A DNA stretch of 64,000 nt from an uncultured Prevotellaceae bacterium (lineage in GTDB: Bacteria > Bacteroidota > Bacteroidia > Bacteroidales > Bacteroidaceae): contig CACZGH010000009.1 of NCBI GenBank assembly GCA_902780635.1, forward strand, positions 23,557 through 87,556, written 5' to 3'. The translations under genes and the position numbers were made by a program. The notes beneath the pieces were generated by a model. The model was given only the letters and a program-made list of their open reading frames with translations. It was not told the DNA's origin and made no database searches. Of this stretch, positions 1 through 64,000 are shown piece after piece; positions within the stretch are counted from its first letter, which is position 1, and every line of letters begins with the position of its first letter.

Positions 1-207
1 GCCAACCTCAACTCGCGCAGCCTACGTTTCGACTATGAAGACAATGCCGTCATCATCGACCCCTGCACCACACGCCAACTTTGTGACATGTTTGAGAGAG
101 ACAAGGCAAAGAGTTTCCGTCTCACAGAGGAAACATGGGATCAGTTCCGAACACGCTGGCAGAAGACACGCGGATGGTTCGCGCACTTGTTAAGTTCATG
201 GCTGTAA
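1..207 (+). CDS. 3' end of a phospholipase-D-family / cardiolipin-synthase-like gene (partial, start outside window)
   Basis: Frame 1 is open from base 1 to TAA at 205-207. The translation ANLNSRSLRFDYEDNAVIIDP... resembles the segment after the second HKD motif of cardiolipin synthases. It is absent from the ORF track because it has no start in the window. Confidence 0.5.
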   Translation, partial: ANLNSRSLRFDYEDNAVIIDPCTTRQLCDMFERDKAKSFRLTEETWDQFRTRWQKTRGWFAHLLSSWL

Positions 208-235
208 ACAGCAGAAAAGCAGGGAAAAAGAAAAC

Positions 236-829
236 TTAAATCATATCCATGTCAACATATCCGTTGACAACCGCATAGATAGTCAGACCTGACACACTGC
301 GGATACCCAGTTTGTCCATAATATTCTTGCGGTGCGTGATGACAGTGGTCAGACTGATATTGAGACGGTCGGCAATCTCTTTATTGATATACCCCTGAAC
401 AATCAGTGTGAGCACCTCCACCTCACGCACAGAGAGCGTCTTGGGCACAGAGGGAAGCGATGAGGGAGGCAGATGGCGACCATGAGAATGGGCATGCTGC
501 TGCAAAGCCAACAACGAGCGCACCAATTGTTTCTCTGGCTGTGTCACACAGATACAATGAAAATCGGACAACTGCGACGCATGTTCCAGTGTGCGCGTGA
601 GGACGATGGTCTTGCGCTTATTTTCCTGAAAAAAAGACCTATTGGTAAGAAAAACACTGATATCCACAAAAAAGTGGGCAAACAATTCCGGCCCGGTCTC
701 CATCAATTCTTCAACCGTGTTGAAAGTCTCCACCGTCATAATAGGGATGACCGTCTGCAACAATTGACGTAATCCCATGACGGCGAGTGTATCAGGGCTG
801 ATAATGGAGACGACGGGCTTGACTGTCAT
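236..829 (-). CDS. LuxR-family transcriptional regulator with receiver-like N-terminal domain
   Basis: The C-terminal LSVREVEVLTLIVQGYINKEIADRLNISLTTVITHRKNIMDKLG is a LuxR/GerE HTH. The ORF-track start at 838 is TTG. The ATG at 829 overlaps the nrdG stop as ATGA. Confidence 0.8.
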   Translation of the reverse strand: MTVKPVVSIISPDTLAVMGLRQLLQTVIPIMTVETFNTVEELMETGPELFAHFFVDISVFLTNRSFFQENKRKTIVLTRTLEHASQLSDFHCICVTQPEKQLVRSLLALQQHAHSHGRHLPPSSLPSVPKTLSVREVEVLTLIVQGYINKEIADRLNISLTTVITHRKNIMDKLGIRSVSGLTIYAVVNGYVDMDMI

Positions 830-1290
830 TTTCTCCAAAAACGTGAGGTGATATCCATAAAGTCATCGCCTGATGCCCGCTTATATAGACGCTGATTGGT
901 GGTGCGCTCTTTCAGGCACCCCAAATGGGCAATATAGGGACCAACCTTGATATAGTCAAAGTCTGACTTCTTCACCACCGACGGAATACGTTGGCGCCCA
1001 CTATACCAGGCCACCTTATAATCAGGATGCTCCCTGTGGATATAACGCGCCAACGTATTGATGTAAGTCGGTTCTGAGTCACCGCCCATAAAGGCGATGC
1101 AGGTGATGCCGTCATACGTTCTGAGCATCTGGCTGATCACCATAGGCGTCAGAGGTGTGCCGATGTTCTCCCAAAGATACTTACTGTGACACCCGGGACA
1201 ATGGCAAGGACAATTGGCAATATTGATGGCCAATGTCACCTCATCGGGTATTTCCTGAAAAACTACTCCTGTATTAACGTACTTCAGCAT
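826..1290 (-). CDS. nrdG: anaerobic ribonucleoside-triphosphate reductase activating protein (radical SAM)
   Basis: Carries the CX3CX2C motif (C-PCH-C-PG-C), is 154 aa long, and lies directly downstream of nrdD. Confidence 0.85.
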   Translation of the reverse strand: MLKYVNTGVVFQEIPDEVTLAINIANCPCHCPGCHSKYLWENIGTPLTPMVISQMLRTYDGITCIAFMGGDSEPTYINTLARYIHREHPDYKVAWYSGRQRIPSVVKKSDFDYIKVGPYIAHLGCLKERTTNQRLYKRASGDDFMDITSRFWRK

Positions 1291-1326
1291 CTCTATGATT
1301 GTAGGTTATGAATGAAATAAACTTGA

Positions 1327-3429
1327 TTATGATAGCCTTGTAGCGTCGGCATAATATCTGCGATGTGCCTCTTCCTGACGTGGCTGAGAGAAATTGCTCA
1401 CACGCTTGAGATAGCCAATGATGCGGGTCATATAGTCCACATTCTTGGAGTGGCAATGAGGACACTCTTTGAGATAGCGCTTGTCGATATGTCCGCAATC
1501 ATTGCAGATGGTGTTGGGTATATTGAACGTGAAGTAATTGCATCCCTCTTTGGCAGCCACCCGCAGCAACTGACGATACTGTGCCTGCGACAAGTGCTCC
1601 TCAAGATTCATATGAAGCGCGGAGCCGCCAGTTAGGTGCTCGATATAGGGTGCACCATGAAGCTTGAATTTATCGATGATGCTCAGCGAATCATCCTCTA
1701 CAACGTAGAAATAACTGTTGTAGCAGTCACGTGGCACAAAATAGCCGTCCTCACGGTCCCATTTGGCATGTTTCACACCCACGTTCTCTGCTGGTATCAT
1801 CTCGCAATTGAACAGCACATCCTTCGTGCGGTACTGTTTGTTGTATTTCTCTACCAACCCCAGCACTGTCTGCACAAAGTGCAAATAATCAGGGTTGTCA
1901 TTGATTTGAAGTCCCATAAACTCTGCGGCCTCCACCAGTCCGTTGACACCTATGGTGAGATACTGGCGACCGATATTGATGTAGCCAGCGTCGAAGAGCG
2001 GTAGCATGCCATGCTCCTTGAGGTCTTTCAAGTTCTCATTATAGGCCAGCTGCACCTTATGGCAGAGGTCAATGACCTCTGAAAGATACTCTTTGTAGTC
2101 AATTTTGTTGTTGACCGCATATTGTATGCACCGGTTGAGGTTGATAGTGAGCACACTCTTCGATCCTGTCGACACGCCACCAGCTCCAAGTGTATAACTG
2201 AAGCCATTGTCCTGTATCTCGTTGCGAAGACGGCAGCACGAACTCAATGAGTCGGCATTGTCGCTCATATAGGTGAAGAAGGAATGGCCATTGGCATACA
2301 TCTCTGCAGTGAAGTCACCCCACTCTTTGTCAATCACATCACCGTCTTGGGTCAACAAAGCCATCGTCTCAACAGGGAACGTGAGCACGGCTTTGGTGCG
2401 CTCCTTGTTAAACCACTTCATAAACCGTTTCTGAAGCCAGGAAAGTCCCTCCCAGTCTGGCTGTGAGCCGTCGGGGAAATAGAAATTGCCAAAGAGGCTC
2501 TCGAAATAGTATTTGTCATAATAAGCAATATTCCAGAAAACGGCCTGATAATTGCGGGCACCGGTAGGTTGGTTGATAGAATAGACAATCTGCTCAAAAC
2601 AGTCGGTGATCATCTTGTCTACCGAACGCTGCTTAACAGAGAGGTCCACCACACGGTCTGGATCTTTCCAATAATCTTTGCCATACTCCATACCGATGAA
2701 ATAGTTGAGATACATCAGAAATTCTGGAGTGGCACAAGCACCACTGAGCATGCTCGACACCATGAACACCATATTGACAAATCCACCACAGAACGACTTG
2801 AGATTGGTGGGCGCAGTGGAGTTGCCGCCTATCGACATCGTACCACCTATGAGCCATGGGTACATGGTGATGGAGGCACAGTAATTGGCGAGAGAGGTCT
2901 CGTCGTTCTTATAGATAAAATGGTGTGTGAGTTTATCAATATACTCGTCGGCCAATTCTTTGCCGTACATTTTCTTGATACGGTCGGTGAGAAGGCGGCG
3001 GTTGAGTCGGATAAAACTTGACTTAGGCAATTCACCGATGAGCGTGGCAATATTTTTATGTTCAACATTGGCATTGGCATCATACTTTGAGCCGGTAGCT
3101 GCATTGGCAGCATCAACATAGTCTGCCAAAAAACGCAACCGCTCCATCGTCTCGCGGTCTTCTGTATGCTTCTGGCGGTAGAGCATAAACGACTTGGCCA
3201 CCTTGTAGTGTCCCTCCTTCATCAGAGCCTCTTCGACCATATTCTGGATGTCCTCTACAGTGATATTGTCTTTAATATCTAAATGACTGAGTATCTTAGA
3301 GATAGACCCCAAATCTATTTCCTGATCGACCGACTGGAAAGCCTTCACAATCGCAGTCATTATCTTGTCAAGTGAAAAGCGGTCACTCTTGCCATCACGC
3401 TTCAAAATAGTGAATTCTCTCATTTCCAT
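1327..3429 (-). CDS. nrdD: anaerobic ribonucleoside-triphosphate reductase (class III)
   Basis: Has an ATP-cone-like N-terminus (ILKRDGKSDRF), a C-terminal Cys4 zinc ribbon (CNDCGH...CPHCH) and the glycyl-radical motif TRIIGYLKRV. The ORF-track start at 3468 is TTG. The first in-frame ATG is 3429. Confidence 0.93.
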   Translation of the reverse strand: MEMREFTILKRDGKSDRFSLDKIMTAIVKAFQSVDQEIDLGSISKILSHLDIKDNITVEDIQNMVEEALMKEGHYKVAKSFMLYRQKHTEDRETMERLRFLADYVDAANAATGSKYDANANVEHKNIATLIGELPKSSFIRLNRRLLTDRIKKMYGKELADEYIDKLTHHFIYKNDETSLANYCASITMYPWLIGGTMSIGGNSTAPTNLKSFCGGFVNMVFMVSSMLSGACATPEFLMYLNYFIGMEYGKDYWKDPDRVVDLSVKQRSVDKMITDCFEQIVYSINQPTGARNYQAVFWNIAYYDKYYFESLFGNFYFPDGSQPDWEGLSWLQKRFMKWFNKERTKAVLTFPVETMALLTQDGDVIDKEWGDFTAEMYANGHSFFTYMSDNADSLSSCCRLRNEIQDNGFSYTLGAGGVSTGSKSVLTINLNRCIQYAVNNKIDYKEYLSEVIDLCHKVQLAYNENLKDLKEHGMLPLFDAGYINIGRQYLTIGVNGLVEAAEFMGLQINDNPDYLHFVQTVLGLVEKYNKQYRTKDVLFNCEMIPAENVGVKHAKWDREDGYFVPRDCYNSYFYVVEDDSLSIIDKFKLHGAPYIEHLTGGSALHMNLEEHLSQAQYRQLLRVAAKEGCNYFTFNIPNTICNDCGHIDKRYLKECPHCHSKNVDYMTRIIGYLKRVSNFSQPRQEEAHRRYYADATRLS

Positions 3430-3546
3430 TCTTTCATTATTTGGGAAACTTTTCCAATCTTCTTTCAAAAAAAGTTTTCCATTTTGGACAACTTTATCCT
3501 TTGATTAAATATTCAAGTTAAAAATTTTGTTATTCGAAATCAATTG

Positions 3547-3554
3547 CAAAGATA
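3547..3554 (-). promoter_or_regulatory. Bacteroidota -7 promoter motif TATCTTTG upstream of nrdD
   Basis: Matches the TAnnTTTG consensus on the minus strand, about 120 nt upstream of the nrdD ATG in an AT-rich spacer. Confidence 0.45.
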
Positions 3555-3782
3555 ATACAATTATCCACGAAAAGAGTCACAATAGTGTATTAAAATTTTT
3601 GAATTTAAAATATTTTAATGATTTTTTCTTTACATATTGTGAAATGTTTGTTTAACCCAAAATGACTATGTGTTGAAGTATAATAACTTACATAAAAAAA
3701 TGCACACATTAGCCTTTTTGTGCTCCTTTGTGCAAATGTAAATGAATACTATACAATGTCCAAAAACATTTCTCAAGCACCC

Positions 3783-4181
3783 TCAAAACAATGCATACAA
3801 AGGGTAATGGTCACGGATGGAGAAATAGAGAAGAAGGGCATAAAAGCACATCAGAAAACCCATCACTATCCATCCAAGCGTATAAAACAATTTGTTATAA
3901 GGTATATCTTTCTGTGGTTGAAGAAAACGTAGGTAGACCAGCAATCCTAAGCCGGCAACCAGAATTTCCGCCACATGGCTCATGACGCTGCCATGCATCA
4001 GCATTTCTACTATCTGCTCTCCCTTGATCACAGCTCCTGCAAAAAGCGGGTAAATACAATTGTAAAGTGCATTCCTTGTCCGACGGTTTTGCCGTGACTT
4101 GTCTACACAAAACACCATCAGTCCAAGGATGGCCACCAAAATGACAATCTCACGAAACAAAGGATGGTAGAAGAGAGACAT
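3783..4181 (-). CDS. small integral membrane protein, unknown function
   Basis: 132 aa counted from ATG 4181 (MSLFYHPLF...), with about 4 hydrophobic helices. The longer ORF-track version (to 4310) reads through a heptamer repeat and a hairpin. Confidence 0.6.
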   Translation of the reverse strand: MSLFYHPLFREIVILVAILGLMVFCVDKSRQNRRTRNALYNCIYPLFAGAVIKGEQIVEMLMHGSVMSHVAEILVAGLGLLVYLRFLQPQKDIPYNKLFYTLGWIVMGFLMCFYALLLYFSIRDHYPLYALF

Positions 4182-4245
4182 GAAGATGAAAGATGAAAGA
4201 TGAAAAATGAAAAATGAAAGATGAAAGATGAAAATGAAAAGAAAA
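4182..4245. repeat. heptanucleotide tandem array (GATGAAA/AATGAAA)x~8
   Basis: Read directly: gaa gatgaaa gatgaaa gatgaaa aatgaaa aatgaaa gatgaaa gatgaaa atgaaaa. It abuts ATG 4181 of the membrane-protein gene. Confidence 0.9.
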
Positions 4246-4312
4246 AATTGAAGATTGAAAAGGGTTGAAGTCCTGACAGGGATCCTCAATCTCCAGTTTT
4301 CAATCTTCAATT
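4231..4312 (-). terminator. long hairpin plus T-rich tract just after the rny stop
   Basis: A perfect 16-bp inverted repeat pairs AATTGAAGATTGAAAA (4246-4261) with TTTTCAATCTTCAATT (4297-4312). On the minus strand it is followed by TTTTCTTTTCATTTT. Confidence 0.55.
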
Positions 4313-4320
4313 ATGATTTT

Positions 4321-5862
4321 TTATTTGGCGTAAGCCACAGAACGGGTCTCTCGGATGACAGTGATTTTCACCTGACCGGGATAAGTCATTTCATTCTGTA
4401 TCTTATTGGCTATCTCACCAGAGAGGGCCTCCGTCTCCTTGTCGTCCATCTTATCGGCTCCGACGATGACACGAAGCTCACGTCCAGCCTGGATGGCATA
4501 GGTCTTGGTGACACCAGGATAACTCATGGCGATAGCTTCCAGGTCATTAAGTCGTTTGATATATGCCTCCACGATCTCACGACGTGCGCCAGGACGTGCT
4601 CCCGAGATGGCGTCACAAGTCTGAACGATAGGTGCAAGTAGCGTATTCATCTCCATCTCGTCATGGTGTGCTCCGATGGCGTTGCAGATGTCGGGCTTCT
4701 CTTTATACTTCTCAGCGATTTTGGCACCATAAAGTGCGTGTGGCAGATCACTCTCTTCATCGGGCACTTTTCCGATGTCATGAAGCAAGCCGGCTCTCTT
4801 GGCCTTCTTTGGGTTGAGGCCCAGTTCCGAAGCCATCACAGCACAGAGGTTAGCGGTCTCACGTGCATGCTGCAGAAGATTCTGACCATACGATGAGCGA
4901 TATTTCATCTTGCCGATGATGCGTATCAACTCTGGGTGAAGCCCATGGATACCCAAGTCGATGGCAGTACGCTTACCCGTCTCGATCACTTCATTCTCCA
5001 ACTGCTTCTTGACCTTTGCCACCACTTCCTCGATACGGGCAGGATGGATACGTCCGTCAGCTACCAATTGATGGAGGGCAAGCCTGCATACCTCTCTCCT
5101 GATCGGGTCAAAAGCAGAGATGACGATAGCCTCTGGGGTGTCGTCGACGACAATTTCCACACCAGTGGCGGCTTCCAAAGCCCGGATGTTACGTCCTTCA
5201 CGACCGATGATACGTCCTTTCACCTCGTCATTATCTATATGGAAGACGCTGACAGAGTTCTCAATAGCTGTCTCAGTGGCAACACGTTGTATCGTCTGTA
5301 TGACAATTTTCTTGGCCTGGGCATTGGCATTGAGTTTGGCCTCATCCATAATCTCGTTCACATAGCTGGCAGCATCAGTACGTGCCTCGTCTTTCAAACT
5401 CTCCACAAGTCTGTTCTTGGCCTCTTCTGCACTCAGACCAGAGAGTTCCTCCAGCTTTTCACGCTCCTGGTTCTGCATCTTCTCCAGTTCTTCTTGCTTG
5501 ATAATGAGCAGTTTCTTTTCATTATCAATGCGTTTCTGTCCCTGCTCGATTTCCTGCTTCTTACGGCCCAGCTCTTCCTGTCGCTGGTTGAGCGAGATTT
5601 CACGTTGTTTCAGTCTGCTTTCACTCTGCTGGAGTTTCTGGTTGCGTACCTGAACCTCTTTTTCAAGCTCTGCTTTCTTGTTGATGAATTTCTCTTTTAC
5701 CTCAAGGAGTTTTTTCTCCTTGATGACTTCAGATTCTTTTTGGGCTGTATCAATCATCTCGTTGTATTTGCCTTTGATGACATGCATAAACAGCATGTAT
5801 CCTGCAATGGCACCTACCACGAGACATACGAGTCCCACAATTATTGTCGTAAGTATTTCCAT
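4321..5862 (-). CDS. rny: ribonuclease Y
   Basis: Has an N-terminal TM helix, a long coiled coil, a KH motif ([12 protein letters not shown]) and an HD domain (LLHDIGK). Confidence 0.95.
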
Positions 5863-5959
5863 GTTAAATTAATAGTATAATAATAAAATGATATTCTCTC
5901 TCATCGATACGTGCCGCAAAACGCCCCCACCCATGTGGAGACCTCATGCTCATAGCCCC

Positions 5960-6271
5960 TCATCGGCTTTCGCTGCTGAGTGTTTGCTCAATTTCTGAAG
6001 TGATTGTCCGGAGAATATCGGTATAGGGCGTTGTATCGTTGCGAACCGCCTCCAACTCATATTTGAGGGCGACATCCATCAACGCCATATACAATATGTC
6101 TATAGTGCTCATTTGTCCATTGGACTGAGCAGTATAGGCAGCCACTGTATTGGTGGCAAATTTTGCAGCTTTGCGATACATCTCTTCCTCATCAGCATAA
6201 ATCTTGATAGGAAATTCCTTATCGTAAATGTGCAATCTTATGGATCGTAGTTCTCTTTTTTCTTCAGACAT
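5960..6271 (-). CDS. zapA: cell division protein ZapA-like
   Basis: 103 aa, with size and sequence style typical of ZapA (IRLHIYDKEFPIKI...), and located immediately upstream of rny as in other Bacteroidales. Confidence 0.7.
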   Translation of the reverse strand: MSEEKRELRSIRLHIYDKEFPIKIYADEEEMYRKAAKFATNTVAAYTAQSNGQMSTIDILYMALMDVALKYELEAVRNDTTPYTDILRTITSEIEQTLSSESR

Positions 6272-6279
6272 TGCTCACG

Positions 6280-6573
6280 TTATTTCTCACTCAGTAGCGT
6301 GATACATTTGTTGACATTGCGGATGAGCTTAGTGATTTTTGCCTTCGCCACATCCATGTCTTCATCCGAGACCTCAAGCATCCTTGCGGTCTTCAGGGTT
6401 TTGTAGTCTTTTTCCTTACGACGTAGCTTTTCCTCCAGATCTTTAATGATAGCATCCCGATCCTTCAGTTGTGCCCTCAGTTCCTCATTGGCTTTCCGAT
6501 ACTCCTCGAATCTCAGCATCAATTGCCTGACTCTAGTGGTGAAAAGCGTTATAGTCTTCTCCTGGGTGCTCAT
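6280..6573 (-). CDS. small coiled-coil protein, unknown function
   Basis: 97 aa counted from ATG 6573 (the ORF-track start at 6594 is TTG). It is heptad-rich and charged (ELRAQLKDRDAIIKDLEEKLRRKEKDYKTLK) and ends 8 nt upstream of zapA. Confidence 0.6.
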   Translation of the reverse strand: MSTQEKTITLFTTRVRQLMLRFEEYRKANEELRAQLKDRDAIIKDLEEKLRRKEKDYKTLKTARMLEVSDEDMDVAKAKITKLIRNVNKCITLLSEK

Positions 6574-6643
6574 GTCGTTGATATTTGGCCACAAAATTAC
6601 TGCATAAAATCATAAAAACCAAAAAAAAGGGCGACTTTTTATG

Positions 6644-7276
6644 CTATGCCTTTTCGTTTGCGTCTTTGGGTCTTGGCTCTTTCTTGGCAAGCATCACCAC
6701 CTGATAGACGAAGTCTGTCATCCACTTCTGGCTAAAGCCCAACTTGTTGTTGAGTTGTCTGATTGACAGCACCGTTTTCACAACACCTGGGTCTTTGTAA
6801 TCATTTTTGGTAAATATGTCTGCCACAGTCTTCTCCGTCATCGCATACAAAGCCTTTTTCATAAACGACGGCATTCTAATCTTAAACTTCATAAGATTGC
6901 CCATCAACATCATCAAGTCTTGTGAAAAAGCTTGGAACTGATACATAAAGGGCTGCACATCCTGCAACTTGCGGCAGTTTTTCTTGATGGTGGCATCAAT
7001 TTCCTTGAAGAAGGAATCATCTGTTTTGTAAATTTCCTTCATCATCTTCCTGCAATGACTCTTCTCACCCACACCCAGTTTATTGTTGACAGTGGGCACC
7101 TTGAGAGTGGTTTTGAAAGTGCGCAAGTCGGGCAGCATGCCAAGATTGGTGATACCTATATTTGAAGCGATGGAGGCCTGAAAATAGACCCTGATGAGGG
7201 TCATGTAGTCTTCCATGCCGCCTATTCTCATCTCGCTATCCTTTTTCTTTCCAAACAATTTTGATAATAATCCCAT
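6644..7276 (-). CDS. hypothetical protein (210 aa)
   Basis: A clean ORF with an ATG start and a TAACTTTG motif 26 nt upstream. I recognise no family. Confidence 0.6.
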   Translation of the reverse strand: MGLLSKLFGKKKDSEMRIGGMEDYMTLIRVYFQASIASNIGITNLGMLPDLRTFKTTLKVPTVNNKLGVGEKSHCRKMMKEIYKTDDSFFKEIDATIKKNCRKLQDVQPFMYQFQAFSQDLMMLMGNLMKFKIRMPSFMKKALYAMTEKTVADIFTKNDYKDPGVVKTVLSIRQLNNKLGFSQKWMTDFVYQVVMLAKKEPRPKDANEKA

Positions 7277-7301
7277 GAGTATGATAAATTTAAAATTTCT
7301 G

Positions 7302-7309
7302 CAAAGTTA
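7302..7309 (-). promoter_or_regulatory. -7 promoter motif TAACTTTG upstream of the 6644-7276 gene
   Basis: Matches TAnnTTTG on the minus strand. Confidence 0.45.
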
Positions 7310-7551
7310 CGAAAAGTCGAGAGGAAAACGAAAAGAATTCTTTCTTTTCTTTTCCCGAGACGAAGTAACTTCGCTGATTCATCGGCAAAGTTACAACAAA
7401 AACAACACAAAACAAAACAAAACCTGAAATTTCAAATAGTTGGCTGTTTAATTCGTCATTTCATCCACCTCTTACACATCACATATTCTAAAGAAATAAT
7501 AAAAAAATCAATTTTTCATTTAAGATGTTTTAGTATTACAACTTTTCTTTG

Positions 7552-7559
7552 TAACTTTG
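7552..7559 (+). promoter_or_regulatory. -7 promoter motif TAACTTTG upstream of rfbA
   Basis: Matches TAnnTTTG, 85 nt before ATG 7644. Confidence 0.45.
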
Positions 7560-7643
7560 CGCGCAAATTTGTCAAAAGACAAGCAAGGAGGACTTGGATA
7601 TCCATAAAAGCGAAAATTTTTGCAGCAATTGATCATCACTGAC

Positions 7644-8516
7644 ATGAAAGGTATCGTATTAGCAGGTGGCTCAGGCACAAGGCTTTATCCCATTACAAAA
7701 GGCATAAGCAAGCAGTTGATCCCCATTTTCGACAAGCCCATGATTTATTATCCGATATCGGCGCTGATGCTCGCTGGTATCCGTGAAATATTGATTATCT
7801 CTACACCTCATGATTTGCCAAGCTTCAAGCGTCTGTTGGGAGACGGCAAAGATTTAGGGGTGTCTTTCTCTTACGCCGAGCAGCCTAGTCCCGACGGATT
7901 GGCACAGGCATTCATCATTGGAGAAGAGTTTATCGGAGATGACAATGTGTGTCTGGTCCTTGGAGACAACATCTTCTACGGAGCAGGATTTACTGGCATG
8001 CTACGCCAGAGTGTGGCCAACGCCGCCAACGGACTTGCCACCGTATTTGGTTATTTTGTCAATGACCCACAGCGCTATGGCGTGGCAGAGTTTGACAGCA
8101 AGGGCAACTGCTTAAGTATTGAGGAGAAACCAGCTCATCCAAAGAGCAATTATGCCGTCGTAGGACTCTATTTCTATCCCAACAGTGTGGTGGAAGTGGC
8201 CAAAGCTGTGAAACCCAGTGCCCGCGGTGAACTTGAGATCACCTCAGTCAACCAAGAATACCTCCGACGCAACATTCTGAAAGTGCAAACTTTACAGCGC
8301 GGTTTCGCATGGTTGGACACCGGCACACACGACAGCTTGGCAGAAGCCAGCAACTTCATAGAAGTAATCGAGAAACGCCAAGGCCTGAAAGTAGCCTGTC
8401 TGGAAGAGATCGCGTTCTGCAACGGTTGGATCAGCAAAGAGGATTTAGAGCGGCTGGCCTTGCCAATGAAAAACAATGGCTACGGACAGTATTTGTTGAG
8501 TTTAATAAATAAATAA
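7644..8516 (+). CDS. rfbA: glucose-1-phosphate thymidylyltransferase
   Basis: [25 protein letters not shown]... is the canonical RfbA/RmlA N-terminus. The ORF-track start at 7620 is TTG. Confidence 0.93.
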
Positions 8517-8550
8517 GGTAAAGACATATATATAAACACAAAATAACAAA

Positions 8551-11076
8551 ATGGAAGAGAACAAGACCACGCTGAGCGTGGAAAACGTTAGGGAACAGGA
8601 AGACAAATCATTCTTCAATTTCCGAACACTTTTTGAGACTTTTGTCTTAAACTGGCAATGGTTTGCGCTTTCACTGATCATCTGTCTGGGTCTTACTGCT
8701 ATCTATCTGCGGTATACCACTCCAAGATATCAGCAATACGCTAAGATCCTTATTAAAGATGAGGACAACCGAGGTGGCCGCAACAACTCCATCATGAACA
8801 TGACCAATCTGGGTTTGATCAGCAACACAGAGGGTATCGACAATGAGATGGAGATTCTATCGTCACACACCCTTGCAACTGACGTAGTAAAAGACCTCAA
8901 ACTCTATGTGACATACAGGATGAAAGGCCGTGTGAAAGACATGCTCTTGTATAAGAACCAGCCTGTGACCGTGGATATCGACGCCGACCATTTGGCAACT
9001 CTCTATTCACCCATCCGCCTTGAGATCACAAAAGAAAACAACACCTACAAGGTGACTGGTAGTTATTTCATCACTGACGAGGAAGGTGCATCTACTGGAC
9101 CTTATAGCATCAGCAAGTCATTTACCTCTCTTCCACAGATTATCAAGACAAGAGCAGGCAACATCTCATTTACTGCCGGCAACATCTCAAAACTGGGCGA
9201 GGGGAGCACCATGTATGCCACCATTTCTTCGCCTAACATCGCTTCTTATAAATATCAGAGAGCGTTCCGCGTCAGCCCTACCTCTAAAAATACGACCATC
9301 GTTCGTACGACGATCACCGATGAGATTCCACGTCGTGGTATCGACTACCTGAAACAGTTGGCAGTGTGCTACAACCGTCAGGCCAACGAGGACAAAAACG
9401 AAGTGGCTTATCGTACAGAAGATTTCATCAACTCCCGTCTTGAGAAGATCAACGCAGAGCTTGGCGAGACTGAAGGCAAACTCGAGGCTTACAAGAAGAG
9501 TCAGGGTATGACCGAGCTTCGTATGAGCGCACAGCAAGCTATGCAAGGAGCAGGAGAATACGACCAGCGTCTGGCCGAGGCCAACACGCAAGTAGCCCTT
9601 CTGAACAGTCTGACCGAATTTATGGATAAGAGCGACAACAAATATCAGACCCTTCCTTCCAACGTGGGTCTGAGCGATGCTACCGCTTCCAACCTTATCA
9701 ACAGGTATAATGAGATTGTGCTTCAACGCAACCGCCTGCTGAGAAGTGCCTCTGAAGAGAGCCCCTCTGTGGTGCCTCTGACCGCACAGCTCGACGACCT
9801 CACAGCCAGTATCAAGCGCGCCATGGCCCAGAGCCGCCACAACATGGAGATTCAGCGCAACTCTGTGCAGAATCAGTATGGCAAATACACCGGACAGATC
9901 TCTGCCACACCAGAGCAGGAGCGTATGCTGACTCAGATTGGACGCCAGCAGGAGGTTAGGTCTGGTCTTTACCTGATGCTTCTTCAGAAACGTGAGGAGA
10001 ACTCCATCTCTCTGGCTGCCACAGCCGACAAAGGCAAGCTGATTGAGGATCCCGAGTTTGGTGGACGCGTAAGTCCTGTGCCATCAGTGATTATTCCTAT
10101 CGCTCTCGTGATTGCTCTGCTGATTCCTGGTCTCGTCCTCTTCCTGCTCAAATTCTTCAGATATAAGATTGAGGGTCACGACGATGTGGCCAGCCTCACT
10201 CAGCTGCCCATCATCGCAGATGTGGCTGTTGCCAGTGAGCAAGCCAAGACAAAGGCTGACATCGTGGTGCATGAGAACAAGAACAACCAGATGGAGGAAA
10301 TTTTCCGTGCCATGCGTACCAACGTACAGTTTATGTTGCGCGAAGGTCAGAAGGTGATCATGTTCACCTCCACCACCTCTGGTGAGGGCAAGACGTTCAA
10401 CTGTGCCAACTTGGCCGTGAGTTTCGCCCTGTTAGGCAAGAAAGTGGTGCTGGTGGGTCTCGATATCCGTAAGCCACGTCTGGCTGAGCTCTTCGAGATT
10501 GACGACCACAAGCACGGTATCACCCCACTGCTCGCACAAGAGCACCCAAGTGAGGACGACGTGAAGGCACAGATTATTTCCTCAGGCGTCAACGGCAACC
10601 TCGACCTGTTGCTGGCCGGCCCTGTGCCCCCCAACCCATCTGAGTTGATCTCACGCAATTCCTTGGAGATTGTGATGCAAATTTTGAAAGACAACTACGA
10701 CTACGTGCTGATCGACACCGCACCTGTGGGTCTTGTGACGGATACACTGCAGGTGGGCCGCGTCACTGACGCCACCATCTATATGTGCCGCGCCGACTAC
10801 ACACCGAAGTCAAGTTTCGACCTGGTCAACTCGCTGAGCGCCGAGGGCAAACTCCCCAACATGGCCATCGTCATCAACGGTATCGACATGTCGAAGAAGA
10901 AGTATGGCTACTACTATGGCTATGGCAAGTATGGCAAATACAGCCGTTACACCAGCTATGGCAAGTATGGCAACTATGGTTCGTCTTATGGCGGTTCATA
11001 CGGTCACTATGGCTCGTATGGCAACTACAGCAACAGCCACTATGGCAATAAAGACGACAACTCAATCAAATTATAA
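8551..11076 (+). CDS. polysaccharide co-polymerase / tyrosine autokinase (Wzc/GumC-like, PCP-2a type)
   Basis: Has an N-terminal Wzz-like TM and coiled-coil periplasmic region and a second TM. The C-terminal P-loop kinase carries Walker A TSGEGKT and ends in a Tyr-rich tail. Confidence 0.85.
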   Translation: MEENKTTLSVENVREQEDKSFFNFRTLFETFVLNWQWFALSLIICLGLTAIYLRYTTPRYQQYAKILIKDEDNRGGRNNSIMNMTNLGLISNTEGIDNEMEILSSHTLATDVVKDLKLYVTYRMKGRVKDMLLYKNQPVTVDIDADHLATLYSPIRLEITKENNTYKVTGSYFITDEEGASTGPYSISKSFTSLPQIIKTRAGNISFTAGNISKLGEGSTMYATISSPNIASYKYQRAFRVSPTSKNTTIVRTTITDEIPRRGIDYLKQLAVCYNRQANEDKNEVAYRTEDFINSRLEKINAELGETEGKLEAYKKSQGMTELRMSAQQAMQGAGEYDQRLAEANTQVALLNSLTEFMDKSDNKYQTLPSNVGLSDATASNLINRYNEIVLQRNRLLRSASEESPSVVPLTAQLDDLTASIKRAMAQSRHNMEIQRNSVQNQYGKYTGQISATPEQERMLTQIGRQQEVRSGLYLMLLQKREENSISLAATADKGKLIEDPEFGGRVSPVPSVIIPIALVIALLIPGLVLFLLKFFRYKIEGHDDVASLTQLPIIADVAVASEQAKTKADIVVHENKNNQMEEIFRAMRTNVQFMLREGQKVIMFTSTTSGEGKTFNCANLAVSFALLGKKVVLVGLDIRKPRLAELFEIDDHKHGITPLLAQEHPSEDDVKAQIISSGVNGNLDLLLAGPVPPNPSELISRNSLEIVMQILKDNYDYVLIDTAPVGLVTDTLQVGRVTDATIYMCRADYTPKSSFDLVNSLSAEGKLPNMAIVINGIDMSKKKYGYYYGYGKYGKYSRYTSYGKYGNYGSSYGGSYGHYGSYGNYSNSHYGNKDDNSIKL

Positions 11077-11094
11077 ATCGTCATCATACATTAT

Positions 11095-11129
11095 CCACAT
11101 CCCTCTGCTCAGAGGGATGTGGGTTTTTT
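11095..11129 (+). terminator. intrinsic terminator after the Wzc-like gene
   Basis: A 12-bp perfect stem pairs CCACATCCCTCT with AGAGGGATGTGG, has a 4-nt loop, and is followed by TTTTTT. Confidence 0.8.
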
Positions 11130-11161
11130 AGTCATATCCTAATTATCTCATCCTATCAATC

Positions 11162-11593
11162 ATGGTTATAGCCGTAGACTTTGACGGTACAATCGTCGAG
11201 AACAGATACCCCGAAATCGGACCAGAAATTGCTTTTGCCACCGAAACCCTGAAAATGCTGATAGCCGACCGCCACAAAGTGATTCTGTGGACAGTAAGGG
11301 AAGGCAAACAGTTGGAAGAGGCCGTAGAATGGTGCAAAAAACGCGGTGTGGAGTTTTATGCTGTCAACAGGGACTACCCTGAGGAGACAGTAGAGTCTAA
11401 CAATCATTTCTCCCGCAAAATCAAAGCCGAAATTTGGATAGACGACAAAAATGTTGGCGAGTTGCCTGACTGGGGAACGATTTACCAAATGATCAAAGAG
11501 CGGAATACATTCAGGAAAATGATAGACGAAGCCAAAAAGACTACACTCCGTGATCATGCCGCACCAAAGCGGAAACACTGGTGGAGCAGATAA
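11162..11593 (+). CDS. HAD-superfamily hydrolase-like protein
   Basis: The N-terminal DFDGT motif (VIAVDFDGTIV) is typical of HAD phosphatases. The protein is 143 aa. Confidence 0.6.
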   Translation: MVIAVDFDGTIVENRYPEIGPEIAFATETLKMLIADRHKVILWTVREGKQLEEAVEWCKKRGVEFYAVNRDYPEETVESNNHFSRKIKAEIWIDDKNVGELPDWGTIYQMIKERNTFRKMIDEAKKTTLRDHAAPKRKHWWSR

Positions 11594-11708
11594 GCATTAT
11601 AGACAGCGGGCAGTTTTGTCCGCTGTTTATGGTTGAGCACAAATTCCACCTGATAAAAACATCAACTACACCTTTGCGCCTCCAACCTTGGCCTCATCTT
11701 TTACTTCA

Positions 11709-11750
11709 GCCTTTAATCTTTAATTTTTAATCTTTAGCCTTCTTACCTTA
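11709..11750. repeat. 7-nt-period tandem repeat (CTTTAAT/TTTTAAT type)
   Basis: Read directly: cctttaatctttaatttttaatctttagccttcttacctta. Confidence 0.7.
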
Positions 11751-11913
11751 ATAATAATATTTTACAAAACAAAGGTACAAGGATTTATTCTCGATAATTG
11801 TTCTTTCCTTTAGATAACCATTTCACACCATGACAATTAAACTGATGTGAAGTATTTTAAAACCATTTTTGCAAAAAAACCACAATATATTTTTTTATCA
11901 CGTCAAAAACTTG

Positions 11914-11921
11914 TATATTTG
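11914..11921 (+). promoter_or_regulatory. -7 promoter motif TATATTTG upstream of the HU gene
   Basis: Matches TAnnTTTG, 53 nt before ATG 11974. Confidence 0.5.
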
Positions 11922-11973
11922 CAAACCATTATGACCAAAAAGTAAAAATTAATAACAATAAAAACAAAAAGAA

Positions 11974-12279
11974 ATGACCAAAGCAGATATTATCAACAAG
12001 ATTTCCATGGCCACTGGGCTTCCTAAGAAAGATGTAGCAGCTACCGTAGAGGCATTTATGGACACTATCAAGAGCAGCCTTCTTGAAAAAGAAAATGTAT
12101 ATCTGAGAGGTTTTGGTAGCTTCATCGTGAAGCACCGCGCTGAGAAAACCGCACGCAACATCTCCAAGAACACCACGATTGTGATTGGTGCTCACGACTT
12201 CCCCAGCTTCAAGCCCGCCAAGAGTTTTGTTGGTAAAATGAAAGGTGAGGATGTAGCCGACGATGACATCAATGAATAG
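11974..12279 (+). CDS. HU/IHF-family DNA-binding protein
   Basis: MTKADIINKIS...VYLRGFGSFIVKHRAEKTARNISKNT matches the HU fold signature (RGFGSF). Confidence 0.9.
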   Translation: MTKADIINKISMATGLPKKDVAATVEAFMDTIKSSLLEKENVYLRGFGSFIVKHRAEKTARNISKNTTIVIGAHDFPSFKPAKSFVGKMKGEDVADDDINE

Positions 12280-12321
12280 ACAATGAATTGTAAAAATATA
12301 AATCTTTTCAATTATTAAATT

Positions 12322-12411
12322 ATGCCAAACGGAAAAAAGAAAAAAGGCCACAAGATGGCTACTCACAAAAGAAAGAAGAGACTAAGAAAGAACAGACATA
12401 AGAGCAAGTAA
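12322..12411 (+). CDS. 29-aa Lys/Arg-rich micro-protein, bS22 / AURKAIP1-COX24-like
   Basis: ATG 12322 to TAA 12409-12411 encodes MPNGKKKKGHKMATHKRKKRLRKNRHKSK. It is too short for the ORF track. The HK-x-ATHKRKKR...NRHK pattern matches the ~30-aa basic proteins conserved in Bacteroidota. Confidence 0.6.
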   Translation: MPNGKKKKGHKMATHKRKKRLRKNRHKSK

Positions 12412-12447
12412 GCATCTGACCCAACGCTCCAGTCTATTCGGCTGAAA

Positions 12448-12497
12448 GGCATGTCATCAATCATCCTTGGAGGATGTCTTGACATGCCGCATTTTTA
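12448..12497 (+). terminator. two-tier hairpin plus T5 between the micro-ORF and rng
   Basis: The outer 9-bp stem pairs GGCATGTCA with TGACATGCC and the inner 5-bp stem pairs CATCC with GGATG. CGCATTTTT follows, ending 19 nt before the rng ATG. Confidence 0.6.
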
Positions 12498-12515
12498 AAT
12501 TCAAGGTTTTAAGAA

Positions 12516-14090
12516 ATGACCAGCGAAGTAGTAATTGATGTCAGAGCAAAAGAGATATCGATAGCACTGCTGGAGGACAAAAATCTGGTAGAATATCAGA
12601 ACGAGACTCGCTCGGCATCATTTTCAGTAGGCAACATCTACATAGCAAAGGTTAAAAAACTAATGCCCGGGCTCAATGCCTGCTTTGTGGATGTTGGATT
12701 CGAACGCGACGCCTTTCTTCATTATCTTGACATTGGCAGCCAATTTAACTCTTATGCGAAATACCTAAAACAGGTACAAAGCGACAGAAAGAAACTTTAT
12801 CCCATTTCTAAAGCGACAAGGCAGCCGGACATCAAAAAGGACGGCAGCATAGCGACCCTCCTCACCATAGGCCAGGAAATACTCGTACAGATTGTAAAAG
12901 AGCCTATATCGACCAAGGGTCCCCGATTAACAGGTGAACTGAGCTTTGCAGGCAGATACCTGGTGCTCATTCCCTTCAACGATAAAGTTTCTGTATCTTC
13001 TAAAATCAAAAGCGGAGAAGAACGCGCACGCCTCAAGCAGTTGATACAAAGCATCAAACCTAAAAACTTTGGAGTCATTGTACGTACTGTTGCAGAGGGC
13101 AAGCGAGTGGCAGAGCTCGACACCGAACTCAAGATTCTTCTCAAGCGATGGGATGATGCCATCAGCAAAGTGCAGAAAACACAGGCACGCCCGCAGATGG
13201 TGTTTGAGGAAACGGGAAGAGCAGTGGCTCTGTTACGCGATTTGTTCAACCCCTCTTATGAAAATATCTACGTCAACGACGAGGAGGTGTTCAAGGAGGT
13301 CAAAGACTATGTCACACTGATAGCCCCTGAAAAGGCGGACATAGTGAAACAATACAAAGGCAGCGTACCCATTTTTGACAACTTTAACATCACCAAACAG
13401 ATTAAGTCAAGTTTTGGCAAGACCGTGAATTACAAGCACGGCGCCTACTTGATCATCGAGCACACAGAGGCCCTTCATGTAGTGGATGTGAACAGTGGCA
13501 ACCGCACACGTTCTACCAACGGACAGGAGGCCAATGCGCTCGACGTGAACCTCGGTGCGGCAGACGAACTGGCTCGGCAGCTGCGTCTACGCGATATGGG
13601 CGGCATCATCGTTGTCGACTTTATCGATATGAATCTTGCAGAAGACCGTCAGTTACTCTATGAGCGCATGTGTAAGAACATGCAGAAAGACCGCGCCCGT
13701 CACAACATCCTCCCATTAAGCAAATTCGGTTTGATGCAGATCACACGTCAGCGGGTACGCCCCGCCATGGACGTGAGTGTCGAAGAGACGTGTCCCACTT
13801 GTTTTGGTAAAGGAAAGATTCGTTCAAGCATTCTTTTCACCGACCAGTTGGAGAGTAAGATTGACCACCTTGTCAATAAGATTGGCGTAAAGACCTTTTA
13901 TCTGCACGTGCATCCCTATGTTGCGGCATACATCAATCAGGGCATGATATCCTTGAAACGTAAGTGGCAATTCAGATACGGACTTGGCGTGCATGTGATT
14001 TCTTCTCAGAAGATGGCATTTTTGCAGTATGAGTTCTACGACTCCAAACGGCAGTTCATCGATATGAAAGAAGAAATTGAGACCAAATAG
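12516..14090 (+). CDS. rng: ribonuclease E/G family endoribonuclease
   Basis: 524 aa with an S1-like N-terminus and a catalytic core (VVDVNSG, IIVVDFIDM), which is the RNase G size class. Confidence 0.88.
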   Translation: MTSEVVIDVRAKEISIALLEDKNLVEYQNETRSASFSVGNIYIAKVKKLMPGLNACFVDVGFERDAFLHYLDIGSQFNSYAKYLKQVQSDRKKLYPISKATRQPDIKKDGSIATLLTIGQEILVQIVKEPISTKGPRLTGELSFAGRYLVLIPFNDKVSVSSKIKSGEERARLKQLIQSIKPKNFGVIVRTVAEGKRVAELDTELKILLKRWDDAISKVQKTQARPQMVFEETGRAVALLRDLFNPSYENIYVNDEEVFKEVKDYVTLIAPEKADIVKQYKGSVPIFDNFNITKQIKSSFGKTVNYKHGAYLIIEHTEALHVVDVNSGNRTRSTNGQEANALDVNLGAADELARQLRLRDMGGIIVVDFIDMNLAEDRQLLYERMCKNMQKDRARHNILPLSKFGLMQITRQRVRPAMDVSVEETCPTCFGKGKIRSSILFTDQLESKIDHLVNKIGVKTFYLHVHPYVAAYINQGMISLKRKWQFRYGLGVHVISSQKMAFLQYEFYDSKRQFIDMKEEIETK

Positions 14091-14091
14091 T

Positions 14092-14131
14092 CAGAGAGGC
14101 ATGGAAATAGATCCATGCCTCTCTGTTTTTT
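14092..14131 (+). terminator. intrinsic terminator after rng
   Basis: A 14-bp perfect stem pairs CAGAGAGGCATGGA with TCCATGCCTCTCTG, has a 6-nt loop, and is followed by TTTTTT. Confidence 0.85.
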
Positions 14132-16155
14132 CATCTGACGATGTGTTTCCTCCCACGAGCCACATAGACTCCCTTTCTGAGTCCTTCTGTTGTCCTGGCC
14201 TGTGTCCTGACCTTCTTGCCACTCAGATCAAAAATTGGTGTGGGTATGCTCTCATGGACTGACATCTGCTTGATGTCGTCAACTACCTTAAACTCCCTGG
14301 TCCTGCTTAGTCCATACTTTTTCCATCCTTTGGCAGTGGTATATTTAAACAGCGTGCCTTGTGGCACATATAGGTGACGGAGGGAGATGTCAAGGTCATC
14401 GACCGCAGTAGGGTCAATGCGGGGTGGTTGAACTGAGAAAACATAAGTACGACAGAGGTCAAAACAGCGATTAAAAGCGTACTTTCCGATGGTGTCGACT
14501 GTCTCAGGCAGTGACAACCGTTCATACAAGAATCGCCCGGCAAAGGCCTCATCATGTATCCATGTGACACCTTTTGGCACCTCGTAGCGTACACTGGCCG
14601 TGGGCAGGGCCTCTATCAGTTCGGTTCTCTCCTTGTTGAGCACAAAGCATCCGTCTATGACAAAATCACTCTCATCAGAAGAAGACAATGCCACACTGTC
14701 AAGGTTATTGCAGCCAGCGAATACGCCTGTATTGTAATGTTTTAGTCGCTCTGGCAGCACCACATTAATGAGTTTTGTACAACCCGCAAAGGCCTTATAT
14801 GGCATTTCATCCCCCTCTGTCGTATATTCTTGATCGCCTTCTATAAGATAGGCCTCACCACCTTTTACAATGGAGGCCTCACTCATGTCAAGTACCGAAA
14901 GATTGCCCATGGTGCCTTTTCCCGTGACACTGCATCCGGCCATACTCCTGATGGTTTTCAGGTCGGTGCTGTTGACAGTCCCGCTCACTTTTAGGCAAAT
15001 GACTTCATTCCGGCGCCCCCCAAGCAGTTGTTCCAGCGTGCCAGGTGTCTCCACGTCGATGGACACGGTATCGGCTTTCAACGATGCTGTGTCCGCTCTG
15101 ACGATCATGTTTTGATAGGAATTGAAATCATAGATGCCCCAATACAACAGGAGGGATGACAGGTCGAAATAGCCGTCTTCTTCTCCACTCCACCCCCAGT
15201 TGATATAAACTCTACCGGCGCTGTCATACCCATGAAGCACGAATTCGTGCCCCGTATAACTATCATCTGAGCCGCCATAGATAAGCGGATGACCATTGCT
15301 GAGGGCCTCGAAGATCATCTCCATCCACTCCTTTGTGGTGTAGTTGTCTTTGTCAATAGTCACAGCATAGGGATAACCCAGATGATTGCGCAGTCCGTAA
15401 GCGAGGGGTTCATTATAGGATCCTGTGCCCTCATCTTCATATTGAGCCTTCATCGCAAGCCCCACATGATACATGAGCGTGGCCACTGCATGCTTCTGCG
15501 CCGTGGAGGCCGACCAAGCATAGTTGTCGATCATTTGGTCATACTCATACTCCACACCCTCTATATTCTCCTCCAGTCGCAGGCCATCAAAATCACCGAA
15601 AGGGAAGTAGGTATAAACAGTGCCCTCACCATACCGTGGCCACTCGTTAAACCTAAGCACCTGTGCTGCGGCAGTGGCCACACATCCCGTCGGACTGTTA
15701 TACGGACATAAAAGATTGTAGGGATTGCCCTGGTCCCATTTCGTCTTGACCATCGGTTTCACGTTGGGAGCAAACCGCGTAGTGTCAGGACGGATGGCAC
15801 GTATAGGCACATTGGCGGGCTGGCTCACCATTTCCTCCACCTTAGAGAGCCACCACCTGAAATTCTGATTGTCCGTGTTCGAATGGAAGGGGGTGTCTGA
15901 ATAGCCAAGCACTTCAGGGAAGTGGTCATCTTCAGCCATGACAGCAAAGCTGCTGTTCTCATACCCCATCACCACCAAGCCATTGCACTTTCGCAGCACC
16001 TTGATGAGGCCTTGTGCCTGACGCACTCCACTAGAAGTCTGCCGGCCCAGTACCTGAGCCGCAGCCTGTTTCATCTCATCCATGGTCCTGGGTCTGGCAT
16101 GGGCAGCAACCGACACGATCAGCACCAACAGTAACGTCAAGAAGTGTTTGTTCAT
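14131..16155 (-). CDS. C10-family (streptopain-like) cysteine peptidase with leucine-rich-repeat region and T9SS C-terminal sorting domain
   Basis: Has a signal peptide, a catalytic Cys context (PTGCVATAAAQV) and a His context (GHEFVLHGYD...INWGWSG). BspA-type LRRs follow (AFAGCTKLINVVLPERL..., FAGCNNLDSVAL), then a C-terminal IFDLSGKKV...GVYVARGRKHIV. Confidence 0.8.
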   Translation of the reverse strand: MNKHFLTLLLVLIVSVAAHARPRTMDEMKQAAAQVLGRQTSSGVRQAQGLIKVLRKCNGLVVMGYENSSFAVMAEDDHFPEVLGYSDTPFHSNTDNQNFRWWLSKVEEMVSQPANVPIRAIRPDTTRFAPNVKPMVKTKWDQGNPYNLLCPYNSPTGCVATAAAQVLRFNEWPRYGEGTVYTYFPFGDFDGLRLEENIEGVEYEYDQMIDNYAWSASTAQKHAVATLMYHVGLAMKAQYEDEGTGSYNEPLAYGLRNHLGYPYAVTIDKDNYTTKEWMEMIFEALSNGHPLIYGGSDDSYTGHEFVLHGYDSAGRVYINWGWSGEEDGYFDLSSLLLYWGIYDFNSYQNMIVRADTASLKADTVSIDVETPGTLEQLLGGRRNEVICLKVSGTVNSTDLKTIRSMAGCSVTGKGTMGNLSVLDMSEASIVKGGEAYLIEGDQEYTTEGDEMPYKAFAGCTKLINVVLPERLKHYNTGVFAGCNNLDSVALSSSDESDFVIDGCFVLNKERTELIEALPTASVRYEVPKGVTWIHDEAFAGRFLYERLSLPETVDTIGKYAFNRCFDLCRTYVFSVQPPRIDPTAVDDLDISLRHLYVPQGTLFKYTTAKGWKKYGLSRTREFKVVDDIKQMSVHESIPTPIFDLSGKKVRTQARTTEGLRKGVYVARGRKHIVR

Positions 16156-16184
16156 TTCCGAAAAATGGTCTTCATCAACCTCTA

Positions 16185-16649
16185 TTATTGCACCACTTTG
16201 TACCTGATACGGAAAGAGCGGGCATGCTCATCCCAGTTGGTGCCAAGAATTTCAAAGCGACCAATCTGAGAGGTGCTACGCACATGCTTCCCAATACAGG
16301 GACAGACATCATAGTCACCGATACGCACCAACCGTATCATCTCCGAGGCATCATCGGGCAACCGGTCGAGGCTCACCTCATCGGGGATATGGTGGCGGTC
16401 TACAAACTCAAAAGTGACGGGCATGTCCTCATTGATCAACTCGTTCATGCGCCGCTCTATCTCTCGTTCGGCTTTTCTGTCTGGTTTAGAGTCAAGGATG
16501 TATGTGATCTTGCTCTTCTTGCGCTCGATGTGCGCATTGTTCGACCTGGCACAGCCAAACATACGTATCATCGTCTGGTTGAGCAGATGTTCCGCCGTGT
16601 GTGCAGGAGGAAACTCATCCTTGTTGTGTTCGTTCAAGATAGGATCCAT
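16185..16649 (-). CDS. AlaX-type tRNA trans-editing domain protein (tRNA_SAD)
   Basis: Zinc-binding motifs HTAEH and CPCIGKH in a 154-aa protein. Confidence 0.7.
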   Translation of the reverse strand: MDPILNEHNKDEFPPAHTAEHLLNQTMIRMFGCARSNNAHIERKKSKITYILDSKPDRKAEREIERRMNELINEDMPVTFEFVDRHHIPDEVSLDRLPDDASEMIRLVRIGDYDVCPCIGKHVRSTSQIGRFEILGTNWDEHARSFRIRYKVVQ

Positions 16650-16671
16650 AGTCTATAGGCTGAAAACATGT

Positions 16672-18342
16672 TTATACTGTGAAACTAAGGGCCACCACAC
16701 CATATCCCGGCACCTTGACGCCATGACAGCCATCGGCTTTGATCATCATGGTGCTCTTGCTGTCGGAGAGCAAGTCGGTGACGATACGCTTTCCTTCGGT
16801 CATCTGCAGGAATTCAAAGGCGTGACGGGGGATAACCACTTCACAATCTACTTCCTTTTCATCAAAATTGGCCACAATGAGGACTACCTTTTTGCCTGCT
16901 TTTCTGAGAAAAACAAATTGTCTGTCTGAGAGCTGAGGATTCATGTACATCAAGTCATAGAAAGTGCCTTCTCTCAGTGCTGGCTCCTCATTGGCCAACC
17001 GTAGTATCTTGCAGTAGATGCCATGCAGTGCCCTCTCCTCCTTTTTCAGTCTGCGCCGGTCATAATAACCTCTGAGCAGTGTGTCAACCGACCAATAGTC
17101 GAAGATGGTGGTGCGTCCGTCTTTGCCAGAATACCCTTCCTCATCCATGCCACGCTCTCCAAATTCCTGTCCGGCATACACCATCACGGCGTTGGGATGA
17201 AGCCAGGCACAAACAGCCAAAGCGGGGACGGCTTTCCTTGCGTCGGAGGCGAAGAAGTCACTGGCGATGCGCTGCTCGTCATGGTTCTCTAAGAAATACA
17301 GGGTGTGGCCCAGGATGTCGTCATTGGACTGCCACTGCCATGTGATGGCGGATGTTGGACGACGCTGGCAGATCACGTCGCGCAGACAGTCATACATACC
17401 CACCTTATCATAAAGCAAGTCAAAACCGGCGGCGATATAGGCACGGTATTGTGCAGGGTCATACACCTCACCGATGAACTGTATGTGGGGATAGGCAAAC
17501 TTCACCTTATCAGTGGCCCACGTCCAGAAGGCGGCAGGCACCATCTCGGCCATGTCGCATCTGAAAGCGTCGACGCCTTTCGAAGCCCAGAACAACAGGA
17601 TGTCAGTCATCTTGCTCCATGTGTCGGGAATGGGGTCGAAATGCTCCGACTTTCCACCGGCATCGCAATAGTCGATGCCATAGTTGAGCTTCACCGTCTC
17701 ATACCAGTCGTTACGGCCTGGATGGTTGTCGAAATGGTCATTGCCAGTGGCTTTGGCAGGATTTTCCTCATACACCGCCCCACCCTCTTCTGGCTGTGGC
17801 AGTTGTGAGACATCCAGCGGCTGTCCCCAGCAATAATAGAAGTTGTTCTTCGTAGAGAAATGAAAGAAGGTGTCATCCGTCTCACCCAGGTCTTTGGTTG
17901 TCTCAGGCTTGCGGATGGAGTGATACTCACGCGCCACATGGTTGGGAACAAAATCGATGATCACCTTCATCCCCGCCTCATGGGTACGCTTCACAAGACT
18001 CAAAAACTCCTCCATACGCTGATCCACCTCCACAGCGAGGTCGGGGTCAATGTCGTAATAGTCGGTGATGGCGTAGGGCGATCCCGCCTTTCCTTTCACC
18101 ACCATAGGTGTCTGACAGGGGATGCCATACGCCGAGTAGTCTGTGGCTGTGGCATGACGGATGACGCCCGTATACCATATATGCGTGATACCCATCTCAC
18201 GGATACGTTTGAGCGTATCCGTGTCGATATCACGCATTTTACCACAGCCATTCTCCTGAAGTGTGCCATTCACCTTTCGCGCACTGTTGGTATTACCAAA
18301 GAGGCGGGTGAATATCTGATAGATGACAGGGCGTTGTCTCAT
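16672..18342 (-). CDS. GH13 alpha-amylase-family glycoside hydrolase
   Basis: All four GH13 regions are readable: DFVPNHVA, GVDAFRCDMAEM, FIGEVYD and FLENHDEQR. Confidence 0.9.
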   Translation of the reverse strand: MRQRPVIYQIFTRLFGNTNSARKVNGTLQENGCGKMRDIDTDTLKRIREMGITHIWYTGVIRHATATDYSAYGIPCQTPMVVKGKAGSPYAITDYYDIDPDLAVEVDQRMEEFLSLVKRTHEAGMKVIIDFVPNHVAREYHSIRKPETTKDLGETDDTFFHFSTKNNFYYCWGQPLDVSQLPQPEEGGAVYEENPAKATGNDHFDNHPGRNDWYETVKLNYGIDYCDAGGKSEHFDPIPDTWSKMTDILLFWASKGVDAFRCDMAEMVPAAFWTWATDKVKFAYPHIQFIGEVYDPAQYRAYIAAGFDLLYDKVGMYDCLRDVICQRRPTSAITWQWQSNDDILGHTLYFLENHDEQRIASDFFASDARKAVPALAVCAWLHPNAVMVYAGQEFGERGMDEEGYSGKDGRTTIFDYWSVDTLLRGYYDRRRLKKEERALHGIYCKILRLANEEPALREGTFYDLMYMNPQLSDRQFVFLRKAGKKVVLIVANFDEKEVDCEVVIPRHAFEFLQMTEGKRIVTDLLSDSKSTMMIKADGCHGVKVPGYGVVALSFTV

Positions 18343-18343
18343 A

Positions 18344-19231
18344 TTATTCGATACCGTGAGCGGTGACTTCCTTGCTGATACGTGAAATCATTCCCTGCAG
18401 GGCTTTGCCAGGACCACACTCTGTGAAGTCAGTGGCACCATCGGCGATCATGTTCTGTACACACTGTGTCCAGCGCACACTGCTGGTGAGCTGTGCGATA
18501 AGGTTGGCCTTGATCTCGGCGGGATCGGTATGTGGCAGTCCGTCCACATTCTGATAGACGGGGCATTTCGGAGCATTGATCTCTGTCTCCTCGATGGCTT
18601 TCTGCAGTTCGTCCTTGGCGGGCTGCATGAGGGGTGAATGGAAAGCGCCTCCTACCTTGAGTGGCAGTGCTCTTTTCGCACCGGCGGCCTTCAGGGCAGC
18701 GCAGGCCTCATGGATGGCTTCCACATTGCCTGAGATAACCAGCTGGCCAGGGCAGTTGAAGTTGGCGGGCACAACGACGTATCCCTCTTTATTGATAGTA
18801 GCGCAGATTTCCTCCACCTTCTCATCGGCGATACCGATGATGGCAGCCATGGTTGAGGGTGCAGCCTCACAGGCTTTCTGCATGGCCATAGCACGTGCAT
18901 AAACCAGTCGCAGTCCATCCTCAAAACTCAAAGCACCAGCGGCCACCAATGCGGAAAACTCACCCAGCGAGTGACCTGCTGTCATCTCTGGTTGGAAGTC
19001 ATCACCCATACAAAGGGCACTGATGACGCTATGCAGGAAAACTGCAGGCTGCGTGACTTTGGTCTGTCTCAGATCCTCGTCAGTGCCGTCAAACATGATG
19101 TCCGTGATTCTGTAGCCAAGGATGTCGTTGGCTTTCTCAAAAAGTTCCTTAGCCAAGGGATTGTTCTCATAGAGTTCTTTACCCATGCCTACAAACTGCG
19201 CTCCCTGTCCGGGAAAAACAAATGCTTTCAT
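18344..19231 (-). CDS. fabD: ACP S-malonyltransferase
   Basis: MKAFVFPGQGAQ and the active-site GHSLGEFSAL. An upstream in-frame ATG at 19258 is an alternative start. Confidence 0.92.
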   Translation of the reverse strand: MKAFVFPGQGAQFVGMGKELYENNPLAKELFEKANDILGYRITDIMFDGTDEDLRQTKVTQPAVFLHSVISALCMGDDFQPEMTAGHSLGEFSALVAAGALSFEDGLRLVYARAMAMQKACEAAPSTMAAIIGIADEKVEEICATINKEGYVVVPANFNCPGQLVISGNVEAIHEACAALKAAGAKRALPLKVGGAFHSPLMQPAKDELQKAIEETEINAPKCPVYQNVDGLPHTDPAEIKANLIAQLTSSVRWTQCVQNMIADGATDFTECGPGKALQGMISRISKEVTAHGIE

Positions 19232-19318
19232 CTTTTTACTTAAAATTACCTTGTCCATGCTATCTGCTTGCAGGACAAAAAAAACTAATAATTATTGATT
19301 GTATTCAAATACAAGTTG

Positions 19319-19326
19319 CAAAATTA
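19319..19326 (-). promoter_or_regulatory. -7 promoter motif TAATTTTG upstream of fabD
   Basis: Matches TAnnTTTG on the minus strand. Confidence 0.45.
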
Positions 19327-19491
19327 CAACAAAAAAAGCACTCTGGCAAATTATCTTTGCCATTAATTGATTTGTTGATTATTCCGATGCGCTGAGCAAT
19401 CTGTGACTAGGCATTCTTCATACCCTCTGTCACAGTAGAGAGGATATTCTTGTATGAGCCTGATGCCTCACTTGACAGGCAGTTGTCGTCG

Positions 19492-20286
19492 CTATTCAGC
19501 TGAGCCATATTGCTCCAACACACTTTTCCATGGCGAGGGGAGAGATGATATGTCACCTGTGGAAAGAATGTCGTTTTGCTGACCGTCCCTCAACGTATAT
19601 TTGTTTTTGACTTCGTATTCGCCATATTGCTCCGCGTCGCTGACGATGCACAGTTCTTCCACTTTCTTCAGGTTTCCTTCCTCCCAGATGCTGCGTGTGA
19701 AGAAATCAGAACACCAAGAGCTGCTTCCTCCCTCAAAAACATACTTCTTGGAGGGATAGAGCATGATGTTTTGGTAACTGGGGTCACCCAAACTGCCTGC
19801 TCTCTTGAATTGTTTGGCTGTCGCATCCCAGACAAGCAGTGTGCTGTAAGTGCGTGATTCTCCCGTACCGATGAAGATGTCAACATATCCGTCGAAATTG
19901 GCATCCATAAAATGGATGGGCGCGTCATCACCCGTTGCCACAAATCCTTCTTCCGTATCAGAGAGCGTCTGAAGTGGCTGACCCTCATAAGTGATGGTCA
20001 CCGTGGTGTTGTCTTCTGAGAGGGCCACCTCCATCTCGTCATAGGTAGCAGGGCATTGTGACAGTACTATCAAGCCGTTTGCGTCTGGTTTAATCTCTGG
20101 GGCTTTCATGCTTTCCCCTGCGGTCTGCCCTACGGCCTCAGTAGTCGTTTCAGTGTCATTATCAGATACGGCAACCTGTTCTTTCGAGTTGTTGGGGCCC
20201 TTGCCACAAGCAGCCATGACGATCACGCTGGCGACCAAGGTGATAGCCACAGAAAAGAAAGTGGCAAAATGAAATTGCTTTTTCAT
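19492..20286 (-). CDS. lipoprotein, unknown function
   Basis: Signal peptide with a lipobox (VMAACGKG), 264 aa. I recognise no family. Confidence 0.65.
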   Translation of the reverse strand: MKKQFHFATFFSVAITLVASVIVMAACGKGPNNSKEQVAVSDNDTETTTEAVGQTAGESMKAPEIKPDANGLIVLSQCPATYDEMEVALSEDNTTVTITYEGQPLQTLSDTEEGFVATGDDAPIHFMDANFDGYVDIFIGTGESRTYSTLLVWDATAKQFKRAGSLGDPSYQNIMLYPSKKYVFEGGSSSWCSDFFTRSIWEEGNLKKVEELCIVSDAEQYGEYEVKNKYTLRDGQQNDILSTGDISSLPSPWKSVLEQYGSAE

Positions 20287-20300
20287 AAAAATGGTGGTTT

Positions 20301-21959
20301 TTATTTGTCGTTGATGATGATTTCTATCATTCCGTCACGCCAGAGCACAAGACGGCCGTCGAGTTTGGTGAGCAACAGGTCGGTCGAAGAGATACGCGTA
20401 GGCCAGGCGTCTCCTGTCGTGCCAGTAGAGAAATGGGCCCAGTCGTCGGAGGTCAGAAACCTGCTCTGGCTCCTGTAGGTCTTCCTTCCCAGGCGTAATG
20501 AGAGGTAATTGTCGGGGGTGACACTGATGAGGGTGTCTCGCCCCACCTCTATGGTCTGTCCCTGATAGTCGTGTTTGGCATAGAGCACCTCGCCAAATTC
20601 CTGCTCAGGCAGGTTGTAGTCGCATCGGATGGCGGTGGGAAAACCTTGTGGGAAACGGCGGTTGACCATCCAATAGTAATAATCGCCGCTCATCCAGCAA
20701 AGCCGGAGGGGGGTATCTCCCTGACCAGGGATGACAAAGGGGCGGATATTGTTTTTTGCCGAGAATGACGTGACCTGAGCACGACTTTTCACGGTGCCAT
20801 TAGGTTTCAAGGTCATCTTCCATATCTCGTAAGTGCCATCGGTCGTTATCTTGCCGTCAGCCATGGTGGGTTGTGACACATAAATCACATCGGAATGATT
20901 GGGGTCGAGTGCCATGCCGCCACTGTAACATTTCTCAGTATGCTGCCAACTCTGATGGAAGGCATGGCCGCCATCGCCCACTTCAGTCAGCCGCCATTTC
21001 TTCCCGGTCCATTTCGCCACAAGATATTGATGACTGTTCTTGTCCTCACTGATACGTGTCAAGGCGACTATTGGGTTCTCCTTGCTGTCGGTGGTCACCT
21101 GCCACACCCAGTCGCGGGCGTTATGAGGAGCGTCGATGATGGTGAGCGGGTATTGCTGTCTGTAGTCCTCGCTCTTGTTCACCTTAAAAGGCTGACCGTC
21201 AATCCGGGAGAGCATCGTGCCCTTGATGTCCTGCAACTGCATCGTGTTGATGTCGATGACATTGAGGTAGAGCCAGCACGGCCATTCATTGTCGGGATGG
21301 CCAGTGGTGTAAGCCATATAGATTTTGTCACGTCCGTTGCTATAGTATTTAGCATAGGGTCTTGCCCCTGTGCTCTGCACAATCTGTCGTGGACCGAAAT
21401 CCACCATCATCTGGTCATTCTTGTCGGGCATGGTGAGACGGGCGATGGTGGGATGCCAGTTGATGCCTCGCCAACACAGGTAGATGTGCTGCGGGTCATC
21501 ACTGAGGATGAAGGGCGACGGATAAGTGGTGTTGTGGTCGGTCTCGATATATTTCTCTTCACCGAGCGAGGTGATGTCACCTTTATGGGTGGAGATGCGA
21601 TACCAGATGCGGCGCTCATCGGTGTGCCGGGTATAGAAGATCATCACGCGCTCGTCGGGAAGCACAAGGAAAGTGGGGTTGTTGTGGTCATCAGGCTGAA
21701 AAAAGCTTCTGACAAGCACCTCCGTGCGCTTTCCTGAGAGGAAGTCCATCTGTGTAGCCCGTATGTTGCCATGTACATCGATATATCCGATGTATGTGGC
21801 ATTGATGCTGCCATCGGCGTTCTCGTAATGCAAGGCACGAGGGTCGGCAAACCAGCACCATGCTCCCTCAGCACTGACGGTATCGTTATCATAGACCTCA
21901 GCATACATGACAGGTGCGAGAAGGCATGCCATCACCACCAACAATATTTTCTCCTTCAT
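20301..21959 (-). CDS. secreted BNR-4 repeat-containing protein (beta-propeller family)
   Basis: A signal peptide followed by AEGAWCWFADPRALHYEN...YIGYID is characteristic of the BNR_4 family. The protein is 552 aa. Confidence 0.6.
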   Translation of the reverse strand: MKEKILLVVMACLLAPVMYAEVYDNDTVSAEGAWCWFADPRALHYENADGSINATYIGYIDVHGNIRATQMDFLSGKRTEVLVRSFFQPDDHNNPTFLVLPDERVMIFYTRHTDERRIWYRISTHKGDITSLGEEKYIETDHNTTYPSPFILSDDPQHIYLCWRGINWHPTIARLTMPDKNDQMMVDFGPRQIVQSTGARPYAKYYSNGRDKIYMAYTTGHPDNEWPCWLYLNVIDINTMQLQDIKGTMLSRIDGQPFKVNKSEDYRQQYPLTIIDAPHNARDWVWQVTTDSKENPIVALTRISEDKNSHQYLVAKWTGKKWRLTEVGDGGHAFHQSWQHTEKCYSGGMALDPNHSDVIYVSQPTMADGKITTDGTYEIWKMTLKPNGTVKSRAQVTSFSAKNNIRPFVIPGQGDTPLRLCWMSGDYYYWMVNRRFPQGFPTAIRCDYNLPEQEFGEVLYAKHDYQGQTIEVGRDTLISVTPDNYLSLRLGRKTYRSQSRFLTSDDWAHFSTGTTGDAWPTRISSTDLLLTKLDGRLVLWRDGMIEIIINDK

Positions 21960-22096
21960 AGTAAATTAGTTATGATTGCAAAGATATGCAAAGATACAAA
22001 GAATCCGCATAAATACACTGTCAGAAAGGTTTTTTCTGAGTTTTTTATATGGACGAGATTATTTTCACAACAAGTACTGTGGGCACCCATCACGAC

Positions 22097-22126
22097 AAAA
22101 AAACCGGCATGTCATCGACACACCGG
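22097..22126 (-). terminator. intrinsic terminator after rplI
   Basis: On the minus strand, hairpin CCGGUGUGUC...GACAUGCCGG (with G-U pairs) is followed by U7. It begins 26 nt after the rplI stop. Confidence 0.65.
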
Positions 22127-22151
22127 TTTTGATATGATTTGATTCAATGAA

Positions 22152-22694
22152 TTACTCTGCAGCGGGAGCCTCTTCCTCTTCAGCAGCCTCTACTTCGGGA
22201 GCTTCCTCAACAGCGGGAGCCTCTTCTACGACAGGAGCAGCCTCTTTAGGAGCATTCTCAGCCACCACCTTAACAGGCAGTTTCACCTCGACATCCTTGA
22301 AGAAATGTACCACAGCCTCATACTCACCCACGGTCTTGATATCACGCATGGTGATGATTTTGCGGTCTACCTCAATGCCTTTCTTGGCAAGCTCTGCAGC
22401 CACGATGGCAGCATTGACAGAACCGTAAAGCTGGCCTGTGGAGCTGACCTTGGCAGCTACTTCCACAACCACGTCCTGAAGCTGGTCGGCACGCTTCTGA
22501 GCAGCAGCTTTCTGCACTTCAATCTTGTGAGCCTGCTGACGAAGATTCTCTGCCAGCACTTTCTTTGCGGAGGGAGTGGCGATGACACCCAGTTTCTTTG
22601 GGATCAGATAGTTACGGCCATAACCTGGCTTCACATCCACAATCTCGTTCTTATATCCCAGTCCGATAATATCTTGTTTCAGTATAATCTGCAT
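22152..22694 (-). CDS. rplI: 50S ribosomal protein L9 with acidic Ala/Glu/Pro C-terminal extension
   Basis: MQIILKQDIIGLGYKNEIVDVKPGYGRNYLIP is the L9 N-domain. The gene follows rpsR. Confidence 0.95.
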   Translation of the reverse strand: MQIILKQDIIGLGYKNEIVDVKPGYGRNYLIPKKLGVIATPSAKKVLAENLRQQAHKIEVQKAAAQKRADQLQDVVVEVAAKVSSTGQLYGSVNAAIVAAELAKKGIEVDRKIITMRDIKTVGEYEAVVHFFKDVEVKLPVKVVAENAPKEAAPVVEEAPAVEEAPEVEAAEEEEAPAAE

Positions 22695-22712
22695 ACTTCG
22701 TCCTCCTCTTTA

Positions 22713-22982
22713 TTATTTCATCAAATCGGTTACGTATGGAAGCAGTGCAATCTGGCGGGCACGCTTGATAGCGGTGGCCACGCGGCGCTGATACTTCAGA
22801 GAGGTGCCAGTGATGCGGCGAGGAAGGATCTTACCCTGCTCATTGAGGAATTTCTTCAGGAACTCGGGATCCTTGTAGTCGATATACTTGATTCCGCTCT
22901 TCTTGAAACGGCAATATTTCTTCTTCTTGGTGTCTACTGACGGCGGGGTCAGATAACGGATTTCGGTATCGTTCTGTGCCAT
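22713..22982 (-). CDS. rpsR: 30S ribosomal protein S18
   Basis: [44 protein letters not shown]. Confidence 0.95.
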
Positions 22983-22985
22983 AGT

Positions 22986-23330
22986 TTAAGCCTCCTCTTT
23001 TTTACCTAATTTAATACGTCTCTTCTCAGCATACTGTGCGGCATACTTGTCGAGCTTCACAGTCATAAAGCGGATAACACGCTCGTCACGGCGATAGCCG
23101 GTCTCGAGGGTTTTGATCACTTCTGGCTCAGCCTTGAACTCCAGCAGACAGTAGAAGCCTGTGGATTTCTTCTGAATAGCATAAGCCATCTTCTTCAGTC
23201 CCCAGGTCTCTTCATTCAGAATCTCTGCACCCTTATCAGTGAGGATGCCCTTGAATTTAGCGACCGTTTCCTTCATCTGTTCATCAGACAAAACGGGAGT
23301 CAAAATGAAAACGGTTTCGTATTGATTCAT
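22986..23330 (-). CDS. rpsF: 30S ribosomal protein S6
   Basis: [18 protein letters not shown]..., in the conserved rpsF-rpsR-rplI order. Confidence 0.95.
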
Positions 23331-23373
23331 ACTTAAAAATGATTAAAAAATGTTGTTTTGCAAAAATGCGGTG

Positions 23374-23381
23374 CAAAGGTA
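23374..23381 (-). promoter_or_regulatory. -7 promoter motif TACCTTTG upstream of rpsF
   Basis: Matches TAnnTTTG on the minus strand, 44 nt before the ATG. Confidence 0.5.
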
Positions 23382-23414
23382 CTGCTTTTTCTTCATCCAC
23401 CAAAATATTTGTAG

Positions 23415-23422
23415 TATCTTTG
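23415..23422 (+). promoter_or_regulatory. -7 promoter motif TATCTTTG upstream of a small membrane ORF
   Basis: Matches TAnnTTTG, 30 nt before ATG 23452. It is divergent from the rpsF promoter. Confidence 0.45.
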
Positions 23423-23451
23423 CACCATATTTTGCAATTTTTTAAGGTTAC

Positions 23452-23631
23452 ATGAAGTTTTTCTCTCGTCGTAGCAGCATTTTACTGGTCATTCTGGGTG
23501 CTATCCTGTTGTTGGTGGGTGTTATCGCCCACTGGACCTACAGCAATGCCTTTTCCATGTTCTGCCTCCTGCTCATCATCGCCGGAGTCGTGCTGTATGT
23601 AGTCAGCGCCAAACGTAACAGTGACTATTAG
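23452..23631 (+). CDS. 59-aa two-helix membrane micro-protein
   Basis: MKFFSRRSSILLVILGAILLLVGVIAHWTYSNAFSMFCLLLIIAGVVLYVVSAKRNSDY. It falls just below the ORF-track cutoff and has its own promoter motif. Confidence 0.5.
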   Translation: MKFFSRRSSILLVILGAILLLVGVIAHWTYSNAFSMFCLLLIIAGVVLYVVSAKRNSDY

Positions 23632-23633
23632 CT

Positions 23634-23665
23634 GAACTCCTCAACTCCTCAACTCCCCAACTCCT
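23634..23665. repeat. octanucleotide tandem array (CAACTCCT)x4
   Basis: Read directly: gaactcct caactcct caactccc caactcct. Confidence 0.9.
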
Positions 23666-23697
23666 AAAAAAAACCACGCCATCAGTGATAGCGTGGT
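23666..23697 (-). terminator. intrinsic terminator after the response-regulator gene
   Basis: On the minus strand, a 7-bp stem pairs ACCACGC with GCGTGGT, has an 11-nt loop, and is followed by U8. Confidence 0.7.
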
Positions 23698-23719
23698 GTA
23701 AAGTGTATTTCAATGGTGA

Positions 23720-24418
23720 CTATTCCTCCTCGGGAGTGATAAGTTTGTATCCTTTGCCATGGATATTGATGATCTCTATCTGCGGGTCATCCTTCAGGTG
23801 CTTGCGCAGTTTGGTGATATACACATCCATGGAGCGGGCGTTGAAATAATTGTCGTCTATCCAAATGGTCTTCAGGGCGAAGTCGCGCTGCAAGATCTCA
23901 TTGGCATGGGAGCAAAGCAGGGCGAGCAACTCATTCTCCTTCGTGGTGAGCTTGGTTTGTTTCTCACCGATGGCCAAAAGCTGTTTCTGGGTGTCAAAGA
24001 CAAACTTGCCGATGTTGTAGAGCGTAGACTCCTTGTTTTTCTTGCCACGTACGCGACGCAGAATGGCCTCAATGCGGAGCACCAACTCCTCCATGGAGAA
24101 TGGCTTTGTGATGTAGTCATCAGCTCCAATCTTGAAACCTTCGAGGATATCGTCCTTCAGCTGCTTAGCAGTGAGGAAGATGATAGGGATTTCCGCATTG
24201 GCCTGGCGGATTTCCTGAGCCAGTGTGAATCCATCTTTCTTGGGCATCATCACGTCAAGCACACAGATGTCGTATTTGTTTTTGAGAAACTCCTTATAGC
24301 CAGCCTCTCCGTCGAGACACAGTTCTGCGGTGTATCCTTTAGCCTGCAGATACTCGCGAAGCAACATGCCGAGGTTCTCCTCGTCTTCGCACAATAGAAT
24401 TTTCAATTTTTCTTCCAT
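23720..24418 (-). CDS. OmpR-family response regulator
   Basis: Receiver domain (ILLCEDEENLG, VLDVMMPKKDG, LTAK) plus a winged-helix output domain. Confidence 0.92.
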   Translation of the reverse strand: MEEKLKILLCEDEENLGMLLREYLQAKGYTAELCLDGEAGYKEFLKNKYDICVLDVMMPKKDGFTLAQEIRQANAEIPIIFLTAKQLKDDILEGFKIGADDYITKPFSMEELVLRIEAILRRVRGKKNKESTLYNIGKFVFDTQKQLLAIGEKQTKLTTKENELLALLCSHANEILQRDFALKTIWIDDNYFNARSMDVYITKLRKHLKDDPQIEIINIHGKGYKLITPEEE

Positions 24419-24423
24419 AGTTT

Positions 24424-25983
24424 CTAATCTTTAATGACTGGTAATTGTATAGTAAATTTTGTTCCTTTTCCATATTCGCTGTCCACCTTGATGTCTCCTT
24501 TGTGCAGGTCGACGATCTTCTTGACATAAGCCAGTCCGAGTCCGAAACCTTTCACATTATGCACATTTCCGGTGTGTACGCGGTAGAACTTGTCGAAGAT
24601 TTTCTTCAGGTTCTCTTTCTTGATGCCGATGCCGTCGTCTTTGACCGACATATACAGATGCTCGTCATCGTTCCATGTCTTGATAAGCAGGTTGACCGGC
24701 TGATCCGGCTTACGGTATTTGATGGCATTGTCAAGCAGATTGAAGATGACGTTGGTGAAGTGTATCTCGTCGACAAATATCTTCGAGTCGATGGCCTCTA
24801 TGTCGACCATGATTTTACCGCCGGTGTGCTCCACTCGCAGGGTGAAGGTATTGGCCACATTCTCCACCATCTCGTTGAGGTCGAGTTCTTTTTTCTTGAA
24901 GATGGAGTCTTGCTTGTCAAACATGGACATCTGAAGCACTTTTTCCACAAGAAACCTCAGTCGTTTGGTCTCGTCTTGGATGGCGTGGCCAAGGTGGTTC
25001 ATCATCTCCGGGCTTTTCTTGAGTGCGTTGTCATTGAGCATCTGCGCAGCAAGTGAGATACTGGAGATGGGGGTCTTCAACTCATGGGTCATGTTGTTGA
25101 TGAAGTCGTTCTTGATCTCTGAGTATCGTTTCTGCCTGAACACCACAACGATGGTGAAGATGAAGGTGATGAGCAGGATGATGGTGAACACAATGGCGGG
25201 AATCATGAAACGGATACTGGAGAAGATGTATTTGTTCATCTCCGGGAAGTGAATCCTCACAAATCCTGTCTGGCTCTGAGGGTCGTTTTTATACAACTCC
25301 TGCTCGTAGGTATATTCCTCCCCTTCCTCGCTGTAGTCAGGACAACGATAGACCTCACGACCGTCACCGGTAGACACGGTAAAATGGTATGGTATGCTAA
25401 TGCCGCTGTTCTGCAGCTCTGCCTTGAGGTCGTGGTCGAGGAGTTTGAAGTTGACACGCTCCTGCAAGGGCTTCTCTGAGGCGGAGTAGAGGATATTCAT
25501 CACCACCTGGTCAAGCAGCGCCTTTTGATACACATAGCGGTTTCGCACAATCTCTTGCATCGACTTGTTGGTCTGAGACAGCGTACTTTTGTCGTTTCGC
25601 ACAATGAGCACCTTGGGCACCGACGAGGGCTTCACCTTGCTAGTCTTCATCTCAAAGGTGGAGTAGATGGTGCCGTCGTCGCTGATGGTGGTGTACTGGT
25701 GGGTACGACTGAGCATCGTGTCCTTTCCAAGGGCACTGATGATGAGGGAGTCGTGGACAATGCCCTTCCGACTGGCGGCACTGATGTCTTTCTCCAGGTA
25801 TCGCAGCGTCTCGTTGAGCTCAAGGTTGCGCGAAGCCTGATAGAGGGAACGCTTGACGGACTCGTCAAACTGCTCTTTCTTCATGCGCACCATCTCGTCG
25901 ATGTATTTAAGCTGCAAGAAGAGCAGCGCGAGAAACGAAAGCCCCATAATGGCCGATATGGTCCAGATCGTCTTCTTTTTCAT
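24424..25983 (-). CDS. sensor histidine kinase
   Basis: Two TM segments, H-box HELKTPISS, N-box LLDNAIKY and G-box GFGLGLAYV. Confidence 0.92.
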   Translation of the reverse strand: MKKKTIWTISAIMGLSFLALLFLQLKYIDEMVRMKKEQFDESVKRSLYQASRNLELNETLRYLEKDISAASRKGIVHDSLIISALGKDTMLSRTHQYTTISDDGTIYSTFEMKTSKVKPSSVPKVLIVRNDKSTLSQTNKSMQEIVRNRYVYQKALLDQVVMNILYSASEKPLQERVNFKLLDHDLKAELQNSGISIPYHFTVSTGDGREVYRCPDYSEEGEEYTYEQELYKNDPQSQTGFVRIHFPEMNKYIFSSIRFMIPAIVFTIILLITFIFTIVVVFRQKRYSEIKNDFINNMTHELKTPISSISLAAQMLNDNALKKSPEMMNHLGHAIQDETKRLRFLVEKVLQMSMFDKQDSIFKKKELDLNEMVENVANTFTLRVEHTGGKIMVDIEAIDSKIFVDEIHFTNVIFNLLDNAIKYRKPDQPVNLLIKTWNDDEHLYMSVKDDGIGIKKENLKKIFDKFYRVHTGNVHNVKGFGLGLAYVKKIVDLHKGDIKVDSEYGKGTKFTIQLPVIKD

Positions 25984-26167
25984 ATCGGCAAAGATAATTG
26001 AATATTTAATTGTTTAACACATAATTGTTAAAATATTCACTATGATTTAGTGATTTTAACTATTAATAATAAAGTTAATTGATAATTATTAATTATACAA
26101 ACGGCACTTCCACCTGATGATACACATTAATTATAATAGGTTATGAGGATTATCCAAAAAAAATACG

Positions 26168-26175
26168 TAACTTTG
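26168..26175 (+). promoter_or_regulatory. -7 promoter motif TAACTTTG only 8 nt before ATG 26184
   Basis: Matches TAnnTTTG. The spacing implies a leaderless or near-leaderless mRNA if the motif is functional. Confidence 0.4.
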
Positions 26176-26183
26176 CCAACGAA

Positions 26184-27248
26184 ATGGAAAAGTGCCATCC
26201 CTATCTTGAGTTTCTAAGGTATTGCCTTGACGACAGTACCCCCCTACCCTCCTCCACCGCCAGCATCGAGTGGACGGAGTTGTATGACTTCGCCGTGAAA
26301 CAAACGGCGGAGGCAACCTTCTGGCATGGCATCCAGAGGATGGACCGTGAGAATGGCGTAAAACTTTCTGACGTGCAAGTGCTTGCATGGATGGCCAGAC
26401 GTGAGAAGATAGCACGCCGCAACAAGATGGTGAATGAGAAAGTGGCCTGGGTGTGGAACAATTTCAGAAGAGAGGGATTTCGTTCCTGCCTTTTAAAAGG
26501 ACAAGGCAATGGGCTTTTTTATCCCGAACCACTGATGCGCACCTCTGGCGACATCGACATCTGGGTGGAGGGTGGCGACAAAAAAGTGATCGCCTATGTC
26601 GACTCCATCCAGCCCGGCTTCAAACGGGTCTATCATCATATCGAATTCCGCAAAGCAGGCAAAGTGGGGGTGGAGGTGCACTACCGTCCGTCATGGTCAA
26701 GCAACCCCATCTACAACCGCCGGCTCCAGCGTTGGTTTGAGAGTCATGCCGACGCATGCTTCTCCAACAAGAACGACGAACTCAGATGCTGTGTTCCTAC
26801 CGACGAGTTCAACCAAGTATACCTGCTCTCACACCTCTATTGCCACCTCATCAGAGAGGGTGTGGGCCTGCGACACATTATCGACTATTATCACTTGCTA
26901 AGAAAAAGTAACACGCACGTCTCTCCCGACACCATCTCTTACTTAGGCTATGGAAAAGTGGCAGGTGCGGTGATGTGGATGATGAAGGAAATATTAGGGT
27001 TGGATGAGAAATTCCTCATCTATCCACCCAACCCACAATTGGGACGACTGTTGGTCAGAGAAATCATGAAAGGAGGCAATTTCGGCAAGTATGATGACCG
27101 GCTTCTGAGTGGCGAGACTAAGAGCCAGTCGAAGCACAACCTCCAAGTGCTGGTGCGTGACATGCGGCTACTGAGGTATTTCCCTGAGGAGTGTCTTTGG
27201 GAGCCATGGTTCCGCCTATGGCATTATTTCTGGCGCATAAGACACTGA
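26184..27248 (+). CDS. uncharacterised nucleotidyltransferase-family protein (NTP_transf_5-like)
   Basis: GDIDIWVEGG and the overall style match the 'nucleotidyltransferase family protein' group. The protein is 354 aa. Confidence 0.55.
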   Translation: MEKCHPYLEFLRYCLDDSTPLPSSTASIEWTELYDFAVKQTAEATFWHGIQRMDRENGVKLSDVQVLAWMARREKIARRNKMVNEKVAWVWNNFRREGFRSCLLKGQGNGLFYPEPLMRTSGDIDIWVEGGDKKVIAYVDSIQPGFKRVYHHIEFRKAGKVGVEVHYRPSWSSNPIYNRRLQRWFESHADACFSNKNDELRCCVPTDEFNQVYLLSHLYCHLIREGVGLRHIIDYYHLLRKSNTHVSPDTISYLGYGKVAGAVMWMMKEILGLDEKFLIYPPNPQLGRLLVREIMKGGNFGKYDDRLLSGETKSQSKHNLQVLVRDMRLLRYFPEECLWEPWFRLWHYFWRIRH

Positions 27249-27251
27249 CTA

Positions 27252-28235
27252 TCAGCACATCACACACTCCTCTATTTTCTGGAATCCATTGAGGAAATCT
27301 TTCACTTGCATCCGTTTCTTGCCAGCCATCTGGAGCGTATCTATCTGCAACGCTCCTTCGCCTGTCGACACCAACATCACACTGCCCTTTCGCACAATCG
27401 TGCCCGGCTCGCTCCCCTCCAAACGTTCTTGACTTTTGGTCGTATGGTATATCTTGACCACAACGGGTTGGGCGTCGGCTGATGTCTGCAGCGTAGTCCA
27501 GGCACCAGGATAGGGACTCAGGCCACGTACGAAATCATAAACTTTTTTAGCAGGCCATGACCAGTCGATACGGCATGTCTCCTTAAAAATTTTCGGCGCC
27601 TTGTGCAAGACGACATCCTGGCTCATCAACTGATCCTGAGCAATGGCTTCAACCTGTCCATCACCCTCAATGATTTTATCAATCGTCCTCAAAGCGAGTT
27701 GTGCGCCAAGGTGCATCAGTCCATCATAGACATACTCCACATCGGCATCATCGGGTATGTCAAACGGTTCTTGCATGATAATACGTCCGGTATCTATCTC
27801 ATGGTCAAGGAAGAAAGTGGTCACACCTGTCACCGTCTCTCCGTTGATGACCGCCCAGTTGATAGGGGCGGCACCTCTGTACTGAGGCAAAAGGGCTGCA
27901 TGCACGTTGAAAGTACCCAGACGAGGCATCGCCCACACCACCTCTGGCAACATCCTAAACGCCACCACCACCTGCAAGTCGGCTTGATACGAGCGCAATT
28001 GCTCCACAAACTCAGGATCTTTCATTTTCTCAGGCTGAAGCACGGGTATGTCATGCGCCAGAGCATATTTTTTGACCTCCGAGGGCTGCAACACACTACC
28101 ATGCCGCCCCACAGGTTTGTCAGGCTGGGTGACGACCGCCACCACCTGATATCCACCTTCTACAAGCGACTGCAGCGTACCCACTGCAAACTCCGGGGTA
28201 CCCATAAAAACTATTCTCAGATCTTCCTTTTGCAT
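27252..28235 (-). CDS. fmt: methionyl-tRNA formyltransferase
   Basis: IVFMGTPEFAV, HAALLPQYRGAAPINWAVING. Confidence 0.95.
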   Translation of the reverse strand: MQKEDLRIVFMGTPEFAVGTLQSLVEGGYQVVAVVTQPDKPVGRHGSVLQPSEVKKYALAHDIPVLQPEKMKDPEFVEQLRSYQADLQVVVAFRMLPEVVWAMPRLGTFNVHAALLPQYRGAAPINWAVINGETVTGVTTFFLDHEIDTGRIIMQEPFDIPDDADVEYVYDGLMHLGAQLALRTIDKIIEGDGQVEAIAQDQLMSQDVVLHKAPKIFKETCRIDWSWPAKKVYDFVRGLSPYPGAWTTLQTSADAQPVVVKIYHTTKSQERLEGSEPGTIVRKGSVMLVSTGEGALQIDTLQMAGKKRMQVKDFLNGFQKIEECVMC

Positions 28236-28240
28236 TTTAT

Positions 28241-28400
28241 GTTAGTTGACAAGTTGACGGTTGACAAGTTATTAGATGAAGTTGATGAATTGACAAGTTG
28301 ACGAGTTGATTTCCAATTGTAAATTGTGACTTGTCAATTTTTCATCTTTCCATCTTCCAATCTTAATCTTTCATCTTTAATTTTTCATCTTTCATCTTTT
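28241..28400. repeat. composite short-period repeat block filling the whole clc-fmt spacer
   Basis: 28241-28310 holds GTTGACAA/GTTGACG/GTTGATGAA units and 28338-28400 holds TTTCATC/TTTAATC units. An 11-bp inverted repeat pairs AATTGACAAGT (28288-28298) with ACTTGTCAATT (28329-28339). Confidence 0.9.
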
Positions 28401-28401
28401 C

Positions 28402-30207
28402 TCACTCCTGCGACATATCTGCCACCATCTTTCGATACATGGCATACATCTTGGTACGATTGATATAGCCGATGAGATGGCCGTCGGTGTCTGTCACAGG
28501 CAGCACAGCGGCATCGGTCTCATCAAACTTCTGCATGACATCCTCCATCGGGTCGTTCATGCCCAAGGTGCTTGGCGGAGGAGTCATCAATTGCGACACT
28601 TTAAAGTGCTGGTAGAGTTCGGTGCGAAACATCACATTACGTATCTTGGTCAGGTTGACCTCGCCCAAAAGCGTTCCGGCATTGTCGAGCACTGGCATAA
28701 AATCGGTGGTACTCATACTGATGACAGTAACCAACTGTCCGAGAGACATCTCTTTGTCTATCGCCGTATAACGCCGGTCGATAATGCTGTCGAGACTCAT
28801 CAGTGTAAGGATAGACTTGTCAGTGTGGTGGGTGATGAGTTTGCCCTCACGGGCCAGTCTCATGCCGTAGATGCTGTGAGGCTCAAAGATAATGATGGTG
28901 AGATAGGCGCAGATACTGACTATCATCAATGGGATAAACAGCCGGTAGCCGCCTGTGATTTCTGCAATGAGGAAGATACCGGTGAGGGGTGCGTGCATGA
29001 CGCCCGCCATGACACCCGCCATACCCAAGAGAGAGAAGTTCTTCTCAGGGATATAGATGCCCACCTCGTTGATATTCCACAACCTGGAGAAAAAGAATCC
29101 GGCGAAAGCGCCGATGAAGAGCGAGGGCGCGAACGTACCACCACACCCGCCACCACCATTGGTGGCAGAAGTGGCGAATACCTTGGTGGCCAAAACCAGT
29201 CCGATATACAACATCAGCAGTTGACCGTTGCCATAAAACAGCGAGTTGTTGAGGATGGTGCCCCAATCGGCCTCCGTCCGTCCGTTGAGCAAGATGTTGA
29301 TGCTGGAGTACCCCTCACCATACAAAGAGGGGAAGAGGAAAATAAGCCCACTGAGCACCATGCCACCCAGAGCCAGCTTGGCATAGGGATATTTGCCGAG
29401 TCGGGCAAACAACTTCTCACAAACCGTCATGGTGCGAATGAAATACAAACTGACCAGTCCGCAGAAAATGCCCAACAGAATGCAGGCCGGCACACGCTCC
29501 ACCTCCCACTCTCCATCGAGGGTGAAGTGAAACAGCGACTCGCTGCCCACAAAGATATAGGTGAAACAGGTGGCGGTGACACTGGAGATAAGGATGGGCA
29601 ACAGGGACGCCATCGTCAGATCGATCATGAGCACCTCAAGCGTGAACACTAGTCCTGCTATCGGGGCCTTGAAGATGCCGGCAATAGCAGCGGAAGCGCC
29701 ACATCCCACAAGCACCATCATGGTCTTACTGTCAAGATGGAAACGTTGCCCTAAACTGCTGCCAATGGCCGACCCCGTGAGCACAATAGGTGCCTCAGCC
29801 CCCACACTTCCACCAAAACCGATGGTGAGGGCCGATGCGATGACTGAACTCCAGCAATTGTGTCTCTTGAGTCTGCTCTGCTTGCGACTGATGGCATAGA
29901 GGATGCGGGTGATGCCATGACTGATATTGTCTCTCACCACATACCGCACAAAAAGGGAGGTGAGAAAGATACCTACTACAGGGAAGACAAGGTATAACCA
30001 GTTGAACGTACGGTTGTCGAAACCAGCCGTCAGCAACAACTGAATCTCGTCAATGAGCCAATGGAGCACGTAAGCGGCCACGGCGGCAAAGAAGCCCACT
30101 GCCAGACTGAGAGCCAGTGTAAACTGCTTGTTGGGCACATGTTCTTTGCGCCATTGGTCGATACGTATGAGCCATGATGGCTTCCATATAGAGGTCGTCT
30201 CGGTCAT
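28402..30207 (-). CDS. ClC-family chloride channel/antiporter with C-terminal CBS pair
   Basis: GGSVGAEAPIV, GIFKAPIAG and about 10 or more TM helices, with a CBS-like tail. Confidence 0.9.
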   Translation of the reverse strand: MTETTSIWKPSWLIRIDQWRKEHVPNKQFTLALSLAVGFFAAVAAYVLHWLIDEIQLLLTAGFDNRTFNWLYLVFPVVGIFLTSLFVRYVVRDNISHGITRILYAISRKQSRLKRHNCWSSVIASALTIGFGGSVGAEAPIVLTGSAIGSSLGQRFHLDSKTMMVLVGCGASAAIAGIFKAPIAGLVFTLEVLMIDLTMASLLPILISSVTATCFTYIFVGSESLFHFTLDGEWEVERVPACILLGIFCGLVSLYFIRTMTVCEKLFARLGKYPYAKLALGGMVLSGLIFLFPSLYGEGYSSINILLNGRTEADWGTILNNSLFYGNGQLLMLYIGLVLATKVFATSATNGGGGCGGTFAPSLFIGAFAGFFFSRLWNINEVGIYIPEKNFSLLGMAGVMAGVMHAPLTGIFLIAEITGGYRLFIPLMIVSICAYLTIIIFEPHSIYGMRLAREGKLITHHTDKSILTLMSLDSIIDRRYTAIDKEMSLGQLVTVISMSTTDFMPVLDNAGTLLGEVNLTKIRNVMFRTELYQHFKVSQLMTPPPSTLGMNDPMEDVMQKFDETDAAVLPVTDTDGHLIGYINRTKMYAMYRKMVADMSQE

Positions 30208-30780
30208 CTACTTACGAATGATGCTCACCTCGCCGTTGAGCCTGATTTTGATGATGCTCGATGGAGTATGTGGCTGGCGCTCCTGCCGACGTGACTTGCA
30301 GACATAGTCCACCGCCTCCAAAAGCTCTGGAGAGATGTCACAGAAATTGGAGGCAGGGGGCTCACCACTGATGTTGGCACTGGTAGAAACGATGGCTTTC
30401 TGAAAACGGTAACACAATTGCTGTGAGAAAGGCTCCTTGGTGATGCGCATCGCCACAGAGCCATCCTCTGCCACCAGATTAGGCGCCAGATTGACAGCTC
30501 CGTCGAGAATCACCGTGATAGGCTTGACCGACAACTCCATCACATCCCAAGCCACATTGGGCACCTGACGGACATAGCGCTGCAACCGGGCGTCGCTGTC
30601 CACAAGGCAAATCAGGGCTTTGGCATCTGTGCGACGCTTGATTTCATACACCCTGGCCACAGCATCGGGGTTGGTGGCATCGCAGCCGATACCCCATACA
30701 GTGTCGGTGGGGTAAAGGATCACCCCACCACGCCGCATGACTTCCACAGCCTCCTTGATATCCTGATCGTAACTTGCCAT
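30208..30780 (-). CDS. tsaC: L-threonylcarbamoyladenylate synthase (YrdC/TsaC type)
   Basis: ILYPTDTVWGIGCDA, AKALICLV, STSANISGEP. The start at ATG 30780 lies 3 nt after the ROK stop. Confidence 0.88.
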   Translation of the reverse strand: MASYDQDIKEAVEVMRRGGVILYPTDTVWGIGCDATNPDAVARVYEIKRRTDAKALICLVDSDARLQRYVRQVPNVAWDVMELSVKPITVILDGAVNLAPNLVAEDGSVAMRITKEPFSQQLCYRFQKAIVSTSANISGEPPASNFCDISPELLEAVDYVCKSRRQERQPHTPSSIIKIRLNGEVSIIRK

Positions 30781-30782
30781 GG

Positions 30783-31760
30783 TTACAATTCCCATCCGAT
30801 GGCTGAAGCACCGAGCACAGCAGCGGAAGCTCCGTCAAGACCACTGATGAGGAATTTTGCCTTTCCTCTGAAGATTTTCAGCACATGCTCGTCATAGCTC
30901 TTCTTGATGGGATCCATGATGAGATCTCCTGCCTTGACGAGTCCTCCAAAGAAGATGAATGCCTCTGGTGAGGAGAAAGCGGCAAAGTCGGCACAAGCCT
31001 CTCCCAGCATCTCGCCGGTGGCCTTGTAGACATCCAGTGCGAGCTGGTCACCCTTGCCGGCAGCGATTGACACATCAAGCGATGTGATCTCTTCAGGATT
31101 CATGTCGCGCAGCACCGAGGGACGGTCTGTGGTGAAGAGCAACTCGCGGGCAGAACGTGCCACACCAGTGGCAGAGCAATAAGCCTCAAGACAGCCCTTG
31201 CGTCCACATCCACAGGAACGACCATTCTCACGGCGCATAATCACATGTCCCAACTCACCGGCAAATCCGTCACATCCATACACCAATTGGCCATTGATGA
31301 CAATACCTGAACCGACACCAGTGCCAAGGGTGATGACGATGAAGTTTTTCATACCTCTTGCCACACCATAGATCATCTCTCCGATAGCGGCAGCATTGGC
31401 GTCATTGGTCAGTGCTACGGGAATCCCAAGTCGGTCGCTGAACATTTTGGCCAGAGGCACCACCGTATCATGTCCCCAAGAGAGGTTGGGAGCAAACTCA
31501 ATAGTGCCATTATAGAAATTGCCATTAGGGGCGCCAATACCCATGGCCTTGATCTTATCTATACCTCCCACTTGGTCGATGATGACCTGCAGGGCGTCGA
31601 CTGCAGCGTCGACATAGTCTTCTACGCGGTCGTAGCCTTGGGTCTTGATAGCAGTTGTGGCCTTAATATCGCCACGGCTGTCCACGATACCGAACACGGA
31701 GTTGGTGCCTCCTAAGTCTAAACCTATCACATAAGGTTTCATGATTGTCTGTGCATCCAT
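30783..31760 (-). CDS. ROK-family sugar kinase (glucokinase-like)
   Basis: DLGGTN, GIGAPNG and the zinc motif CGCGRKGCLE. Confidence 0.9.
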   Translation of the reverse strand: MDAQTIMKPYVIGLDLGGTNSVFGIVDSRGDIKATTAIKTQGYDRVEDYVDAAVDALQVIIDQVGGIDKIKAMGIGAPNGNFYNGTIEFAPNLSWGHDTVVPLAKMFSDRLGIPVALTNDANAAAIGEMIYGVARGMKNFIVITLGTGVGSGIVINGQLVYGCDGFAGELGHVIMRRENGRSCGCGRKGCLEAYCSATGVARSARELLFTTDRPSVLRDMNPEEITSLDVSIAAGKGDQLALDVYKATGEMLGEACADFAAFSSPEAFIFFGGLVKAGDLIMDPIKKSYDEHVLKIFRGKAKFLISGLDGASAAVLGASAIGWEL

Positions 31761-31839
31761 ATTATGTTATTTAGATATTAAAAAAAAATACGAACCTATT
31801 TTCAGAATTCTGATGCGACTTCCGATATGACATACGATG

Positions 31840-31847
31840 CAAAGATA
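31840..31847 (-). promoter_or_regulatory. -7 promoter motif TATCTTTG upstream of the ROK kinase gene
   Basis: Matches TAnnTTTG on the minus strand, 80 nt before the ATG. Confidence 0.45.
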
Positions 31848-32000
31848 AGACAAAAGTATGAGACAACCAAATTTTCATGGGAAAATGATTTGGAATAATT
31901 AGGAGTGCAGAAGTTTAGAAGTCCGGGGGGTCAGACTATAGCACAGATTGTTCCTCATAGATGGAGACAGCGTATAAAAAACGGTATTGTCTGAACTTCA

Positions 32001-32024
32001 CCACTCCTCAACTCCTCAACTCCT
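32001..32024. repeat. octanucleotide tandem array (CAACTCCT)x3, second copy of the 23634 element
   Basis: Read directly as ccactcct caactcct caactcct. It is preceded by CTGAACT, as is the copy at 23634. Confidence 0.85.
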
Positions 32025-32094
32025 CCCTTTTTATTGAAACTTTTATGCGCAAAATTTGCACTTCTCATAAAAAATTAGCATCTTTGCAAACGAT

Positions 32095-32763
32095 ATGCCA
32101 ACATTGTTTCACATAGACATACTCAGCACCATCCTCAAAGGCATCATCATAGGTGTTCTTGCCTCTGCGCCCATGGGACCGGTGGGAATATTGTGTGTGC
32201 AGCGCACGCTCAACAAAGGACGGTGGTATGGCTTTGTGACAGGCATTGGCGCCACGATGAGCGACTTGTTTTATGCTATCATCACAGGAGTAGGCATGAG
32301 TTTTGTCATGAATCTCATCACCAATGCCCACAACCAGTTCTTCCTGCAAATCACGGGAAGCATTATGCTCCTCATTTTCGGCATCTACAGTTTCCGCTCC
32401 AACCCCACTAAGAACATGCACCAAAGCGGCAACACCAAGGGCACTTTCATCCACAATGGCGTGACGGCCTTTTTGGTGACCCTCTCCAATCCACTCATCA
32501 TCATTCTTTTTATGGCCAGCTTTGCACAGTTGGCTTTCGTGGTTCCGGGGCATCCTTTCGTGATGCTCATAGGCTATGTGAGTATCGTGATGGGTGCACT
32601 GTTGTGGTGGTTTGGACTGACATGGCTCATTGACAAAATCAGGATAAAATTCGACTATTATGGTATCATTCTCATCAACCGCATTATCGGGAGTGTGGTG
32701 ATACTGTTTTCCGTTGTCGTTTTGATAGGCACCATCTTCAATCTTTTCACCATCCACTACTGA
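32095..32763 (+). CDS. LysE/RhtB-family amino-acid exporter
   Basis: Six hydrophobic helices, N-terminal GIIIGVLASAPMGPVGILCV, 222 aa. Confidence 0.75.
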   Translation: MPTLFHIDILSTILKGIIIGVLASAPMGPVGILCVQRTLNKGRWYGFVTGIGATMSDLFYAIITGVGMSFVMNLITNAHNQFFLQITGSIMLLIFGIYSFRSNPTKNMHQSGNTKGTFIHNGVTAFLVTLSNPLIIILFMASFAQLAFVVPGHPFVMLIGYVSIVMGALLWWFGLTWLIDKIRIKFDYYGIILINRIIGSVVILFSVVVLIGTIFNLFTIHY

Positions 32764-32790
32764 TGGTACATATCATACACCACCATCGTT

Positions 32791-33348
32791 ATGTTTATAG
32801 CTAAAGAACTACGTAAGAAAAGCATCGCTGAATACCTGCTCTATATGTGGCAGGTGGAGGATTTAATCCGTGCGTATGGATGCAGCCTGGCACGCATACG
32901 CCGTGAGTATATCAGCCAGTTCGACTACCCCGACGAGGAAAAAGAAGAACTGACCGACTGGTATGGCAACTTGATACGCATGATCAACGAGGAGGGACGC
33001 CGCGAGAGCGGACATCTGCAAATCAACAAAATCGTGGTGCAAGACATCACCGAACTGCACGCCCGTCTGCTCGATAGCTCACGATTTCCTTTCTACCGCT
33101 CTGAGTACTACAAAGTGCTGCCATATATCGTAGAACTACGTAAGCGAGGCGGCGACTCCAACGAAAGCGAGATAGAGACTTGTCTCAACGCGCTCTACGG
33201 CGTAATGATGCTACGCCTACAAAACAAAGAGATCTCGCCCGACACACAGCACGCCATCCAGGAGATCAGCACGCTCGTCGGTATGCTCTCTGACTACTAC
33301 CTGAAGGACAAGACCGAAGGTATCGATTTTGACGACTCAACTTTTTGA
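32791..33348 (+). CDS. conserved hypothetical protein (DUF4924-like)
   Basis: MFIAKELRKKSIAEYLLYMWQVEDLIRA... is the style of the Bacteroidales protein usually found next to rfbD. I recall the family name from memory only. Confidence 0.6.
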   Translation: MFIAKELRKKSIAEYLLYMWQVEDLIRAYGCSLARIRREYISQFDYPDEEKEELTDWYGNLIRMINEEGRRESGHLQINKIVVQDITELHARLLDSSRFPFYRSEYYKVLPYIVELRKRGGDSNESEIETCLNALYGVMMLRLQNKEISPDTQHAIQEISTLVGMLSDYYLKDKTEGIDFDDSTF

Positions 33349-33353
33349 CAAAC

Positions 33354-34211
33354 ATGAATATACTCATTACCGGCTGCAATGGCCAATTAGGAAACGAAAT
33401 GCAACTGCTGGAAAAAGCTCATCCAGCACACACTTTTTTCAATACTGACGTCGACGAACTTGACATCACCAACCAAGAAGCGGTCGAAAACTTTATCAAT
33501 ACGCATGAGATAGAAGGCATCGTCAACTGTGCCGCCTTCACAGCCGTAGACAAGGCAGAGGAAGCCAAAGAGCCTTGCACCACACTCAACACGGTGGCAC
33601 CTGCCTATCTGGCCGCCGCCATCGAGAGCCGACACGGATGGATCATACAGATTTCTACAGACTATGTGTTCAACGGCAAAAATTTCCGACCCTACCGTGA
33701 GGACGACACCCCGTCGCCCGACGGGGTCTACGGAAGCACCAAACTGGCAGGTGAATTTGGCGTGACCAAATTCTGCAGCAGGGCGATGATTATCCGCACC
33801 GCATGGCTCTACAGCAGCTTTGGCAACAATTTTGTGAAAACCATGCTCCGCTTAGGACGGGAGCGTGACACGCTGGGCGTCATCTACGACCAGATAGGCA
33901 CGCCCACCTACGCACGCGACCTGGCCATGGCCATCATGAGTATCATCGAACAGGGCATCCATCCGGGAGTTTACCACTTCACCAACGAGGGAGTAGCCAG
34001 CTGGTACGACTTCACCAAGGCCATCCATCGGCTCGCTGGTATCACCGGCTGCCAGGTGCGCCCACTTAAGACCGAGGAATACCCCACCCCAGCCAAGCGC
34101 CCCCACTACTCTATCCTCGACAAGTCTAAAATCAAAGATACTTACCATCTGACCATCCCCTACTGGGAAGACTCTCTCAGAGAATGTGTTGAGATACTGA
34201 CGAGTTGTTAA
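33354..34211 (+). CDS. rfbD: dTDP-4-dehydrorhamnose reductase
   Basis: MNILITGCNGQLG is a Rossmann motif, and YVFNG / YGSTKLAGE supply the catalytic Y-x3-K. The ORF-track start at 33345 is TTG. Confidence 0.9.
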   Translation: MNILITGCNGQLGNEMQLLEKAHPAHTFFNTDVDELDITNQEAVENFINTHEIEGIVNCAAFTAVDKAEEAKEPCTTLNTVAPAYLAAAIESRHGWIIQISTDYVFNGKNFRPYREDDTPSPDGVYGSTKLAGEFGVTKFCSRAMIIRTAWLYSSFGNNFVKTMLRLGRERDTLGVIYDQIGTPTYARDLAMAIMSIIEQGIHPGVYHFTNEGVASWYDFTKAIHRLAGITGCQVRPLKTEEYPTPAKRPHYSILDKSKIKDTYHLTIPYWEDSLRECVEILTSC

Positions 34212-34293
34212 GGTGACTTCCACGAATGTCCCCTTCATTTTTCGTCATGACGTGCTCACGTTATGACCTCATTTTAATTTTCAATATTCAACA

Positions 34294-35862
34294 ATGAACC
34301 AAGAAATAGAAAGACGCCGCACCTTTGCCATCATATCACACCCCGATGCAGGAAAAACCACACTGACTGAGAAATTCCTGCTCTTCGGCGGACAAATCCA
34401 GGTGGCTGGTGCCGTAAAGAGCAACAAGATACGTAAGACAGCCACTTCCGACTGGATGGACATAGAGAAGCAACGCGGTATCTCTGTCTCTACCTCGGTG
34501 ATGGAATTCGATTATGAAGGATATAAGGTCAACATCCTCGACACCCCTGGACACCAAGACTTCGCCGAGGACACCTACCGCACACTGACAGCCGTCGACT
34601 CGGCCATCATCGTGGTTGACGGTGCCAAGGGCGTGGAGACACAGACACGCAAACTGATGAACGTGTGCCGCATGCGCAATACACCGGTCATCATCTTCAT
34701 CAACAAGATGGACCGCGAGGGCCGTGACCCCTTCGACTTGTTAGACGAACTGGAGCAAGAGTTGCAGATCAGCGTTCGCCCGCTCTCATGGCCCATCAAT
34801 CAAGGTGTGAGATTCAAAGGCGTCTACAATATCTATGAAAACAAACTCGACTTGTTTACACCCGACAAACAGCGAGTGACGGAGAAAGTGGAAATCGACA
34901 TCAACAGCGAGGAACTGGAGAAGCACGTCGGCCCACAGGACGCCAGCCAGTTGCGTGACGATCTGGAACTGATAGACGGTGTGTATCCTGAGTTTCAAGT
35001 GGAAGACTACCGCGCCGCAGAGGTGGCTCCCGTCTTTTTTGGTAGTGCACTCAACAACTTCGGAGTGCAGGAGCTGCTCAACTGTTTTGTAAAAATAGCA
35101 CCTCATCCACGTCCCACACAGGCAGAGGAAAGGGCGGTGCAGCCAGAGGAGCAGAAATTCACTGGCTTTATTTTCAAAATCACGGCCAATATTGACCCCA
35201 ACCACCGCTCTTGCATCGCATTCTGCAAGGTGTGCAGCGGCCGGTTTGTGCGCAACCAACCCTACTATCACGTCCGTCTGGATAAGACATTGCGGTTCTC
35301 ATCACCTACTCAGTTCATGGCACAACGCAAGTCCACCATTGACGAGGCCTATCCTGGCGACATCGTAGGTCTGCCCGACAACGGCATATTCAAAATCGGT
35401 GACACAATGACAGAGGGCGAACATCTACATTTCCGTGGCCTGCCTTCCTTCTCGCCGGAGATGTTCAAATATATTGAGAACGATGACCCGATGAAAGCGA
35501 AACAACTCGCCAAAGGCATCGAGCAACTGATGGACGAGGGCGTGGCGCAACTGTTTGTCAACCAGTTCAACGGCCGAAAAATCATCGGCACTGTAGGTCA
35601 GCTGCAGTTTGAGGTGATACAGTATCGTCTGGAAAATGAGTACAACGCCCGATGCCGCTGGGAACCTGTCCATCTGTACAAAGCATGCTGGATAGAATCT
35701 GACGACGAGAAAGAACTGGAAAATTTCAAGAAAAGGAAATATCAGTATATGGCCAAAGACCGAGAAGGCCGCGATGTGTTCCTTGCTGACAGTGGGTATG
35801 TGCTCTCCATGGCCCAGGAGGACTTCAAGCACATCCGTTTCCACTTCACCTCGGAGTTTTGA
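34294..35862 (+). CDS. prfC: peptide chain release factor 3
   Basis: [39 protein letters not shown]. Confidence 0.95.
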
Positions 35863-35874
35863 GCGCAAGAAACG

Positions 35875-36471
35875 CTATTCGCTGTCTGAAAGGGGCTTGC
35901 AGCACCAGCGTGACACTTTGAGCATCACCCCCATACCAGGCACCTCCTTGAGCAGGAAATATTTGTGGCTCTGCCGCACCAAACGGCCAGTCAGACCCTT
36001 CAGGGGGCCATGGCTGACCATCACGGGGGTGCCCACCTTGAGTTTGGCTTCTTCCGAACTCAAGAATTTCCGCATCTCTAGTTCCGGGTTGCACATGGTC
36101 TGAAACTCTGCCATCTGCTTGGGAGGTATCTCATAATACTCTCGGTTTTCGCGGCTTTTGGTCATCACCGCCATTTTGATATCACTTTTATGCATCAGTT
36201 CCGCCATGGCATGGGTGGTCATCGTTTTTTTCACGAAAATGAGATTGCTGACCACAGGACGCAACTTACGCCGGTGGTGACCATTCTCATCCTCATAGTC
36301 ATAGTACTGCATGGGGACGAAATATTCCACTTTTTTCTCATCAAAATAGCTGCGGGCTCTCAGCAGATGGTTGGAAAACAAACGCACGGCAAACCAAGGA
36401 AGCTGCACATCGTCTGTCTCAATGAATGAGTCAGTGAGACGGCCAACGGTATCTGTTGTGTTCATTTCCAT
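35875..36471 (-). CDS. UpxY-family (NusG-like) transcription antiterminator
   Basis: NGN-like WFAVRLFSNHLLRARSYFDEKKVEYFVP and the KOW motif VGTPVMVSHGPLKGLTGRLV. The start is set at ATG 36471 because a -7 motif lies at 36529-36536. ATG 36465 is also possible. Confidence 0.75.
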   Translation of the reverse strand: MEMNTTDTVGRLTDSFIETDDVQLPWFAVRLFSNHLLRARSYFDEKKVEYFVPMQYYDYEDENGHHRRKLRPVVSNLIFVKKTMTTHAMAELMHKSDIKMAVMTKSRENREYYEIPPKQMAEFQTMCNPELEMRKFLSSEEAKLKVGTPVMVSHGPLKGLTGRLVRQSHKYFLLKEVPGMGVMLKVSRWCCKPLSDSE

Positions 36472-36528
36472 AACGGGATGATTTGGTAAATATAGAGCAA
36501 AACCTTTGCATTCCATAAAAATGGGATG

Positions 36529-36536
36529 CAAAGGTA
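36529..36536 (-). promoter_or_regulatory. -7 promoter motif TACCTTTG upstream of the UpxY-like gene
   Basis: Matches TAnnTTTG on the minus strand, between the trpG stop and the UpxY start. Confidence 0.45.
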
Positions 36537-36577
36537 CTACTTTTCCTCAAATTTTCCAAAAGTATGACTCAAAAAAG

Positions 36578-37150
36578 TCAATGCTTCAGCCAATTGCCAA
36601 TGATTTGACGACCACCCGGTGTCAGCACGCTCTCCGGATGAAACTGGATACCATGGATGTCATACTCCTGATGACGCAACGCCATAATCTGGCCGTCATC
36701 GCTCACCGCAGTGACCTGCAGGCAGGCAGGGAAACCAGCCCTGTCGACCACCCAACTATGGTACCTGCCCATGACCAGACGTTTGGACAAGCCTTCAAAG
36801 AGATAGTCATTGCCAAACTGTGTACCCTCCGTAGCGACACCATGATACACCTCACTCAGATTGGTCAGTTTGGCACCAAACACTTCACCAATGGCCTGAT
36901 GGCCTAAGCAGACCCCAAGGATAGGCTTTACGCCAGCATACGTGGAGATGACTTGTGTGAGCAACCCTGCCTCTGACGGGATGCCGGGTCCTGGACTTAA
37001 TATGATCTTGTCAAAAGCGTCCAACTGCCCCATCTCAAACTGGTCGTTGCGCCAGACGGTCACCTCCGCACCCAATTCCCTCACAAGGTGTGCCAGATTG
37101 TATGTAAAGGAGTCGTAATTGTCTATGATGATTACTTTCTTCATTTCCAT
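36578..37150 (-). CDS. trpG: anthranilate synthase component II (glutamine amidotransferase)
   Basis: IIIDNYDSFTYNL, GVCLGHQAI, GIQFHPES. Confidence 0.92.
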   Translation of the reverse strand: MEMKKVIIIDNYDSFTYNLAHLVRELGAEVTVWRNDQFEMGQLDAFDKIILSPGPGIPSEAGLLTQVISTYAGVKPILGVCLGHQAIGEVFGAKLTNLSEVYHGVATEGTQFGNDYLFEGLSKRLVMGRYHSWVVDRAGFPACLQVTAVSDDGQIMALRHQEYDIHGIQFHPESVLTPGGRQIIGNWLKH

Positions 37151-37165
37151 GTCATTTAACAGCGT

Positions 37166-38596
37166 TTAGATTTCTCCTGCCATCATAATAGCCCTCCGAA
37201 GCGCGCCAAGTTTGTTGTTCACTTCCTGCAATTCATATTCTTCGTCGCTCTTGGCCACAATGCCTCCTCCGGCCTGAAACCACAACTCGCCGTTGCGGCT
37301 GACAAAGGTACGGATGGTGATGGCCTGATTGAGCTGACCATCAAAGCCGATATAGCCGATACATCCTCCATAGGCACCTCGGTTGTGGGGCTCGTACTCA
37401 CTGATGAGCTGCATGGCTCTCACTTTGGGGGCGCCACTCAGCGTGCCGGCGGGGAAGGTGTCGATGAAAGCCTTCACTGGGTCAGCGTCTGCATTGAGCA
37501 CTCCCGACACACGGCTCACCAAATGAATCACATGGCTGTAATACTGTAAGTCTTTGTAGAAGTCGACCTTCACCTGATGGCAGTTGCGACTCAGGTCATT
37601 GCGAGCCAGGTCGACAAGCATCACATGCTCAGCATTCTCCTTAGGGTCGTTGCGAAGAAACTCCGCCCCACGACGGTCGGCCTCAGCATCGCCGGTGCGA
37701 CGGGTGGTGCCGGCAATGGGGTCGATGTAGGCGGTGCGCCCCTCGATACGACAATGGGTCTCAGGACTGGAGCCGAAGATGCGGAAGCCACCGAAATCGA
37801 AATAGAAGAGATAGGGCGAGGGGTTGACACTTCTCAGTGCTCTGTAGAGCCGGAAGTCATCACCCTCATATTTCTGCACAAAGCGCCGCGAGAGGACAAT
37901 CTGAAACACGTCGCCCCTCATGCAGTGGGCGATGCCACGGCGAATGTTGGCTTTATGCTCCTCGTCGGTAAGGGGCGAGGAGACATCGCCCACCGGTCGG
38001 AAACTGTAGGAGCGCACGCTGGGCTTGTTGACCTGCCGCTCCAGTTCATCCAGTTGGTGGATGGCTTTCTGCTCGTCTCCGTCAGGGGTCATAGTGACAA
38101 AAATCACTTGGTTGTTGAAATGCTCGAAGACAATGATATCTCTGAAGAGTATATAGTAGAGATCGGGGGCATCGTTGCGCTCCATCGTCATGTCCTTGAC
38201 GGCGATGTTCTCAAAATAGCGCACCGCATTGAACGAGGTATAGCCGTAAAGTCCACAAAAGGATGCGGCCTCGCCCTCAATCTGAAAACGACCCAGAAAC
38301 TCATTGATGGCATGTTCGCAGCGGTAACTGTCGTTCACCTCTCGGCTGACCACCTGGCCGTCGGGAAAAGAGAGCGTGGCAACACCATGGCCGATGGCCA
38401 CACTGGCGATGGGGTTGACACCGATAAAAGAGCGACTGTTGCTCTTCTCATGGTAATCTGAGCTTTCCATCAGAGCACTCTGCGGACATATGTCACGCAG
38501 ACGCATATACATGCCGACCGGTGTGTAGAGGTCGCCCAGTACTTTGCGTGCCATGGTGTGACAGACAAAGACTTTCGATTGTTCAGAATTGTCCAT
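37166..38596 (-). CDS. trpE: anthranilate synthase component I
   Basis: Chorismate-binding core: LSGAPKVRAMQLI, RGAYGGCIGY. Confidence 0.92.
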   Translation of the reverse strand: MDNSEQSKVFVCHTMARKVLGDLYTPVGMYMRLRDICPQSALMESSDYHEKSNSRSFIGVNPIASVAIGHGVATLSFPDGQVVSREVNDSYRCEHAINEFLGRFQIEGEAASFCGLYGYTSFNAVRYFENIAVKDMTMERNDAPDLYYILFRDIIVFEHFNNQVIFVTMTPDGDEQKAIHQLDELERQVNKPSVRSYSFRPVGDVSSPLTDEEHKANIRRGIAHCMRGDVFQIVLSRRFVQKYEGDDFRLYRALRSVNPSPYLFYFDFGGFRIFGSSPETHCRIEGRTAYIDPIAGTTRRTGDAEADRRGAEFLRNDPKENAEHVMLVDLARNDLSRNCHQVKVDFYKDLQYYSHVIHLVSRVSGVLNADADPVKAFIDTFPAGTLSGAPKVRAMQLISEYEPHNRGAYGGCIGYIGFDGQLNQAITIRTFVSRNGELWFQAGGGIVAKSDEEYELQEVNNKLGALRRAIMMAGEI

Positions 38597-39788
38597 ATTC
38601 TCCTGCCTTTTCTTTGTTTTTCAGATAGGTTTCTACATCTTTATCTCCGCGTCCGCTCACCGTGAGCACCACGACATCGTCGGGCGCAAACGTCAACTTG
38701 CGGAGCACTGCCACAGCATGAGCACTCTCGATGGCGGGGATGATGCCCTCCATACGGGTGAGTTCATACCCGGCGAGGATAGCCTCGTCGTCGTTGACGG
38801 CGAGCACCTGCGACCGTCCGTCCTCTGCCATGTTAGCGTGCATAGGACCGATACCGGGATAGTCGAGACCGGCAGAGATGGTGAAAGCTTCCTTGATCTG
38901 ACCGTCATCGGTCTGCATCACCAGGGTGCGTGCACCATGCAGAATACCCTCGGTGCCACAGTGGATGGTGGCGGCAGTGTAGTCAGTGTCCACCCCATGG
39001 CCTCCGGCCTCTGCGAGCACGATACGCACACGAGGGTCGTTGATATAGTGATAGATGGTGCCAGCGGCATTGCTTCCGCCACCGATACAGGCAATGAGAT
39101 AGTCGGGATAGTCACGGCCGGTCTTTTCCTCCAGTTGCCATTTCAGCTCTTCGGAGATGACGCTCTGCATCCTCGCCACAATGTCGGGGTAAGGATGGGG
39201 ACCCATCGTCGAACCGACGATGTAGAAGGTGTCGCGAGGATGGCAGCACCAGTCACGGATAGCCTCTGAACAGGCATCGCTGAGGGTCATATTGCCAGTG
39301 GTGACAGGATGCACCTCGGCACCCAGCATCCGCATACGCTCCACGTTGGTGTGCTGTCGCTCCACATCGGTCTTGCCCATGAAAATCTCACACTTCATGT
39401 TCATCAGCGCACAGACGGTGGCAGTGGCCACACCATGTTGTCCGGCACCCGTCTCGGCGATGATGCGCGTCTTGCCCATCTTGCGGGCCATCAGAATCTG
39501 TCCGATGGTATTGTTGATTTTGTGTGCTCCGGTATGGTTGAGGTCTTCACGCTTAAGATACAGCTGGCAACCGTATCGTTCACTCAAGCGGCGGGCGTAG
39601 TAAAGCGGTGAGGGTCGGCCCACATAGTCGCGGAGCAAGGCTCGGTATTCGGCTTTGAATTCTTCACTCTCGATGATGGGGAGGTAGGCTTCCTGCAGGT
39701 CATGTACACACTTGTACAGAATTTCAGGCACGTAGGCACCTCCAAAACGGCCATAGAAGCCGCGTTCGTCTACAAAATAGTCTCTCAT
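38583..39788 (-). CDS. trpB: tryptophan synthase beta chain
   Basis: LNHTGAHKINN (PLP lysine), GGGSNAAG. Confidence 0.95.
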   Translation of the reverse strand: MRDYFVDERGFYGRFGGAYVPEILYKCVHDLQEAYLPIIESEEFKAEYRALLRDYVGRPSPLYYARRLSERYGCQLYLKREDLNHTGAHKINNTIGQILMARKMGKTRIIAETGAGQHGVATATVCALMNMKCEIFMGKTDVERQHTNVERMRMLGAEVHPVTTGNMTLSDACSEAIRDWCCHPRDTFYIVGSTMGPHPYPDIVARMQSVISEELKWQLEEKTGRDYPDYLIACIGGGSNAAGTIYHYINDPRVRIVLAEAGGHGVDTDYTAATIHCGTEGILHGARTLVMQTDDGQIKEAFTISAGLDYPGIGPMHANMAEDGRSQVLAVNDDEAILAGYELTRMEGIIPAIESAHAVAVLRKLTFAPDDVVVLTVSGRGDKDVETYLKNKEKAGEYGQF

Positions 39789-39791
39789 GGC

Positions 39792-40571
39792 TCAGTCCTC
39801 CTCTAAAACTTGCTTCAACTGACGGAGCGCCTCGTCGGGGTCGCGCGTCTCATTGAGCAGGGTGACAAACTTGCTGCCGATGATGGCACCGGCGGCGTTG
39901 TGGTAGGCACTGGTAAGCGTCTGCTTGTTGGAGATGCCAAATCCGATCATCCGCGGGTTGCGCAAAGCCATAGCGTTGATCTTGCGGAAGTAGGCTTGTT
40001 TGGCGTCATCAAAACTCTTCTGCGCACCAGTGATACTGGCCGAACTGACCATATAGATGAAGCCCTCAGTATGCTCGTCGATCAGGCGGATGCGTTCCTC
40101 GGAGGTCTCAGGCGTGATCATCATGATGACTCTCAGATCATAACGGTCGGCAATGGGTTTCACCACCTCCATATAGTCACGGAAAGGCAGGTCGGGTATA
40201 ATCATACCTGAGACACCGCTTTCCACGCAGTCGCGGCAGAAACGCTCGATGCCATGGTGCATCACCACATTGAGATATCCCATAAGCACAAGGGGTATCT
40301 GCACCTGGTCTTTGATAGCGCTGAGTTGTGAGAAGAGGTGACGCAGGGTCATGCCATTGCGAAGCGCCACGGTGCCGGCACTTTGTATCACAGGCCCGTC
40401 GGCAAGGGGGTCGCTGAAGGGGATGCCCACCTCAACCATGCTGATGCCGTGGCGCTGCATGGCGAGGATGACATCGGCGGTACCCTCCAGTGTCGGACAT
40501 CCGGCACAGAAATAGAGCGACAATAGTTTTTGATCTCCTCGTGAGGAGAACAATTGGTTGATTTTATTCAT
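39792..40571 (-). CDS. trpA: tryptophan synthase alpha chain
   Basis: EVGIPFSDPLADGPVIQ. The ORF-track start at 40577 is TTG. The first ATG is 40571. Confidence 0.93.
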   Translation of the reverse strand: MNKINQLFSSRGDQKLLSLYFCAGCPTLEGTADVILAMQRHGISMVEVGIPFSDPLADGPVIQSAGTVALRNGMTLRHLFSQLSAIKDQVQIPLVLMGYLNVVMHHGIERFCRDCVESGVSGMIIPDLPFRDYMEVVKPIADRYDLRVIMMITPETSEERIRLIDEHTEGFIYMVSSASITGAQKSFDDAKQAYFRKINAMALRNPRMIGFGISNKQTLTSAYHNAAGAIIGSKFVTLLNETRDPDEALRQLKQVLEED

Positions 40572-40590
40572 AATCAATAGAGTGTAATTA

Positions 40591-40623
40591 GCTATTCGCT
40601 GTTGGCTGTTCGCTGTTCGCTGT
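40591..40623. repeat. heptanucleotide tandem array (GCTGTTC)x~4.5 inside the trp operon
   Basis: Read directly: gctattc gctgttg gctgttc gctgttc gctgt. Confidence 0.85.
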
Positions 40624-40673
40624 GGGGTTTTCTCAACTCACAGTTTGGAGGTCGCAACCCGCAGTGGTAATCA

Positions 40674-40708
40674 ACTCCCCCTCTAAGTTAGAAGGGGCAA
40701 GGGGGAGT
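40674..40708. repeat. C5/G5 hairpin element (REP-like) inside the trpF-trpA spacer
   Basis: A 9-bp perfect stem pairs ACTCCCCCT with AGGGGGAGT, with a 17-nt loop. On the minus strand it continues GAGGGGGAGTTGATTAC, nearly identical to the sequence at 44575-44591. Confidence 0.75.
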
Positions 40709-40751
40709 GTGTCCTGTTGGCAAGCGAAAACCGACCAGCAAGCACCGAACC

Positions 40752-41456
40752 CTACGCCCTCAGGCGCTCAACGAAGTCACGTATTTTCTCCACATCCTTC
40801 AGGCCAGGCTCAATCTCAAACTTAGAGTTGATGTCCACGCCCACCATCATAGGATGCTGGATCGACTTGATGGCCTCGGCATCTTCCGGTCCGATGCCTC
40901 CGCTCAGTAGGAAGGGTGTCTTTCCTTCATACTGGCTCAGTAGGCTCCAGTCAAACTTCTTGCCACTGCCACCGGCCTCGGCGCACTTGTTGTGGAACAC
41001 AAAATAGTCCACCACATCTTCGTAGGCAGCACACTGCTTGAAGTCTTCTGCGCTCTCGATGAAGATGGTCTTGGCAATCTTAAAACCAGGGCGGATGTCT
41101 GGATCGAGGGTGTGACGGAGATTGTCAATCATCACCGGCGACTCCTCGCCATGCAACTGTACAATGTCGAGGTTGAAATTGTAGACGCGGGTCACAATAT
41201 TCTGGGGCATATCATCCATAAATACACCCACCCGAAGCGGATGATTGTGGCGTGGCATTAACAGATGAGACACACCAAGCTTAGGGGTCTCTCCTTCCAA
41301 CGAGTTGTAGTCGGGAATCAGTCCGCCCCTTGAGTGGATTTGTGTCACAAGCCTTGGACTGTTGGGACAGAACACCAGTCCCAGCCAGTCTACGCCTAAA
41401 GCGCTCACATCGCGTATATTCTGGGCTACACGCATGCCACAAACTTTGATAAGCAT
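40752..41456 (-). CDS. trpF: phosphoribosylanthranilate isomerase
   Basis: MLIKVCGM..., LSGGIGPEDA. At 234 aa it is somewhat longer than typical. Confidence 0.88.
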   Translation of the reverse strand: MLIKVCGMRVAQNIRDVSALGVDWLGLVFCPNSPRLVTQIHSRGGLIPDYNSLEGETPKLGVSHLLMPRHNHPLRVGVFMDDMPQNIVTRVYNFNLDIVQLHGEESPVMIDNLRHTLDPDIRPGFKIAKTIFIESAEDFKQCAAYEDVVDYFVFHNKCAEAGGSGKKFDWSLLSQYEGKTPFLLSGGIGPEDAEAIKSIQHPMMVGVDINSKFEIEPGLKDVEKIRDFVERLRA

Positions 41457-41472
41457 GTTTTGAGTTTTTGAG

Positions 41473-42282
41473 TTATTGAGTTGTTTGAATCTCTGAGATC
41501 AGTACCGACAAAGCCTTTCCGGGGTCCGACGTTTTCATCAACGTCTCTCCGATGAGGAAGCCTCTGTATCCGGCTTGACGGAGACAAACCACTGTGGTGG
41601 GGGCTGAGATGCCGCTTTCACTCACTTTGCAACATTCTGCCGGCAACTGTTTGGCCAACCGGAAGGAGTTGTCGGCGTCGGTGATGAAGGTACCGAGGTT
41701 TCGGTTGTTCACACCGCACATATCGGGTTCAAGTTCCACATATTCGAGTTCTGACTCTTTGTGCGTCTCCAGCAGCACCTCCAAACTCAGGTCATGGGCC
41801 AACCGTAGCAGGCGTCGACACTCGTCTTTGCGCAGACAGGCGGCAATGAGAAGTGCCGCAGAGGCACCGCAGCGACGTGCCTGGAAGAGCTGATACTCGT
41901 CGATGACAAAGTTTTTGTACAGCACGGGCAGTGTGAGTCCAGCCTGGCGTGCCTGTGTCACAAAGATGTCATGCCCTCCGAAATATCGCTCATCGGTGAG
42001 GATACTCACAGCGGCAGCACCGCCTTGTTCATAGGCACAGGTCACAGCGGCAACCTGGGCATCCTCATGAATCCATCCTTTGGAGGGCGACCGCCGTTTA
42101 AACTCGGCGATGATGCCTGTCGGCGACTCCAGCAGTGCCCTGCGCATCGATGGTGGAGGCGCAGGCTCACTGTCTGTCAGCCGCAGCACATCCTGCTCCA
42201 GTTGCCGGAGTGGAGTCTGTGCCTTCGCCTCGGCCACCTCTATGCGTTTCCACGCCACGATCTCTTCCAGTACATCTTTCAT
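41473..42282 (-). CDS. trpC: indole-3-glycerol phosphate synthase
   Basis: IIAEFKRRSPSKG, NNRNL, SESGI. The start is set at ATG 42282, 4 nt after the trpD stop. Confidence 0.92.
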   Translation of the reverse strand: MKDVLEEIVAWKRIEVAEAKAQTPLRQLEQDVLRLTDSEPAPPPSMRRALLESPTGIIAEFKRRSPSKGWIHEDAQVAAVTCAYEQGGAAAVSILTDERYFGGHDIFVTQARQAGLTLPVLYKNFVIDEYQLFQARRCGASAALLIAACLRKDECRRLLRLAHDLSLEVLLETHKESELEYVELEPDMCGVNNRNLGTFITDADNSFRLAKQLPAECCKVSESGISAPTTVVCLRQAGYRGFLIGETLMKTSDPGKALSVLISEIQTTQ

Positions 42283-42286
42283 CTTG

Positions 42287-43288
42287 TCATGAGTTGAGTT
42301 CGACAAATTTTTGCAGGGTCTTCCATGCTTTGCCACTCTCTATCGACTCTTTGGCGATATCGAGACACTCTTCGATGCTCTTGTCTTGTTCAAGCACCTG
42401 AATGCCGAAGGCGGCATTGGCCAGCACCACATTCTTTTGGTCGCGCTCTGCCTGGTTGAGCAGCACATTGTCAAAGATACGCTTCGCCTCAGCGGGGGTT
42501 GTTCCACCATAGAGTTTCGAGGGGTCGGCGGGGTCGAAACCAAGATGCGACGGATGGAAGATACGCTCATAGCGGTTGGTAGTGACCTTAAAGTCGCCGG
42601 TGAGCGATATTTCGTCATAGCCGTCGATGCTGTTGACGATGCCATAATCTACACCGATGCGCTGATACACATTACTATATAGTCGCATCTGGTCAAGATT
42701 GGCCACTCCAAGCAGCTGACACTTGGGCTGCGAGGGGTTGACAATGGGACCAAGCAAATTGAAATAGGTGGGGAAGGCTAATGCCTTGCGGATGGGCCCC
42801 ACAAATTTCATAGCTTTGGCAAAGAGCTGGGCGTGCAGATAGACGATACCGCACTCTTCCATGGAGCGGTTGAGACGGTCGATGTCGGAGGTGAAGTGTA
42901 CACCGTGTGTCTCAATGATATTGGACGCTCCGCTTACCGACGTGGCGGCGTAATTGCCGTGTTTGGCCACCTTATACCCCGCCCCGGCGATAACGAAGCA
43001 GGAGCAGGTGGAGATATTGAAAGTATTTTTCTGGTCTCCGCCTGTACCCACCACGTCGATGTAGCGGTCGCAGTCAAGCACAGCTTTCACACCGGTCTCC
43101 AAGATTCCGTCACGGAATCCAAGCAACTCATCCACCGTGATGCCACGCATCTGCAAACCGGTGATCAAAGCTGTGATCTGCTCGTTGGGATATTCTCCCT
43201 TGGTGATGTTCACCAAAATGTCGCGGGTCTCTTCCCGTGTCAGCTCTTCATGATTGAGCATCCTGTGAAGGATTTCATTCATTGCCAT
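42287..43288 (-). CDS. trpD: anthranilate phosphoribosyltransferase
   Basis: DVVGTGGDQKNTFNIST, KHGNYAATS. Confidence 0.93.
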   Translation of the reverse strand: MAMNEILHRMLNHEELTREETRDILVNITKGEYPNEQITALITGLQMRGITVDELLGFRDGILETGVKAVLDCDRYIDVVGTGGDQKNTFNISTCSCFVIAGAGYKVAKHGNYAATSVSGASNIIETHGVHFTSDIDRLNRSMEECGIVYLHAQLFAKAMKFVGPIRKALAFPTYFNLLGPIVNPSQPKCQLLGVANLDQMRLYSNVYQRIGVDYGIVNSIDGYDEISLTGDFKVTTNRYERIFHPSHLGFDPADPSKLYGGTTPAEAKRIFDNVLLNQAERDQKNVVLANAAFGIQVLEQDKSIEECLDIAKESIESGKAWKTLQKFVELNS

Positions 43289-43328
43289 ACTAATGTCTCC
43301 TGTGCTTTAATCAATAGTTATAATTTCT

Positions 43329-43363
43329 AAAAAAGGCCTGTCGTAAGAACGGCAGGCCTTTTT
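43329..43363 (-). terminator. attenuator terminator hairpin in the trp leader
   Basis: On the minus strand, GGCCUGCCG-UUCUUA-CGACAGGCC (8 of 9 pairs) is followed by U6. It ends about 40 nt before the trpD ATG. Confidence 0.75.
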
Positions 43364-43405
43364 CATATCTTGGAATAGATTCACACGGCTTGGGTGCTCA
43401 CGACT

Positions 43406-43456
43406 TTAAGATCTTGAGTAACGCCACCACCATGCGAAAACCGTATTTTTATTCAT
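43406..43456 (-). CDS. trpL: trp operon leader peptide, 16 aa with WWW
   Basis: ATG AAT AAA AAT ACG GTT TTC GCA TGG TGG TGG CGT TAC TCA AGA TCT TAA encodes MNKNTVFAWWWRYSRS. It sits between a -7 motif and the terminator hairpin. Confidence 0.75.
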   Translation of the reverse strand: MNKNTVFAWWWRYSRS

Positions 43457-43484
43457 TTTCTTCGTATATATTGCTTTGATGTTG

Positions 43485-43492
43485 CAAAGGTA
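43485..43492 (-). promoter_or_regulatory. -7 promoter motif TACCTTTG for the trp leader/operon
   Basis: Matches TAnnTTTG on the minus strand, 29 nt before the leader ATG. Confidence 0.55.
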
Positions 43493-43746
43493 ATGCTTAA
43501 ATTTGAATCTGCAAATATTTAATCCTTTTTTTTTCGAATTTATCGTTAAAAAGGCACCTAGACCTTATTATTTGAACTCATATTCCCTGCATAACCCTTT
43601 GGAAAAAGATGTTTCATCTGTTTATCCAAACCATTTTTTGAAAAGGAAGTCCGGACTTCCTTGGGTATCTAAAAAAATATTTCTCTTTTCACATAATAAA
43701 TAATATACCTATGTCGTTTAAAATGTAGAATTAAAAGATTTTGCCT

Positions 43747-43872
43747 ATGAAAATATTTACCCACGAAGAATTTGAGCCCTCTCCTAAGACTTTGAAATTC
43801 ATCCTTGAGTTTGCCCACACCTATCGTACGATGGAATACAATGGGCATCGCATGGCTTATTGTCTGAACTAA
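43747..43872 (+). CDS. possible 41-aa ORF upstream of rpe
   Basis: MKIFTHEEFEPSPKTLKFILEFAHTYRTMEYNGHRMAYCLN has a non-repetitive composition and ends 12 nt before the rpe ATG. There is no other support. Confidence 0.25.
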   Translation: MKIFTHEEFEPSPKTLKFILEFAHTYRTMEYNGHRMAYCLN

Positions 43873-43883
43873 ACTACGACTAT

Positions 43884-44534
43884 ATGGCTACAATGGTTTC
43901 CCCGTCGCTGTTGGCGGCCGACTTCACCAATCTAAGCAAAGACATCGACATGATCAACCGCAGTGAGGCCGACTGGCTCCACATGGATATCATGGATGGT
44001 GTATTCGTTCCCAATATCTCTTTTGGCTTCCCTGTGTTGGAGGCGGTGGCTGGCATCTGCCAGAAACCACTCGACGTACATTTCATGACGGTACATCCGG
44101 AAGTCTACATTGCCCAGACGGCACGCCTCGGCGCCATGATGATGAACATCCACTACGAGGCTTGCACCCACCTGCACCGCACTATAGACACCATCCACAA
44201 GGCAGGTATGAAAGCGGGCGTGACACTCAACCCCTCGACACCCGTATCTATGCTGGAAGACATCATTGGTGATGTCGACATGGTGCTGCTCATGAGTGTC
44301 AACCCGGGATTTGGAGGTCAGAAGTTTATTGAGAACACGATACAAAAGACCCAACGTCTGCGCAAACTCATCCAAGAAAGCGGAAGTCACGCACTGATAG
44401 AAGTAGACGGAGGTGTACAAACAGAAACGGCCCCACGATTGGTGAAGGCCGGGGTAGATATCCTCGTGAGCGGAAGCTATGTGTTCAAGGCTAAAGACCC
44501 CATCGCCACTATTCACTCACTGAAAGAGTTGTAA
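43884..44534 (+). CDS. rpe: ribulose-phosphate 3-epimerase
   Basis: VSPSLLAADF, HMDIMDGVFVPN, MSVNPGFGGQKF. The ORF-track start at 43860 is TTG. Confidence 0.93.
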   Translation: MATMVSPSLLAADFTNLSKDIDMINRSEADWLHMDIMDGVFVPNISFGFPVLEAVAGICQKPLDVHFMTVHPEVYIAQTARLGAMMMNIHYEACTHLHRTIDTIHKAGMKAGVTLNPSTPVSMLEDIIGDVDMVLLMSVNPGFGGQKFIENTIQKTQRLRKLIQESGSHALIEVDGGVQTETAPRLVKAGVDILVSGSYVFKAKDPIATIHSLKEL

Positions 44535-44561
44535 ATCAATATTTTACTGTATACTAACATC

Positions 44562-44583
44562 TTCCCCCTCAAATGAGGGGGAA
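44562..44583. repeat. C5/G5 hairpin element between convergent rpe and the sigma gene
   Basis: A 9-bp stem pairs TTCCCCCTC with GAGGGGGAA, with a 4-nt loop and no U-tract on either strand. It continues TTGATTAC like the 40674 element. Confidence 0.7.
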
Positions 44584-44646
44584 TTGATTACGTTTGCGTT
44601 AGGTGAAAGGCAAAAAGCGAATTGCAAACCGCAAATGCCGAAAAAA

Positions 44647-45243
44647 TCAGTCCAGTTGGAGCACCACGTCATGCTCACGGGCCATTCTCCGCAAGTTGAG
44701 AATGGCATAGCGCATACGACCTAATGAGGTGTTGATGCTCACACCAGTGGCCTCGGCGATTTCCTTAAACGACATCTCCTGATAGAAACGCATGAACACC
44801 ACCTCACGCTGTGAGGGGGGCAGCATGTTCATCATCTTGCGCACGTCCCTGAGCACCTGATCGTTGACAAATTGATTTTCAACATTGGTGTCAAGGAGAT
44901 CGTTGCCGCTGAGGTTGGATAGGTCGTTATCCTCTGTGGGCTCCACTATCTTCTCTGCCCTCTGCTCACGATACCAGTCCATGATGACGTTGTGGGCAAT
45001 GCGCATGAGCCAGGCGCTAAACTTACCCGAATTGGTATACTTGCGCTGCTGCAGCTTGGTGATCACCTTGACAAACGTCTCCTGAAAGATGTCATCTGCG
45101 AAGTCACGGTCGCGGACGACAAACAAAATATAAGTAAAGAGTTTGGACTTGGTTCTTGCCAGCAGCAAATCAAACGCTCTATTATTCCCATCAATGTATG
45201 ACAATGCCAACTGCTCGTCGGTCATTCCATTCAGATTATCCAT
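44647..45243 (-). CDS. ECF-type (group 4) sigma-70 family RNA polymerase sigma factor
   Basis: Region 2 (DIFQETFVKV...WLMRIAHN) and region 4 HTH (SFKEIAEATGVSINTSLGRMRYA). No adjacent anti-sigma gene. Confidence 0.88.
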   Translation of the reverse strand: MDNLNGMTDEQLALSYIDGNNRAFDLLLARTKSKLFTYILFVVRDRDFADDIFQETFVKVITKLQQRKYTNSGKFSAWLMRIAHNVIMDWYREQRAEKIVEPTEDNDLSNLSGNDLLDTNVENQFVNDQVLRDVRKMMNMLPPSQREVVFMRFYQEMSFKEIAEATGVSINTSLGRMRYAILNLRRMAREHDVVLQLD

Positions 45244-45345
45244 TCCTTAAAATTATTGATCTTTAAGTAATGCTGTTTCGATAGGCTATGAGGTTTAAAT
45301 GAATAATATGTAAATATGTGTTGACAAAATCTCTGTTTACGGCTG

Positions 45346-45353
45346 CAAATATA
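45346..45353 (-). promoter_or_regulatory. -7 promoter motif TATATTTG upstream of the sigma-factor gene
   Basis: Matches TAnnTTTG on the minus strand, about 100 nt before the ATG. Confidence 0.4.
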
Positions 45354-45456
45354 AATACTTTTGTCCATCTGTGCAAATTTTTAACAAAAAAATGAAGTTT
45401 TATATATCCATGCTCAAAAAAAGAGGATAATATTTTGTTTTTTTGACCACTTTCAC

Positions 45457-45464
45457 TATCTTTG
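45457..45464 (+). promoter_or_regulatory. -7 promoter motif TATCTTTG immediately upstream of the cobalamin riboswitch
   Basis: Matches TAnnTTTG. The aptamer starts within about 5 nt. Confidence 0.55.
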
Positions 45465-45465
45465 C

Positions 45466-45632
45466 AACGGAAAGGTTCGCTATACGCGATGAACAAGGGA
45501 ATGGGGTGTGAGTCCCCAACTGTCCCGCAGCTGTGAGTTCCATTATAGCTATAGGCAAAAGGCCACTGTCGCCATCAATGACGGGAAGGCGCCTATAGAG
45601 GAACATAGTCAGAATACCTGCCTTTTCAAGTA
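45466..45632 (+). ncRNA. cobalamin (B12) riboswitch aptamer
   Basis: The core motifs appear in the correct order: GGTTCGC..AAGGGAATGGGGTGTGAGTCCCCAACTGTCCCGCAGCTGTGAG, then GCCACTG (45562-45568), then GGGAAGGCG, then the B12 box AGTCAGAATACCTGCC (45607-45622). Boundaries are approximate. Confidence 0.88.
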
Positions 45633-45830
45633 AGCTCAGGCTTGCCAGACTCTCTCGATGCAAGGGACGACGGCGCAACTGATACAAACGGCACACCCAC
45701 TCATGGACAAGGCAGCAGCCTGCTTTGTCGGCATTGGGAGAAATAGGCTTTGTTGGCAGGGTCAATAGGCTTTGTTCTCATATAGCACCTATCAGTGAAC
45801 ATCAACCGAAGTGTATTATATAAGTTTCAA

Positions 45831-45865
45831 AAGAAGCGAGACCGTGAGGCCTCGCTCTTTTGTTT
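45831..45865 (+). terminator. intrinsic terminator about 200 nt downstream of the riboswitch aptamer
   Basis: Stem GCGAG-A-CC pairs with GG-C-CTCGC around a GTGA (GNRA) tetraloop, followed by TCTTTTGTTT. Confidence 0.6.
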
Positions 45866-46101
45866 GGTAACTAGCAGAAGGCTCTGTCCTCCATATTACA
45901 TCTTCTTTGCTGCAGCAAACACCACGAAGAGCATGAAATATGCAGATTAATGACTGAAAATCAGGGCGTTTTAAGGGCAATCAATTAAAATAAATTAAAA
46001 ATGTTACAAAACTAAAAGAAAATGTAACATTAGATTTTAAACTTTTTCGAAACCACAAACTTACTGCAACACATCAAAAAGACATCATCATGATAAATGG
46101 A

Positions 46102-46109
46102 TAACTTTG
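46102..46109 (+). promoter_or_regulatory. -7 promoter motif TAACTTTG upstream of the fasciclin/SusCD locus
   Basis: Matches TAnnTTTG, 95 nt before ATG 46204. Confidence 0.5.
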
Positions 46110-46203
46110 CATCGTAAAATTTACTAAAGCAACGACTTGATAACTAAATGTTGAATACATCGCTGTCAAAAATACAAGCAACAATTAATAATTAAAAACT
46201 CTT

Positions 46204-48741
46204 ATGAAAATCCGAAAACATTTCTGGAATCGATGCCGATATCTTCTGTTGGCAGCCGGAGTCATGTTTGCCGGTGGTACCATGCTGACCTCATGCTCGG
46301 AGTATGACCTCGACGAGAGAACACCCGAAGGATGGGGATCCAGCATCTACAGTTGGTTGCAGGAAAACGGCAACTACACCAACACCGTGCGAATGATCGA
46401 CGACCTCGGCTACAAGGAGGTACTGGCAAAAACCGGCTCAAAAACGCTCTTCGTCGCTGACGATGACGCATACAAACGGTTTTTCCAAAACAACAGGTGG
46501 GGAGTGAGAAGTTACGAACAACTTTCTACGTCACAGAAAAAACTGCTCCTTTTCGGCAGCATGATGGACAACTCCATGCAGCTCAACAGCTTGCCAAGCG
46601 TAGAGGGAACACCGCCACGTGAGGGTGAGTGTATGCGACGCTTCGCATCCAACACACCCTACGACTCAGTGAGTGTGCTCAATGCCAGCCAAATGCCTGA
46701 CAACCCCTACTGGAGCCGTTACAAGGAGTCGGGGCAGCCCATGGTATGCATGACCGACAACTCCGTAGTGCCTCTTGTGCAGTTTATAGAGAAACAGTTG
46801 GTCAACAAACGCATCACTAACAGTGACTACGACTTCCTGTATAATAATACAACACACCGTGAGTCGGGCGACGCCAGTGTCAATGGTGTACAAGTGGAAG
46901 AGCCCAACATCAAATGCTCCAATGGTTTCATCCACAAAATGAGCGAGGTGATCACACCACTGCCCAACATGGCTGAGTTGGTCGCACAGAAGCCCTTGGT
47001 CAGCCGTTTCAACCGCCTGCTGGAGCGTTTCTGCGCACCTTACTGGGTGGGGGAGGCCACCACAACCCAATACAATTATCTCTATAATAAAAATGTGGAC
47101 TCTGTATACCAGAAGCGATTCTTCTCTGAGAAATCACAAGGAGGACTGCCTCTCAATGCCACACCTGACAACGGGCCTGTCAACGGTCTGTTGAAATACG
47201 ACCCAGAATGGAACGCATACTATGCCGGACTTGACGATCAGGGCGGCAATATCGCACTACAGCGTGACATGGCCGTGATGATGGTGCCCAGCGACAAGGC
47301 TTTGGATGAGTACTGGAACTCAGGGGCTGGAAAGGTGCTCAGAGACTACTACGGCACGTGGGAGAATGTGCCCGACGAGGTGGTGGTGAAGTTGCTCAAC
47401 AACAACATGCTCAGCTCCTTTGTCTCATCTGTGCCTTCCAAGTTCCAGGGTATCCTCAACGATGCCAACGACCCGATGGGCGTGGAGCAGGAAGCCATCG
47501 ACTCTGTATGGCTGGGGTGCAACGGTGCCATCTATCTCACCAACCGCGTCTACTCCCCCACGGCTTATGTGAGCGTATCATTCCCTGCACTGGTCAACGA
47601 GACCATGAAAATCATCTACTGGGGTATCGAGCAGTTGCAATACAATGTGTATCTCAACTCACTCAACTCTTACTACAGTTTCTTTATACCCACCAACAAG
47701 TCATTGCTCGAGTACATCGACCCATGCTCCTATGGCAAGAGCCAGACACAGCTCTTCCGATTCCACTACGACCCCACCAAGGTCAACGTCAACGACCGCG
47801 TGTGGGCCAGCATCTGGAACTATGACACTGAGACAGGAGAGGTGGGAGACTCTATCGGCCGCGCAGGCTACGACATGGTGTGCAACCGACTGAAAGATAT
47901 CCTCGACACACATATCGTTATAGGTAATGTGGAAGACGGGCAGACCTTCTACCGCACAAAAGGTGGAACAGAGATCCGCGTCACCAACCCACAGGCAGGA
48001 GCCAACGGCATGACCGTGGAGGGAAGCTATCAGATGAATGAGGGACAGCCCATCCGCGTCAGTTATATCTACGACCAGACTCAGGGTGGAAACGGCAAGA
48101 GCTACATCCTCGACGACCAGCCCATCCTCGGCACAAGAAATACCGTGCGCGATGTGCTCGCCAGCAGGCCTGAGTTCTCCAAATTCCTTGAACTGATGGA
48201 CGGCAGCGGACTGTTTGAGCAAATACACCTCCGTCGCAACGCATGTGGTGGTACCAACATCTCGGTATTCAACACCTATCATTATACCATCTACGTGCCT
48301 ACCAACTCCAGTATCGAAGAGTTGCAGCGTCAGGGAAAACTCTCATCATGGGAAGCTGTCGACGCATGGGAGGAAGCCGGCAATCTGACCGCCAAGACAC
48401 AAGACTCACTGCAGATTGTCAACTTCCTGAAATACCACATCCAGGACAATGCCCTCTTCATCGGTGCAGGGGAAGACGCTGGCGACTTTGAGACAGCTGT
48501 CGTCGACCCAAAAACTGAGCGTTTCTACCGTGTCTCCGCTACCCTCAGCAACAACGGCATCACGCTCATTGACTATGCGAAGAACACACGCCATGTGGTC
48601 ACCACCGACCCACGTCTCTACAATCTCGTGGCTCGTGAGTTCCAGTACAACACCACCGACGCCTCTAATGCTAGCAACATTGAGACCAGTTCCTCGGCCG
48701 TTATCCACCTTATCGACAAACCGTTGTTGATTAAAAATTGA
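46204..48741 (+). CDS. large surface lipoprotein with about four fasciclin (FAS1)-like repeats
   Basis: Lipobox MLTSCSEY. FAS1 H1/H2-type motifs recur: KTLFVADDDAYKRF / SNGFIHKMSEVITPL, VMMVPSDKALDEYW / CNGAIYLTNRVYSP, SFFIPTNKSLLEYI, and YTIYVPTNSSIEEL / SSAVIHLIDKPLL. Confidence 0.75.
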   Translation: MKIRKHFWNRCRYLLLAAGVMFAGGTMLTSCSEYDLDERTPEGWGSSIYSWLQENGNYTNTVRMIDDLGYKEVLAKTGSKTLFVADDDAYKRFFQNNRWGVRSYEQLSTSQKKLLLFGSMMDNSMQLNSLPSVEGTPPREGECMRRFASNTPYDSVSVLNASQMPDNPYWSRYKESGQPMVCMTDNSVVPLVQFIEKQLVNKRITNSDYDFLYNNTTHRESGDASVNGVQVEEPNIKCSNGFIHKMSEVITPLPNMAELVAQKPLVSRFNRLLERFCAPYWVGEATTTQYNYLYNKNVDSVYQKRFFSEKSQGGLPLNATPDNGPVNGLLKYDPEWNAYYAGLDDQGGNIALQRDMAVMMVPSDKALDEYWNSGAGKVLRDYYGTWENVPDEVVVKLLNNNMLSSFVSSVPSKFQGILNDANDPMGVEQEAIDSVWLGCNGAIYLTNRVYSPTAYVSVSFPALVNETMKIIYWGIEQLQYNVYLNSLNSYYSFFIPTNKSLLEYIDPCSYGKSQTQLFRFHYDPTKVNVNDRVWASIWNYDTETGEVGDSIGRAGYDMVCNRLKDILDTHIVIGNVEDGQTFYRTKGGTEIRVTNPQAGANGMTVEGSYQMNEGQPIRVSYIYDQTQGGNGKSYILDDQPILGTRNTVRDVLASRPEFSKFLELMDGSGLFEQIHLRRNACGGTNISVFNTYHYTIYVPTNSSIEELQRQGKLSSWEAVDAWEEAGNLTAKTQDSLQIVNFLKYHIQDNALFIGAGEDAGDFETAVVDPKTERFYRVSATLSNNGITLIDYAKNTRHVVTTDPRLYNLVAREFQYNTTDASNASNIETSSSAVIHLIDKPLLIKN

Positions 48742-48746
48742 AGAAG

Positions 48747-51700
48747 ATGGAAACAAAAAGAATCATTAGCATCATAGGATTGATAATTTTCTTCTTTCAA
48801 TTATCAATTGTAAAATCGTCAGCACAAAATGCAGGCGACATCATCAGCGGTACAGTGACCGACGCCGATGGCCCTATCATCGGTGCCAACGTAGTGGAAA
48901 TCGACGCCGCCAACCGTATCATCGTATCAGCAGTGACCGACATCAACGGTAACTTCTCCTTCAAGGTGAAAAATCCAAAAGACAAACTGCGATTCACCTA
49001 CGTGGGATACAAGACCGTCACCATGCCGATTAACAGGCACAAATACAATGTCACCATGTCCGACGGCAGCGAACTCGAAGGTGTCGTCGTCACCTCGAAA
49101 CGGCGTGCACAAGGCTCTGGCCTCGCCATCCCTGTAGATGAAATCTCCGCCGCACGACAGAGCATCGACATGTCCGAGTTCACCGGACTGGCCATCACCA
49201 CCGTCGACGAAGCCCTCCAGGGACGTATCGCTGGTCTTGACATCGTGGCCAACTCTGGTAACCTCGGCTCCGGCACCTCCATGCGTCTGCGTGGTGTGTC
49301 GAGTATCAACGGCAGCAGTGAGCCTCTGATCGTGGTCGATGGCAACGTCTGGGAAACCAACGTCAACGACTTCGACTTCTCTTCTGCCAATGAGGAGAAA
49401 TTCGCAGAACTGCTCAACGTCAACCCCGAGGACATCGAGAGTATCGCCGTGCTGAAAGACGCCGCAGCCACAGCCATCTGGGGTTCGCAAGGCTCCAACG
49501 GTGTGATTGAGATCAAGACCAAACGTGGTACACGCGGTCCCACAAGGGCCAGCTACAGCCTGCGTATGACGGGTACTTACCAACCCACCGGCTACAACAT
49601 GCTCAACGGCGACGAGTACACCATGCTGCTCAAGGAAGAGTATTTCAACCCCTCCATGAGCGACGCGTCCAGCGACATTCCTGAGCTCAACTACAACCCC
49701 AGCTTCCCTGAGTACGAAATGTACAACAACAACACCGACTGGTTGAAAGCTGTCAAGCAGACCGGTCTGCGACAGAACCATTACCTCGCGCTCAGCGGTG
49801 GTGGTGAAAAGGCCAACTTCCGCATCGGTGCCGGTTATGACCATGAGACAGGCTCTATCATCAAGCAGGTGCTCGACCGCTTCACCTCACGTGTCAACCT
49901 CGACTACTTCGTGAGCGACCGTATCAAGATCGAGACCAATATCGCACTCACCTACACAAAAAATCAGAAAAACAATGGCGACCTGCTCTCCATCGGCTAT
50001 AGGCGTATGCCCAATCTTTCTATCTATGAGCAGGACAAAAATGGCAATGACCTTGACGAGTACTACAGCATGCTACCCACCGTGTCAAGCCAACTGCGCG
50101 ACCAGCTCAATGACAAAAACCCCGTGGCACTGGCTCATCTAGCCAAGAATCACGAGACCAGCTACAACATCGAGCCGGAATTCAAACTGCGCTACAACCT
50201 CTTAGGCCTGTCTGAGAGACAGACACGCCTCAGCTACGAGGGTAAAGTGGTGTTCAACATCTTCAACCGCTACGAGGACACTTTCATGCCGCTCTCGCTC
50301 AGCACCACAGGATGGAACGACACCAACGGGAAACAGAGCAACCGCTCCACGGCCAACTCTTCCAAGAGTTTCGGCGTCACCACTACCCACACCCTTACTT
50401 TCACACCTGCTTTCAAAAATGCAGACCACTCTCTCATGATGATGCTTCGTGGACAGCTCACCAGTGGTAACTCCACCTCACAGGGCACCACCGTATGGGG
50501 TCTACCCTCTGGCACCATCATCAGCACCGCATCGCCAGGCATCATCGACGGCATCAGCACAGGAAGCGGACAGTGGCGTAGCATCTACTTCACCTACTCC
50601 GCACACTATGCTTACAAAGGCAAATACATGGCCGACTTCTCCGTACGTCGTGACGGTAGCACCAAGTTCGGTGCCGACCAGCGCTGGGGTAACTTCCCTG
50701 CCTTCTCTCTCCGCTGGAACATCCACAAAGAGAAATTCTTCAGCGAGGCACTGCCCTGGATCTCCACCCTCTCCATCCGTCCAGGATGGGGTATCGTGGG
50801 TCGACAGCCTGGCTCTGAGTACCTCTACTTCAGCAAATATGCCAATGGCAGCGGCTACATGAACGAGCGAAGCATCTACCCGCAGAACATTCAGCTCAAA
50901 AATCTGAAATGGGAGCAGAAAGAGACCTACAATGTCGGTATGGACTTCGGTTTCTTCAACGAACGACTCACTGGTAATGTAGAGCTTTACCGCCAGTACA
51001 CCTCCGACCTGCTCATGGGCGGACGAGGCATCCCCACCTCTTCTGGTTACTCTCAGCTGGCATGGCAAAATGTGGGCGACATGAAAAACATTGGATGGGA
51101 GTTCAACATCAATGCCTACCACATCCTCCGGGCTGGAAAATTCAGCGTCGACTTCAACGTGACCTTCGCCAACAACAAGAACCAGATCACCGCCATGGAG
51201 GAGACTTGTCTGGCCAGCCTCAACAACGAGTTCGACCGCAACAACGGCTCCTACCTCACTCGCGTGGAACTCAACCGCGCACTCGGAAGCATCTACGGAT
51301 TCCGCTACAAAGGTGTGTACCAGTATTCTGACTACACACCAGAGGAAATCAAAGGTGTGAGCGGCCCCAACGCACCAGTGGTGCGCGACGCCAACGACGT
51401 GGTCATCATCGACGAGAACAACATGACCAAGCCTATGACCTTCTGCTACGGCTCTGTCAACTATGAGTTCCGCGGCGGTGATGCCATTTATGAGGATGTC
51501 AACCACGACGGACAGATCAACGAGCTCGACATTGTATATTTAGGCTCATCACTGCCCAAATTCACCGGCGGTTTCGGCTTCAAGCTCAATTTCGGACGTC
51601 TGACATGGAACAACCAGTTCAACTTCCGCTATGGCAACAAGATTGTCAACAAAGCACGAATGAACGCCGAGAACATGTACTCCAACAACAACCAGAGCCG

Positions 51701-52043
51701 CGCTGTCAACTGGCGCTGGCGTGTGGAGGGTGACGTGACAGAGATACCACGAGCTCTCTACCAGTATGGATACAACTGGCTCGGAAGCGACCGCTTCGTA
51801 GAAGACGGTTCCTTCATCCGACTCAACTACTCTCAGCTCAGCTACTCTCTCGATCCAAGAATCATCAAACGATTAGGACTCACCCAACTGAGCTTCTACA
51901 TTTCGGCCAACAACCTGTTCTGCCTCACAAAATACTCGGGTGCAGACCCAGAGGTCGGATACGGCAGCTTCGGACTGGTGACTGACAACGCACAGACACC
52001 GCGCTCGAAGTCATTCACCGGAGGTATCACCATACAATTCTAA
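48747..52043 (+). CDS. SusC/RagA-family TonB-dependent outer-membrane transporter (copy 1)
   Basis: Has a signal peptide, a CarboxypepD_reg-like start (ISGTVTDADGPIIGANVV), a plug (IVVDGNVWE, GVIEIKTKRG), a ~1100-aa barrel and a terminal F. The ORF-track start at 48738 is TTG. Confidence 0.92.
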   Translation: METKRIISIIGLIIFFFQLSIVKSSAQNAGDIISGTVTDADGPIIGANVVEIDAANRIIVSAVTDINGNFSFKVKNPKDKLRFTYVGYKTVTMPINRHKYNVTMSDGSELEGVVVTSKRRAQGSGLAIPVDEISAARQSIDMSEFTGLAITTVDEALQGRIAGLDIVANSGNLGSGTSMRLRGVSSINGSSEPLIVVDGNVWETNVNDFDFSSANEEKFAELLNVNPEDIESIAVLKDAAATAIWGSQGSNGVIEIKTKRGTRGPTRASYSLRMTGTYQPTGYNMLNGDEYTMLLKEEYFNPSMSDASSDIPELNYNPSFPEYEMYNNNTDWLKAVKQTGLRQNHYLALSGGGEKANFRIGAGYDHETGSIIKQVLDRFTSRVNLDYFVSDRIKIETNIALTYTKNQKNNGDLLSIGYRRMPNLSIYEQDKNGNDLDEYYSMLPTVSSQLRDQLNDKNPVALAHLAKNHETSYNIEPEFKLRYNLLGLSERQTRLSYEGKVVFNIFNRYEDTFMPLSLSTTGWNDTNGKQSNRSTANSSKSFGVTTTHTLTFTPAFKNADHSLMMMLRGQLTSGNSTSQGTTVWGLPSGTIISTASPGIIDGISTGSGQWRSIYFTYSAHYAYKGKYMADFSVRRDGSTKFGADQRWGNFPAFSLRWNIHKEKFFSEALPWISTLSIRPGWGIVGRQPGSEYLYFSKYANGSGYMNERSIYPQNIQLKNLKWEQKETYNVGMDFGFFNERLTGNVELYRQYTSDLLMGGRGIPTSSGYSQLAWQNVGDMKNIGWEFNINAYHILRAGKFSVDFNVTFANNKNQITAMEETCLASLNNEFDRNNGSYLTRVELNRALGSIYGFRYKGVYQYSDYTPEEIKGVSGPNAPVVRDANDVVIIDENNMTKPMTFCYGSVNYEFRGGDAIYEDVNHDGQINELDIVYLGSSLPKFTGGFGFKLNFGRLTWNNQFNFRYGNKIVNKARMNAENMYSNNNQSRAVNWRWRVEGDVTEIPRALYQYGYNWLGSDRFVEDGSFIRLNYSQLSYSLDPRIIKRLGLTQLSFYISANNLFCLTKYSGADPEVGYGSFGLVTDNAQTPRSKSFTGGITIQF

Positions 52044-52063
52044 CAGATAACGGCTTTTGGATT

Positions 52064-53755
52064 ATGAAAAAATTATTATATCAGTTCAAATATATCATCT
52101 GCGCCGTCGCTATGACAGCCCCACTGACAGGATGCTCCGACTTCCTCGACATCCTGCCAATGAATGAGGTGGTGCTTGAGAACTACTGGACAGAAAAAGG
52201 CGACGTCACGAGCGTGGTCAACAGCTGCTATGAAAGCCTCGAAAACGGCGACTGCATCACAAGAATGGGAGTATGGGGAGAGCTGCGTTCCGACAACCTC
52301 CGCTTAGGCTCCAACGTGCCCAACGAAATCAATGAAATCCTGAAGGAAAACCTGCTGCCATCCAACCCGATGTGCAGTTGGGCACGATTCTATGAGGCCA
52401 TCAACCGTTGCAACACCGTATGCTACTACGCACCACAGGTGCAAGCCATCGACCCCAACTATACGGAGGAGGAGATGCGCGCCAATGTGGCTGAGGCCTC
52501 TGCACTACGCGCACTGTGCTATTTCTATCTCATACGCACTTTCCGTGACGTGCCCTACACCACACAACCCAGCATCGACGACAACCAGGTGTTTGTCAAG
52601 GCTGCGACACCATTCAACGCCGTGCTCGACTCGCTCGTCACTGACCTCGAAAAAGTCAAGGACGATGCCGTGAGCAGGTATTATACCGACGACAGTCCCA
52701 ACGCATACGTCAACTCTAGCCGCATCACACGCTGGGCCATCTACGCACTGCTCGCCGACCTCTATCTGTGGAAAGGCGACTGGGACAACAGCATCAAATA
52801 CTGCGACTTAGTCATCAACTTCAAGCGCAAGCAATATGACGAGATGCTCGAAAGACAGGGCAATGTCAACAATATCGACCTCTTCGGTGGCATCCCCATG
52901 ATTCTCGAGAAACCCATCGGAAGCACCAACTGTGGCAACGCTTATAACGAGATTTTCGGAGAGGGCAACTCTTTTGAGAGCATCTTCGAACTTTACTTCA
53001 GAGCCAACCAAAGCCAGCAGAACACCTGGGTGAGCAACTACTTCGGCAACAACACCAATACCGTAGGACGCCTCACAGCACCCGACTTCCTTTGCAAGGA
53101 TGCGGCACAAGGCAACAACACCATCTTCAAGCGTACCGACGGACGCGTCTACGAGTCCTCAGAGTTGAGCAACTCACGTTATGCGATCACCAAATACGTG
53201 CGTCGCAGCGTCAGTTATTCCAATCAGAACATCACCAAAGACGCTGACCTCAACCTGATGAGTTCAAGACGTAGCAGCGCCGATGCCAACTGGATCTTCT
53301 ACCGACTGAGCGACATGCTGCTCATCAAGGCTGAGGCACAGATACAGAAAGGAGAGGAAAACTATGAGAGCGCTTTCCAACTCATCAACCGCGTCAACAA
53401 GCGAGCCAACGATGTGACAACCAGTGCACGCTCCGATACCCTCAAGATGGCCGACTACATCACATCCAAAATCTCCATGGAAGAACTGCTGATGGAAGAA
53501 CGCCAGAGAGAGTTCATGTTTGAGGGCAAAAGATGGTTCGACCTGGTGCGAATGGCACGACGCGATGGCAACAACAACCGTCTCATCTCTCTTGCATCAC
53601 GCAAGTATATAGAAAATGTGAACGCTATCAAGATTAAGTTGGCTGACCCCAACATCATCTACTTCCCCTACGCTAAGAGTGAGCTGAAAGTCAACCCGCT
53701 GCTCGTGCAGAATCCAGCATTCGGTAACGAGGAAGATACCGAACTCACCAAATAA
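52064..53755 (+). CDS. SusD/RagB-family nutrient-binding lipoprotein (copy 1)
   Basis: Lipobox LTGCSDFLD, TPR-like core, and ERQREFMFEGKRWFDLVRM near the C-terminus. Confidence 0.9.
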   Translation: MKKLLYQFKYIICAVAMTAPLTGCSDFLDILPMNEVVLENYWTEKGDVTSVVNSCYESLENGDCITRMGVWGELRSDNLRLGSNVPNEINEILKENLLPSNPMCSWARFYEAINRCNTVCYYAPQVQAIDPNYTEEEMRANVAEASALRALCYFYLIRTFRDVPYTTQPSIDDNQVFVKAATPFNAVLDSLVTDLEKVKDDAVSRYYTDDSPNAYVNSSRITRWAIYALLADLYLWKGDWDNSIKYCDLVINFKRKQYDEMLERQGNVNNIDLFGGIPMILEKPIGSTNCGNAYNEIFGEGNSFESIFELYFRANQSQQNTWVSNYFGNNTNTVGRLTAPDFLCKDAAQGNNTIFKRTDGRVYESSELSNSRYAITKYVRRSVSYSNQNITKDADLNLMSSRRSSADANWIFYRLSDMLLIKAEAQIQKGEENYESAFQLINRVNKRANDVTTSARSDTLKMADYITSKISMEELLMEERQREFMFEGKRWFDLVRMARRDGNNNRLISLASRKYIENVNAIKIKLADPNIIYFPYAKSELKVNPLLVQNPAFGNEEDTELTK

Positions 53756-53785
53756 ACGTCACACCATCAACAGCAAAACACAACT

Positions 53786-55714
53786 ATGATGACAAAATAT
53801 AAATTTCTCCTACCCGTCATGCTCGTGCTATGCATGGTGGCGTCGTGTGTCGACAATGATGACGACATACCTGAGAACTACTACCAGTCGAAGAAAATGA
53901 CTGCAGCAGCATTCCTTGAGGCCAATGAGAGCCAGTTCAGCCAACTAATCTCTATCCTGAAGCGAACTCCCTACTTCTCCATGCTCTCTACCTACGGTGA
54001 GTTCACCCTCTTCGCACCCAACAACGAGGCCATCGACCGATACCTCGCCAAAAACGGCTTCGGGACCGTGGACAACATCCCCACAGAGACCTGCGACACG
54101 CTGGCACGCACACACATCATCAAGAAAGGGGCATTCTTCACCACTGATATCGGAGAGGGAGCACTACCGGAACTGAACATGGACGACTCCTACATCGTGC
54201 TCTCCAGTGACAGCGATGTGACCAACCACAATGCGCTTGTCTACTATATCAACAAAACCTCACGGATGATCGACTACAACGACTCTGTGACCAACGGTGT
54301 GGTGCACGTGATCAACAACGTCATCTCATCCAGCAACTTGCTGCTGGCTGACAAAATAGCTGAAGACCCCGACCTGACCATCTTCTCGCAGGCGCTACAG
54401 CTCACTGGCATGGCCGACTCGCTCACAAAATACATTGACGAGACGTACTCTTGCAGTGAAGACTCCGTGCATGAGGGAGTCATGGTGAGATGTACATCTG
54501 GATCAGCACTCTACACCCGCTCATTCTGGCCCGAAAAACGATATTTCAAATACACCGCTTTCGTAGAGCCCGACTCCGTCTACCATGCCAAGGGCATCAA
54601 CAACCTCGATGATCTGAAAGCTTATGCCAAACGCATCTACGACGAGACCTTCCCAGAGGATGCCGGACAGTATGACGATGACTTTAAAAACCGCAAAAAC
54701 CCGCTCAACCGTTTCGTGAGCTACCACCTGCTGCCACGCATCGGACAGTATAACAGTTGGGTGATGTCTGGCGACCTGCGTGAGCACTGCTGGTACACCT
54801 CGCTCAGCGACCCAGAAGAGTTCTACGAGACCATGTGCCCCGGCACCATGATGCGCTTCGCTGGACCGCCAGCTGGCCTGTTCATCAACCGCAAGGGACT
54901 GCAAAACAACTTCAGCGTACGTGGTGTGAAAGTGCTCTCACCTTCTGAGTCGGGCACCATCGATCAAAACGCACTCAATGGAGTATATCACTACCTCGAC
55001 GACATCCTCGCCTACACCACACAGGTGAGAGACGTGGTGCTCAACTGCCGCATCCGAATCGATGCCACCGTGCTCAGTCCTGACTTCATGAACTGCAACG
55101 GACGAGGCCGCTATGGCGAGGATATCCTCACTGGCTTCAAAAACCATTACATCACCGACTGGAAAGTAAGTGATGAGACCTACGTCGGTGTACACAGTGA
55201 CGTGGGATACTGGAACTCATACCAGGCCAACGCCGTCTGTATCAGTGGCGTGTTCGACGTGGCTTTCAAACTCCTGCCCGTGCCCTCTGGCACCTACGAG
55301 ATACGTCTCGGATACACGGTCGGAGAAGAGAGAGGTGTGGTGCAAGTCTACCTCAACAATGAGCCCTGCGGCATACCCGTCGACCTGCGTGTCTATGGTC
55401 CCGACCCCAACATCGGATGGGTGGAGGACACCGACGACGAGGAGGAGAACATGGCCAACGACAAAGCCATGCACAACCGTGGCTACATGAAAGGTATGGA
55501 CAGCTATCGCCCATGGGATGCCGACCATCCCCTCCGCGGCAATAACTGGAACCTGCGCCGTGTGCTCGCCACTAAGTATCTCGACTCCAACAAGACTTAT
55601 TACTTGAGGTTCCGACAGGTACTCGACGACCCCGACCGTTACTGGTCGTTCGACTACATCGAGCTATGTCCGAAAAGCGTCTATGGAAGCCCGGAGGGCG
55701 AAGACACCCACTAA
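53786..55714 (+). CDS. fasciclin-domain surface lipoprotein with C-terminal beta-sandwich-like region
   Basis: Lipobox MVASCVDN. FAS1 motifs EFTLFAPNNEAIDRYL and TNGVVHVINNVI. The C-terminal ~200 aa (YEIRLGYTVGEERGVVQVYLNNEP...FDYIELCP) looks like a jelly-roll/CBM-type domain. Confidence 0.75.
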   Translation: MMTKYKFLLPVMLVLCMVASCVDNDDDIPENYYQSKKMTAAAFLEANESQFSQLISILKRTPYFSMLSTYGEFTLFAPNNEAIDRYLAKNGFGTVDNIPTETCDTLARTHIIKKGAFFTTDIGEGALPELNMDDSYIVLSSDSDVTNHNALVYYINKTSRMIDYNDSVTNGVVHVINNVISSSNLLLADKIAEDPDLTIFSQALQLTGMADSLTKYIDETYSCSEDSVHEGVMVRCTSGSALYTRSFWPEKRYFKYTAFVEPDSVYHAKGINNLDDLKAYAKRIYDETFPEDAGQYDDDFKNRKNPLNRFVSYHLLPRIGQYNSWVMSGDLREHCWYTSLSDPEEFYETMCPGTMMRFAGPPAGLFINRKGLQNNFSVRGVKVLSPSESGTIDQNALNGVYHYLDDILAYTTQVRDVVLNCRIRIDATVLSPDFMNCNGRGRYGEDILTGFKNHYITDWKVSDETYVGVHSDVGYWNSYQANAVCISGVFDVAFKLLPVPSGTYEIRLGYTVGEERGVVQVYLNNEPCGIPVDLRVYGPDPNIGWVEDTDDEEENMANDKAMHNRGYMKGMDSYRPWDADHPLRGNNWNLRRVLATKYLDSNKTYYLRFRQVLDDPDRYWSFDYIELCPKSVYGSPEGEDTH

Positions 55715-55792
55715 TTGAGGAATGCAGAGATTTAAATCTCAACAACTCAAAACTCAAAAACGTAATAACTCATCACATAATAAACGTCTATC

Positions 55793-57397
55793 ATGAAAAT
55801 GATGAAACATATCCATATCATCTGCGCCATCTGCGCCATCTGCGGCTTGTACGCCTGTGCAGACTGGGATGACCACTACACTGAGGATGAAGTGGCCGGC
55901 AATCAGCTGACACTATGGCAGCAGATGAAAAACGATGCCACACTGAGCGACTTTTGCCAGATACTGGAGCAGACAAAAGTGTTCCGCATGCACAAAAAAA
56001 CCTCTGTGAGCTATGCACAGTTGCTCGACGGAGGACAGTCGTTCACCGTCGTGGCTCCCATCAACGGCACCTTCAACCGAGACTCGCTGTTGGAACTGGT
56101 CAAAACCAACCAAGGTGACTCCCTTGTAGAGCGATTCTTCGTGTTCAACCACCTCTCACGGTCTGTCAGTTCCTTGACACCCGACCAGCAGTACATGCTG
56201 ATGCTCAACAACAAACACCTGCAGATAGGTCCTGACGGCATCGAGGGAGTCAAGGTCAACACGCCCAACACACATGCAAAAAACGGTGTGCTGCACATCA
56301 CTGACCGCCCCCTTCCCTATCGCTATAGCATCTATGAGGCTCTCTGCAACCAGCCCGAGCTGAAAAACATCGGTGCCAACCTGCGACTCTACGAAGAGGA
56401 CTATTTCGACGCCGACCATTCGGTGTCTAACGGCATCATCGATGGCGTACCCGTCTATGTCGACTCTGTGGTCATCGAGTACAACCGCATGCTGCAGCGC
56501 ATCGGATACATCGACGCAGAGGACTCCACCTATTGGATGGTCGTTCCCACCACACAGGGATGGAAGCAAGCATGGGAGGAGGCAAAAGGTCACTTCATCT
56601 ACGACCAGGGCATGCAGAAACGCGACTCGCTACAACTCTACTGGGCCAACCATGCACTGCTCAGCGACGCCATCTTCAACATGACCGACCAAAAGTCGGT
56701 GCAAGACTCGCTCACATCCGTGCAGTACAGCCGCTCCACACCTGAGTATAACGTGTTCTACAAACCTTTCGCACCCGGTGGTATCTTATACGGAGCCGAA
56801 GTTGAGGAGTGCAGCAACGGCATCCTCTATAAAACCCCAGTATGGCCATTCACGCCCGAAACGACCTATTTCAAGGAACTGTGGAGTGAAGCAGAGTCTA
56901 CACCTCTCATCATCAGCGACAAAGACTGTACCTACAACGTGCGATACCTCTCTGCCGACAGCATCTCAAAAGGTGGCTATCTGCACATCGTGCCACGCAC
57001 TGCCACCTCCAACTGGGAACTCACCTTCCGTGTGAACAACACGCTGAGCGGCGACTATGACATCTGCGCCATCGTGCTGCCACGCACCGTGGACAACCCG
57101 GCTGCAGGAAAACCCTGCAAATTCAGGGCCACCATCAACTATGTCGACACCTTGGGCTACGCACAGTCGTTCAATTGCAACAACACCCAGTTCAAGTCCG
57201 ACCCAGAACGAGTCGACACTGTGGTCGTCGCTGAGGGATTCCACTTCCCAGCCTGCAACTACGCACAGACCGACATCAAAGTCACCGTCAAGCTGCAATG
57301 CTCTATCCTGGCCAGGGAGACGTCCTCCTACTCACGTGAGATGTACCTCGACTGTATCTACCTGAGACCCCGAACCTCTAAAACTGAACAACAATGA
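55793..57397 (+). CDS. fasciclin-domain surface lipoprotein with C-terminal beta-sandwich-like region (paralogous architecture)
   Basis: Lipobox GLYACADW. FAS1 motifs SFTVVAPINGTFNRD and KNGVLHITDRPL. The C-terminus is NWELTFRVNNTLSGDYDICAIVLP...MYLDCIYLRP. The stop overlaps the next ATG as ATGA. Confidence 0.7.
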   Translation: MKMMKHIHIICAICAICGLYACADWDDHYTEDEVAGNQLTLWQQMKNDATLSDFCQILEQTKVFRMHKKTSVSYAQLLDGGQSFTVVAPINGTFNRDSLLELVKTNQGDSLVERFFVFNHLSRSVSSLTPDQQYMLMLNNKHLQIGPDGIEGVKVNTPNTHAKNGVLHITDRPLPYRYSIYEALCNQPELKNIGANLRLYEEDYFDADHSVSNGIIDGVPVYVDSVVIEYNRMLQRIGYIDAEDSTYWMVVPTTQGWKQAWEEAKGHFIYDQGMQKRDSLQLYWANHALLSDAIFNMTDQKSVQDSLTSVQYSRSTPEYNVFYKPFAPGGILYGAEVEECSNGILYKTPVWPFTPETTYFKELWSEAESTPLIISDKDCTYNVRYLSADSISKGGYLHIVPRTATSNWELTFRVNNTLSGDYDICAIVLPRTVDNPAAGKPCKFRATINYVDTLGYAQSFNCNNTQFKSDPERVDTVVVAEGFHFPACNYAQTDIKVTVKLQCSILARETSSYSREMYLDCIYLRPRTSKTEQQ

Positions 57398-60300
57398 GAA
57401 AGTATATCATATCAGCACTGCTGGCATTGGTAGCCATCACCTTGTCAGCCCAGGACATGAAAGAAGTGACGGGACAGGTCGTTGACGCCACCACCGGAAA
57501 ACCCATCGCCGGTGTCATCGTGACCGCATACGGCAACAACCGATATTCCACCATGACCGATGACCAAGGCCAATACACCCTCAAAGCGCCCGACTATGTG
57601 AGGTCGGTGCTCATGCGAGTCGACGGATACAACCTGGAACAGCAGGCTATCCATCAAGGGGTCGCCAATGGCCATCTTCACAACAGCGCTTTCAACGAGA
57701 TTTACAAAACCGCCACACGTGCCACACTACGTGCCGAAGCCAACGACTTCGACAACACCTCTGAGGCCAGTGTCGACCCACTCATCCGCCAGAAAATCGG
57801 AGCCGACGTACGCTCCACAGCCATCAGCGGACTCACCGGTGTGGGCAACAACCTGTTGGTAGGCGGCATCAATTCGCTGCAGACCAGCGCCCAGCCTCTG
57901 ATCGTCATCGACGACGTGGTGATGGACATGCAGTACAGCCGCGAGATGCTCCACAGTGGCTATTTCAACAACTTGTTGGCCAACCTCAATGTCAATGACA
58001 TCGAGCGGGTCACCGTATTGAAGAATGGCACCGCACTCTACGGAGCAAAGGCCGCCAATGGGGTTATCCTCATCCAGACCAAGCGCAACAAGAGCATGGC
58101 TACCAAAATCGACGTTACCATCAACGGACGCTATGAGCTGGTGCCTCGACTGCCAGAGATGCTGGGGGCTGAAGACTATCGTCTCTACACCACAGAGTTG
58201 CTCGCTGGCAAGACCAAGACCATGGGGCAAATGAAATACCTCAACAATGACCCCTCCTATTTCTATTACAATCAGTACCACAACCAGACCGACTGGACCA
58301 AAGAAGTTTACGAGAACGCCTTTTCACAAAACTATGGCATCAATGTGCAGGGTGGTGACGCCGTGGCGTCATACAACCTCTCCGTGGGCTACTCCCTGGC
58401 CAATAGCACGCTGAAGAAGAATGATTACTCGCGCTTCAACATGCGTCTCAACACCGACATCGAAGTGATACGAGGACTCGATGTGCGATTTGACGCCGCA
58501 TACAGCGATGTGGACCGCAAACTCACCGACGACGGAGCACCTCTCAACGCACTCGAAGGCGTCATCACATCGCCAGGATTCCTTGGACTGACCAAAGCAC
58601 CCTTCCTGTCACCCTATGCCTACGACAAAAACGGGAACATCAGCCACTACCTCGCCGACGCCGACGACTATCTGGAGGGGATGTTCCAGGGGAAAGGACG
58701 CCTGGCCAATCCTACCAGCATCCTGAAAAACGGTGAGGGCAACAACCGCAACTCATTCGGCAACCGCCTCATCACCTTTGCCGTCACACCCAAATATCGC
58801 TTCAACAAACACCTGCATATCAATGAGCAGTTCGTACTCGGACTGGTGAACACCAACGAAAACTACTATCTGCCCATCCAAGGTGTGCCCACTTTCACCG
58901 TGAAAGGACTCGACGAGGGCACCACACTGCAGAACATCGCTCAAAGCCAGGCCGCACGACAGACAGCCATCCAGAGCGACACCTACCTGACATGGAACAA
59001 CCGCTATGGTGCCCATTTCATCGACCTCAGAGGGGGTGTGCGATACATCAGCAGCGACTACAAGCTCACCTCACAGCGCGGTTACAACACCGGTAACGAC
59101 AAAACCCCAAACATGAGCAACTCACTGCAGTTCAAAAACACTGGAGGTGCTGATGACAAGACACGCGAGATCTCATGGTATGGACTGGCCAACTACAACT
59201 ACGCTGAGCGTTTCTATATCGACGGTGGACTCTCCGTACACACCTCATCACGCTTCGGCGACGATGCATCAGGCCTCAAGATGGCTGGAGTGGTGTGGGG
59301 ACTCTTCCCAAGCATCGAGGGTGCATGGGTGCTGAGCAATGAGCGGTTCATGGCAGGACTGAAAGGCATCGACTACCTGAGACTCAACGCCGGTTTCGAT
59401 GTCACAGGCAATGACAACATCGACTACACCGCCTCACGCAGCTACTTCGTCTCCAACATCATGCTCAACAGTCAGGCCACTGGCCTGAGCATCGGAAACA
59501 TCGGAAACACAGACCTGAAATGGGAGACCACACGACGTATGACAGCCGGACTGGAGGGCAACTTCTTCAACAACCGCGTCAACCTGAAGGTCAACTACTT
59601 CAAGAGCTGGACCTCTGACCTGCTCACCCTCCGACAGCTCGCATGGACCAGCGGTCTGCAGCAAAACTGGACCAACGGCGGCAAACTAGAGAACGAGGGC
59701 TTCGATGTCACCATCGGATGGAAAGCTCTCGCACTCAAAAGCTTCCAATGGGAGATCGGAGCTTCGGCCGGACACTATAAGAATAAGGTGACCGAACTAC
59801 CCGACGGACGTTCATTTGAAACCAATATCTATGGTGCCACCATCAAGACGCAGATAGGTCAGCCCGTCGGTGTCTTCTACGGATGGAAATCTGAAGGGGT
59901 TTACACCAACACCGCCGATGCCAAAGCCGATGGACTATACCGTATGACCGACAACGGCGAGAGAGCCTATTTCCAAGCTGGTGACATGCACTTTGCCGAC
60001 CTCGACGGCAACAAGGTCATCGACGATGCCGACCGCTGCATCATCGGCGACCCCAATCCCGATATCTATGGCAACATCTTCACCACCCTCAACTGGAAGA
60101 ACTTCTCACTCGCAGCAGTCGTAGACTATTCCTTAGGCAACGACATCTACAACTATCAGCGTTCACTGCTCGAGGGCGGAAGCCTCTTCCTCAACCAGAC
60201 CACTGCGATGAACAAACGCTGGACCTCAGAAGGACAGGTCACTGACATACCACGGGTATGCTACACCGACCCCATGGGCAACGCACGCTTCAGCGACCGT

Positions 60301-60546
60301 TGGATCGAGGATGGCAGCTACTTGCGCCTCAGCTCCGTGACACTGAGTTACCACCTGCCTATCCGCAGCACTTACCTGCAAGGTCTCACCGTTTGGGGCA
60401 ACGCCTCCAACCTCTTCACCCTGACCCACTACTTAGGCAGCAATCCCGACCGCGCCCTCCCAGGAAGCATCCTCTCTCAGGGCATCGACACCGGCATGCT
60501 CTCCGCAGGCAGGTCTTTCTCACTCGGTCTCAATATCAACCTCTAA
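57394..60546 (+). CDS. SusC/RagA-family TonB-dependent outer-membrane transporter (copy 2)
   Basis: Has a signal peptide, a CarboxypepD_reg-like start (VTGQVVDATTGKPIAGVIV), a plug (IVIDDVVMD, GVILIQTKRN) and a 1050-aa barrel. Confidence 0.92.
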   Translation: MRKYIISALLALVAITLSAQDMKEVTGQVVDATTGKPIAGVIVTAYGNNRYSTMTDDQGQYTLKAPDYVRSVLMRVDGYNLEQQAIHQGVANGHLHNSAFNEIYKTATRATLRAEANDFDNTSEASVDPLIRQKIGADVRSTAISGLTGVGNNLLVGGINSLQTSAQPLIVIDDVVMDMQYSREMLHSGYFNNLLANLNVNDIERVTVLKNGTALYGAKAANGVILIQTKRNKSMATKIDVTINGRYELVPRLPEMLGAEDYRLYTTELLAGKTKTMGQMKYLNNDPSYFYYNQYHNQTDWTKEVYENAFSQNYGINVQGGDAVASYNLSVGYSLANSTLKKNDYSRFNMRLNTDIEVIRGLDVRFDAAYSDVDRKLTDDGAPLNALEGVITSPGFLGLTKAPFLSPYAYDKNGNISHYLADADDYLEGMFQGKGRLANPTSILKNGEGNNRNSFGNRLITFAVTPKYRFNKHLHINEQFVLGLVNTNENYYLPIQGVPTFTVKGLDEGTTLQNIAQSQAARQTAIQSDTYLTWNNRYGAHFIDLRGGVRYISSDYKLTSQRGYNTGNDKTPNMSNSLQFKNTGGADDKTREISWYGLANYNYAERFYIDGGLSVHTSSRFGDDASGLKMAGVVWGLFPSIEGAWVLSNERFMAGLKGIDYLRLNAGFDVTGNDNIDYTASRSYFVSNIMLNSQATGLSIGNIGNTDLKWETTRRMTAGLEGNFFNNRVNLKVNYFKSWTSDLLTLRQLAWTSGLQQNWTNGGKLENEGFDVTIGWKALALKSFQWEIGASAGHYKNKVTELPDGRSFETNIYGATIKTQIGQPVGVFYGWKSEGVYTNTADAKADGLYRMTDNGERAYFQAGDMHFADLDGNKVIDDADRCIIGDPNPDIYGNIFTTLNWKNFSLAAVVDYSLGNDIYNYQRSLLEGGSLFLNQTTAMNKRWTSEGQVTDIPRVCYTDPMGNARFSDRWIEDGSYLRLSSVTLSYHLPIRSTYLQGLTVWGNASNLFTLTHYLGSNPDRALPGSILSQGIDTGMLSAGRSFSLGLNINL

Positions 60547-60558
60547 ACGACAAGCATC

Positions 60559-62259
60559 ATGAAAAAAATATTTCCATACATTGTCATCCTCTGTATCACA
60601 TTGGGCATGGCAGGCTGTGCCGACATGATGGACACAGAATCAGAACTGGTGGAGTTTGAGAAAGACAACACCCTCAACCACCCCACCGACTCCGTCTACA
60701 GTGTGATGGGCATCATCAACAAGATGCAGCTCATCGCCGACCGGGTGGTGCTCTTAGGTGAGGTAAGGGGCGATCTGGTGGCCACCACCGAAGCCGCCTC
60801 CTCTGACCTGAAACGTCTGGCTGCTTTCGACAATGCCACAGACAACAAATACAATGCGGTGAGCGACTACTACGCTGTCATCAACAATTGCAACTACTTC
60901 CTGGCAAATGTCGACACCACACTGCAGAGACGTGGCCGCACACTCTTCACCTCTGAGTATGCCGCAGTCAAGGCTTTCCGTGCATGGACCTATCTGCAGT
61001 TGGTCAAGGCATACGGTGCCGTGCCCTACGTCACCGACCCTGTCATGACCGAACAGGCCGCACGCGACGAGATGAACAAGCCACGCTTGGGCATCACCGA
61101 CATCTGCAACGCACTGATTGATGACCTCAAACCCTATGCGCTGACCGAACTGCCACGCTATGGCAACATCAACAGCCTCAACTCGCAGATGTTCTTCATC
61201 CCAGTGAGAGCACTCCTCGGCGACCTCTGCCTCTGGGCTGGCCGCTACAAAGAGGCTGCCACCTGGTATCATGACTACCTGACAGACAAGAACAACCCAC
61301 GTCCCATGAACGCACAGTCGCGCGTCTACTGGCCAACAAACATCACTGAGTTCAACCGCTCTACACCCATCGACGCCTATCGTGTGACAAGCACTGACGA
61401 GGCTCTCAGCTTCATCCCCATGGAAAACAGGGTCTTCGACGGTGTAGTAAGCGACCTGCCAAATGTTTACACTTCGACCACAGAAAACAACTACTACTAT
61501 CAGGTGACACCGTCTCAGGCGATGTTTAAACTGTCGGCCAGCCAGATCTACTGCATGGAATATAAGACCGACACCGAGACCGACACCATCTACGTACCCA
61601 AAGAGGGACTGATGGAAGACGTGATGGCGGGCGACTTGCGCCTCTACTCCTCGTTCAGGCTGCGCTCAAGAGGCGCACAAGACCCCTACTCGGAGTACTC
61701 TTCTATCAGCCAGACCATCTCCAAAATCTCACCACAGTGGATCACCACTTACCGGCTCTCCATGGTCTATCTGCGCTATGCTGAGGCTCTCAACCGTGCC
61801 GGACTGCCACAGTCGGCATTCGCAGTGCTCAAATATGGCCTCTACCCTGAGAACGTGAGCGTCTATGTAGACAGTTTGGAGAGGGTCAGCGCAGGCACAT
61901 TGATTGACTTCGACGGCAATATCTTCAACAACACCTCTATCACAGGCATCCACTCTTTAGGCTCCGGCGACTCACAGGCCAACGCACTCTATGCCATGCC
62001 CATGCCAAGTCAGCCATTGGCTTCACGCCAGGACACCATCGCCTATCAGATACCTCTGGTGGAAGACCTCATCATCAATGAGATGGCACTCGAAGGCTCC
62101 TTCGAAGGATACAGATTCTACGACCTCATGCGTGTGGCCCTGCGACGCAATGACCCTGCTTATCTGGCCAACCCCATCGCACGACGCGGAGGCGAGACGA
62201 ATGCCACCCTCCAGGCCCTGTTGATGGACCAGAAAAACTGGTACTTGCCTCTCAGATAA
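60559..62259 (+). CDS. SusD/RagB-family nutrient-binding lipoprotein (copy 2)
   Basis: Lipobox GMAGCADMMD and LEGSFEGYRFYDLMRVALR near the C-terminus. Confidence 0.88.
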   Translation: MKKIFPYIVILCITLGMAGCADMMDTESELVEFEKDNTLNHPTDSVYSVMGIINKMQLIADRVVLLGEVRGDLVATTEAASSDLKRLAAFDNATDNKYNAVSDYYAVINNCNYFLANVDTTLQRRGRTLFTSEYAAVKAFRAWTYLQLVKAYGAVPYVTDPVMTEQAARDEMNKPRLGITDICNALIDDLKPYALTELPRYGNINSLNSQMFFIPVRALLGDLCLWAGRYKEAATWYHDYLTDKNNPRPMNAQSRVYWPTNITEFNRSTPIDAYRVTSTDEALSFIPMENRVFDGVVSDLPNVYTSTTENNYYYQVTPSQAMFKLSASQIYCMEYKTDTETDTIYVPKEGLMEDVMAGDLRLYSSFRLRSRGAQDPYSEYSSISQTISKISPQWITTYRLSMVYLRYAEALNRAGLPQSAFAVLKYGLYPENVSVYVDSLERVSAGTLIDFDGNIFNNTSITGIHSLGSGDSQANALYAMPMPSQPLASRQDTIAYQIPLVEDLIINEMALEGSFEGYRFYDLMRVALRRNDPAYLANPIARRGGETNATLQALLMDQKNWYLPLR

Positions 62260-62330
62260 CACCCCACGAAGGGGAAACTTGATAACTTATCAACTAAATA
62301 ACTTTTTTTATTCACTAATTTTAAACTTTT

Positions 62331-64000
62331 ATGAGAAAAACTTTTTACCTTTTTGTCGCCATGGTATTATGTATGCTGGGAGTGACAAAGTCGTATGCAG
62401 AGGTTCGTGTACCGCTCACAGCGGACATGTTCTGCACATGGGATGGTGTGGGAGTCGACGCCCATCAGACGGGGCAAGCCGACTGCGAAATGCACATCGG
62501 TGAAGAAGTAGGCTCAGGCACCACTCTGTTCGGCGCCTCCTCTGTCTACTATCTCTCGTATGCCAACCTCTCCGGAGCAAAATCACTGGAGTTTGAAGGC
62601 ACATCAGGCATGCAACTGCGCGTGCTGATGAACCGTGTGGAAAATGAGGGCGCACTCGTTGAGAGAAACGTCACCATCGGCGACGATGGAAAGGCTGTTG
62701 TCGACGTGAGCGACCTGGCCTATGTTCACCTCAACGCCATTAAGACAGGTTGGGGTAGCCCTGCTGGCACCATCAACAGCATGGTGGTGGTCAAGGAGTC
62801 TGAGGCTCCGGCACCAGGATGGCAGAGCCTTATCATCAATGGAAACCTGGAGGGCGATGACAACTCTTGCTTCTTCCTCGTAGAACAGAATGGTTCCGGC
62901 CTTCAGAATGCCGAGATCATCGACGGTGTAGGTTTTGACGGCAGCCGGGGTATCATGGTGCAGTCGGCTGATGAACCCGCCAACGACTGGGCTACACAGT
63001 TCTTTATCCGCAGTAATGAGATCATTCCTATCGGCACCAAAATCCATGTCGAGTTTGACTACCGTGCCGACCAGGATGGCGACTGTGACACACAGGCACA
63101 CCGCGAGCCACAGGATTATATCCACTATGAGATGATTGGCTCACCTCATTTCACCACTGATTGGCAGCACTACACCTACGAGGGTGAAATCACCTCCAAT
63201 CAAGGCGGTGACAACAACGACATGCAGACCATCGCATTCAACCTCGCCAAGAACAAAGTGGCCACACAGTTCTTCTTCGACAACATCCAGTTCAGCAAGT
63301 ACCAGACTGGTGTCGACATCCGTTTCAACATGGATATGCTCCAGATCAACTTCGGCTATGACACCAACGTCGCCGACCTGGTCAAAGCGGGTGGAGCCAA
63401 GCGTCTCCTCTTCCCCACCAATTGTGTCCATGTGAAAGTCAATGGTGAACAAGTGACGCTCCTCTCTGTTGAAGGATTCGAAAACGGCAAGTTCTACGCT
63501 TTCATCGACCAGGGATATCCCGAGTCTGAAGATGATATCGTGGAGGTGGCCTTCAACAATCCTTTCGAGCCCGAATTCCATCTCATATATGGTGAGAATG
63601 CACCTGAGGGCGACGTACCCAACTTCGGCTATACCAAGGCCAACTACGACGAGAACCTCGACGTCTATCCTTTCGCTTACGAGACGCCGACCCTCATCTC
63701 TGCTGACCCAGAGGATGGCTCCTTCAACCTGCCTGTCAACATCAGCGAGTTTAAGGTGACCTTCGACAAACTCGTAGACTGCGCCGCTGTCGTAGCCAAA
63801 CTGGACAACTCTCCACTGGCTGTCGTTCCGTCTACTGGCTTTGCAAAAGAGCTCACTCTCAAGCGCGCCAGCACCGATCTGGTTCCTGGTGAGTACACCA
63901 TCACACTGACCAAGGTTTATCCTGAGTTGCGTCTGAGCGACGAGGTGTATGGCGAGTACAGCTATGTCCTCAACATCGGTCCTGTCAACTCCGATCCTGA
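62331..64000 (+). CDS. secreted protein with CBM-like beta-sandwich and Ig-like (Big_5/SbsA-type) region, partial (runs off window)
   Basis: ATG 62331 opens a frame with no stop through base 64000 (556 codons). It is absent from the ORF track because no stop is in the window. It has a signal peptide (MRKTFYLFVAMVLCMLGVTKSYA), LIINGNLEGDD...NDWATQFFI...TDWQHYTYEG...FFFDNIQF (CBM4/9/22-like logic), and later ADPEDGSFNLPVNISEFKVTFDK. Confidence 0.8.
   Translation, partial: MRKTFYLFVAMVLCMLGVTKSYAEVRVPLTADMFCTWDGVGVDAHQTGQADCEMHIGEEVGSGTTLFGASSVYYLSYANLSGAKSLEFEGTSGMQLRVLMNRVENEGALVERNVTIGDDGKAVVDVSDLAYVHLNAIKTGWGSPAGTINSMVVVKESEAPAPGWQSLIINGNLEGDDNSCFFLVEQNGSGLQNAEIIDGVGFDGSRGIMVQSADEPANDWATQFFIRSNEIIPIGTKIHVEFDYRADQDGDCDTQAHREPQDYIHYEMIGSPHFTTDWQHYTYEGEITSNQGGDNNDMQTIAFNLAKNKVATQFFFDNIQFSKYQTGVDIRFNMDMLQINFGYDTNVADLVKAGGAKRLLFPTNCVHVKVNGEQVTLLSVEGFENGKFYAFIDQGYPESEDDIVEVAFNNPFEPEFHLIYGENAPEGDVPNFGYTKANYDENLDVYPFAYETPTLISADPEDGSFNLPVNISEFKVTFDKLVDCAAVVAKLDNSPLAVVPSTGFAKELTLKRASTDLVPGEYTITLTKVYPELRLSDEVYGEYSYVLNIGPVNSDP

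What the first reader, a model, noticed from the sequence alone, without database searches (positions are those of the whole stretch)
43329..43492. Unannotated 16-codon Trp-Trp-Trp leader ORF plus terminator hairpin upstream of trpD
On the minus strand upstream of trpD I read four elements in order. First is TACCTTTG, a -7 motif, at 43485-43492. Second is ATG AAT AAA AAT ACG GTT TTC GCA TGG TGG TGG CGT TAC TCA AGA TCT TAA (43456 down to 43406), encoding MNKNTVFAWWWRYSRS. Third, about 45 nt later, is GGCCUGCCG-UUCUUA-CGACAGGCC followed by U6 (43363 down to 43329). Fourth, about 40 nt further, is the trpD ATG at 43288. Three consecutive UGG codons in a tiny ORF placed between a promoter and a strong terminator, in front of a Trp biosynthesis operon, is the signature of ribosome-mediated attenuation. 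The ORF is too short to appear in the ORF track. Leader-peptide attenuation is textbook biology in enterobacteria. Outside proteobacteria, including Bacteroidota, it has mostly been predicted computationally. Translation initiation in Bacteroidota is largely Shine-Dalgarno-independent, so a working example there would be informative.
Basis: partly seen in the sequence, partly recalled or inferred. Interest (0 to 1): 0.65.

Follow-up and report, generated by a model that had tools for sequence, protein, structure and literature searches.

The report
Tryptophan leader-peptide attenuator before trpD
A real, conserved 16-codon Trp-Trp-Trp leader ORF and terminator sit in front of a Prevotellaceae tryptophan operon; it is a low-scoring member of a leader family predicted in 2010 (Rfam RF01692), so the kind is not new, but its switching mechanism can now be described and has not been tested experimentally in any paper found here.

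Summary
All four elements are at the stated coordinates on the minus strand, upstream of a seven-gene trpDCFABEG operon of an uncultured rumen Prevotellaceae bacterium.

The interpretation, ribosome-mediated attenuation, is supported by every computational test available:
- The WWW mini-ORF, a stem 1:2 containing the Trp codons, and the terminator are present in 55 of 56 relatives with this operon layout.
- 71 of 72 upstream ATGs are in the UGG frame.

The element is not a new kind. It matches Rfam RF01692 "Bacteroid-trp" (Weinberg 2010) over the full model, at 40.6 bits against a gathering score of 49. Two homologues in the same alignment pass that score.

The main alternative pairing is GUCGUGAG (43404-43397, next to the leader stop codon) with CUUACGAC (43347-43340, terminator loop plus top of the 3' arm). 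It forms in folds that mimic a ribosome stalled on the Trp codons (49/49 sequences). It covaries across distant Bacteroidota (0 of 20,000 random re-pairings as good).

No experimental test was found. Only assembled RNA-seq contigs were available, not raw reads.

The parts
43512..43515 (-). TTTG, candidate -33 promoter element
   Evidence: Read directly. It lies 19 nt upstream of the -7 motif. Its assignment as a promoter element rests on my general knowledge of the Bacteroides promoter consensus; it was not tested.
43485..43492 (-). TACCTTTG, Bacteroidota -7 promoter motif (TAnnTTTG)
   Evidence: A TAnnTTTG motif lies within 170 nt upstream of the WWW codons in 53 of 55 related leaders, and at 55-62 nt in the window's clade. 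The RF01692 match starts at 43476, which fits a transcription start just downstream.
43406..43456 (-). Leader ORF MNKNTVFAWWWRYSRS plus stop codon UAA
   Evidence: An ATG-initiated 15-21-codon ORF through the WWW codons is present in 49/49 aligned relatives, and 71 of 72 upstream ATGs are in the UGG frame. Leader peptides are listed.
43424..43432 (-). Three consecutive Trp codons UGG UGG UGG (the regulatory codons)
   Evidence: Invariant in alignment A1. It is the only one of four TGGTGGTGG sites in the window that is read as WWW.
43411..43437 (-). Region 1: 5' strand of stem 1:2 (UCGCAUGGU..UGG.GU..CUCA.GAU), containing the Trp codons and the invariant CUCAAGA
   Evidence: Minimum-energy fold; stem 1:2 alone folds at -22.0 kcal/mol. 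RNAalifold finds compensatory changes at the base of the stem. The top helix is CUCA/UGAG here but UUAC/GUAA in distant leaders.
43381..43404 (-). Region 2: 3' strand of stem 1:2 (GUCGUGAGCACCCAAGCCGUGUGA). Its 5' end, GUCGUGAG (43404-43397), is the antiterminator core
   Evidence: AAGUCGUGAG is invariant in 49 sequences. The leader stop codon lies 8 nt before to 4 nt after the start of this octamer in all 49.
43340..43347 (-). CUUACGAC: 3' part of the terminator loop plus the top of the 3' arm; partner of GUCGUGAG in the antiterminator
   Evidence: Eight base pairs (one G.U) can form in 49/49 sequences. This helix is the minimum-energy fold when a ribosome is placed on the Trp codons and the RNA has emerged only to this point, at -16.8 kcal/mol, and it appears in 49/49 relatives. 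It covaries in distant lineages.
43329..43363 (-). Intrinsic terminator (attenuator): A5, GGCCUGCCG, UUCUUA, CGACAGGCC, U6
   Evidence: -18.9 kcal/mol. The base of the stem shows A-U to G-C compensatory changes in 22-23 sequences.
43351..43476 (-). Match to Rfam RF01692 Bacteroid-trp (full model, positions 1-131)
   Evidence: 40.6 bits against a gathering score of 49, E = 0.0055 in a 1.2-kb search. It is not reported at the gathering threshold.
36578..43288 (-). Regulated operon trpD-trpC-trpF-trpA-trpB-trpE-trpG
   Evidence: Pfam assignments. The same order, with rpe divergent upstream, occurs in 56 related loci.

Best explanation
This is a ribosome-mediated transcription attenuator of the tryptophan operon and a Prevotellaceae member of the Bacteroid-trp leader family (RF01692). 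The steps below are inferred, not shown. Transcription starts a few bases after the TACCTTTG motif. A ribosome starts on the A-rich leader, which has no Shine-Dalgarno sequence, and translates MNKNTVFAWWWRYSRS. When charged tRNA-Trp is plentiful, the ribosome runs to the UAA stop at 43408-43406 and covers GUCGUGAG (region 2). If no ribosome is present, region 2 is instead held in stem 1:2 with the Trp-codon region. In both cases the terminator hairpin forms and RNA polymerase stops at the U6 tract (43334-43329), about 40 nt before trpD. When tRNA-Trp is scarce, the ribosome stalls on UGG UGG UGG and covers region 1 (through CUCAAGA) but not region 2. The free region 2 then pairs with the emerging terminator: GCC with GGC of the 5' arm, and above all GUCGUGAG with CUUACGAC (loop plus top of the 3' arm). 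The loop bases, which emerge first, could nucleate this pairing. The terminator stem is pre-empted and polymerase reads on into trpDCFABEG. The choice is kinetic, because the terminator is the more stable structure once fully transcribed.
For: Sequence and context. Family match: RF01692 full-length at 40.6 bits; homologues L024 (58.0 bits) and L063 (56.6 bits) in the same alignment pass the gathering score. Conservation: the leader ORF, stem and terminator occur in 55/56 relatives with this operon layout. Invariant blocks are UGGUGGUGG, CUCAAGA, AAGUCGUGAG and the terminator core. Reading frame: 71/72 upstream ATGs are in the UGG frame. Covariation: base of stem 1:2 and base of the terminator. 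Three-state folding: with the ribosome on the Trp codons the 8-bp antiterminator core forms in 49/49 sequences; with the ribosome at the stop codon it forms in 0/49; with no ribosome it is absent in 41/49. Distant Bacteroidales leaders upstream of trpB have quite different terminators, yet region 2 still pairs with the loop and 3'-arm top in 26/26, with at most 2.5% of shuffles as good. In the Weinberg seed members, 7 of 9 show covarying pairs: GUCGUGAC:GUCACGAC, CUGUGAA:UUCACAG, GUCGAU:AUCGAC, GCCGU:ACGGC, UCGUGAA:UUCACGG. Swap test: cognate mean -9.9 against non-cognate -7.6 kcal/mol, with 0/20,000 random re-pairings as good. The peptide after WWW differs between lineages (RYSRS, RPLQLT, HKRELS, NNSRQ) while the RNA pairing is kept, so the constraint is on the RNA. 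Prior prediction of the family as an attenuation leader: PMC2864571 supplement.
Against: There is no experimental evidence here or in the searched literature. Public RNA data were available only as assembled contigs. They show that read-through transcripts exist in a Segatella copri homologue, and at most a weak hint of a depth drop after the terminator (24.6 to 8.4 in one run). For the window itself they are uninformative. Within Prevotellaceae both strands of the antiterminator core are invariant, so they show no covariation; the covariation comes only from between-lineage comparison, where the lineages are not independent. In the full transcript the terminator state is more stable (-24.7 against -18.1 kcal/mol), so the model needs kinetic control and transcription-translation coupling, which to my knowledge has not been demonstrated in Bacteroidota. 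Two of nine seed members do not show a significant loop/3'-arm pairing. The ribosome footprint (-15 to +14 nt) is an assumed value. The Rfam score is below the gathering threshold.
Confidence: 0.82

Rival explanations
1. It is the same attenuator, but the antiterminator is the first reader's pairing: CAAGCC downstream of the leader stop with the GGCCUG terminator arm, a classic 2:3 helix on the 5' arm only.
For: GCC:GGC can pair in 46-49 of 49 sequences. In two seed members the alternative structure is mainly with the 5' arm. All leaders show 5-11 additional pairs to the 5' arm in the stalled-state fold.
Against: In the window this pairing matches 5 of 6 positions. When only the 5' arm and loop are allowed, the best duplex is -9.0 kcal/mol and is broken by internal loops. 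The flanking pairs are unpaired in 15-47 of 49 relatives. The 8-bp GUCGUGAG:CUUACGAC helix is present in all and dominates the stalled-state minimum-energy fold.
Confidence: 0.08
2. The hairpin is a constitutive or partial terminator, or a 5'-UTR stability element, and the WWW ORF is not a tryptophan sensor. Regulation of the operon would lie elsewhere, for example in a repressor.
For: No expression data link termination to tryptophan. Translation of short ORFs that lack a Shine-Dalgarno sequence has not been shown here.
Against: The Trp codons are invariant in 49 sequences while the rest of the peptide varies. The reading frame and the position of the stop codon relative to region 2 are conserved. 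The element is found specifically before the first gene of trp operons in two different gene orders and across the phylum.
Confidence: 0.05
3. The terminated leader RNA, or the leader peptide, has its main function in trans, as shown for rnTrpL and peTrpL of Sinorhizobium meliloti, and the strong sequence invariance reflects that role.
For: The terminator and region 2 are unusually invariant across Prevotellaceae whose TrpD is only about 78% identical. Trans-acting attenuator products exist in other bacteria (PMC6614838 and PMC7298713, listed).
Against: The invariance is explained by each segment having two alternative partners, and region 1 also codes for peptide. The peptide sequence after WWW is not conserved between lineages. 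No target was sought or found.
Confidence: 0.04

Closest known systems
Rfam RF01692 Bacteroid-trp (Bacteroidete tryptophan peptide leader RNA; Weinberg et al. 2010, PMC2864571)
   Same: It is in Bacteroidota, upstream of the first gene of a Trp biosynthesis operon. It has a short ORF with consecutive UGG codons inside a hairpin and is followed by an intrinsic terminator. The alignment covers the full model. The conserved AAGUCGU(G/A)AG block corresponds to the gUCgUaAG of the family consensus.
   Different: It scores below the gathering threshold (40.6 against 49), as do 18 of 20 sampled Prevotellaceae homologues, so standard annotation misses it. It precedes trpD in a rearranged trpDCFABEG operon, whereas the family was described before trpB and trpE. 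The published description and the Rfam model cover only a 'loosely conserved hairpin' and give no antiterminator.
Escherichia coli trpL attenuator (Rfam RF00513 Trp_leader; the Yanofsky model)
   Same: The logic is the same: a leader peptide with tandem Trp codons, mutually exclusive 1:2, 2:3 and 3:4 pairings, an intrinsic terminator, and a stop codon placed so that a terminating ribosome masks region 2. These are inferred from folding.
   Different: There is no sequence or model similarity: RF00513 is not among the matches up to E = 10. This leader has three Trp codons rather than two. There is no Shine-Dalgarno sequence before the leader ORF. Region 2 pairs with the terminator loop and the top of the 3' arm as well as the 5' arm, and in most lineages the leader stop codon (UGA or UAA) lies inside region 2.
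Trp leader-peptide attenuators of Actinobacteria and alpha-proteobacteria (e.g. Sinorhizobium meliloti trpL; PMC1262725, PMC6614838)
   Same: Ribosome-mediated attenuation of trp genes by a short ORF with consecutive Trp codons.
   Different: The sequences and phyla are unrelated. In S. meliloti the released RNA and peptide also act in trans; that was not examined here.
Bacillus subtilis TRAP-mediated trp attenuation and T-box leaders
   Same: They give the same regulatory outcome: a terminator/antiterminator choice in a trp leader.
   Different: Those sense tryptophan through a protein that binds (G/U)AG repeats, or through uncharged tRNA binding, and not through translation of a leader ORF. 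No T-box or other leader or riboswitch family matched at a meaningful score.

Membership tests
Rfam RF01692 Bacteroid-trp | Covariance-model score at or above the curated gathering score (49 bits) | tested here: not met
   40.6 bits, E = 0.0055, full model 1-131; not listed in the gathering-threshold scan of the window. Homologues L024 (58.0) and L063 (56.6), which align with the window throughout, do pass.
Rfam RF01692 Bacteroid-trp | Located in the 5' leader of tryptophan biosynthesis genes of Bacteroidota | tested here: met
   It lies about 40-170 nt upstream of trpD, the first gene of trpDCFABEG. The organism is Prevotellaceae. The family was described before trpB and trpE; here the first gene is trpD because the operon is rearranged.
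Rfam RF01692 Bacteroid-trp | Two or more conserved UGG codons within a short ORF | tested here: met
   Three UGG codons in a 16-codon ORF, invariant in 49 relatives, with the frame conserved.
Rfam RF01692 Bacteroid-trp | Hairpin that includes the Trp-codon region, followed by a predicted terminator | tested here: met
   Stem 1:2 at -22.0 kcal/mol and terminator at -18.9 kcal/mol; consensus structure with compensatory changes.
Ribosome-mediated (leader-peptide) transcription attenuation, E. coli trpL type | Mutually exclusive terminator and antiterminator, selected by ribosome position on the leader ORF | tested here: met
   By constrained folding only: the antiterminator core forms with the ribosome on the Trp codons (49/49) and not with the ribosome at the stop codon (0/49). 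It covaries across lineages.
Ribosome-mediated (leader-peptide) transcription attenuation, E. coli trpL type | Termination at the attenuator responds to tryptophan / charged tRNA-Trp, and the leader ORF is translated | not testable with these tools
   Only assembled contigs of RNA runs were available. No Term-seq, Ribo-seq or plus/minus-tryptophan data were available.
Rfam RF00513 Trp_leader (proteobacterial) | Match to the covariance model | tested here: not met
   It is not among the matches up to E = 10 in the 1.2-kb scan.

The most novel reading that the evidence does not exclude
The Bacteroidota trp attenuators use a conserved antiterminator design that I did not find described in the 2010 description, the Rfam model or the papers I searched. 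Region 2 carries, or directly abuts, the leader's stop codon and resembles the top of the terminator's 5' arm. It captures the terminator by pairing first with the loop and then with the upper 3' arm. All of this works with a leader ORF that is started without a Shine-Dalgarno sequence. If true, the leader in cultivable Segatella or Bacteroides would be a compact system for testing whether transcription and translation are coupled in this phylum.
Probability: 0.5. Interest if true: 0.45.

Novelty: new member of a known kind. Interest (0 to 1): 0.3.

Why it matters
Leader-peptide attenuation needs a ribosome to follow RNA polymerase closely. Bacteroidota start translation largely without Shine-Dalgarno pairing, and I found no experimental study of such an attenuator in this phylum. 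This finding does not change the picture, because the family was predicted in 2010. It does add four things:
- Most Prevotellaceae copies, including those of the abundant gut species Segatella copri, fall below Rfam's threshold and go unannotated.
- The leader stayed at the 5' end of the operon when the gene order changed from trpBEGDCFA to trpDCFABEG.
- There is now a concrete, phylum-wide, covarying antiterminator model that can be tested by mutation.
- The family model could be rebuilt to include region 2 and the whole terminator, which would improve annotation.

Tried and rejected
- The consensus terminator scan found no terminator in 42800-44200. I rejected this as a false negative, because the stem has a C.A mismatch and still folds at -18.9 kcal/mol.
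- Full-length constrained folds always kept the terminator. That seemed to argue against any antiterminator until I folded truncated, co-transcriptional transcripts.
- The TrpB homology search returned only Prevotella proteins at 85% identity or more, so it gave no distant anchors.
- In the metagenome pattern scan about two thirds of the 120 hits were chance matches without a leader ORF or a trp gene; I set these aside.
- My first literal search for CTTACGAC in distant leaders found it in only 3 of 120 and nearly led me to drop the model. Allowing lineage-specific sequence showed that the pairing is kept.
- Metatranscriptome contigs for the window break at the terminator because many co-resident species share the same sequence, so they say nothing about 3' ends.
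- S. copri culture RNA contigs give only a weak hint.
- Within Prevotellaceae, covariation counting on the antiterminator is uninformative because both strands are invariant.
- I considered peptide-level conservation (WWWRxSR) and rejected it as the constraint, since distant lineages have different peptides with the RNA pairing kept.

Full report
**What is there.**
On the minus strand I read, in order:
- TTTG at 43515-43512.
- TACCTTTG at 43492-43485, which matches the TAnnTTTG -7 form.
- An A-rich stretch with no Shine-Dalgarno sequence.
- ATG at 43456, opening the ORF MNKNTVFAWWWRYSRS, which ends at UAA 43408-43406. The Trp codons are at 43432-43424.
- A hairpin GGCCUGCCG/UUCUUA/CGACAGGCC at 43358-43335, flanked by A5 and U6 (43334-43329).
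- An AGGAG at 43301-43297.
- The trpD ATG at 43288.

Pfam identifies the downstream genes on the same strand as trpD, trpC, trpF, trpA, trpB, trpE and trpG (43288-36578). Upstream lie a divergent rpe gene and an ECF sigma factor.

**Is it more than chance?**
The whole leader folds at -47.7 kcal/mol, better than all 200 shuffles (z = -3.36). TGGTGGTGG alone occurs 4 times in the window against 0.67 expected. The other three copies are inside long ORFs read as VVA, GGG or VVV.

Comparison with relatives decides it. The TrpD protein recovered 80 loci from reference genomes, all Prevotellaceae (92% identity for the nearest MAG, about 78-81% for Segatella copri and Prevotella species). They show two operon layouts. 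The window's layout, rpe(-)|trpDCFAB.., occurs in 56 loci. The other, trpBEGDCFA, occurs in 23 or 24 loci.

Among the loci with the window's layout:
- 54 have a 15-21-codon ATG ORF with WWW 110-350 nt upstream of trpD.
- L026 also has the leader, about 390 nt upstream.
- Only L041 lacks it.

In the alignment of 49 distinct leaders (A1) the invariant blocks are UGGUGGUGG, CUCAAGA, AAGUCGUGAG, GCCGU and almost the whole terminator including its loop. Of 72 ATGs within 45 nt upstream of the Trp codons, 71 are in the UGG frame. A TAnnTTTG motif precedes the leader in 53 of 55.

**What it is called.**
A permissive Rfam scan of 1.2 kb gives RF01692 "Bacteroid-trp, Bacteroidete tryptophan peptide leader RNA" as the best match: 43476-43351, full model, 40.6 bits, E = 0.0055. 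That is below the gathering score of 49. At the gathering threshold the window shows only a cobalamin riboswitch elsewhere, which explains why the leader looked unannotated.

Of 20 relatives, only L024 (58.0 bits) and L063 (56.6 bits) pass. Because they align with the window along the whole leader, homology to the family is secure even though the score criterion is not met.

The supplement of Weinberg et al. [quoted passage not shown] It also says no diagram was drawn because it is "a loosely conserved hairpin". Six literature searches found no experimental study of this leader.

**How it probably works.**
The minimum-energy fold has stem 1:2. Region 1 (43437-43411) holds the Trp codons and CUCAAGA. 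Region 2 (43404-43381) holds GUCGUGAG...GCCGUGUGA. The stem folds at -22.0 kcal/mol and is followed by the terminator at -18.9 kcal/mol.

With the full transcript the terminator always wins, even when a ribosome footprint is masked. Attenuation, however, is decided while the RNA is still being made. I masked -15 to +14 nt around a ribosome A site on the second or third Trp codon and truncated the RNA at ...CUUACGAC. The minimum-energy structure is then an antiterminator (-16.8 kcal/mol) made of:
- GUCGUGAG (43404-43397) paired with CUUACGAC (43347-43340), which is the 3' part of the terminator loop plus the top of the 3' arm. This gives 8 bp including one G.U.
- Extensions AC:GU and GCC:GGC onto the 5' arm.

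With no ribosome, or with a ribosome at the stop codon, stem 1:2 or the mask holds region 2 and the terminator forms. In the complete transcript the terminator state (-24.7 kcal/mol) beats the forced antiterminator (-18.1 kcal/mol), so control must be kinetic.

The same three-state behaviour holds in all 49 relatives. With the ribosome stalled, the core forms in 49/49. With the ribosome at the stop codon, it forms in 0/49. With no ribosome, it is absent in 41/49.

The leader stop codon always lies between 8 nt before and 4 nt after the first base of GUCGUGAG. In Segatella it is the UGA inside the octamer (..AAG UCG UGA). In the window's clade a one-base-shorter spacer shifts the frame, and a UAA or UGA sits 4 nt upstream.

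**Is the antiterminator real?**
Within Prevotellaceae both strands are invariant, so they give no covariation. There are only three U-A to U.G changes and one G.U to G-C change, all one-sided. Cells paired are 80.8% against 27-42% when the partner is slid. I therefore looked further afield in three ways.

(a) A metagenome scan for TGGTGGTGG-N(12-35)-AAGTCGTAAG used the family-consensus variant of region 2 and left the terminator out of the pattern. It gave 120 loci, about 40 of them true leaders: an ORF such as ..YWWWRPLQLT or ..YWWWR.LQL.KS, followed by trpB (67-83% identical to the window's TrpB) 100-280 nt downstream. Their terminators differ from the window's and from one another:
- GCCCUGUCGC-ACCU-GCGACGGGGC
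- GGCCCUGCCGC-GAU-GCGACAGGGCC
- AAGCAGCAUAUCGG-ACUUAC-GAUAUGCUGCUU
- GCCCGCCGU-AUU-ACGACGGGC

Yet region 2 pairs with the loop and 3'-arm top in 26 of 26 where a terminator could be called (6-10 bp, -7.1 to -12.5 kcal/mol, at most 2.5% of shuffles as good). The stalled-state fold contains that helix in 26/26. For Prevotellaceae the figure is 47/47.

(b) The original seed alignment with flanks is not biased by my pattern. In 7 of 9 members (6 of 8 distinct) the stalled-state fold has a 6-9-bp helix between a segment at the leader stop and the loop and 3'-arm top. The sequences differ but stay complementary: GUCGUGAC:GUCACGAC, (UU)CUGUGAA:UUCACAG(GA), GUCGUGA:UCACGAC, GUCGAU:AUCGAC, GCCGUAA:UAACGGC, and UCGUGAA:UUCACGG in Cytophaga hutchinsonii. 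Shuffles are as good in 0.3-3.7% of trials. Two members rely mainly on pairing to the 5' arm.

(c) In a swap test over 20 lineages, the 30 nt left free behind a stalled ribosome pair better with their own terminator loop and 3' top than with those of other lineages. The means are -9.9 against -7.6 kcal/mol, and 0 of 20,000 random re-pairings are as good. The five leaders that lack GUCGU rank their own terminator 1st to 4th of 20.

The top helix of stem 1:2 also covaries between sets (CUCA/UGAG against UUAC/GUAA). Its base and the terminator base covary within Prevotellaceae. The peptide after WWW is different in each lineage, so the constraint is on the RNA and not on the peptide.

**RNA data.**
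The locus occurs in bovine, goat and sheep gut metagenomes and metatranscriptomes, but only assembled contigs are held. For the window, contigs break at 43329-43363 because many species share this sequence. Short contigs match only the hairpin and then diverge, so this says nothing about 3' ends.

For the S. copri homologue (L028), three culture transcriptomes have contigs that run from the leader into trpD, so read-through RNA exists. In a fourth run a contig of depth 24.6 ends 3 nt after the T-run, and the next contig has depth 8.4. That is a hint of partial termination and no more.

**Verdict.**
It is a sub-threshold member of a known, computationally predicted family. It is placed before trpD because the operon was rearranged. 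The main antiterminator differs from the one proposed. Whether it responds to tryptophan is inferred and has not been shown.

Noticed in passing
window 45456-45639 (+): Cobalamin riboswitch (RF00174, 95.3 bits), about 570 nt upstream of an 845-aa ORF (46204-48741, +). It overlaps a 121-aa minus-strand ORF (45400-45765) that has no Pfam match and is probably spurious. The riboswitch is conserved at the same relative place in L001, L003 and L004.
   Followed up: partly
window 40578-40751 (-), between trpF and trpA: A 174-nt G+C-rich non-coding insert with a long hairpin (ACUCCCCCU...AGGGGGAGU; fold -56.3 kcal/mol) and CGAACAG-like tandem repeats. blastn finds no copy elsewhere in the window or in the 80 related loci, where the trpF-trpA gap is much shorter in the nearest relative. 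Its origin and effect on operon expression are unknown.
   Followed up: partly
window 43297-43301 (-): A Shine-Dalgarno-like AGGAG lies 8 nt before the trpD ATG. A GGAG/GAGG/AGGA motif is present at -22 to -4 in 41 of 57 related loci. This is unexpected for a phylum in which, to my knowledge, Shine-Dalgarno pairing is rarely used. The leader ORF itself has none.
   Followed up: partly
window 36578-43288; loci L001-L080: There are two trp operon orders in Prevotellaceae: trpDCFABEG with rpe divergent upstream (window, Segatella copri) and trpBEGDCFA (many rumen Prevotella). The leader stays at the 5' end in both, which suggests that the trpBEG block moved to the 3' end.
   Followed up: partly
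window 43641-43660 (-): A perfect palindrome GGAAGUCCGGACUUCC followed by UUUU lies about 150 nt upstream of the trp promoter motif (weak CRISPR-DR57 hit). It looks like a minus-strand terminator that would shield the trp promoter from upstream transcription.
   Followed up: no
L041 (CAKQ.. / JAGAAJ010000093.1), 1-532: This is the only locus with the trpD-first layout that lacks any WWW leader, GUCGUGAG or CUUACGAC in the 532 nt held upstream of trpD. It also lacks a detectable trpF between trpC and trpA, as do L006 and L008.
   Followed up: no
window 43329-43363 and metatranscriptome runs X28, X33: The terminator sequence is so conserved among co-resident Prevotellaceae that metatranscriptome and metagenome assemblies break there. 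Short contigs match only the hairpin and then run into unlike sequence.
   Followed up: yes
L017, L069, L072 (trpG-trpD spacer, about 150-280 nt): Some loci with the trpBEGDCFA order have an unusually long gap between trpG and trpD, where most have under 60 nt. I did not examine it for an internal leader or promoter.
   Followed up: no

Follow-up and report, generated by a model that had tools for sequence, protein, structure and literature searches.

EutX of Enterococcus faecalis and Rli55 of Listeria monocytogenes are separate RNAs in which B12 triggers an intrinsic terminator placed right after a cobalamin aptamer; the long form sequesters EutV by means of ANTAR-binding dual hexaloop hairpins, and the RNAs lie next to eut genes. 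To our knowledge, stand-alone regulatory RNAs driven by a riboswitch are limited to a few cases in Firmicutes, all of which involve either a regulated terminator together with a protein sponge, or antisense overlap. Bacteroidota are not known to possess Hfq or ProQ, and sRNA biology is young in this phylum. AspocR of Listeria is an antisense RNA to pocR regulated by a B12 riboswitch (mentioned in PMC11575231). The SAM riboswitches SreA and SreB of Listeria, like the SAM-I riboswitch/sRNA of Desulfovibrio vulgaris (bioRxiv 10.1101/803072), belong to genuine mRNAs as terminated leaders and have a second role in trans. Canonical cobalamin riboswitches of Bacteroidota are located upstream of btuB-type loci, as exemplified by cbl-1-btuB of P. 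gingivalis, with a leader that is also long at 430 nt (PMC3422912), and by riboswitches 1 and 3 of X. ruminicola KHP1, a strain with two further riboswitches that do not adjoin B12 genes (PMC11575231).

Here we describe a locus in a 64-kb window (the whole stretch of DNA that was analysed) that probably constitutes a self-contained gene for a B12-responsive non-coding RNA of ~350-430 nt, acting via an invariant 23-mer in a clade of rumen Prevotella. The whole unit was found in 29 distinct versions from rumen Prevotella, 61-97% identical, within a narrow sampled range made up of sigma factor orthologues at ≥83% identity (best 120 matches listed) and metagenome matches. Like EutX and Rli55, it has a 5' cobalamin aptamer on a separate RNA without an ORF (its transcription is predicted), and a candidate effector domain downstream through which B12 status could act in trans. 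It shares with AspocR a cobalamin riboswitch governing a non-coding transcript rather than an mRNA, with the SAM riboswitch RNAs the prospect of doubling as a trans base-pairing regulator, and with the canonical riboswitches of Bacteroidota the RF00174 aptamer family and the predicted promoter type. No description of a stand-alone B12 riboswitch RNA from Bacteroidota was found in the literature searched.

The aptamer occupies positions 45456-45639 of the forward strand, on which all parts of the unit lie. It matches RF00174 over the full covariance model (positions 1-189) with 95.3 bits, where the gathering score is 31.5 (E 1.9e-22), and it is the sole Rfam match across the 64 kb. The initial annotation had read a cobalamin riboswitch at ~45466-45632 with a -7 motif ahead of it, and had taken the aptamer as the head of a ~400-nt non-coding transcript; the covariance-model search, the conservation of the promoter box and the comparative data (29 units, varied neighbours) all support this reading. 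Helix P1 pairs 45469-45475 with 45621-45627, and the B12 box, AGTCAGAATACCTGCC, was read from the sequence at 45607-45622. The core motifs AAGGGAA, GCCACUG and GGGAAGG are present in the window together with the B12 box and are invariant in 13 diverse versions, among which compensatory double changes affect 9 of 38 RNAalifold consensus pairs, chiefly in the peripheral P6-extension helices; in some lineages, mismatches occur within P1. Complete orthologous aptamers score 88-104 bits against the same model. Judged by score, core motifs and covarying helices, the aptamer is a member of RF00174. Housekeeping promoters of Bacteroidota have the consensus TAnnTTTG, not TATAAT, and a putative -7 box of this type, TATCTTTG, can be read at 45457-45464. 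The extended form TAnnTTTGCA keeps its position in 29/29 distinct units, 5 nt ahead of P1, and transcription would be expected to start at ~45469-45471.

The aptamer is followed by two hairpins, which we refer to as the platform. HP1 (45627-45645), derived from the RNAalifold consensus, lies directly 3' of P1 and combines an outer stem CAAG/CUUG with a variable inner stem and loop and an invariant GCUUGCC on its 3' side. Its pairing is kept in 91% of alignment cells, with solely one-sided changes among four scored pairs; the inner stems, read by eye, are lineage-specific yet still pair. HP2 (45651-45667) has the stem UCUCU/AGGGA and a 7-nt loop, CGAUGYA, at 45656-45662, which is invariant across the 29 units; pairing is kept in 95.7% of cells, and one pair changes from C-G to U-A in five of them. 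The conserved loops of the unit, 7 nt here and 4 nt (GUGA) in the 3' hairpin, thus differ from the hexaloops of EutX and Rli55. Another difference from these RNAs is the lack of a hairpin plus U-run after the aptamer, with none at 45640-45828 in the window and none conserved in the alignment. A Rho-utilisation site after the platform was rejected, as the 60 nt past HP2 show no rut-like bias of C over G (mean C 0.22, mean G 0.25). A kissing interaction joining L5 of the aptamer to a loop of the platform was rejected too, as none of the loops shows consistent complementarity; L5 is matched best by the AGGGR strand of HP2, where all positions involved are invariant, so that covariation is uninformative.

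Past the platform, a variable middle region (45668-45803; 86-174 nt in relatives) aligns poorly and has many indels. It holds the 13-nt direct repeat with 22-nt phase that had been pointed out initially, AATAGGCTTTGTT, which is indeed exact in the window at 45742-45754 and 45764-45776. Only one relative, the near-identical L109, retains the repeats; in all others they are missing or degraded, with deletion in L087-L089. They are not conserved and therefore unlikely to be functional sites, and were rejected as such. Assignment of the tail to a known RNA family was likewise rejected: a scan of 45620-46210 against Rfam with permissive settings returned no credible match, the top one, MicX, reaching 21 bits where the gathering score is 75.

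At 45804-45826 stands the 23-mer AACCGAAGTGTATTATATAAGTT, identical in 27 of the 29 units (the other two show G>A and a 3-nt insertion), with one copy in the window and 0 in shuffles. As RNA, AACCGAAGUGUAUUAUAUAAGUU is predicted to be single-stranded, with a mean predicted unpaired probability of 0.65 versus 0.38 for the whole transcript, and the minimum-energy fold of 45800-45866 leaves it unpaired. A conserved seed, accessible by prediction, beside an intrinsic terminator is the arrangement looked for in an sRNA, and we regard the 23-mer as a candidate effector, either a base-pairing seed or a protein-binding site; given its palindromic core, TTATATAA, it could also work at the DNA level. 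Such a predicted single-stranded motif of 23 nt is unlike the effector of EutX and Rli55. A search of the 64-kb window and of related loci (1.26 Mb) gave no convincing complementary target, the best predicted duplex in the window (-18.9 kcal/mol) involving 878-901 (+), where no plus-strand ORF of ≥150 aa is listed. Sibling RNAs sharing the 23-mer were rejected: viral contigs yielded 0 matches, and in 13/13 metagenome matches it is accompanied by the riboswitch, being preceded by the promoter box and by the AAGGGAA, B12-box and CTCGATGYAAGG motifs. We also discarded the idea that a short 3' sRNA starts from a promoter inside the unit, as TAGGCTTTG in the window departs from the TAnnTTTG spacing by one base and is not conserved.

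The unit ends in a hairpin at 45829-45865 that consists of an A-tract (45829-45835), an 8-bp stem formed by GCGAGACC (45836-45843) and GGCCUCGC (45848-45855), a GUGA loop (45844-45847) and the U-tract UCUUUUGUUU (45856-45865). Its folding energy is -18.1 kcal/mol (z -3.44), pairing is kept in 93.8% of alignment cells compared with ≤53% when the partners are slid, double changes occur in two pairs (11 cells), and a U-run (≥6 T in 9 nt) follows the stem in 26/29 units. Sequence similarity to relatives stops here, at 45864-45867. By its stem, U-run and covariation, the 3' hairpin is an intrinsic terminator, which agrees with the GNRA-capped terminator first placed at 45831-45865. A simple terminator scan of the window did not call the hairpin, and we think that it was probably blind to it owing to an A.C mismatch in the stem. 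The three units without a U-run after the hairpin (L105, L115 and L113) have a co-oriented LPG_synthase_TM gene downstream, and read-through is possible in these.

The usual divergent neighbour is a gene for an ECF-type sigma-70 factor (44647-45243, minus strand; Pfam Sigma70_r2 and r4), which lies outside the transcript. RF00174 matches were obtained in 25 of 26 sigma-orthologue loci (83-99% identity, among the matches listed), two of them cut at the contig end (L092, L107), and the remaining locus (L108) is truncated ahead of the site; a regular expression for the core motifs recovered 23/26 sigma loci and 0/80 fasciclin loci. On the right-hand side, eight different genes adjoin the unit, four of which are convergent and end at its terminator (FKBP, a 674-aa protein, HGSNAT/DUF5009 and a ~260-aa lipoprotein). 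A co-oriented LPG_synthase_TM gene with M20 is found downstream in the most divergent lineages (L095-99, L105/106, L111, L113, L115, L122/123) and is for that reason probably the ancestral neighbour. Constraint is uneven along the locus, with an invariant 23-mer and a covarying terminator set against a middle that can hardly be aligned and two diverging flanks. The unit is thus conserved independently of the genes that flank it. Its surroundings, an ECF sigma gene and variable genes with no eut, pdu or ANTAR gene among the annotated neighbours, set it apart from EutX and Rli55, as does its phylum, Bacteroidota. AspocR runs antisense into a neighbouring gene, whereas the Prevotella transcript is predicted to terminate ahead of any convergent gene, and its neighbour varies by lineage and is co-oriented in the window. 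In contrast to the SAM riboswitch RNAs, the unit comes without any mRNA and with a dedicated conserved 3' domain, and in contrast to the canonical riboswitches of Bacteroidota, which share a transcript with genes for B12 transport or synthesis and repress these, it has no regulated gene. The analogy to Rli55, EutX and AspocR drawn in the initial annotation therefore holds for the logic and fails for membership, as a regulated terminator, ANTAR-type hairpins and antisense overlap are all missing.

A classical cis-acting riboswitch has a co-transcribed gene downstream, with the start or terminator of that gene in the expression platform; here there is no conserved ORF, convergent genes occur downstream and the terminator is conserved. 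The unit could still be a cis leader with a long spacer, B12 controlling read-through into LPG_synthase_TM/M20 peptidase ancestrally or into the fasciclin/SusCD locus in the window, an idea encouraged by the co-oriented neighbour of the most divergent lineages, by the missing U-run in three of those units and by the co-orientation of the next gene in the window. We consider this improbable. In the four convergent contexts the gene abutting the terminator leaves nothing downstream to control, and the unit is fully conserved there; the hairpin and U-run are canonical in 26/29 units; and the candidate target genes have their own TAnnTTTG box past the terminator, present in 6/6 LPG_synthase_TM genes and 58/62 fasciclin orthologues, the one in the window, TAACTTTG at 46102-46109 (+), having been correctly noted from the outset. 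Riboswitches were found in 0/9 LPG_synthase_TM loci outside the clade (66-73% identity) and in 0/80 orthologous fasciclin/SusCD loci (blastn and core-motif regular expression, with an Rfam scan of 14 loci); the unit is therefore not the leader of the latter locus, and its control by read-through, one of two alternatives initially offered, was rejected. We know of no B12 connection for either neighbour. The other of those alternatives, a relic left functionless by loss of a btuB-type or other regulated gene, would suit the resemblance of the platform to the translational type, with an AUG in the HP2 loop opening an ORF of 1-54 codons as expected of descent from an mRNA leader. It is refuted by near-full Rfam scores and compensatory substitutions in the aptamer despite near-unalignable variable regions, and by a promoter box, HP2 loop, 23-mer and terminator that are invariant or covarying in 29 versions and ≥8 genomic contexts; nor does any orthologous locus examined hold a gene in the 45640-45830 interval. 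We give it very little credence. The neighbour-independent conservation of the unit leads us to reject both the relic and the cis-leader readings. The same AUG could instead be thought to start a small protein or regulatory leader peptide, as the ATG at 45658 and the bases after it are invariant (CTCGATG[C/T]AAGG) and open a 36-codon ORF in the window, the longest ATG ORF of the interval (45658-45768, 36 aa plus stop; its start had initially been given as 45657, one base off). The second codon, however, is TAA in 13/29 units, the remaining units have ORFs of 8, 13, 18, 36, 39 or 54 codons that are unrelated in sequence past ~12 residues, and the ATG lies within a hairpin loop. There is, as first stated, no plus-strand ORF of ≥60 aa between 45640 and 46204, and no conserved ORF on either strand, the longest six-frame ORFs shifting in position and length between lineages. 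With neither ORF length nor sequence conserved, a small protein was rejected and appears extremely improbable; the tail is non-coding.

Cis action on the divergent ECF sigma gene is an unlikely explanation as well. The transcription of the unit could interfere with the sigma promoter, or an antisense promoter at the AT-rich 23-mer could feed a long sigma 5' UTR, with B12 tuning sigma in either case. The unit adjoins sigma in every sigma-orthologue locus with enough sequence, the [rpe-sigma-ncRNA] block is retained while both outer flanks vary, and TATATAAT can be read in the reverse complement of the 23-mer. Against this, Bacteroidota housekeeping promoters follow TAnnTTTG, not TATAAT. The two transcripts are divergent and non-overlapping, with -7 boxes ~105 nt apart, and in two lineages 0.8-1.5 kb with whole ORFs has been inserted between sigma and the ncRNA, and both have been kept. 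The L111/L122 lineage breaks the link, its unit being intact with a co-oriented HHH_5/DUF4332 gene upstream in place of sigma, and L110 has no sigma gene within 580 nt. Duplexes predicted between the tail and the sigma 5' UTR are weaker than those of shuffled controls, and such pairing was rejected.

The reading that we favour is thus a self-contained B12-responsive non-coding RNA. A housekeeping-type promoter would start transcription ~5 nt upstream of P1, and the predicted transcript would present, in order, the aptamer, two platform hairpins, a fast-evolving spacer, the single-stranded 23-mer and a strong intrinsic terminator. Binding of cobalamin would act through the HP1/HP2 platform to alter how the RNA folds or what becomes of it, and the 23-mer next to the terminator would serve as output, base-pairing with mRNAs in trans or binding a protein, thereby conveying B12 status to unlinked genes. 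A counter-point to gating of the output by B12 is that a ligand-controlled terminator and a rut-like stretch with C in excess of G are both absent between the aptamer and the 23-mer.

The family may extend to a cultured strain: the aptamer of KHP1 riboswitch 2 (1,604,149-1,604,333, minus strand) is 72-80% identical to the aptamers of the Prevotella family, and this riboswitch may be a cultured representative of it. In X. ruminicola, a related bacterium of the rumen, 17.5% of genes respond to B12, including methylmalonyl-CoA mutase, and the authors found no link to riboswitches (PMC11575231). Tentatively, and on comparative sequence grounds, we put forward a riboswitch-headed trans-acting RNA in Bacteroidota with a 23-nt effector unrelated to the ANTAR-sponge mechanism of Firmicutes, which could be the missing B12 regulator of X. 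ruminicola. As a conserved Bacteroidota family whose output domain and coupling logic are unlike those of known cases, the unit provides a system in which to ask how a metabolite sensor can drive a trans-acting RNA when no terminator switch is involved. Being compact and sharply bounded, and having in the 23-mer an obvious mutational target, the family makes the hypothesis directly testable. The B12-dependent switch from succinate to propionate in abundant rumen Prevotella matters for ruminant nutrition, and the B12 regulon is largely unexplained (PMC11575231). If the proposed reading is true, a dedicated B12-sensing non-coding RNA in rumen Prevotella would broadcast corrinoid status via a 23-nt effector.

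RF00174 (Cobalamin) is the sole Rfam family detected by an Rfam scan of the 64-kb window, with a full-model match at 45456-45639 (+) that scores 95.3 bits, far over the gathering score of 31.5, and bears out the riboswitch call of the initial annotation. The -7 box TATCTTTG (45457-45464, +) precedes P1 by five bases. In P1, GGAAAGG (45469-45475) pairs with CCUUUUC (45621-45627); the B12 box occupies 45607-45622 (+). As had been read from the sequence, the window holds no + strand ORF of at least 60 aa between the riboswitch and 46204. The longest ATG ORF there is indeed short, at 36 aa, and spans 45658-45768 rather than starting at 45657. The suspected intrinsic terminator is a hairpin at 45836-45855, GCGAGACC-GUGA-GGCCUCGC, flanked by an A-tract and UCUUUUGUUU, with a predicted fold of -18.1 kcal/mol (z -3.44); it was not picked up by a pattern scanner, probably owing to an A.C mismatch in the stem. 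Exact copies of a 13-nt direct repeat stand at 45742-45754 and 45764-45776, and thus every element listed in that annotation (aptamer, -7 box, scarcity of ORFs, hairpin and repeat) is present in the window.

Divergent from this unit lies a gene for an ECF-type sigma-70 factor (44647-45243, -), hereafter sigma. The sigma orthologues listed (83-99% identity) were traced to contigs, giving 26 loci, numbered with the prefix L; 25 of them carry an RF00174 match on the strand opposite to sigma, scoring 88-104 bits where complete (contig ends cut the match in L092 and L107, and the L108 contig ends before the site). By blastn, these loci resemble the window from the start codon of sigma as far as 45864-45867, where the similarity stops, at the exact end of the terminator; the unit is sharply bounded and goes with its left-hand flank. 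Beyond it, the co-oriented neighbours are the fasciclin locus (window, L001/002, L109), an AAA_11/12 helicase (L090-094) or LPG_synthase_TM with an M20 peptidase (L095-099, L105/106, L111, L113, L115, L122/123), and the convergent ones are FKBP (L083/084), a 674-687-aa protein (L085/086), HGSNAT/DUF5009 (L087-089), a ~260-aa lipoprotein (L100-104, L117-119) or a 220-aa protein (L120/121). In the convergent contexts the neighbour's stop codon abuts the terminator, and the riboswitch therefore has no gene to control in cis.

On the far side of sigma in the window lie rpe (43860-44534, +) and trpD (42287-43288, -). The latter appears to belong to a tryptophan-biosynthesis cluster at 36578-43288 (-), of which trpD is annotated in the window itself and the other members (IGPS, PRAI, TrpA, TrpB and anthranilate synthase) are deduced from related contigs, where they stand beside trpD. 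In the Rfam scan of the window, neither a Bacteroid-trp leader nor any family besides RF00174 reached threshold. An ORF of 41-45 aa without a Pfam match, directly upstream of rpe (43747-43872, +), appears in the gene calls of L001, a contig from the same species, and of most contigs linked to sigma; it could encode a conserved small protein or leader peptide. The sigma gene has its own -7 box, TATATTTG (45345-45352, -), and a nearly invariant ~24-nt element in its 5' UTR (45263-45286, ~20-45 nt before the start codon), TTAAGTAATGCTGTTTCGATAGGC or, in the mRNA sense (- strand), GCCUAUCGAAACAGCAUUACUUAA, which is kept across orthologues of 83-100% identity while the UTR around it diverges.

A metagenome scan with the 3' motif of the unit returned 13 stretches, in all of which the motif is preceded by the promoter box, AAGGGAA, the B12 box and CTCGATGYAAGG; Rfam confirmed the aptamer in all four that were scanned. 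Together with the sigma-linked loci these make 29 distinct units, 61-97% identical to the window, with predicted transcripts of 347-432 nt and the promoter TAnnTTTGCA in every case. Among 13 diverse versions, 9 of 38 aptamer consensus pairs show compensatory double changes, and the analyses show the cobalamin aptamer to be under structural selection. Directly after P1 comes hairpin HP1 (45627-45645), whose outer stem CAAG/CUUG, followed by GCUUGCC, is kept while its inner stem and loop vary. The second hairpin, HP2 (45651-45667), reaches 95.7% pairing; one of its pairs changes from C-G to U-A, and its 7-nt loop, CGAUGYA (45656-45662), is invariant. The stretch that follows (86-174 nt) is rich in indels and holds the 13-nt repeats of the window, which proved not to be conserved: L083-086 have degraded copies and L087-089 have lost them. 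The 3' motif itself, a 23-mer, AACCGAAGUGUAUUAUAUAAGUU (45804-45826), is invariant in 27 of the 29 units, the exceptions (L105 and L115) having a G>A change plus a 3-nt insertion; it is predicted to be single-stranded, with a mean unpaired probability of 0.65 versus 0.38 for the whole transcript. After a spacer of 6-14 nt comes the terminator, paired in 93.8% of cells versus 53% or less with slid partners, with two doubly changed pairs (11 cells), an invariant GCG..CC-GUGA-GG..CGC and a U-run in 26 of 29 units. The variant 3' module with the G>A change and the 3-nt insertion, AACCGAAATGTATTATGATATAAGTT, belongs to one lineage (L105/L106, 3101-3126; L115, 4526-4551), in which the hairpin is longer, has no U-run after it and lies upstream of a co-oriented LPG_synthase_TM gene into which transcription may read through.

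The unit is non-coding. Thirteen of 29 units have a TAA directly after the ATG of the HP2 loop; in the others this ATG opens an ORF of 8-54 codons that diverges after ~12 residues. Across all six frames, neither the place nor the length of the longest ORFs is constant between lineages. The minimal AUG-UAA ORF occurs in L083, L084, L090, L093, L100-L103, L110, L116-L118 and L120; in the others CAA follows the AUG, the C or U being the sole base that varies.

The initial annotation had also considered long-range control of the downstream fasciclin/SusCD locus, where a fasciclin-domain lipoprotein (46204-48741, +), SusC (48738-52043, +) and SusD (52064-53755, +) are followed by two further fasciclin proteins and another SusC/SusD pair, in the tandem order fasciclin, SusC, SusD, fasciclin, fasciclin, SusC, SusD (46204-62259). 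Orthologues of the first, 845-aa fasciclin protein (52-87% identity) are encoded, in varied contexts, by at least 80 genomes of rumen Prevotella, Bacteroidaceae and Bacteroidales. In 80 such loci, from rumen Prevotella and related genomes, blastn matched neither the aptamer, nor the tail, nor most of the spacer; a B12-core regex had no match, and neither sigma, rpe nor trpD lay upstream. Rfam detected no riboswitch in the 14 closest of these loci. The suggestion that the downstream gene has its own -7 motif held, with a TAnnTTTG at -102 in the window and one within 250 nt of the start codon in 58 of 62 orthologues. Because the riboswitch is missing from all 80 loci and 58 of 62 orthologues have their own promoter box, the riboswitch sits at a synteny breakpoint, foreign to the right-hand locus, and we reject both its role as a fasciclin/SusCD leader and long-range control. 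A decaying relic, the other alternative raised in the initial annotation, is likewise rejected, as the aptamer keeps 88-104 bits and compensatory changes and the terminator covaries.

Nor is the unit bound to either flanking gene. In the most divergent lineages it lies between sigma and LPG_synthase_TM plus M20, which is probably the ancestral arrangement. Since each LPG_synthase_TM gene has its own TAnnTTTG after the unit's hairpin (25-40 nt before the start codon), nine loci with orthologues (66-73% identity) in species outside the clade have no riboswitch, and sigma is missing from the L111/L122 lineage (a co-oriented HHH_5/DUF4332 gene in its place, the unit intact at 104 bits) and from within 580 nt in L110, the unit is independent of both. 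In two lineages, insertions of 0.8-1.5 kb that contain whole ORFs separate sigma from the unit. The insertion in L090/L091 (about 5023-6000) is ~0.8 kb long and carries a 191-aa ORF without a Pfam match, and that in L105/L106 (3498-4808) is a 409-436-aa gene with a faint GH99 match. Both sides of the unit form a rearrangement hot spot, with at least eight right-hand and five left-hand contexts; the breakpoints never fall inside it.

We propose that the RNA would be transcribed as one ~400-nt molecule, that B12 binding would alter its fold or fate via the HP1/HP2 platform, and that the 23-mer would be the output, acting on unlinked targets. The search for a coupling of sensor to output found none: the window scan and unit alignment revealed no hairpin with a U-run between aptamer and 23-mer, and the unit has no C>G rut-like region and no platform loop consistently complementary to aptamer loop L5. 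The HP2 3' strand (AGGGR) could alternatively pair with L5 (UCCCG or UCUCG) or the P1 3' strand (CCUUU), the one suggestive feature, which would make HP2 a ligand-sensitive element; as all bases involved are invariant, this pairing lies beyond covariation analysis. Neither the 64-kb window nor 1.26 Mb of related loci yielded targets of the 23-mer, and the sigma 5' UTR offered none for the unit's tail.

The analogy with Rli55, EutX and AspocR holds for the logic and fails for membership. A riboswitch would drive a regulatory RNA instead of an mRNA, as in EutX/Rli55 and, at a greater remove, in AspocR and SreA/B; unlike EutX/Rli55, the unit lacks a regulated terminator after the aptamer, an ANTAR-type hexaloop pair and eut/pdu linkage, and unlike AspocR it has no antisense overlap. 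A permissive Rfam scan assigned the tail to no family, and full-text literature searches, in agreement with the initial annotation, turned up no report of a stand-alone B12 riboswitch RNA from Bacteroidota. The closest literature lead is X. ruminicola KHP1, which has four cobalamin riboswitches, only two of them beside or upstream of B12-related genes, and in which B12 changes 17.5% of transcripts by a route unexplained there (PMC11575231). Riboswitch 2 (1,604,149-1,604,333, -; PMC11575231, Table S5) is 72-80% identical to the unit-family aptamers and shares their P1/P2 signature AAAGGTTCGC...CGCGAT; because the other KHP1 riboswitches are also 63-76% identical, it is a lead to orthology rather than proof. 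It is a paralogue of riboswitch 4 (2,792,551-2,792,735, +; PMC11575231, Table S5); the two are identical in their core, and their B12 box is altered, AGTCTGAAGACCAGCC. By position, these would be the two not beside B12-related genes; their scores in the search of that paper were low, at 30.5 and 17.1, and J4031_11665 (Lrp/AsnC family), a gene whose locus tag is nearby, falls 3.75 log2 units with B12 (PMC11575231).

The main reading of the initial annotation, an aptamer heading a ~400-nt non-coding transcript, is supported by the comparative evidence. We consider it very probable that the unit is an autonomous, conserved ncRNA unit, and give roughly even chances to the full model, in which a B12-gated RNA acts in trans through the 23-mer. 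On comparative sequence analysis, the finding is a conserved family of self-contained, riboswitch-headed ncRNA genes in rumen Prevotella, marked by a distinctive 3' motif that is invariant.
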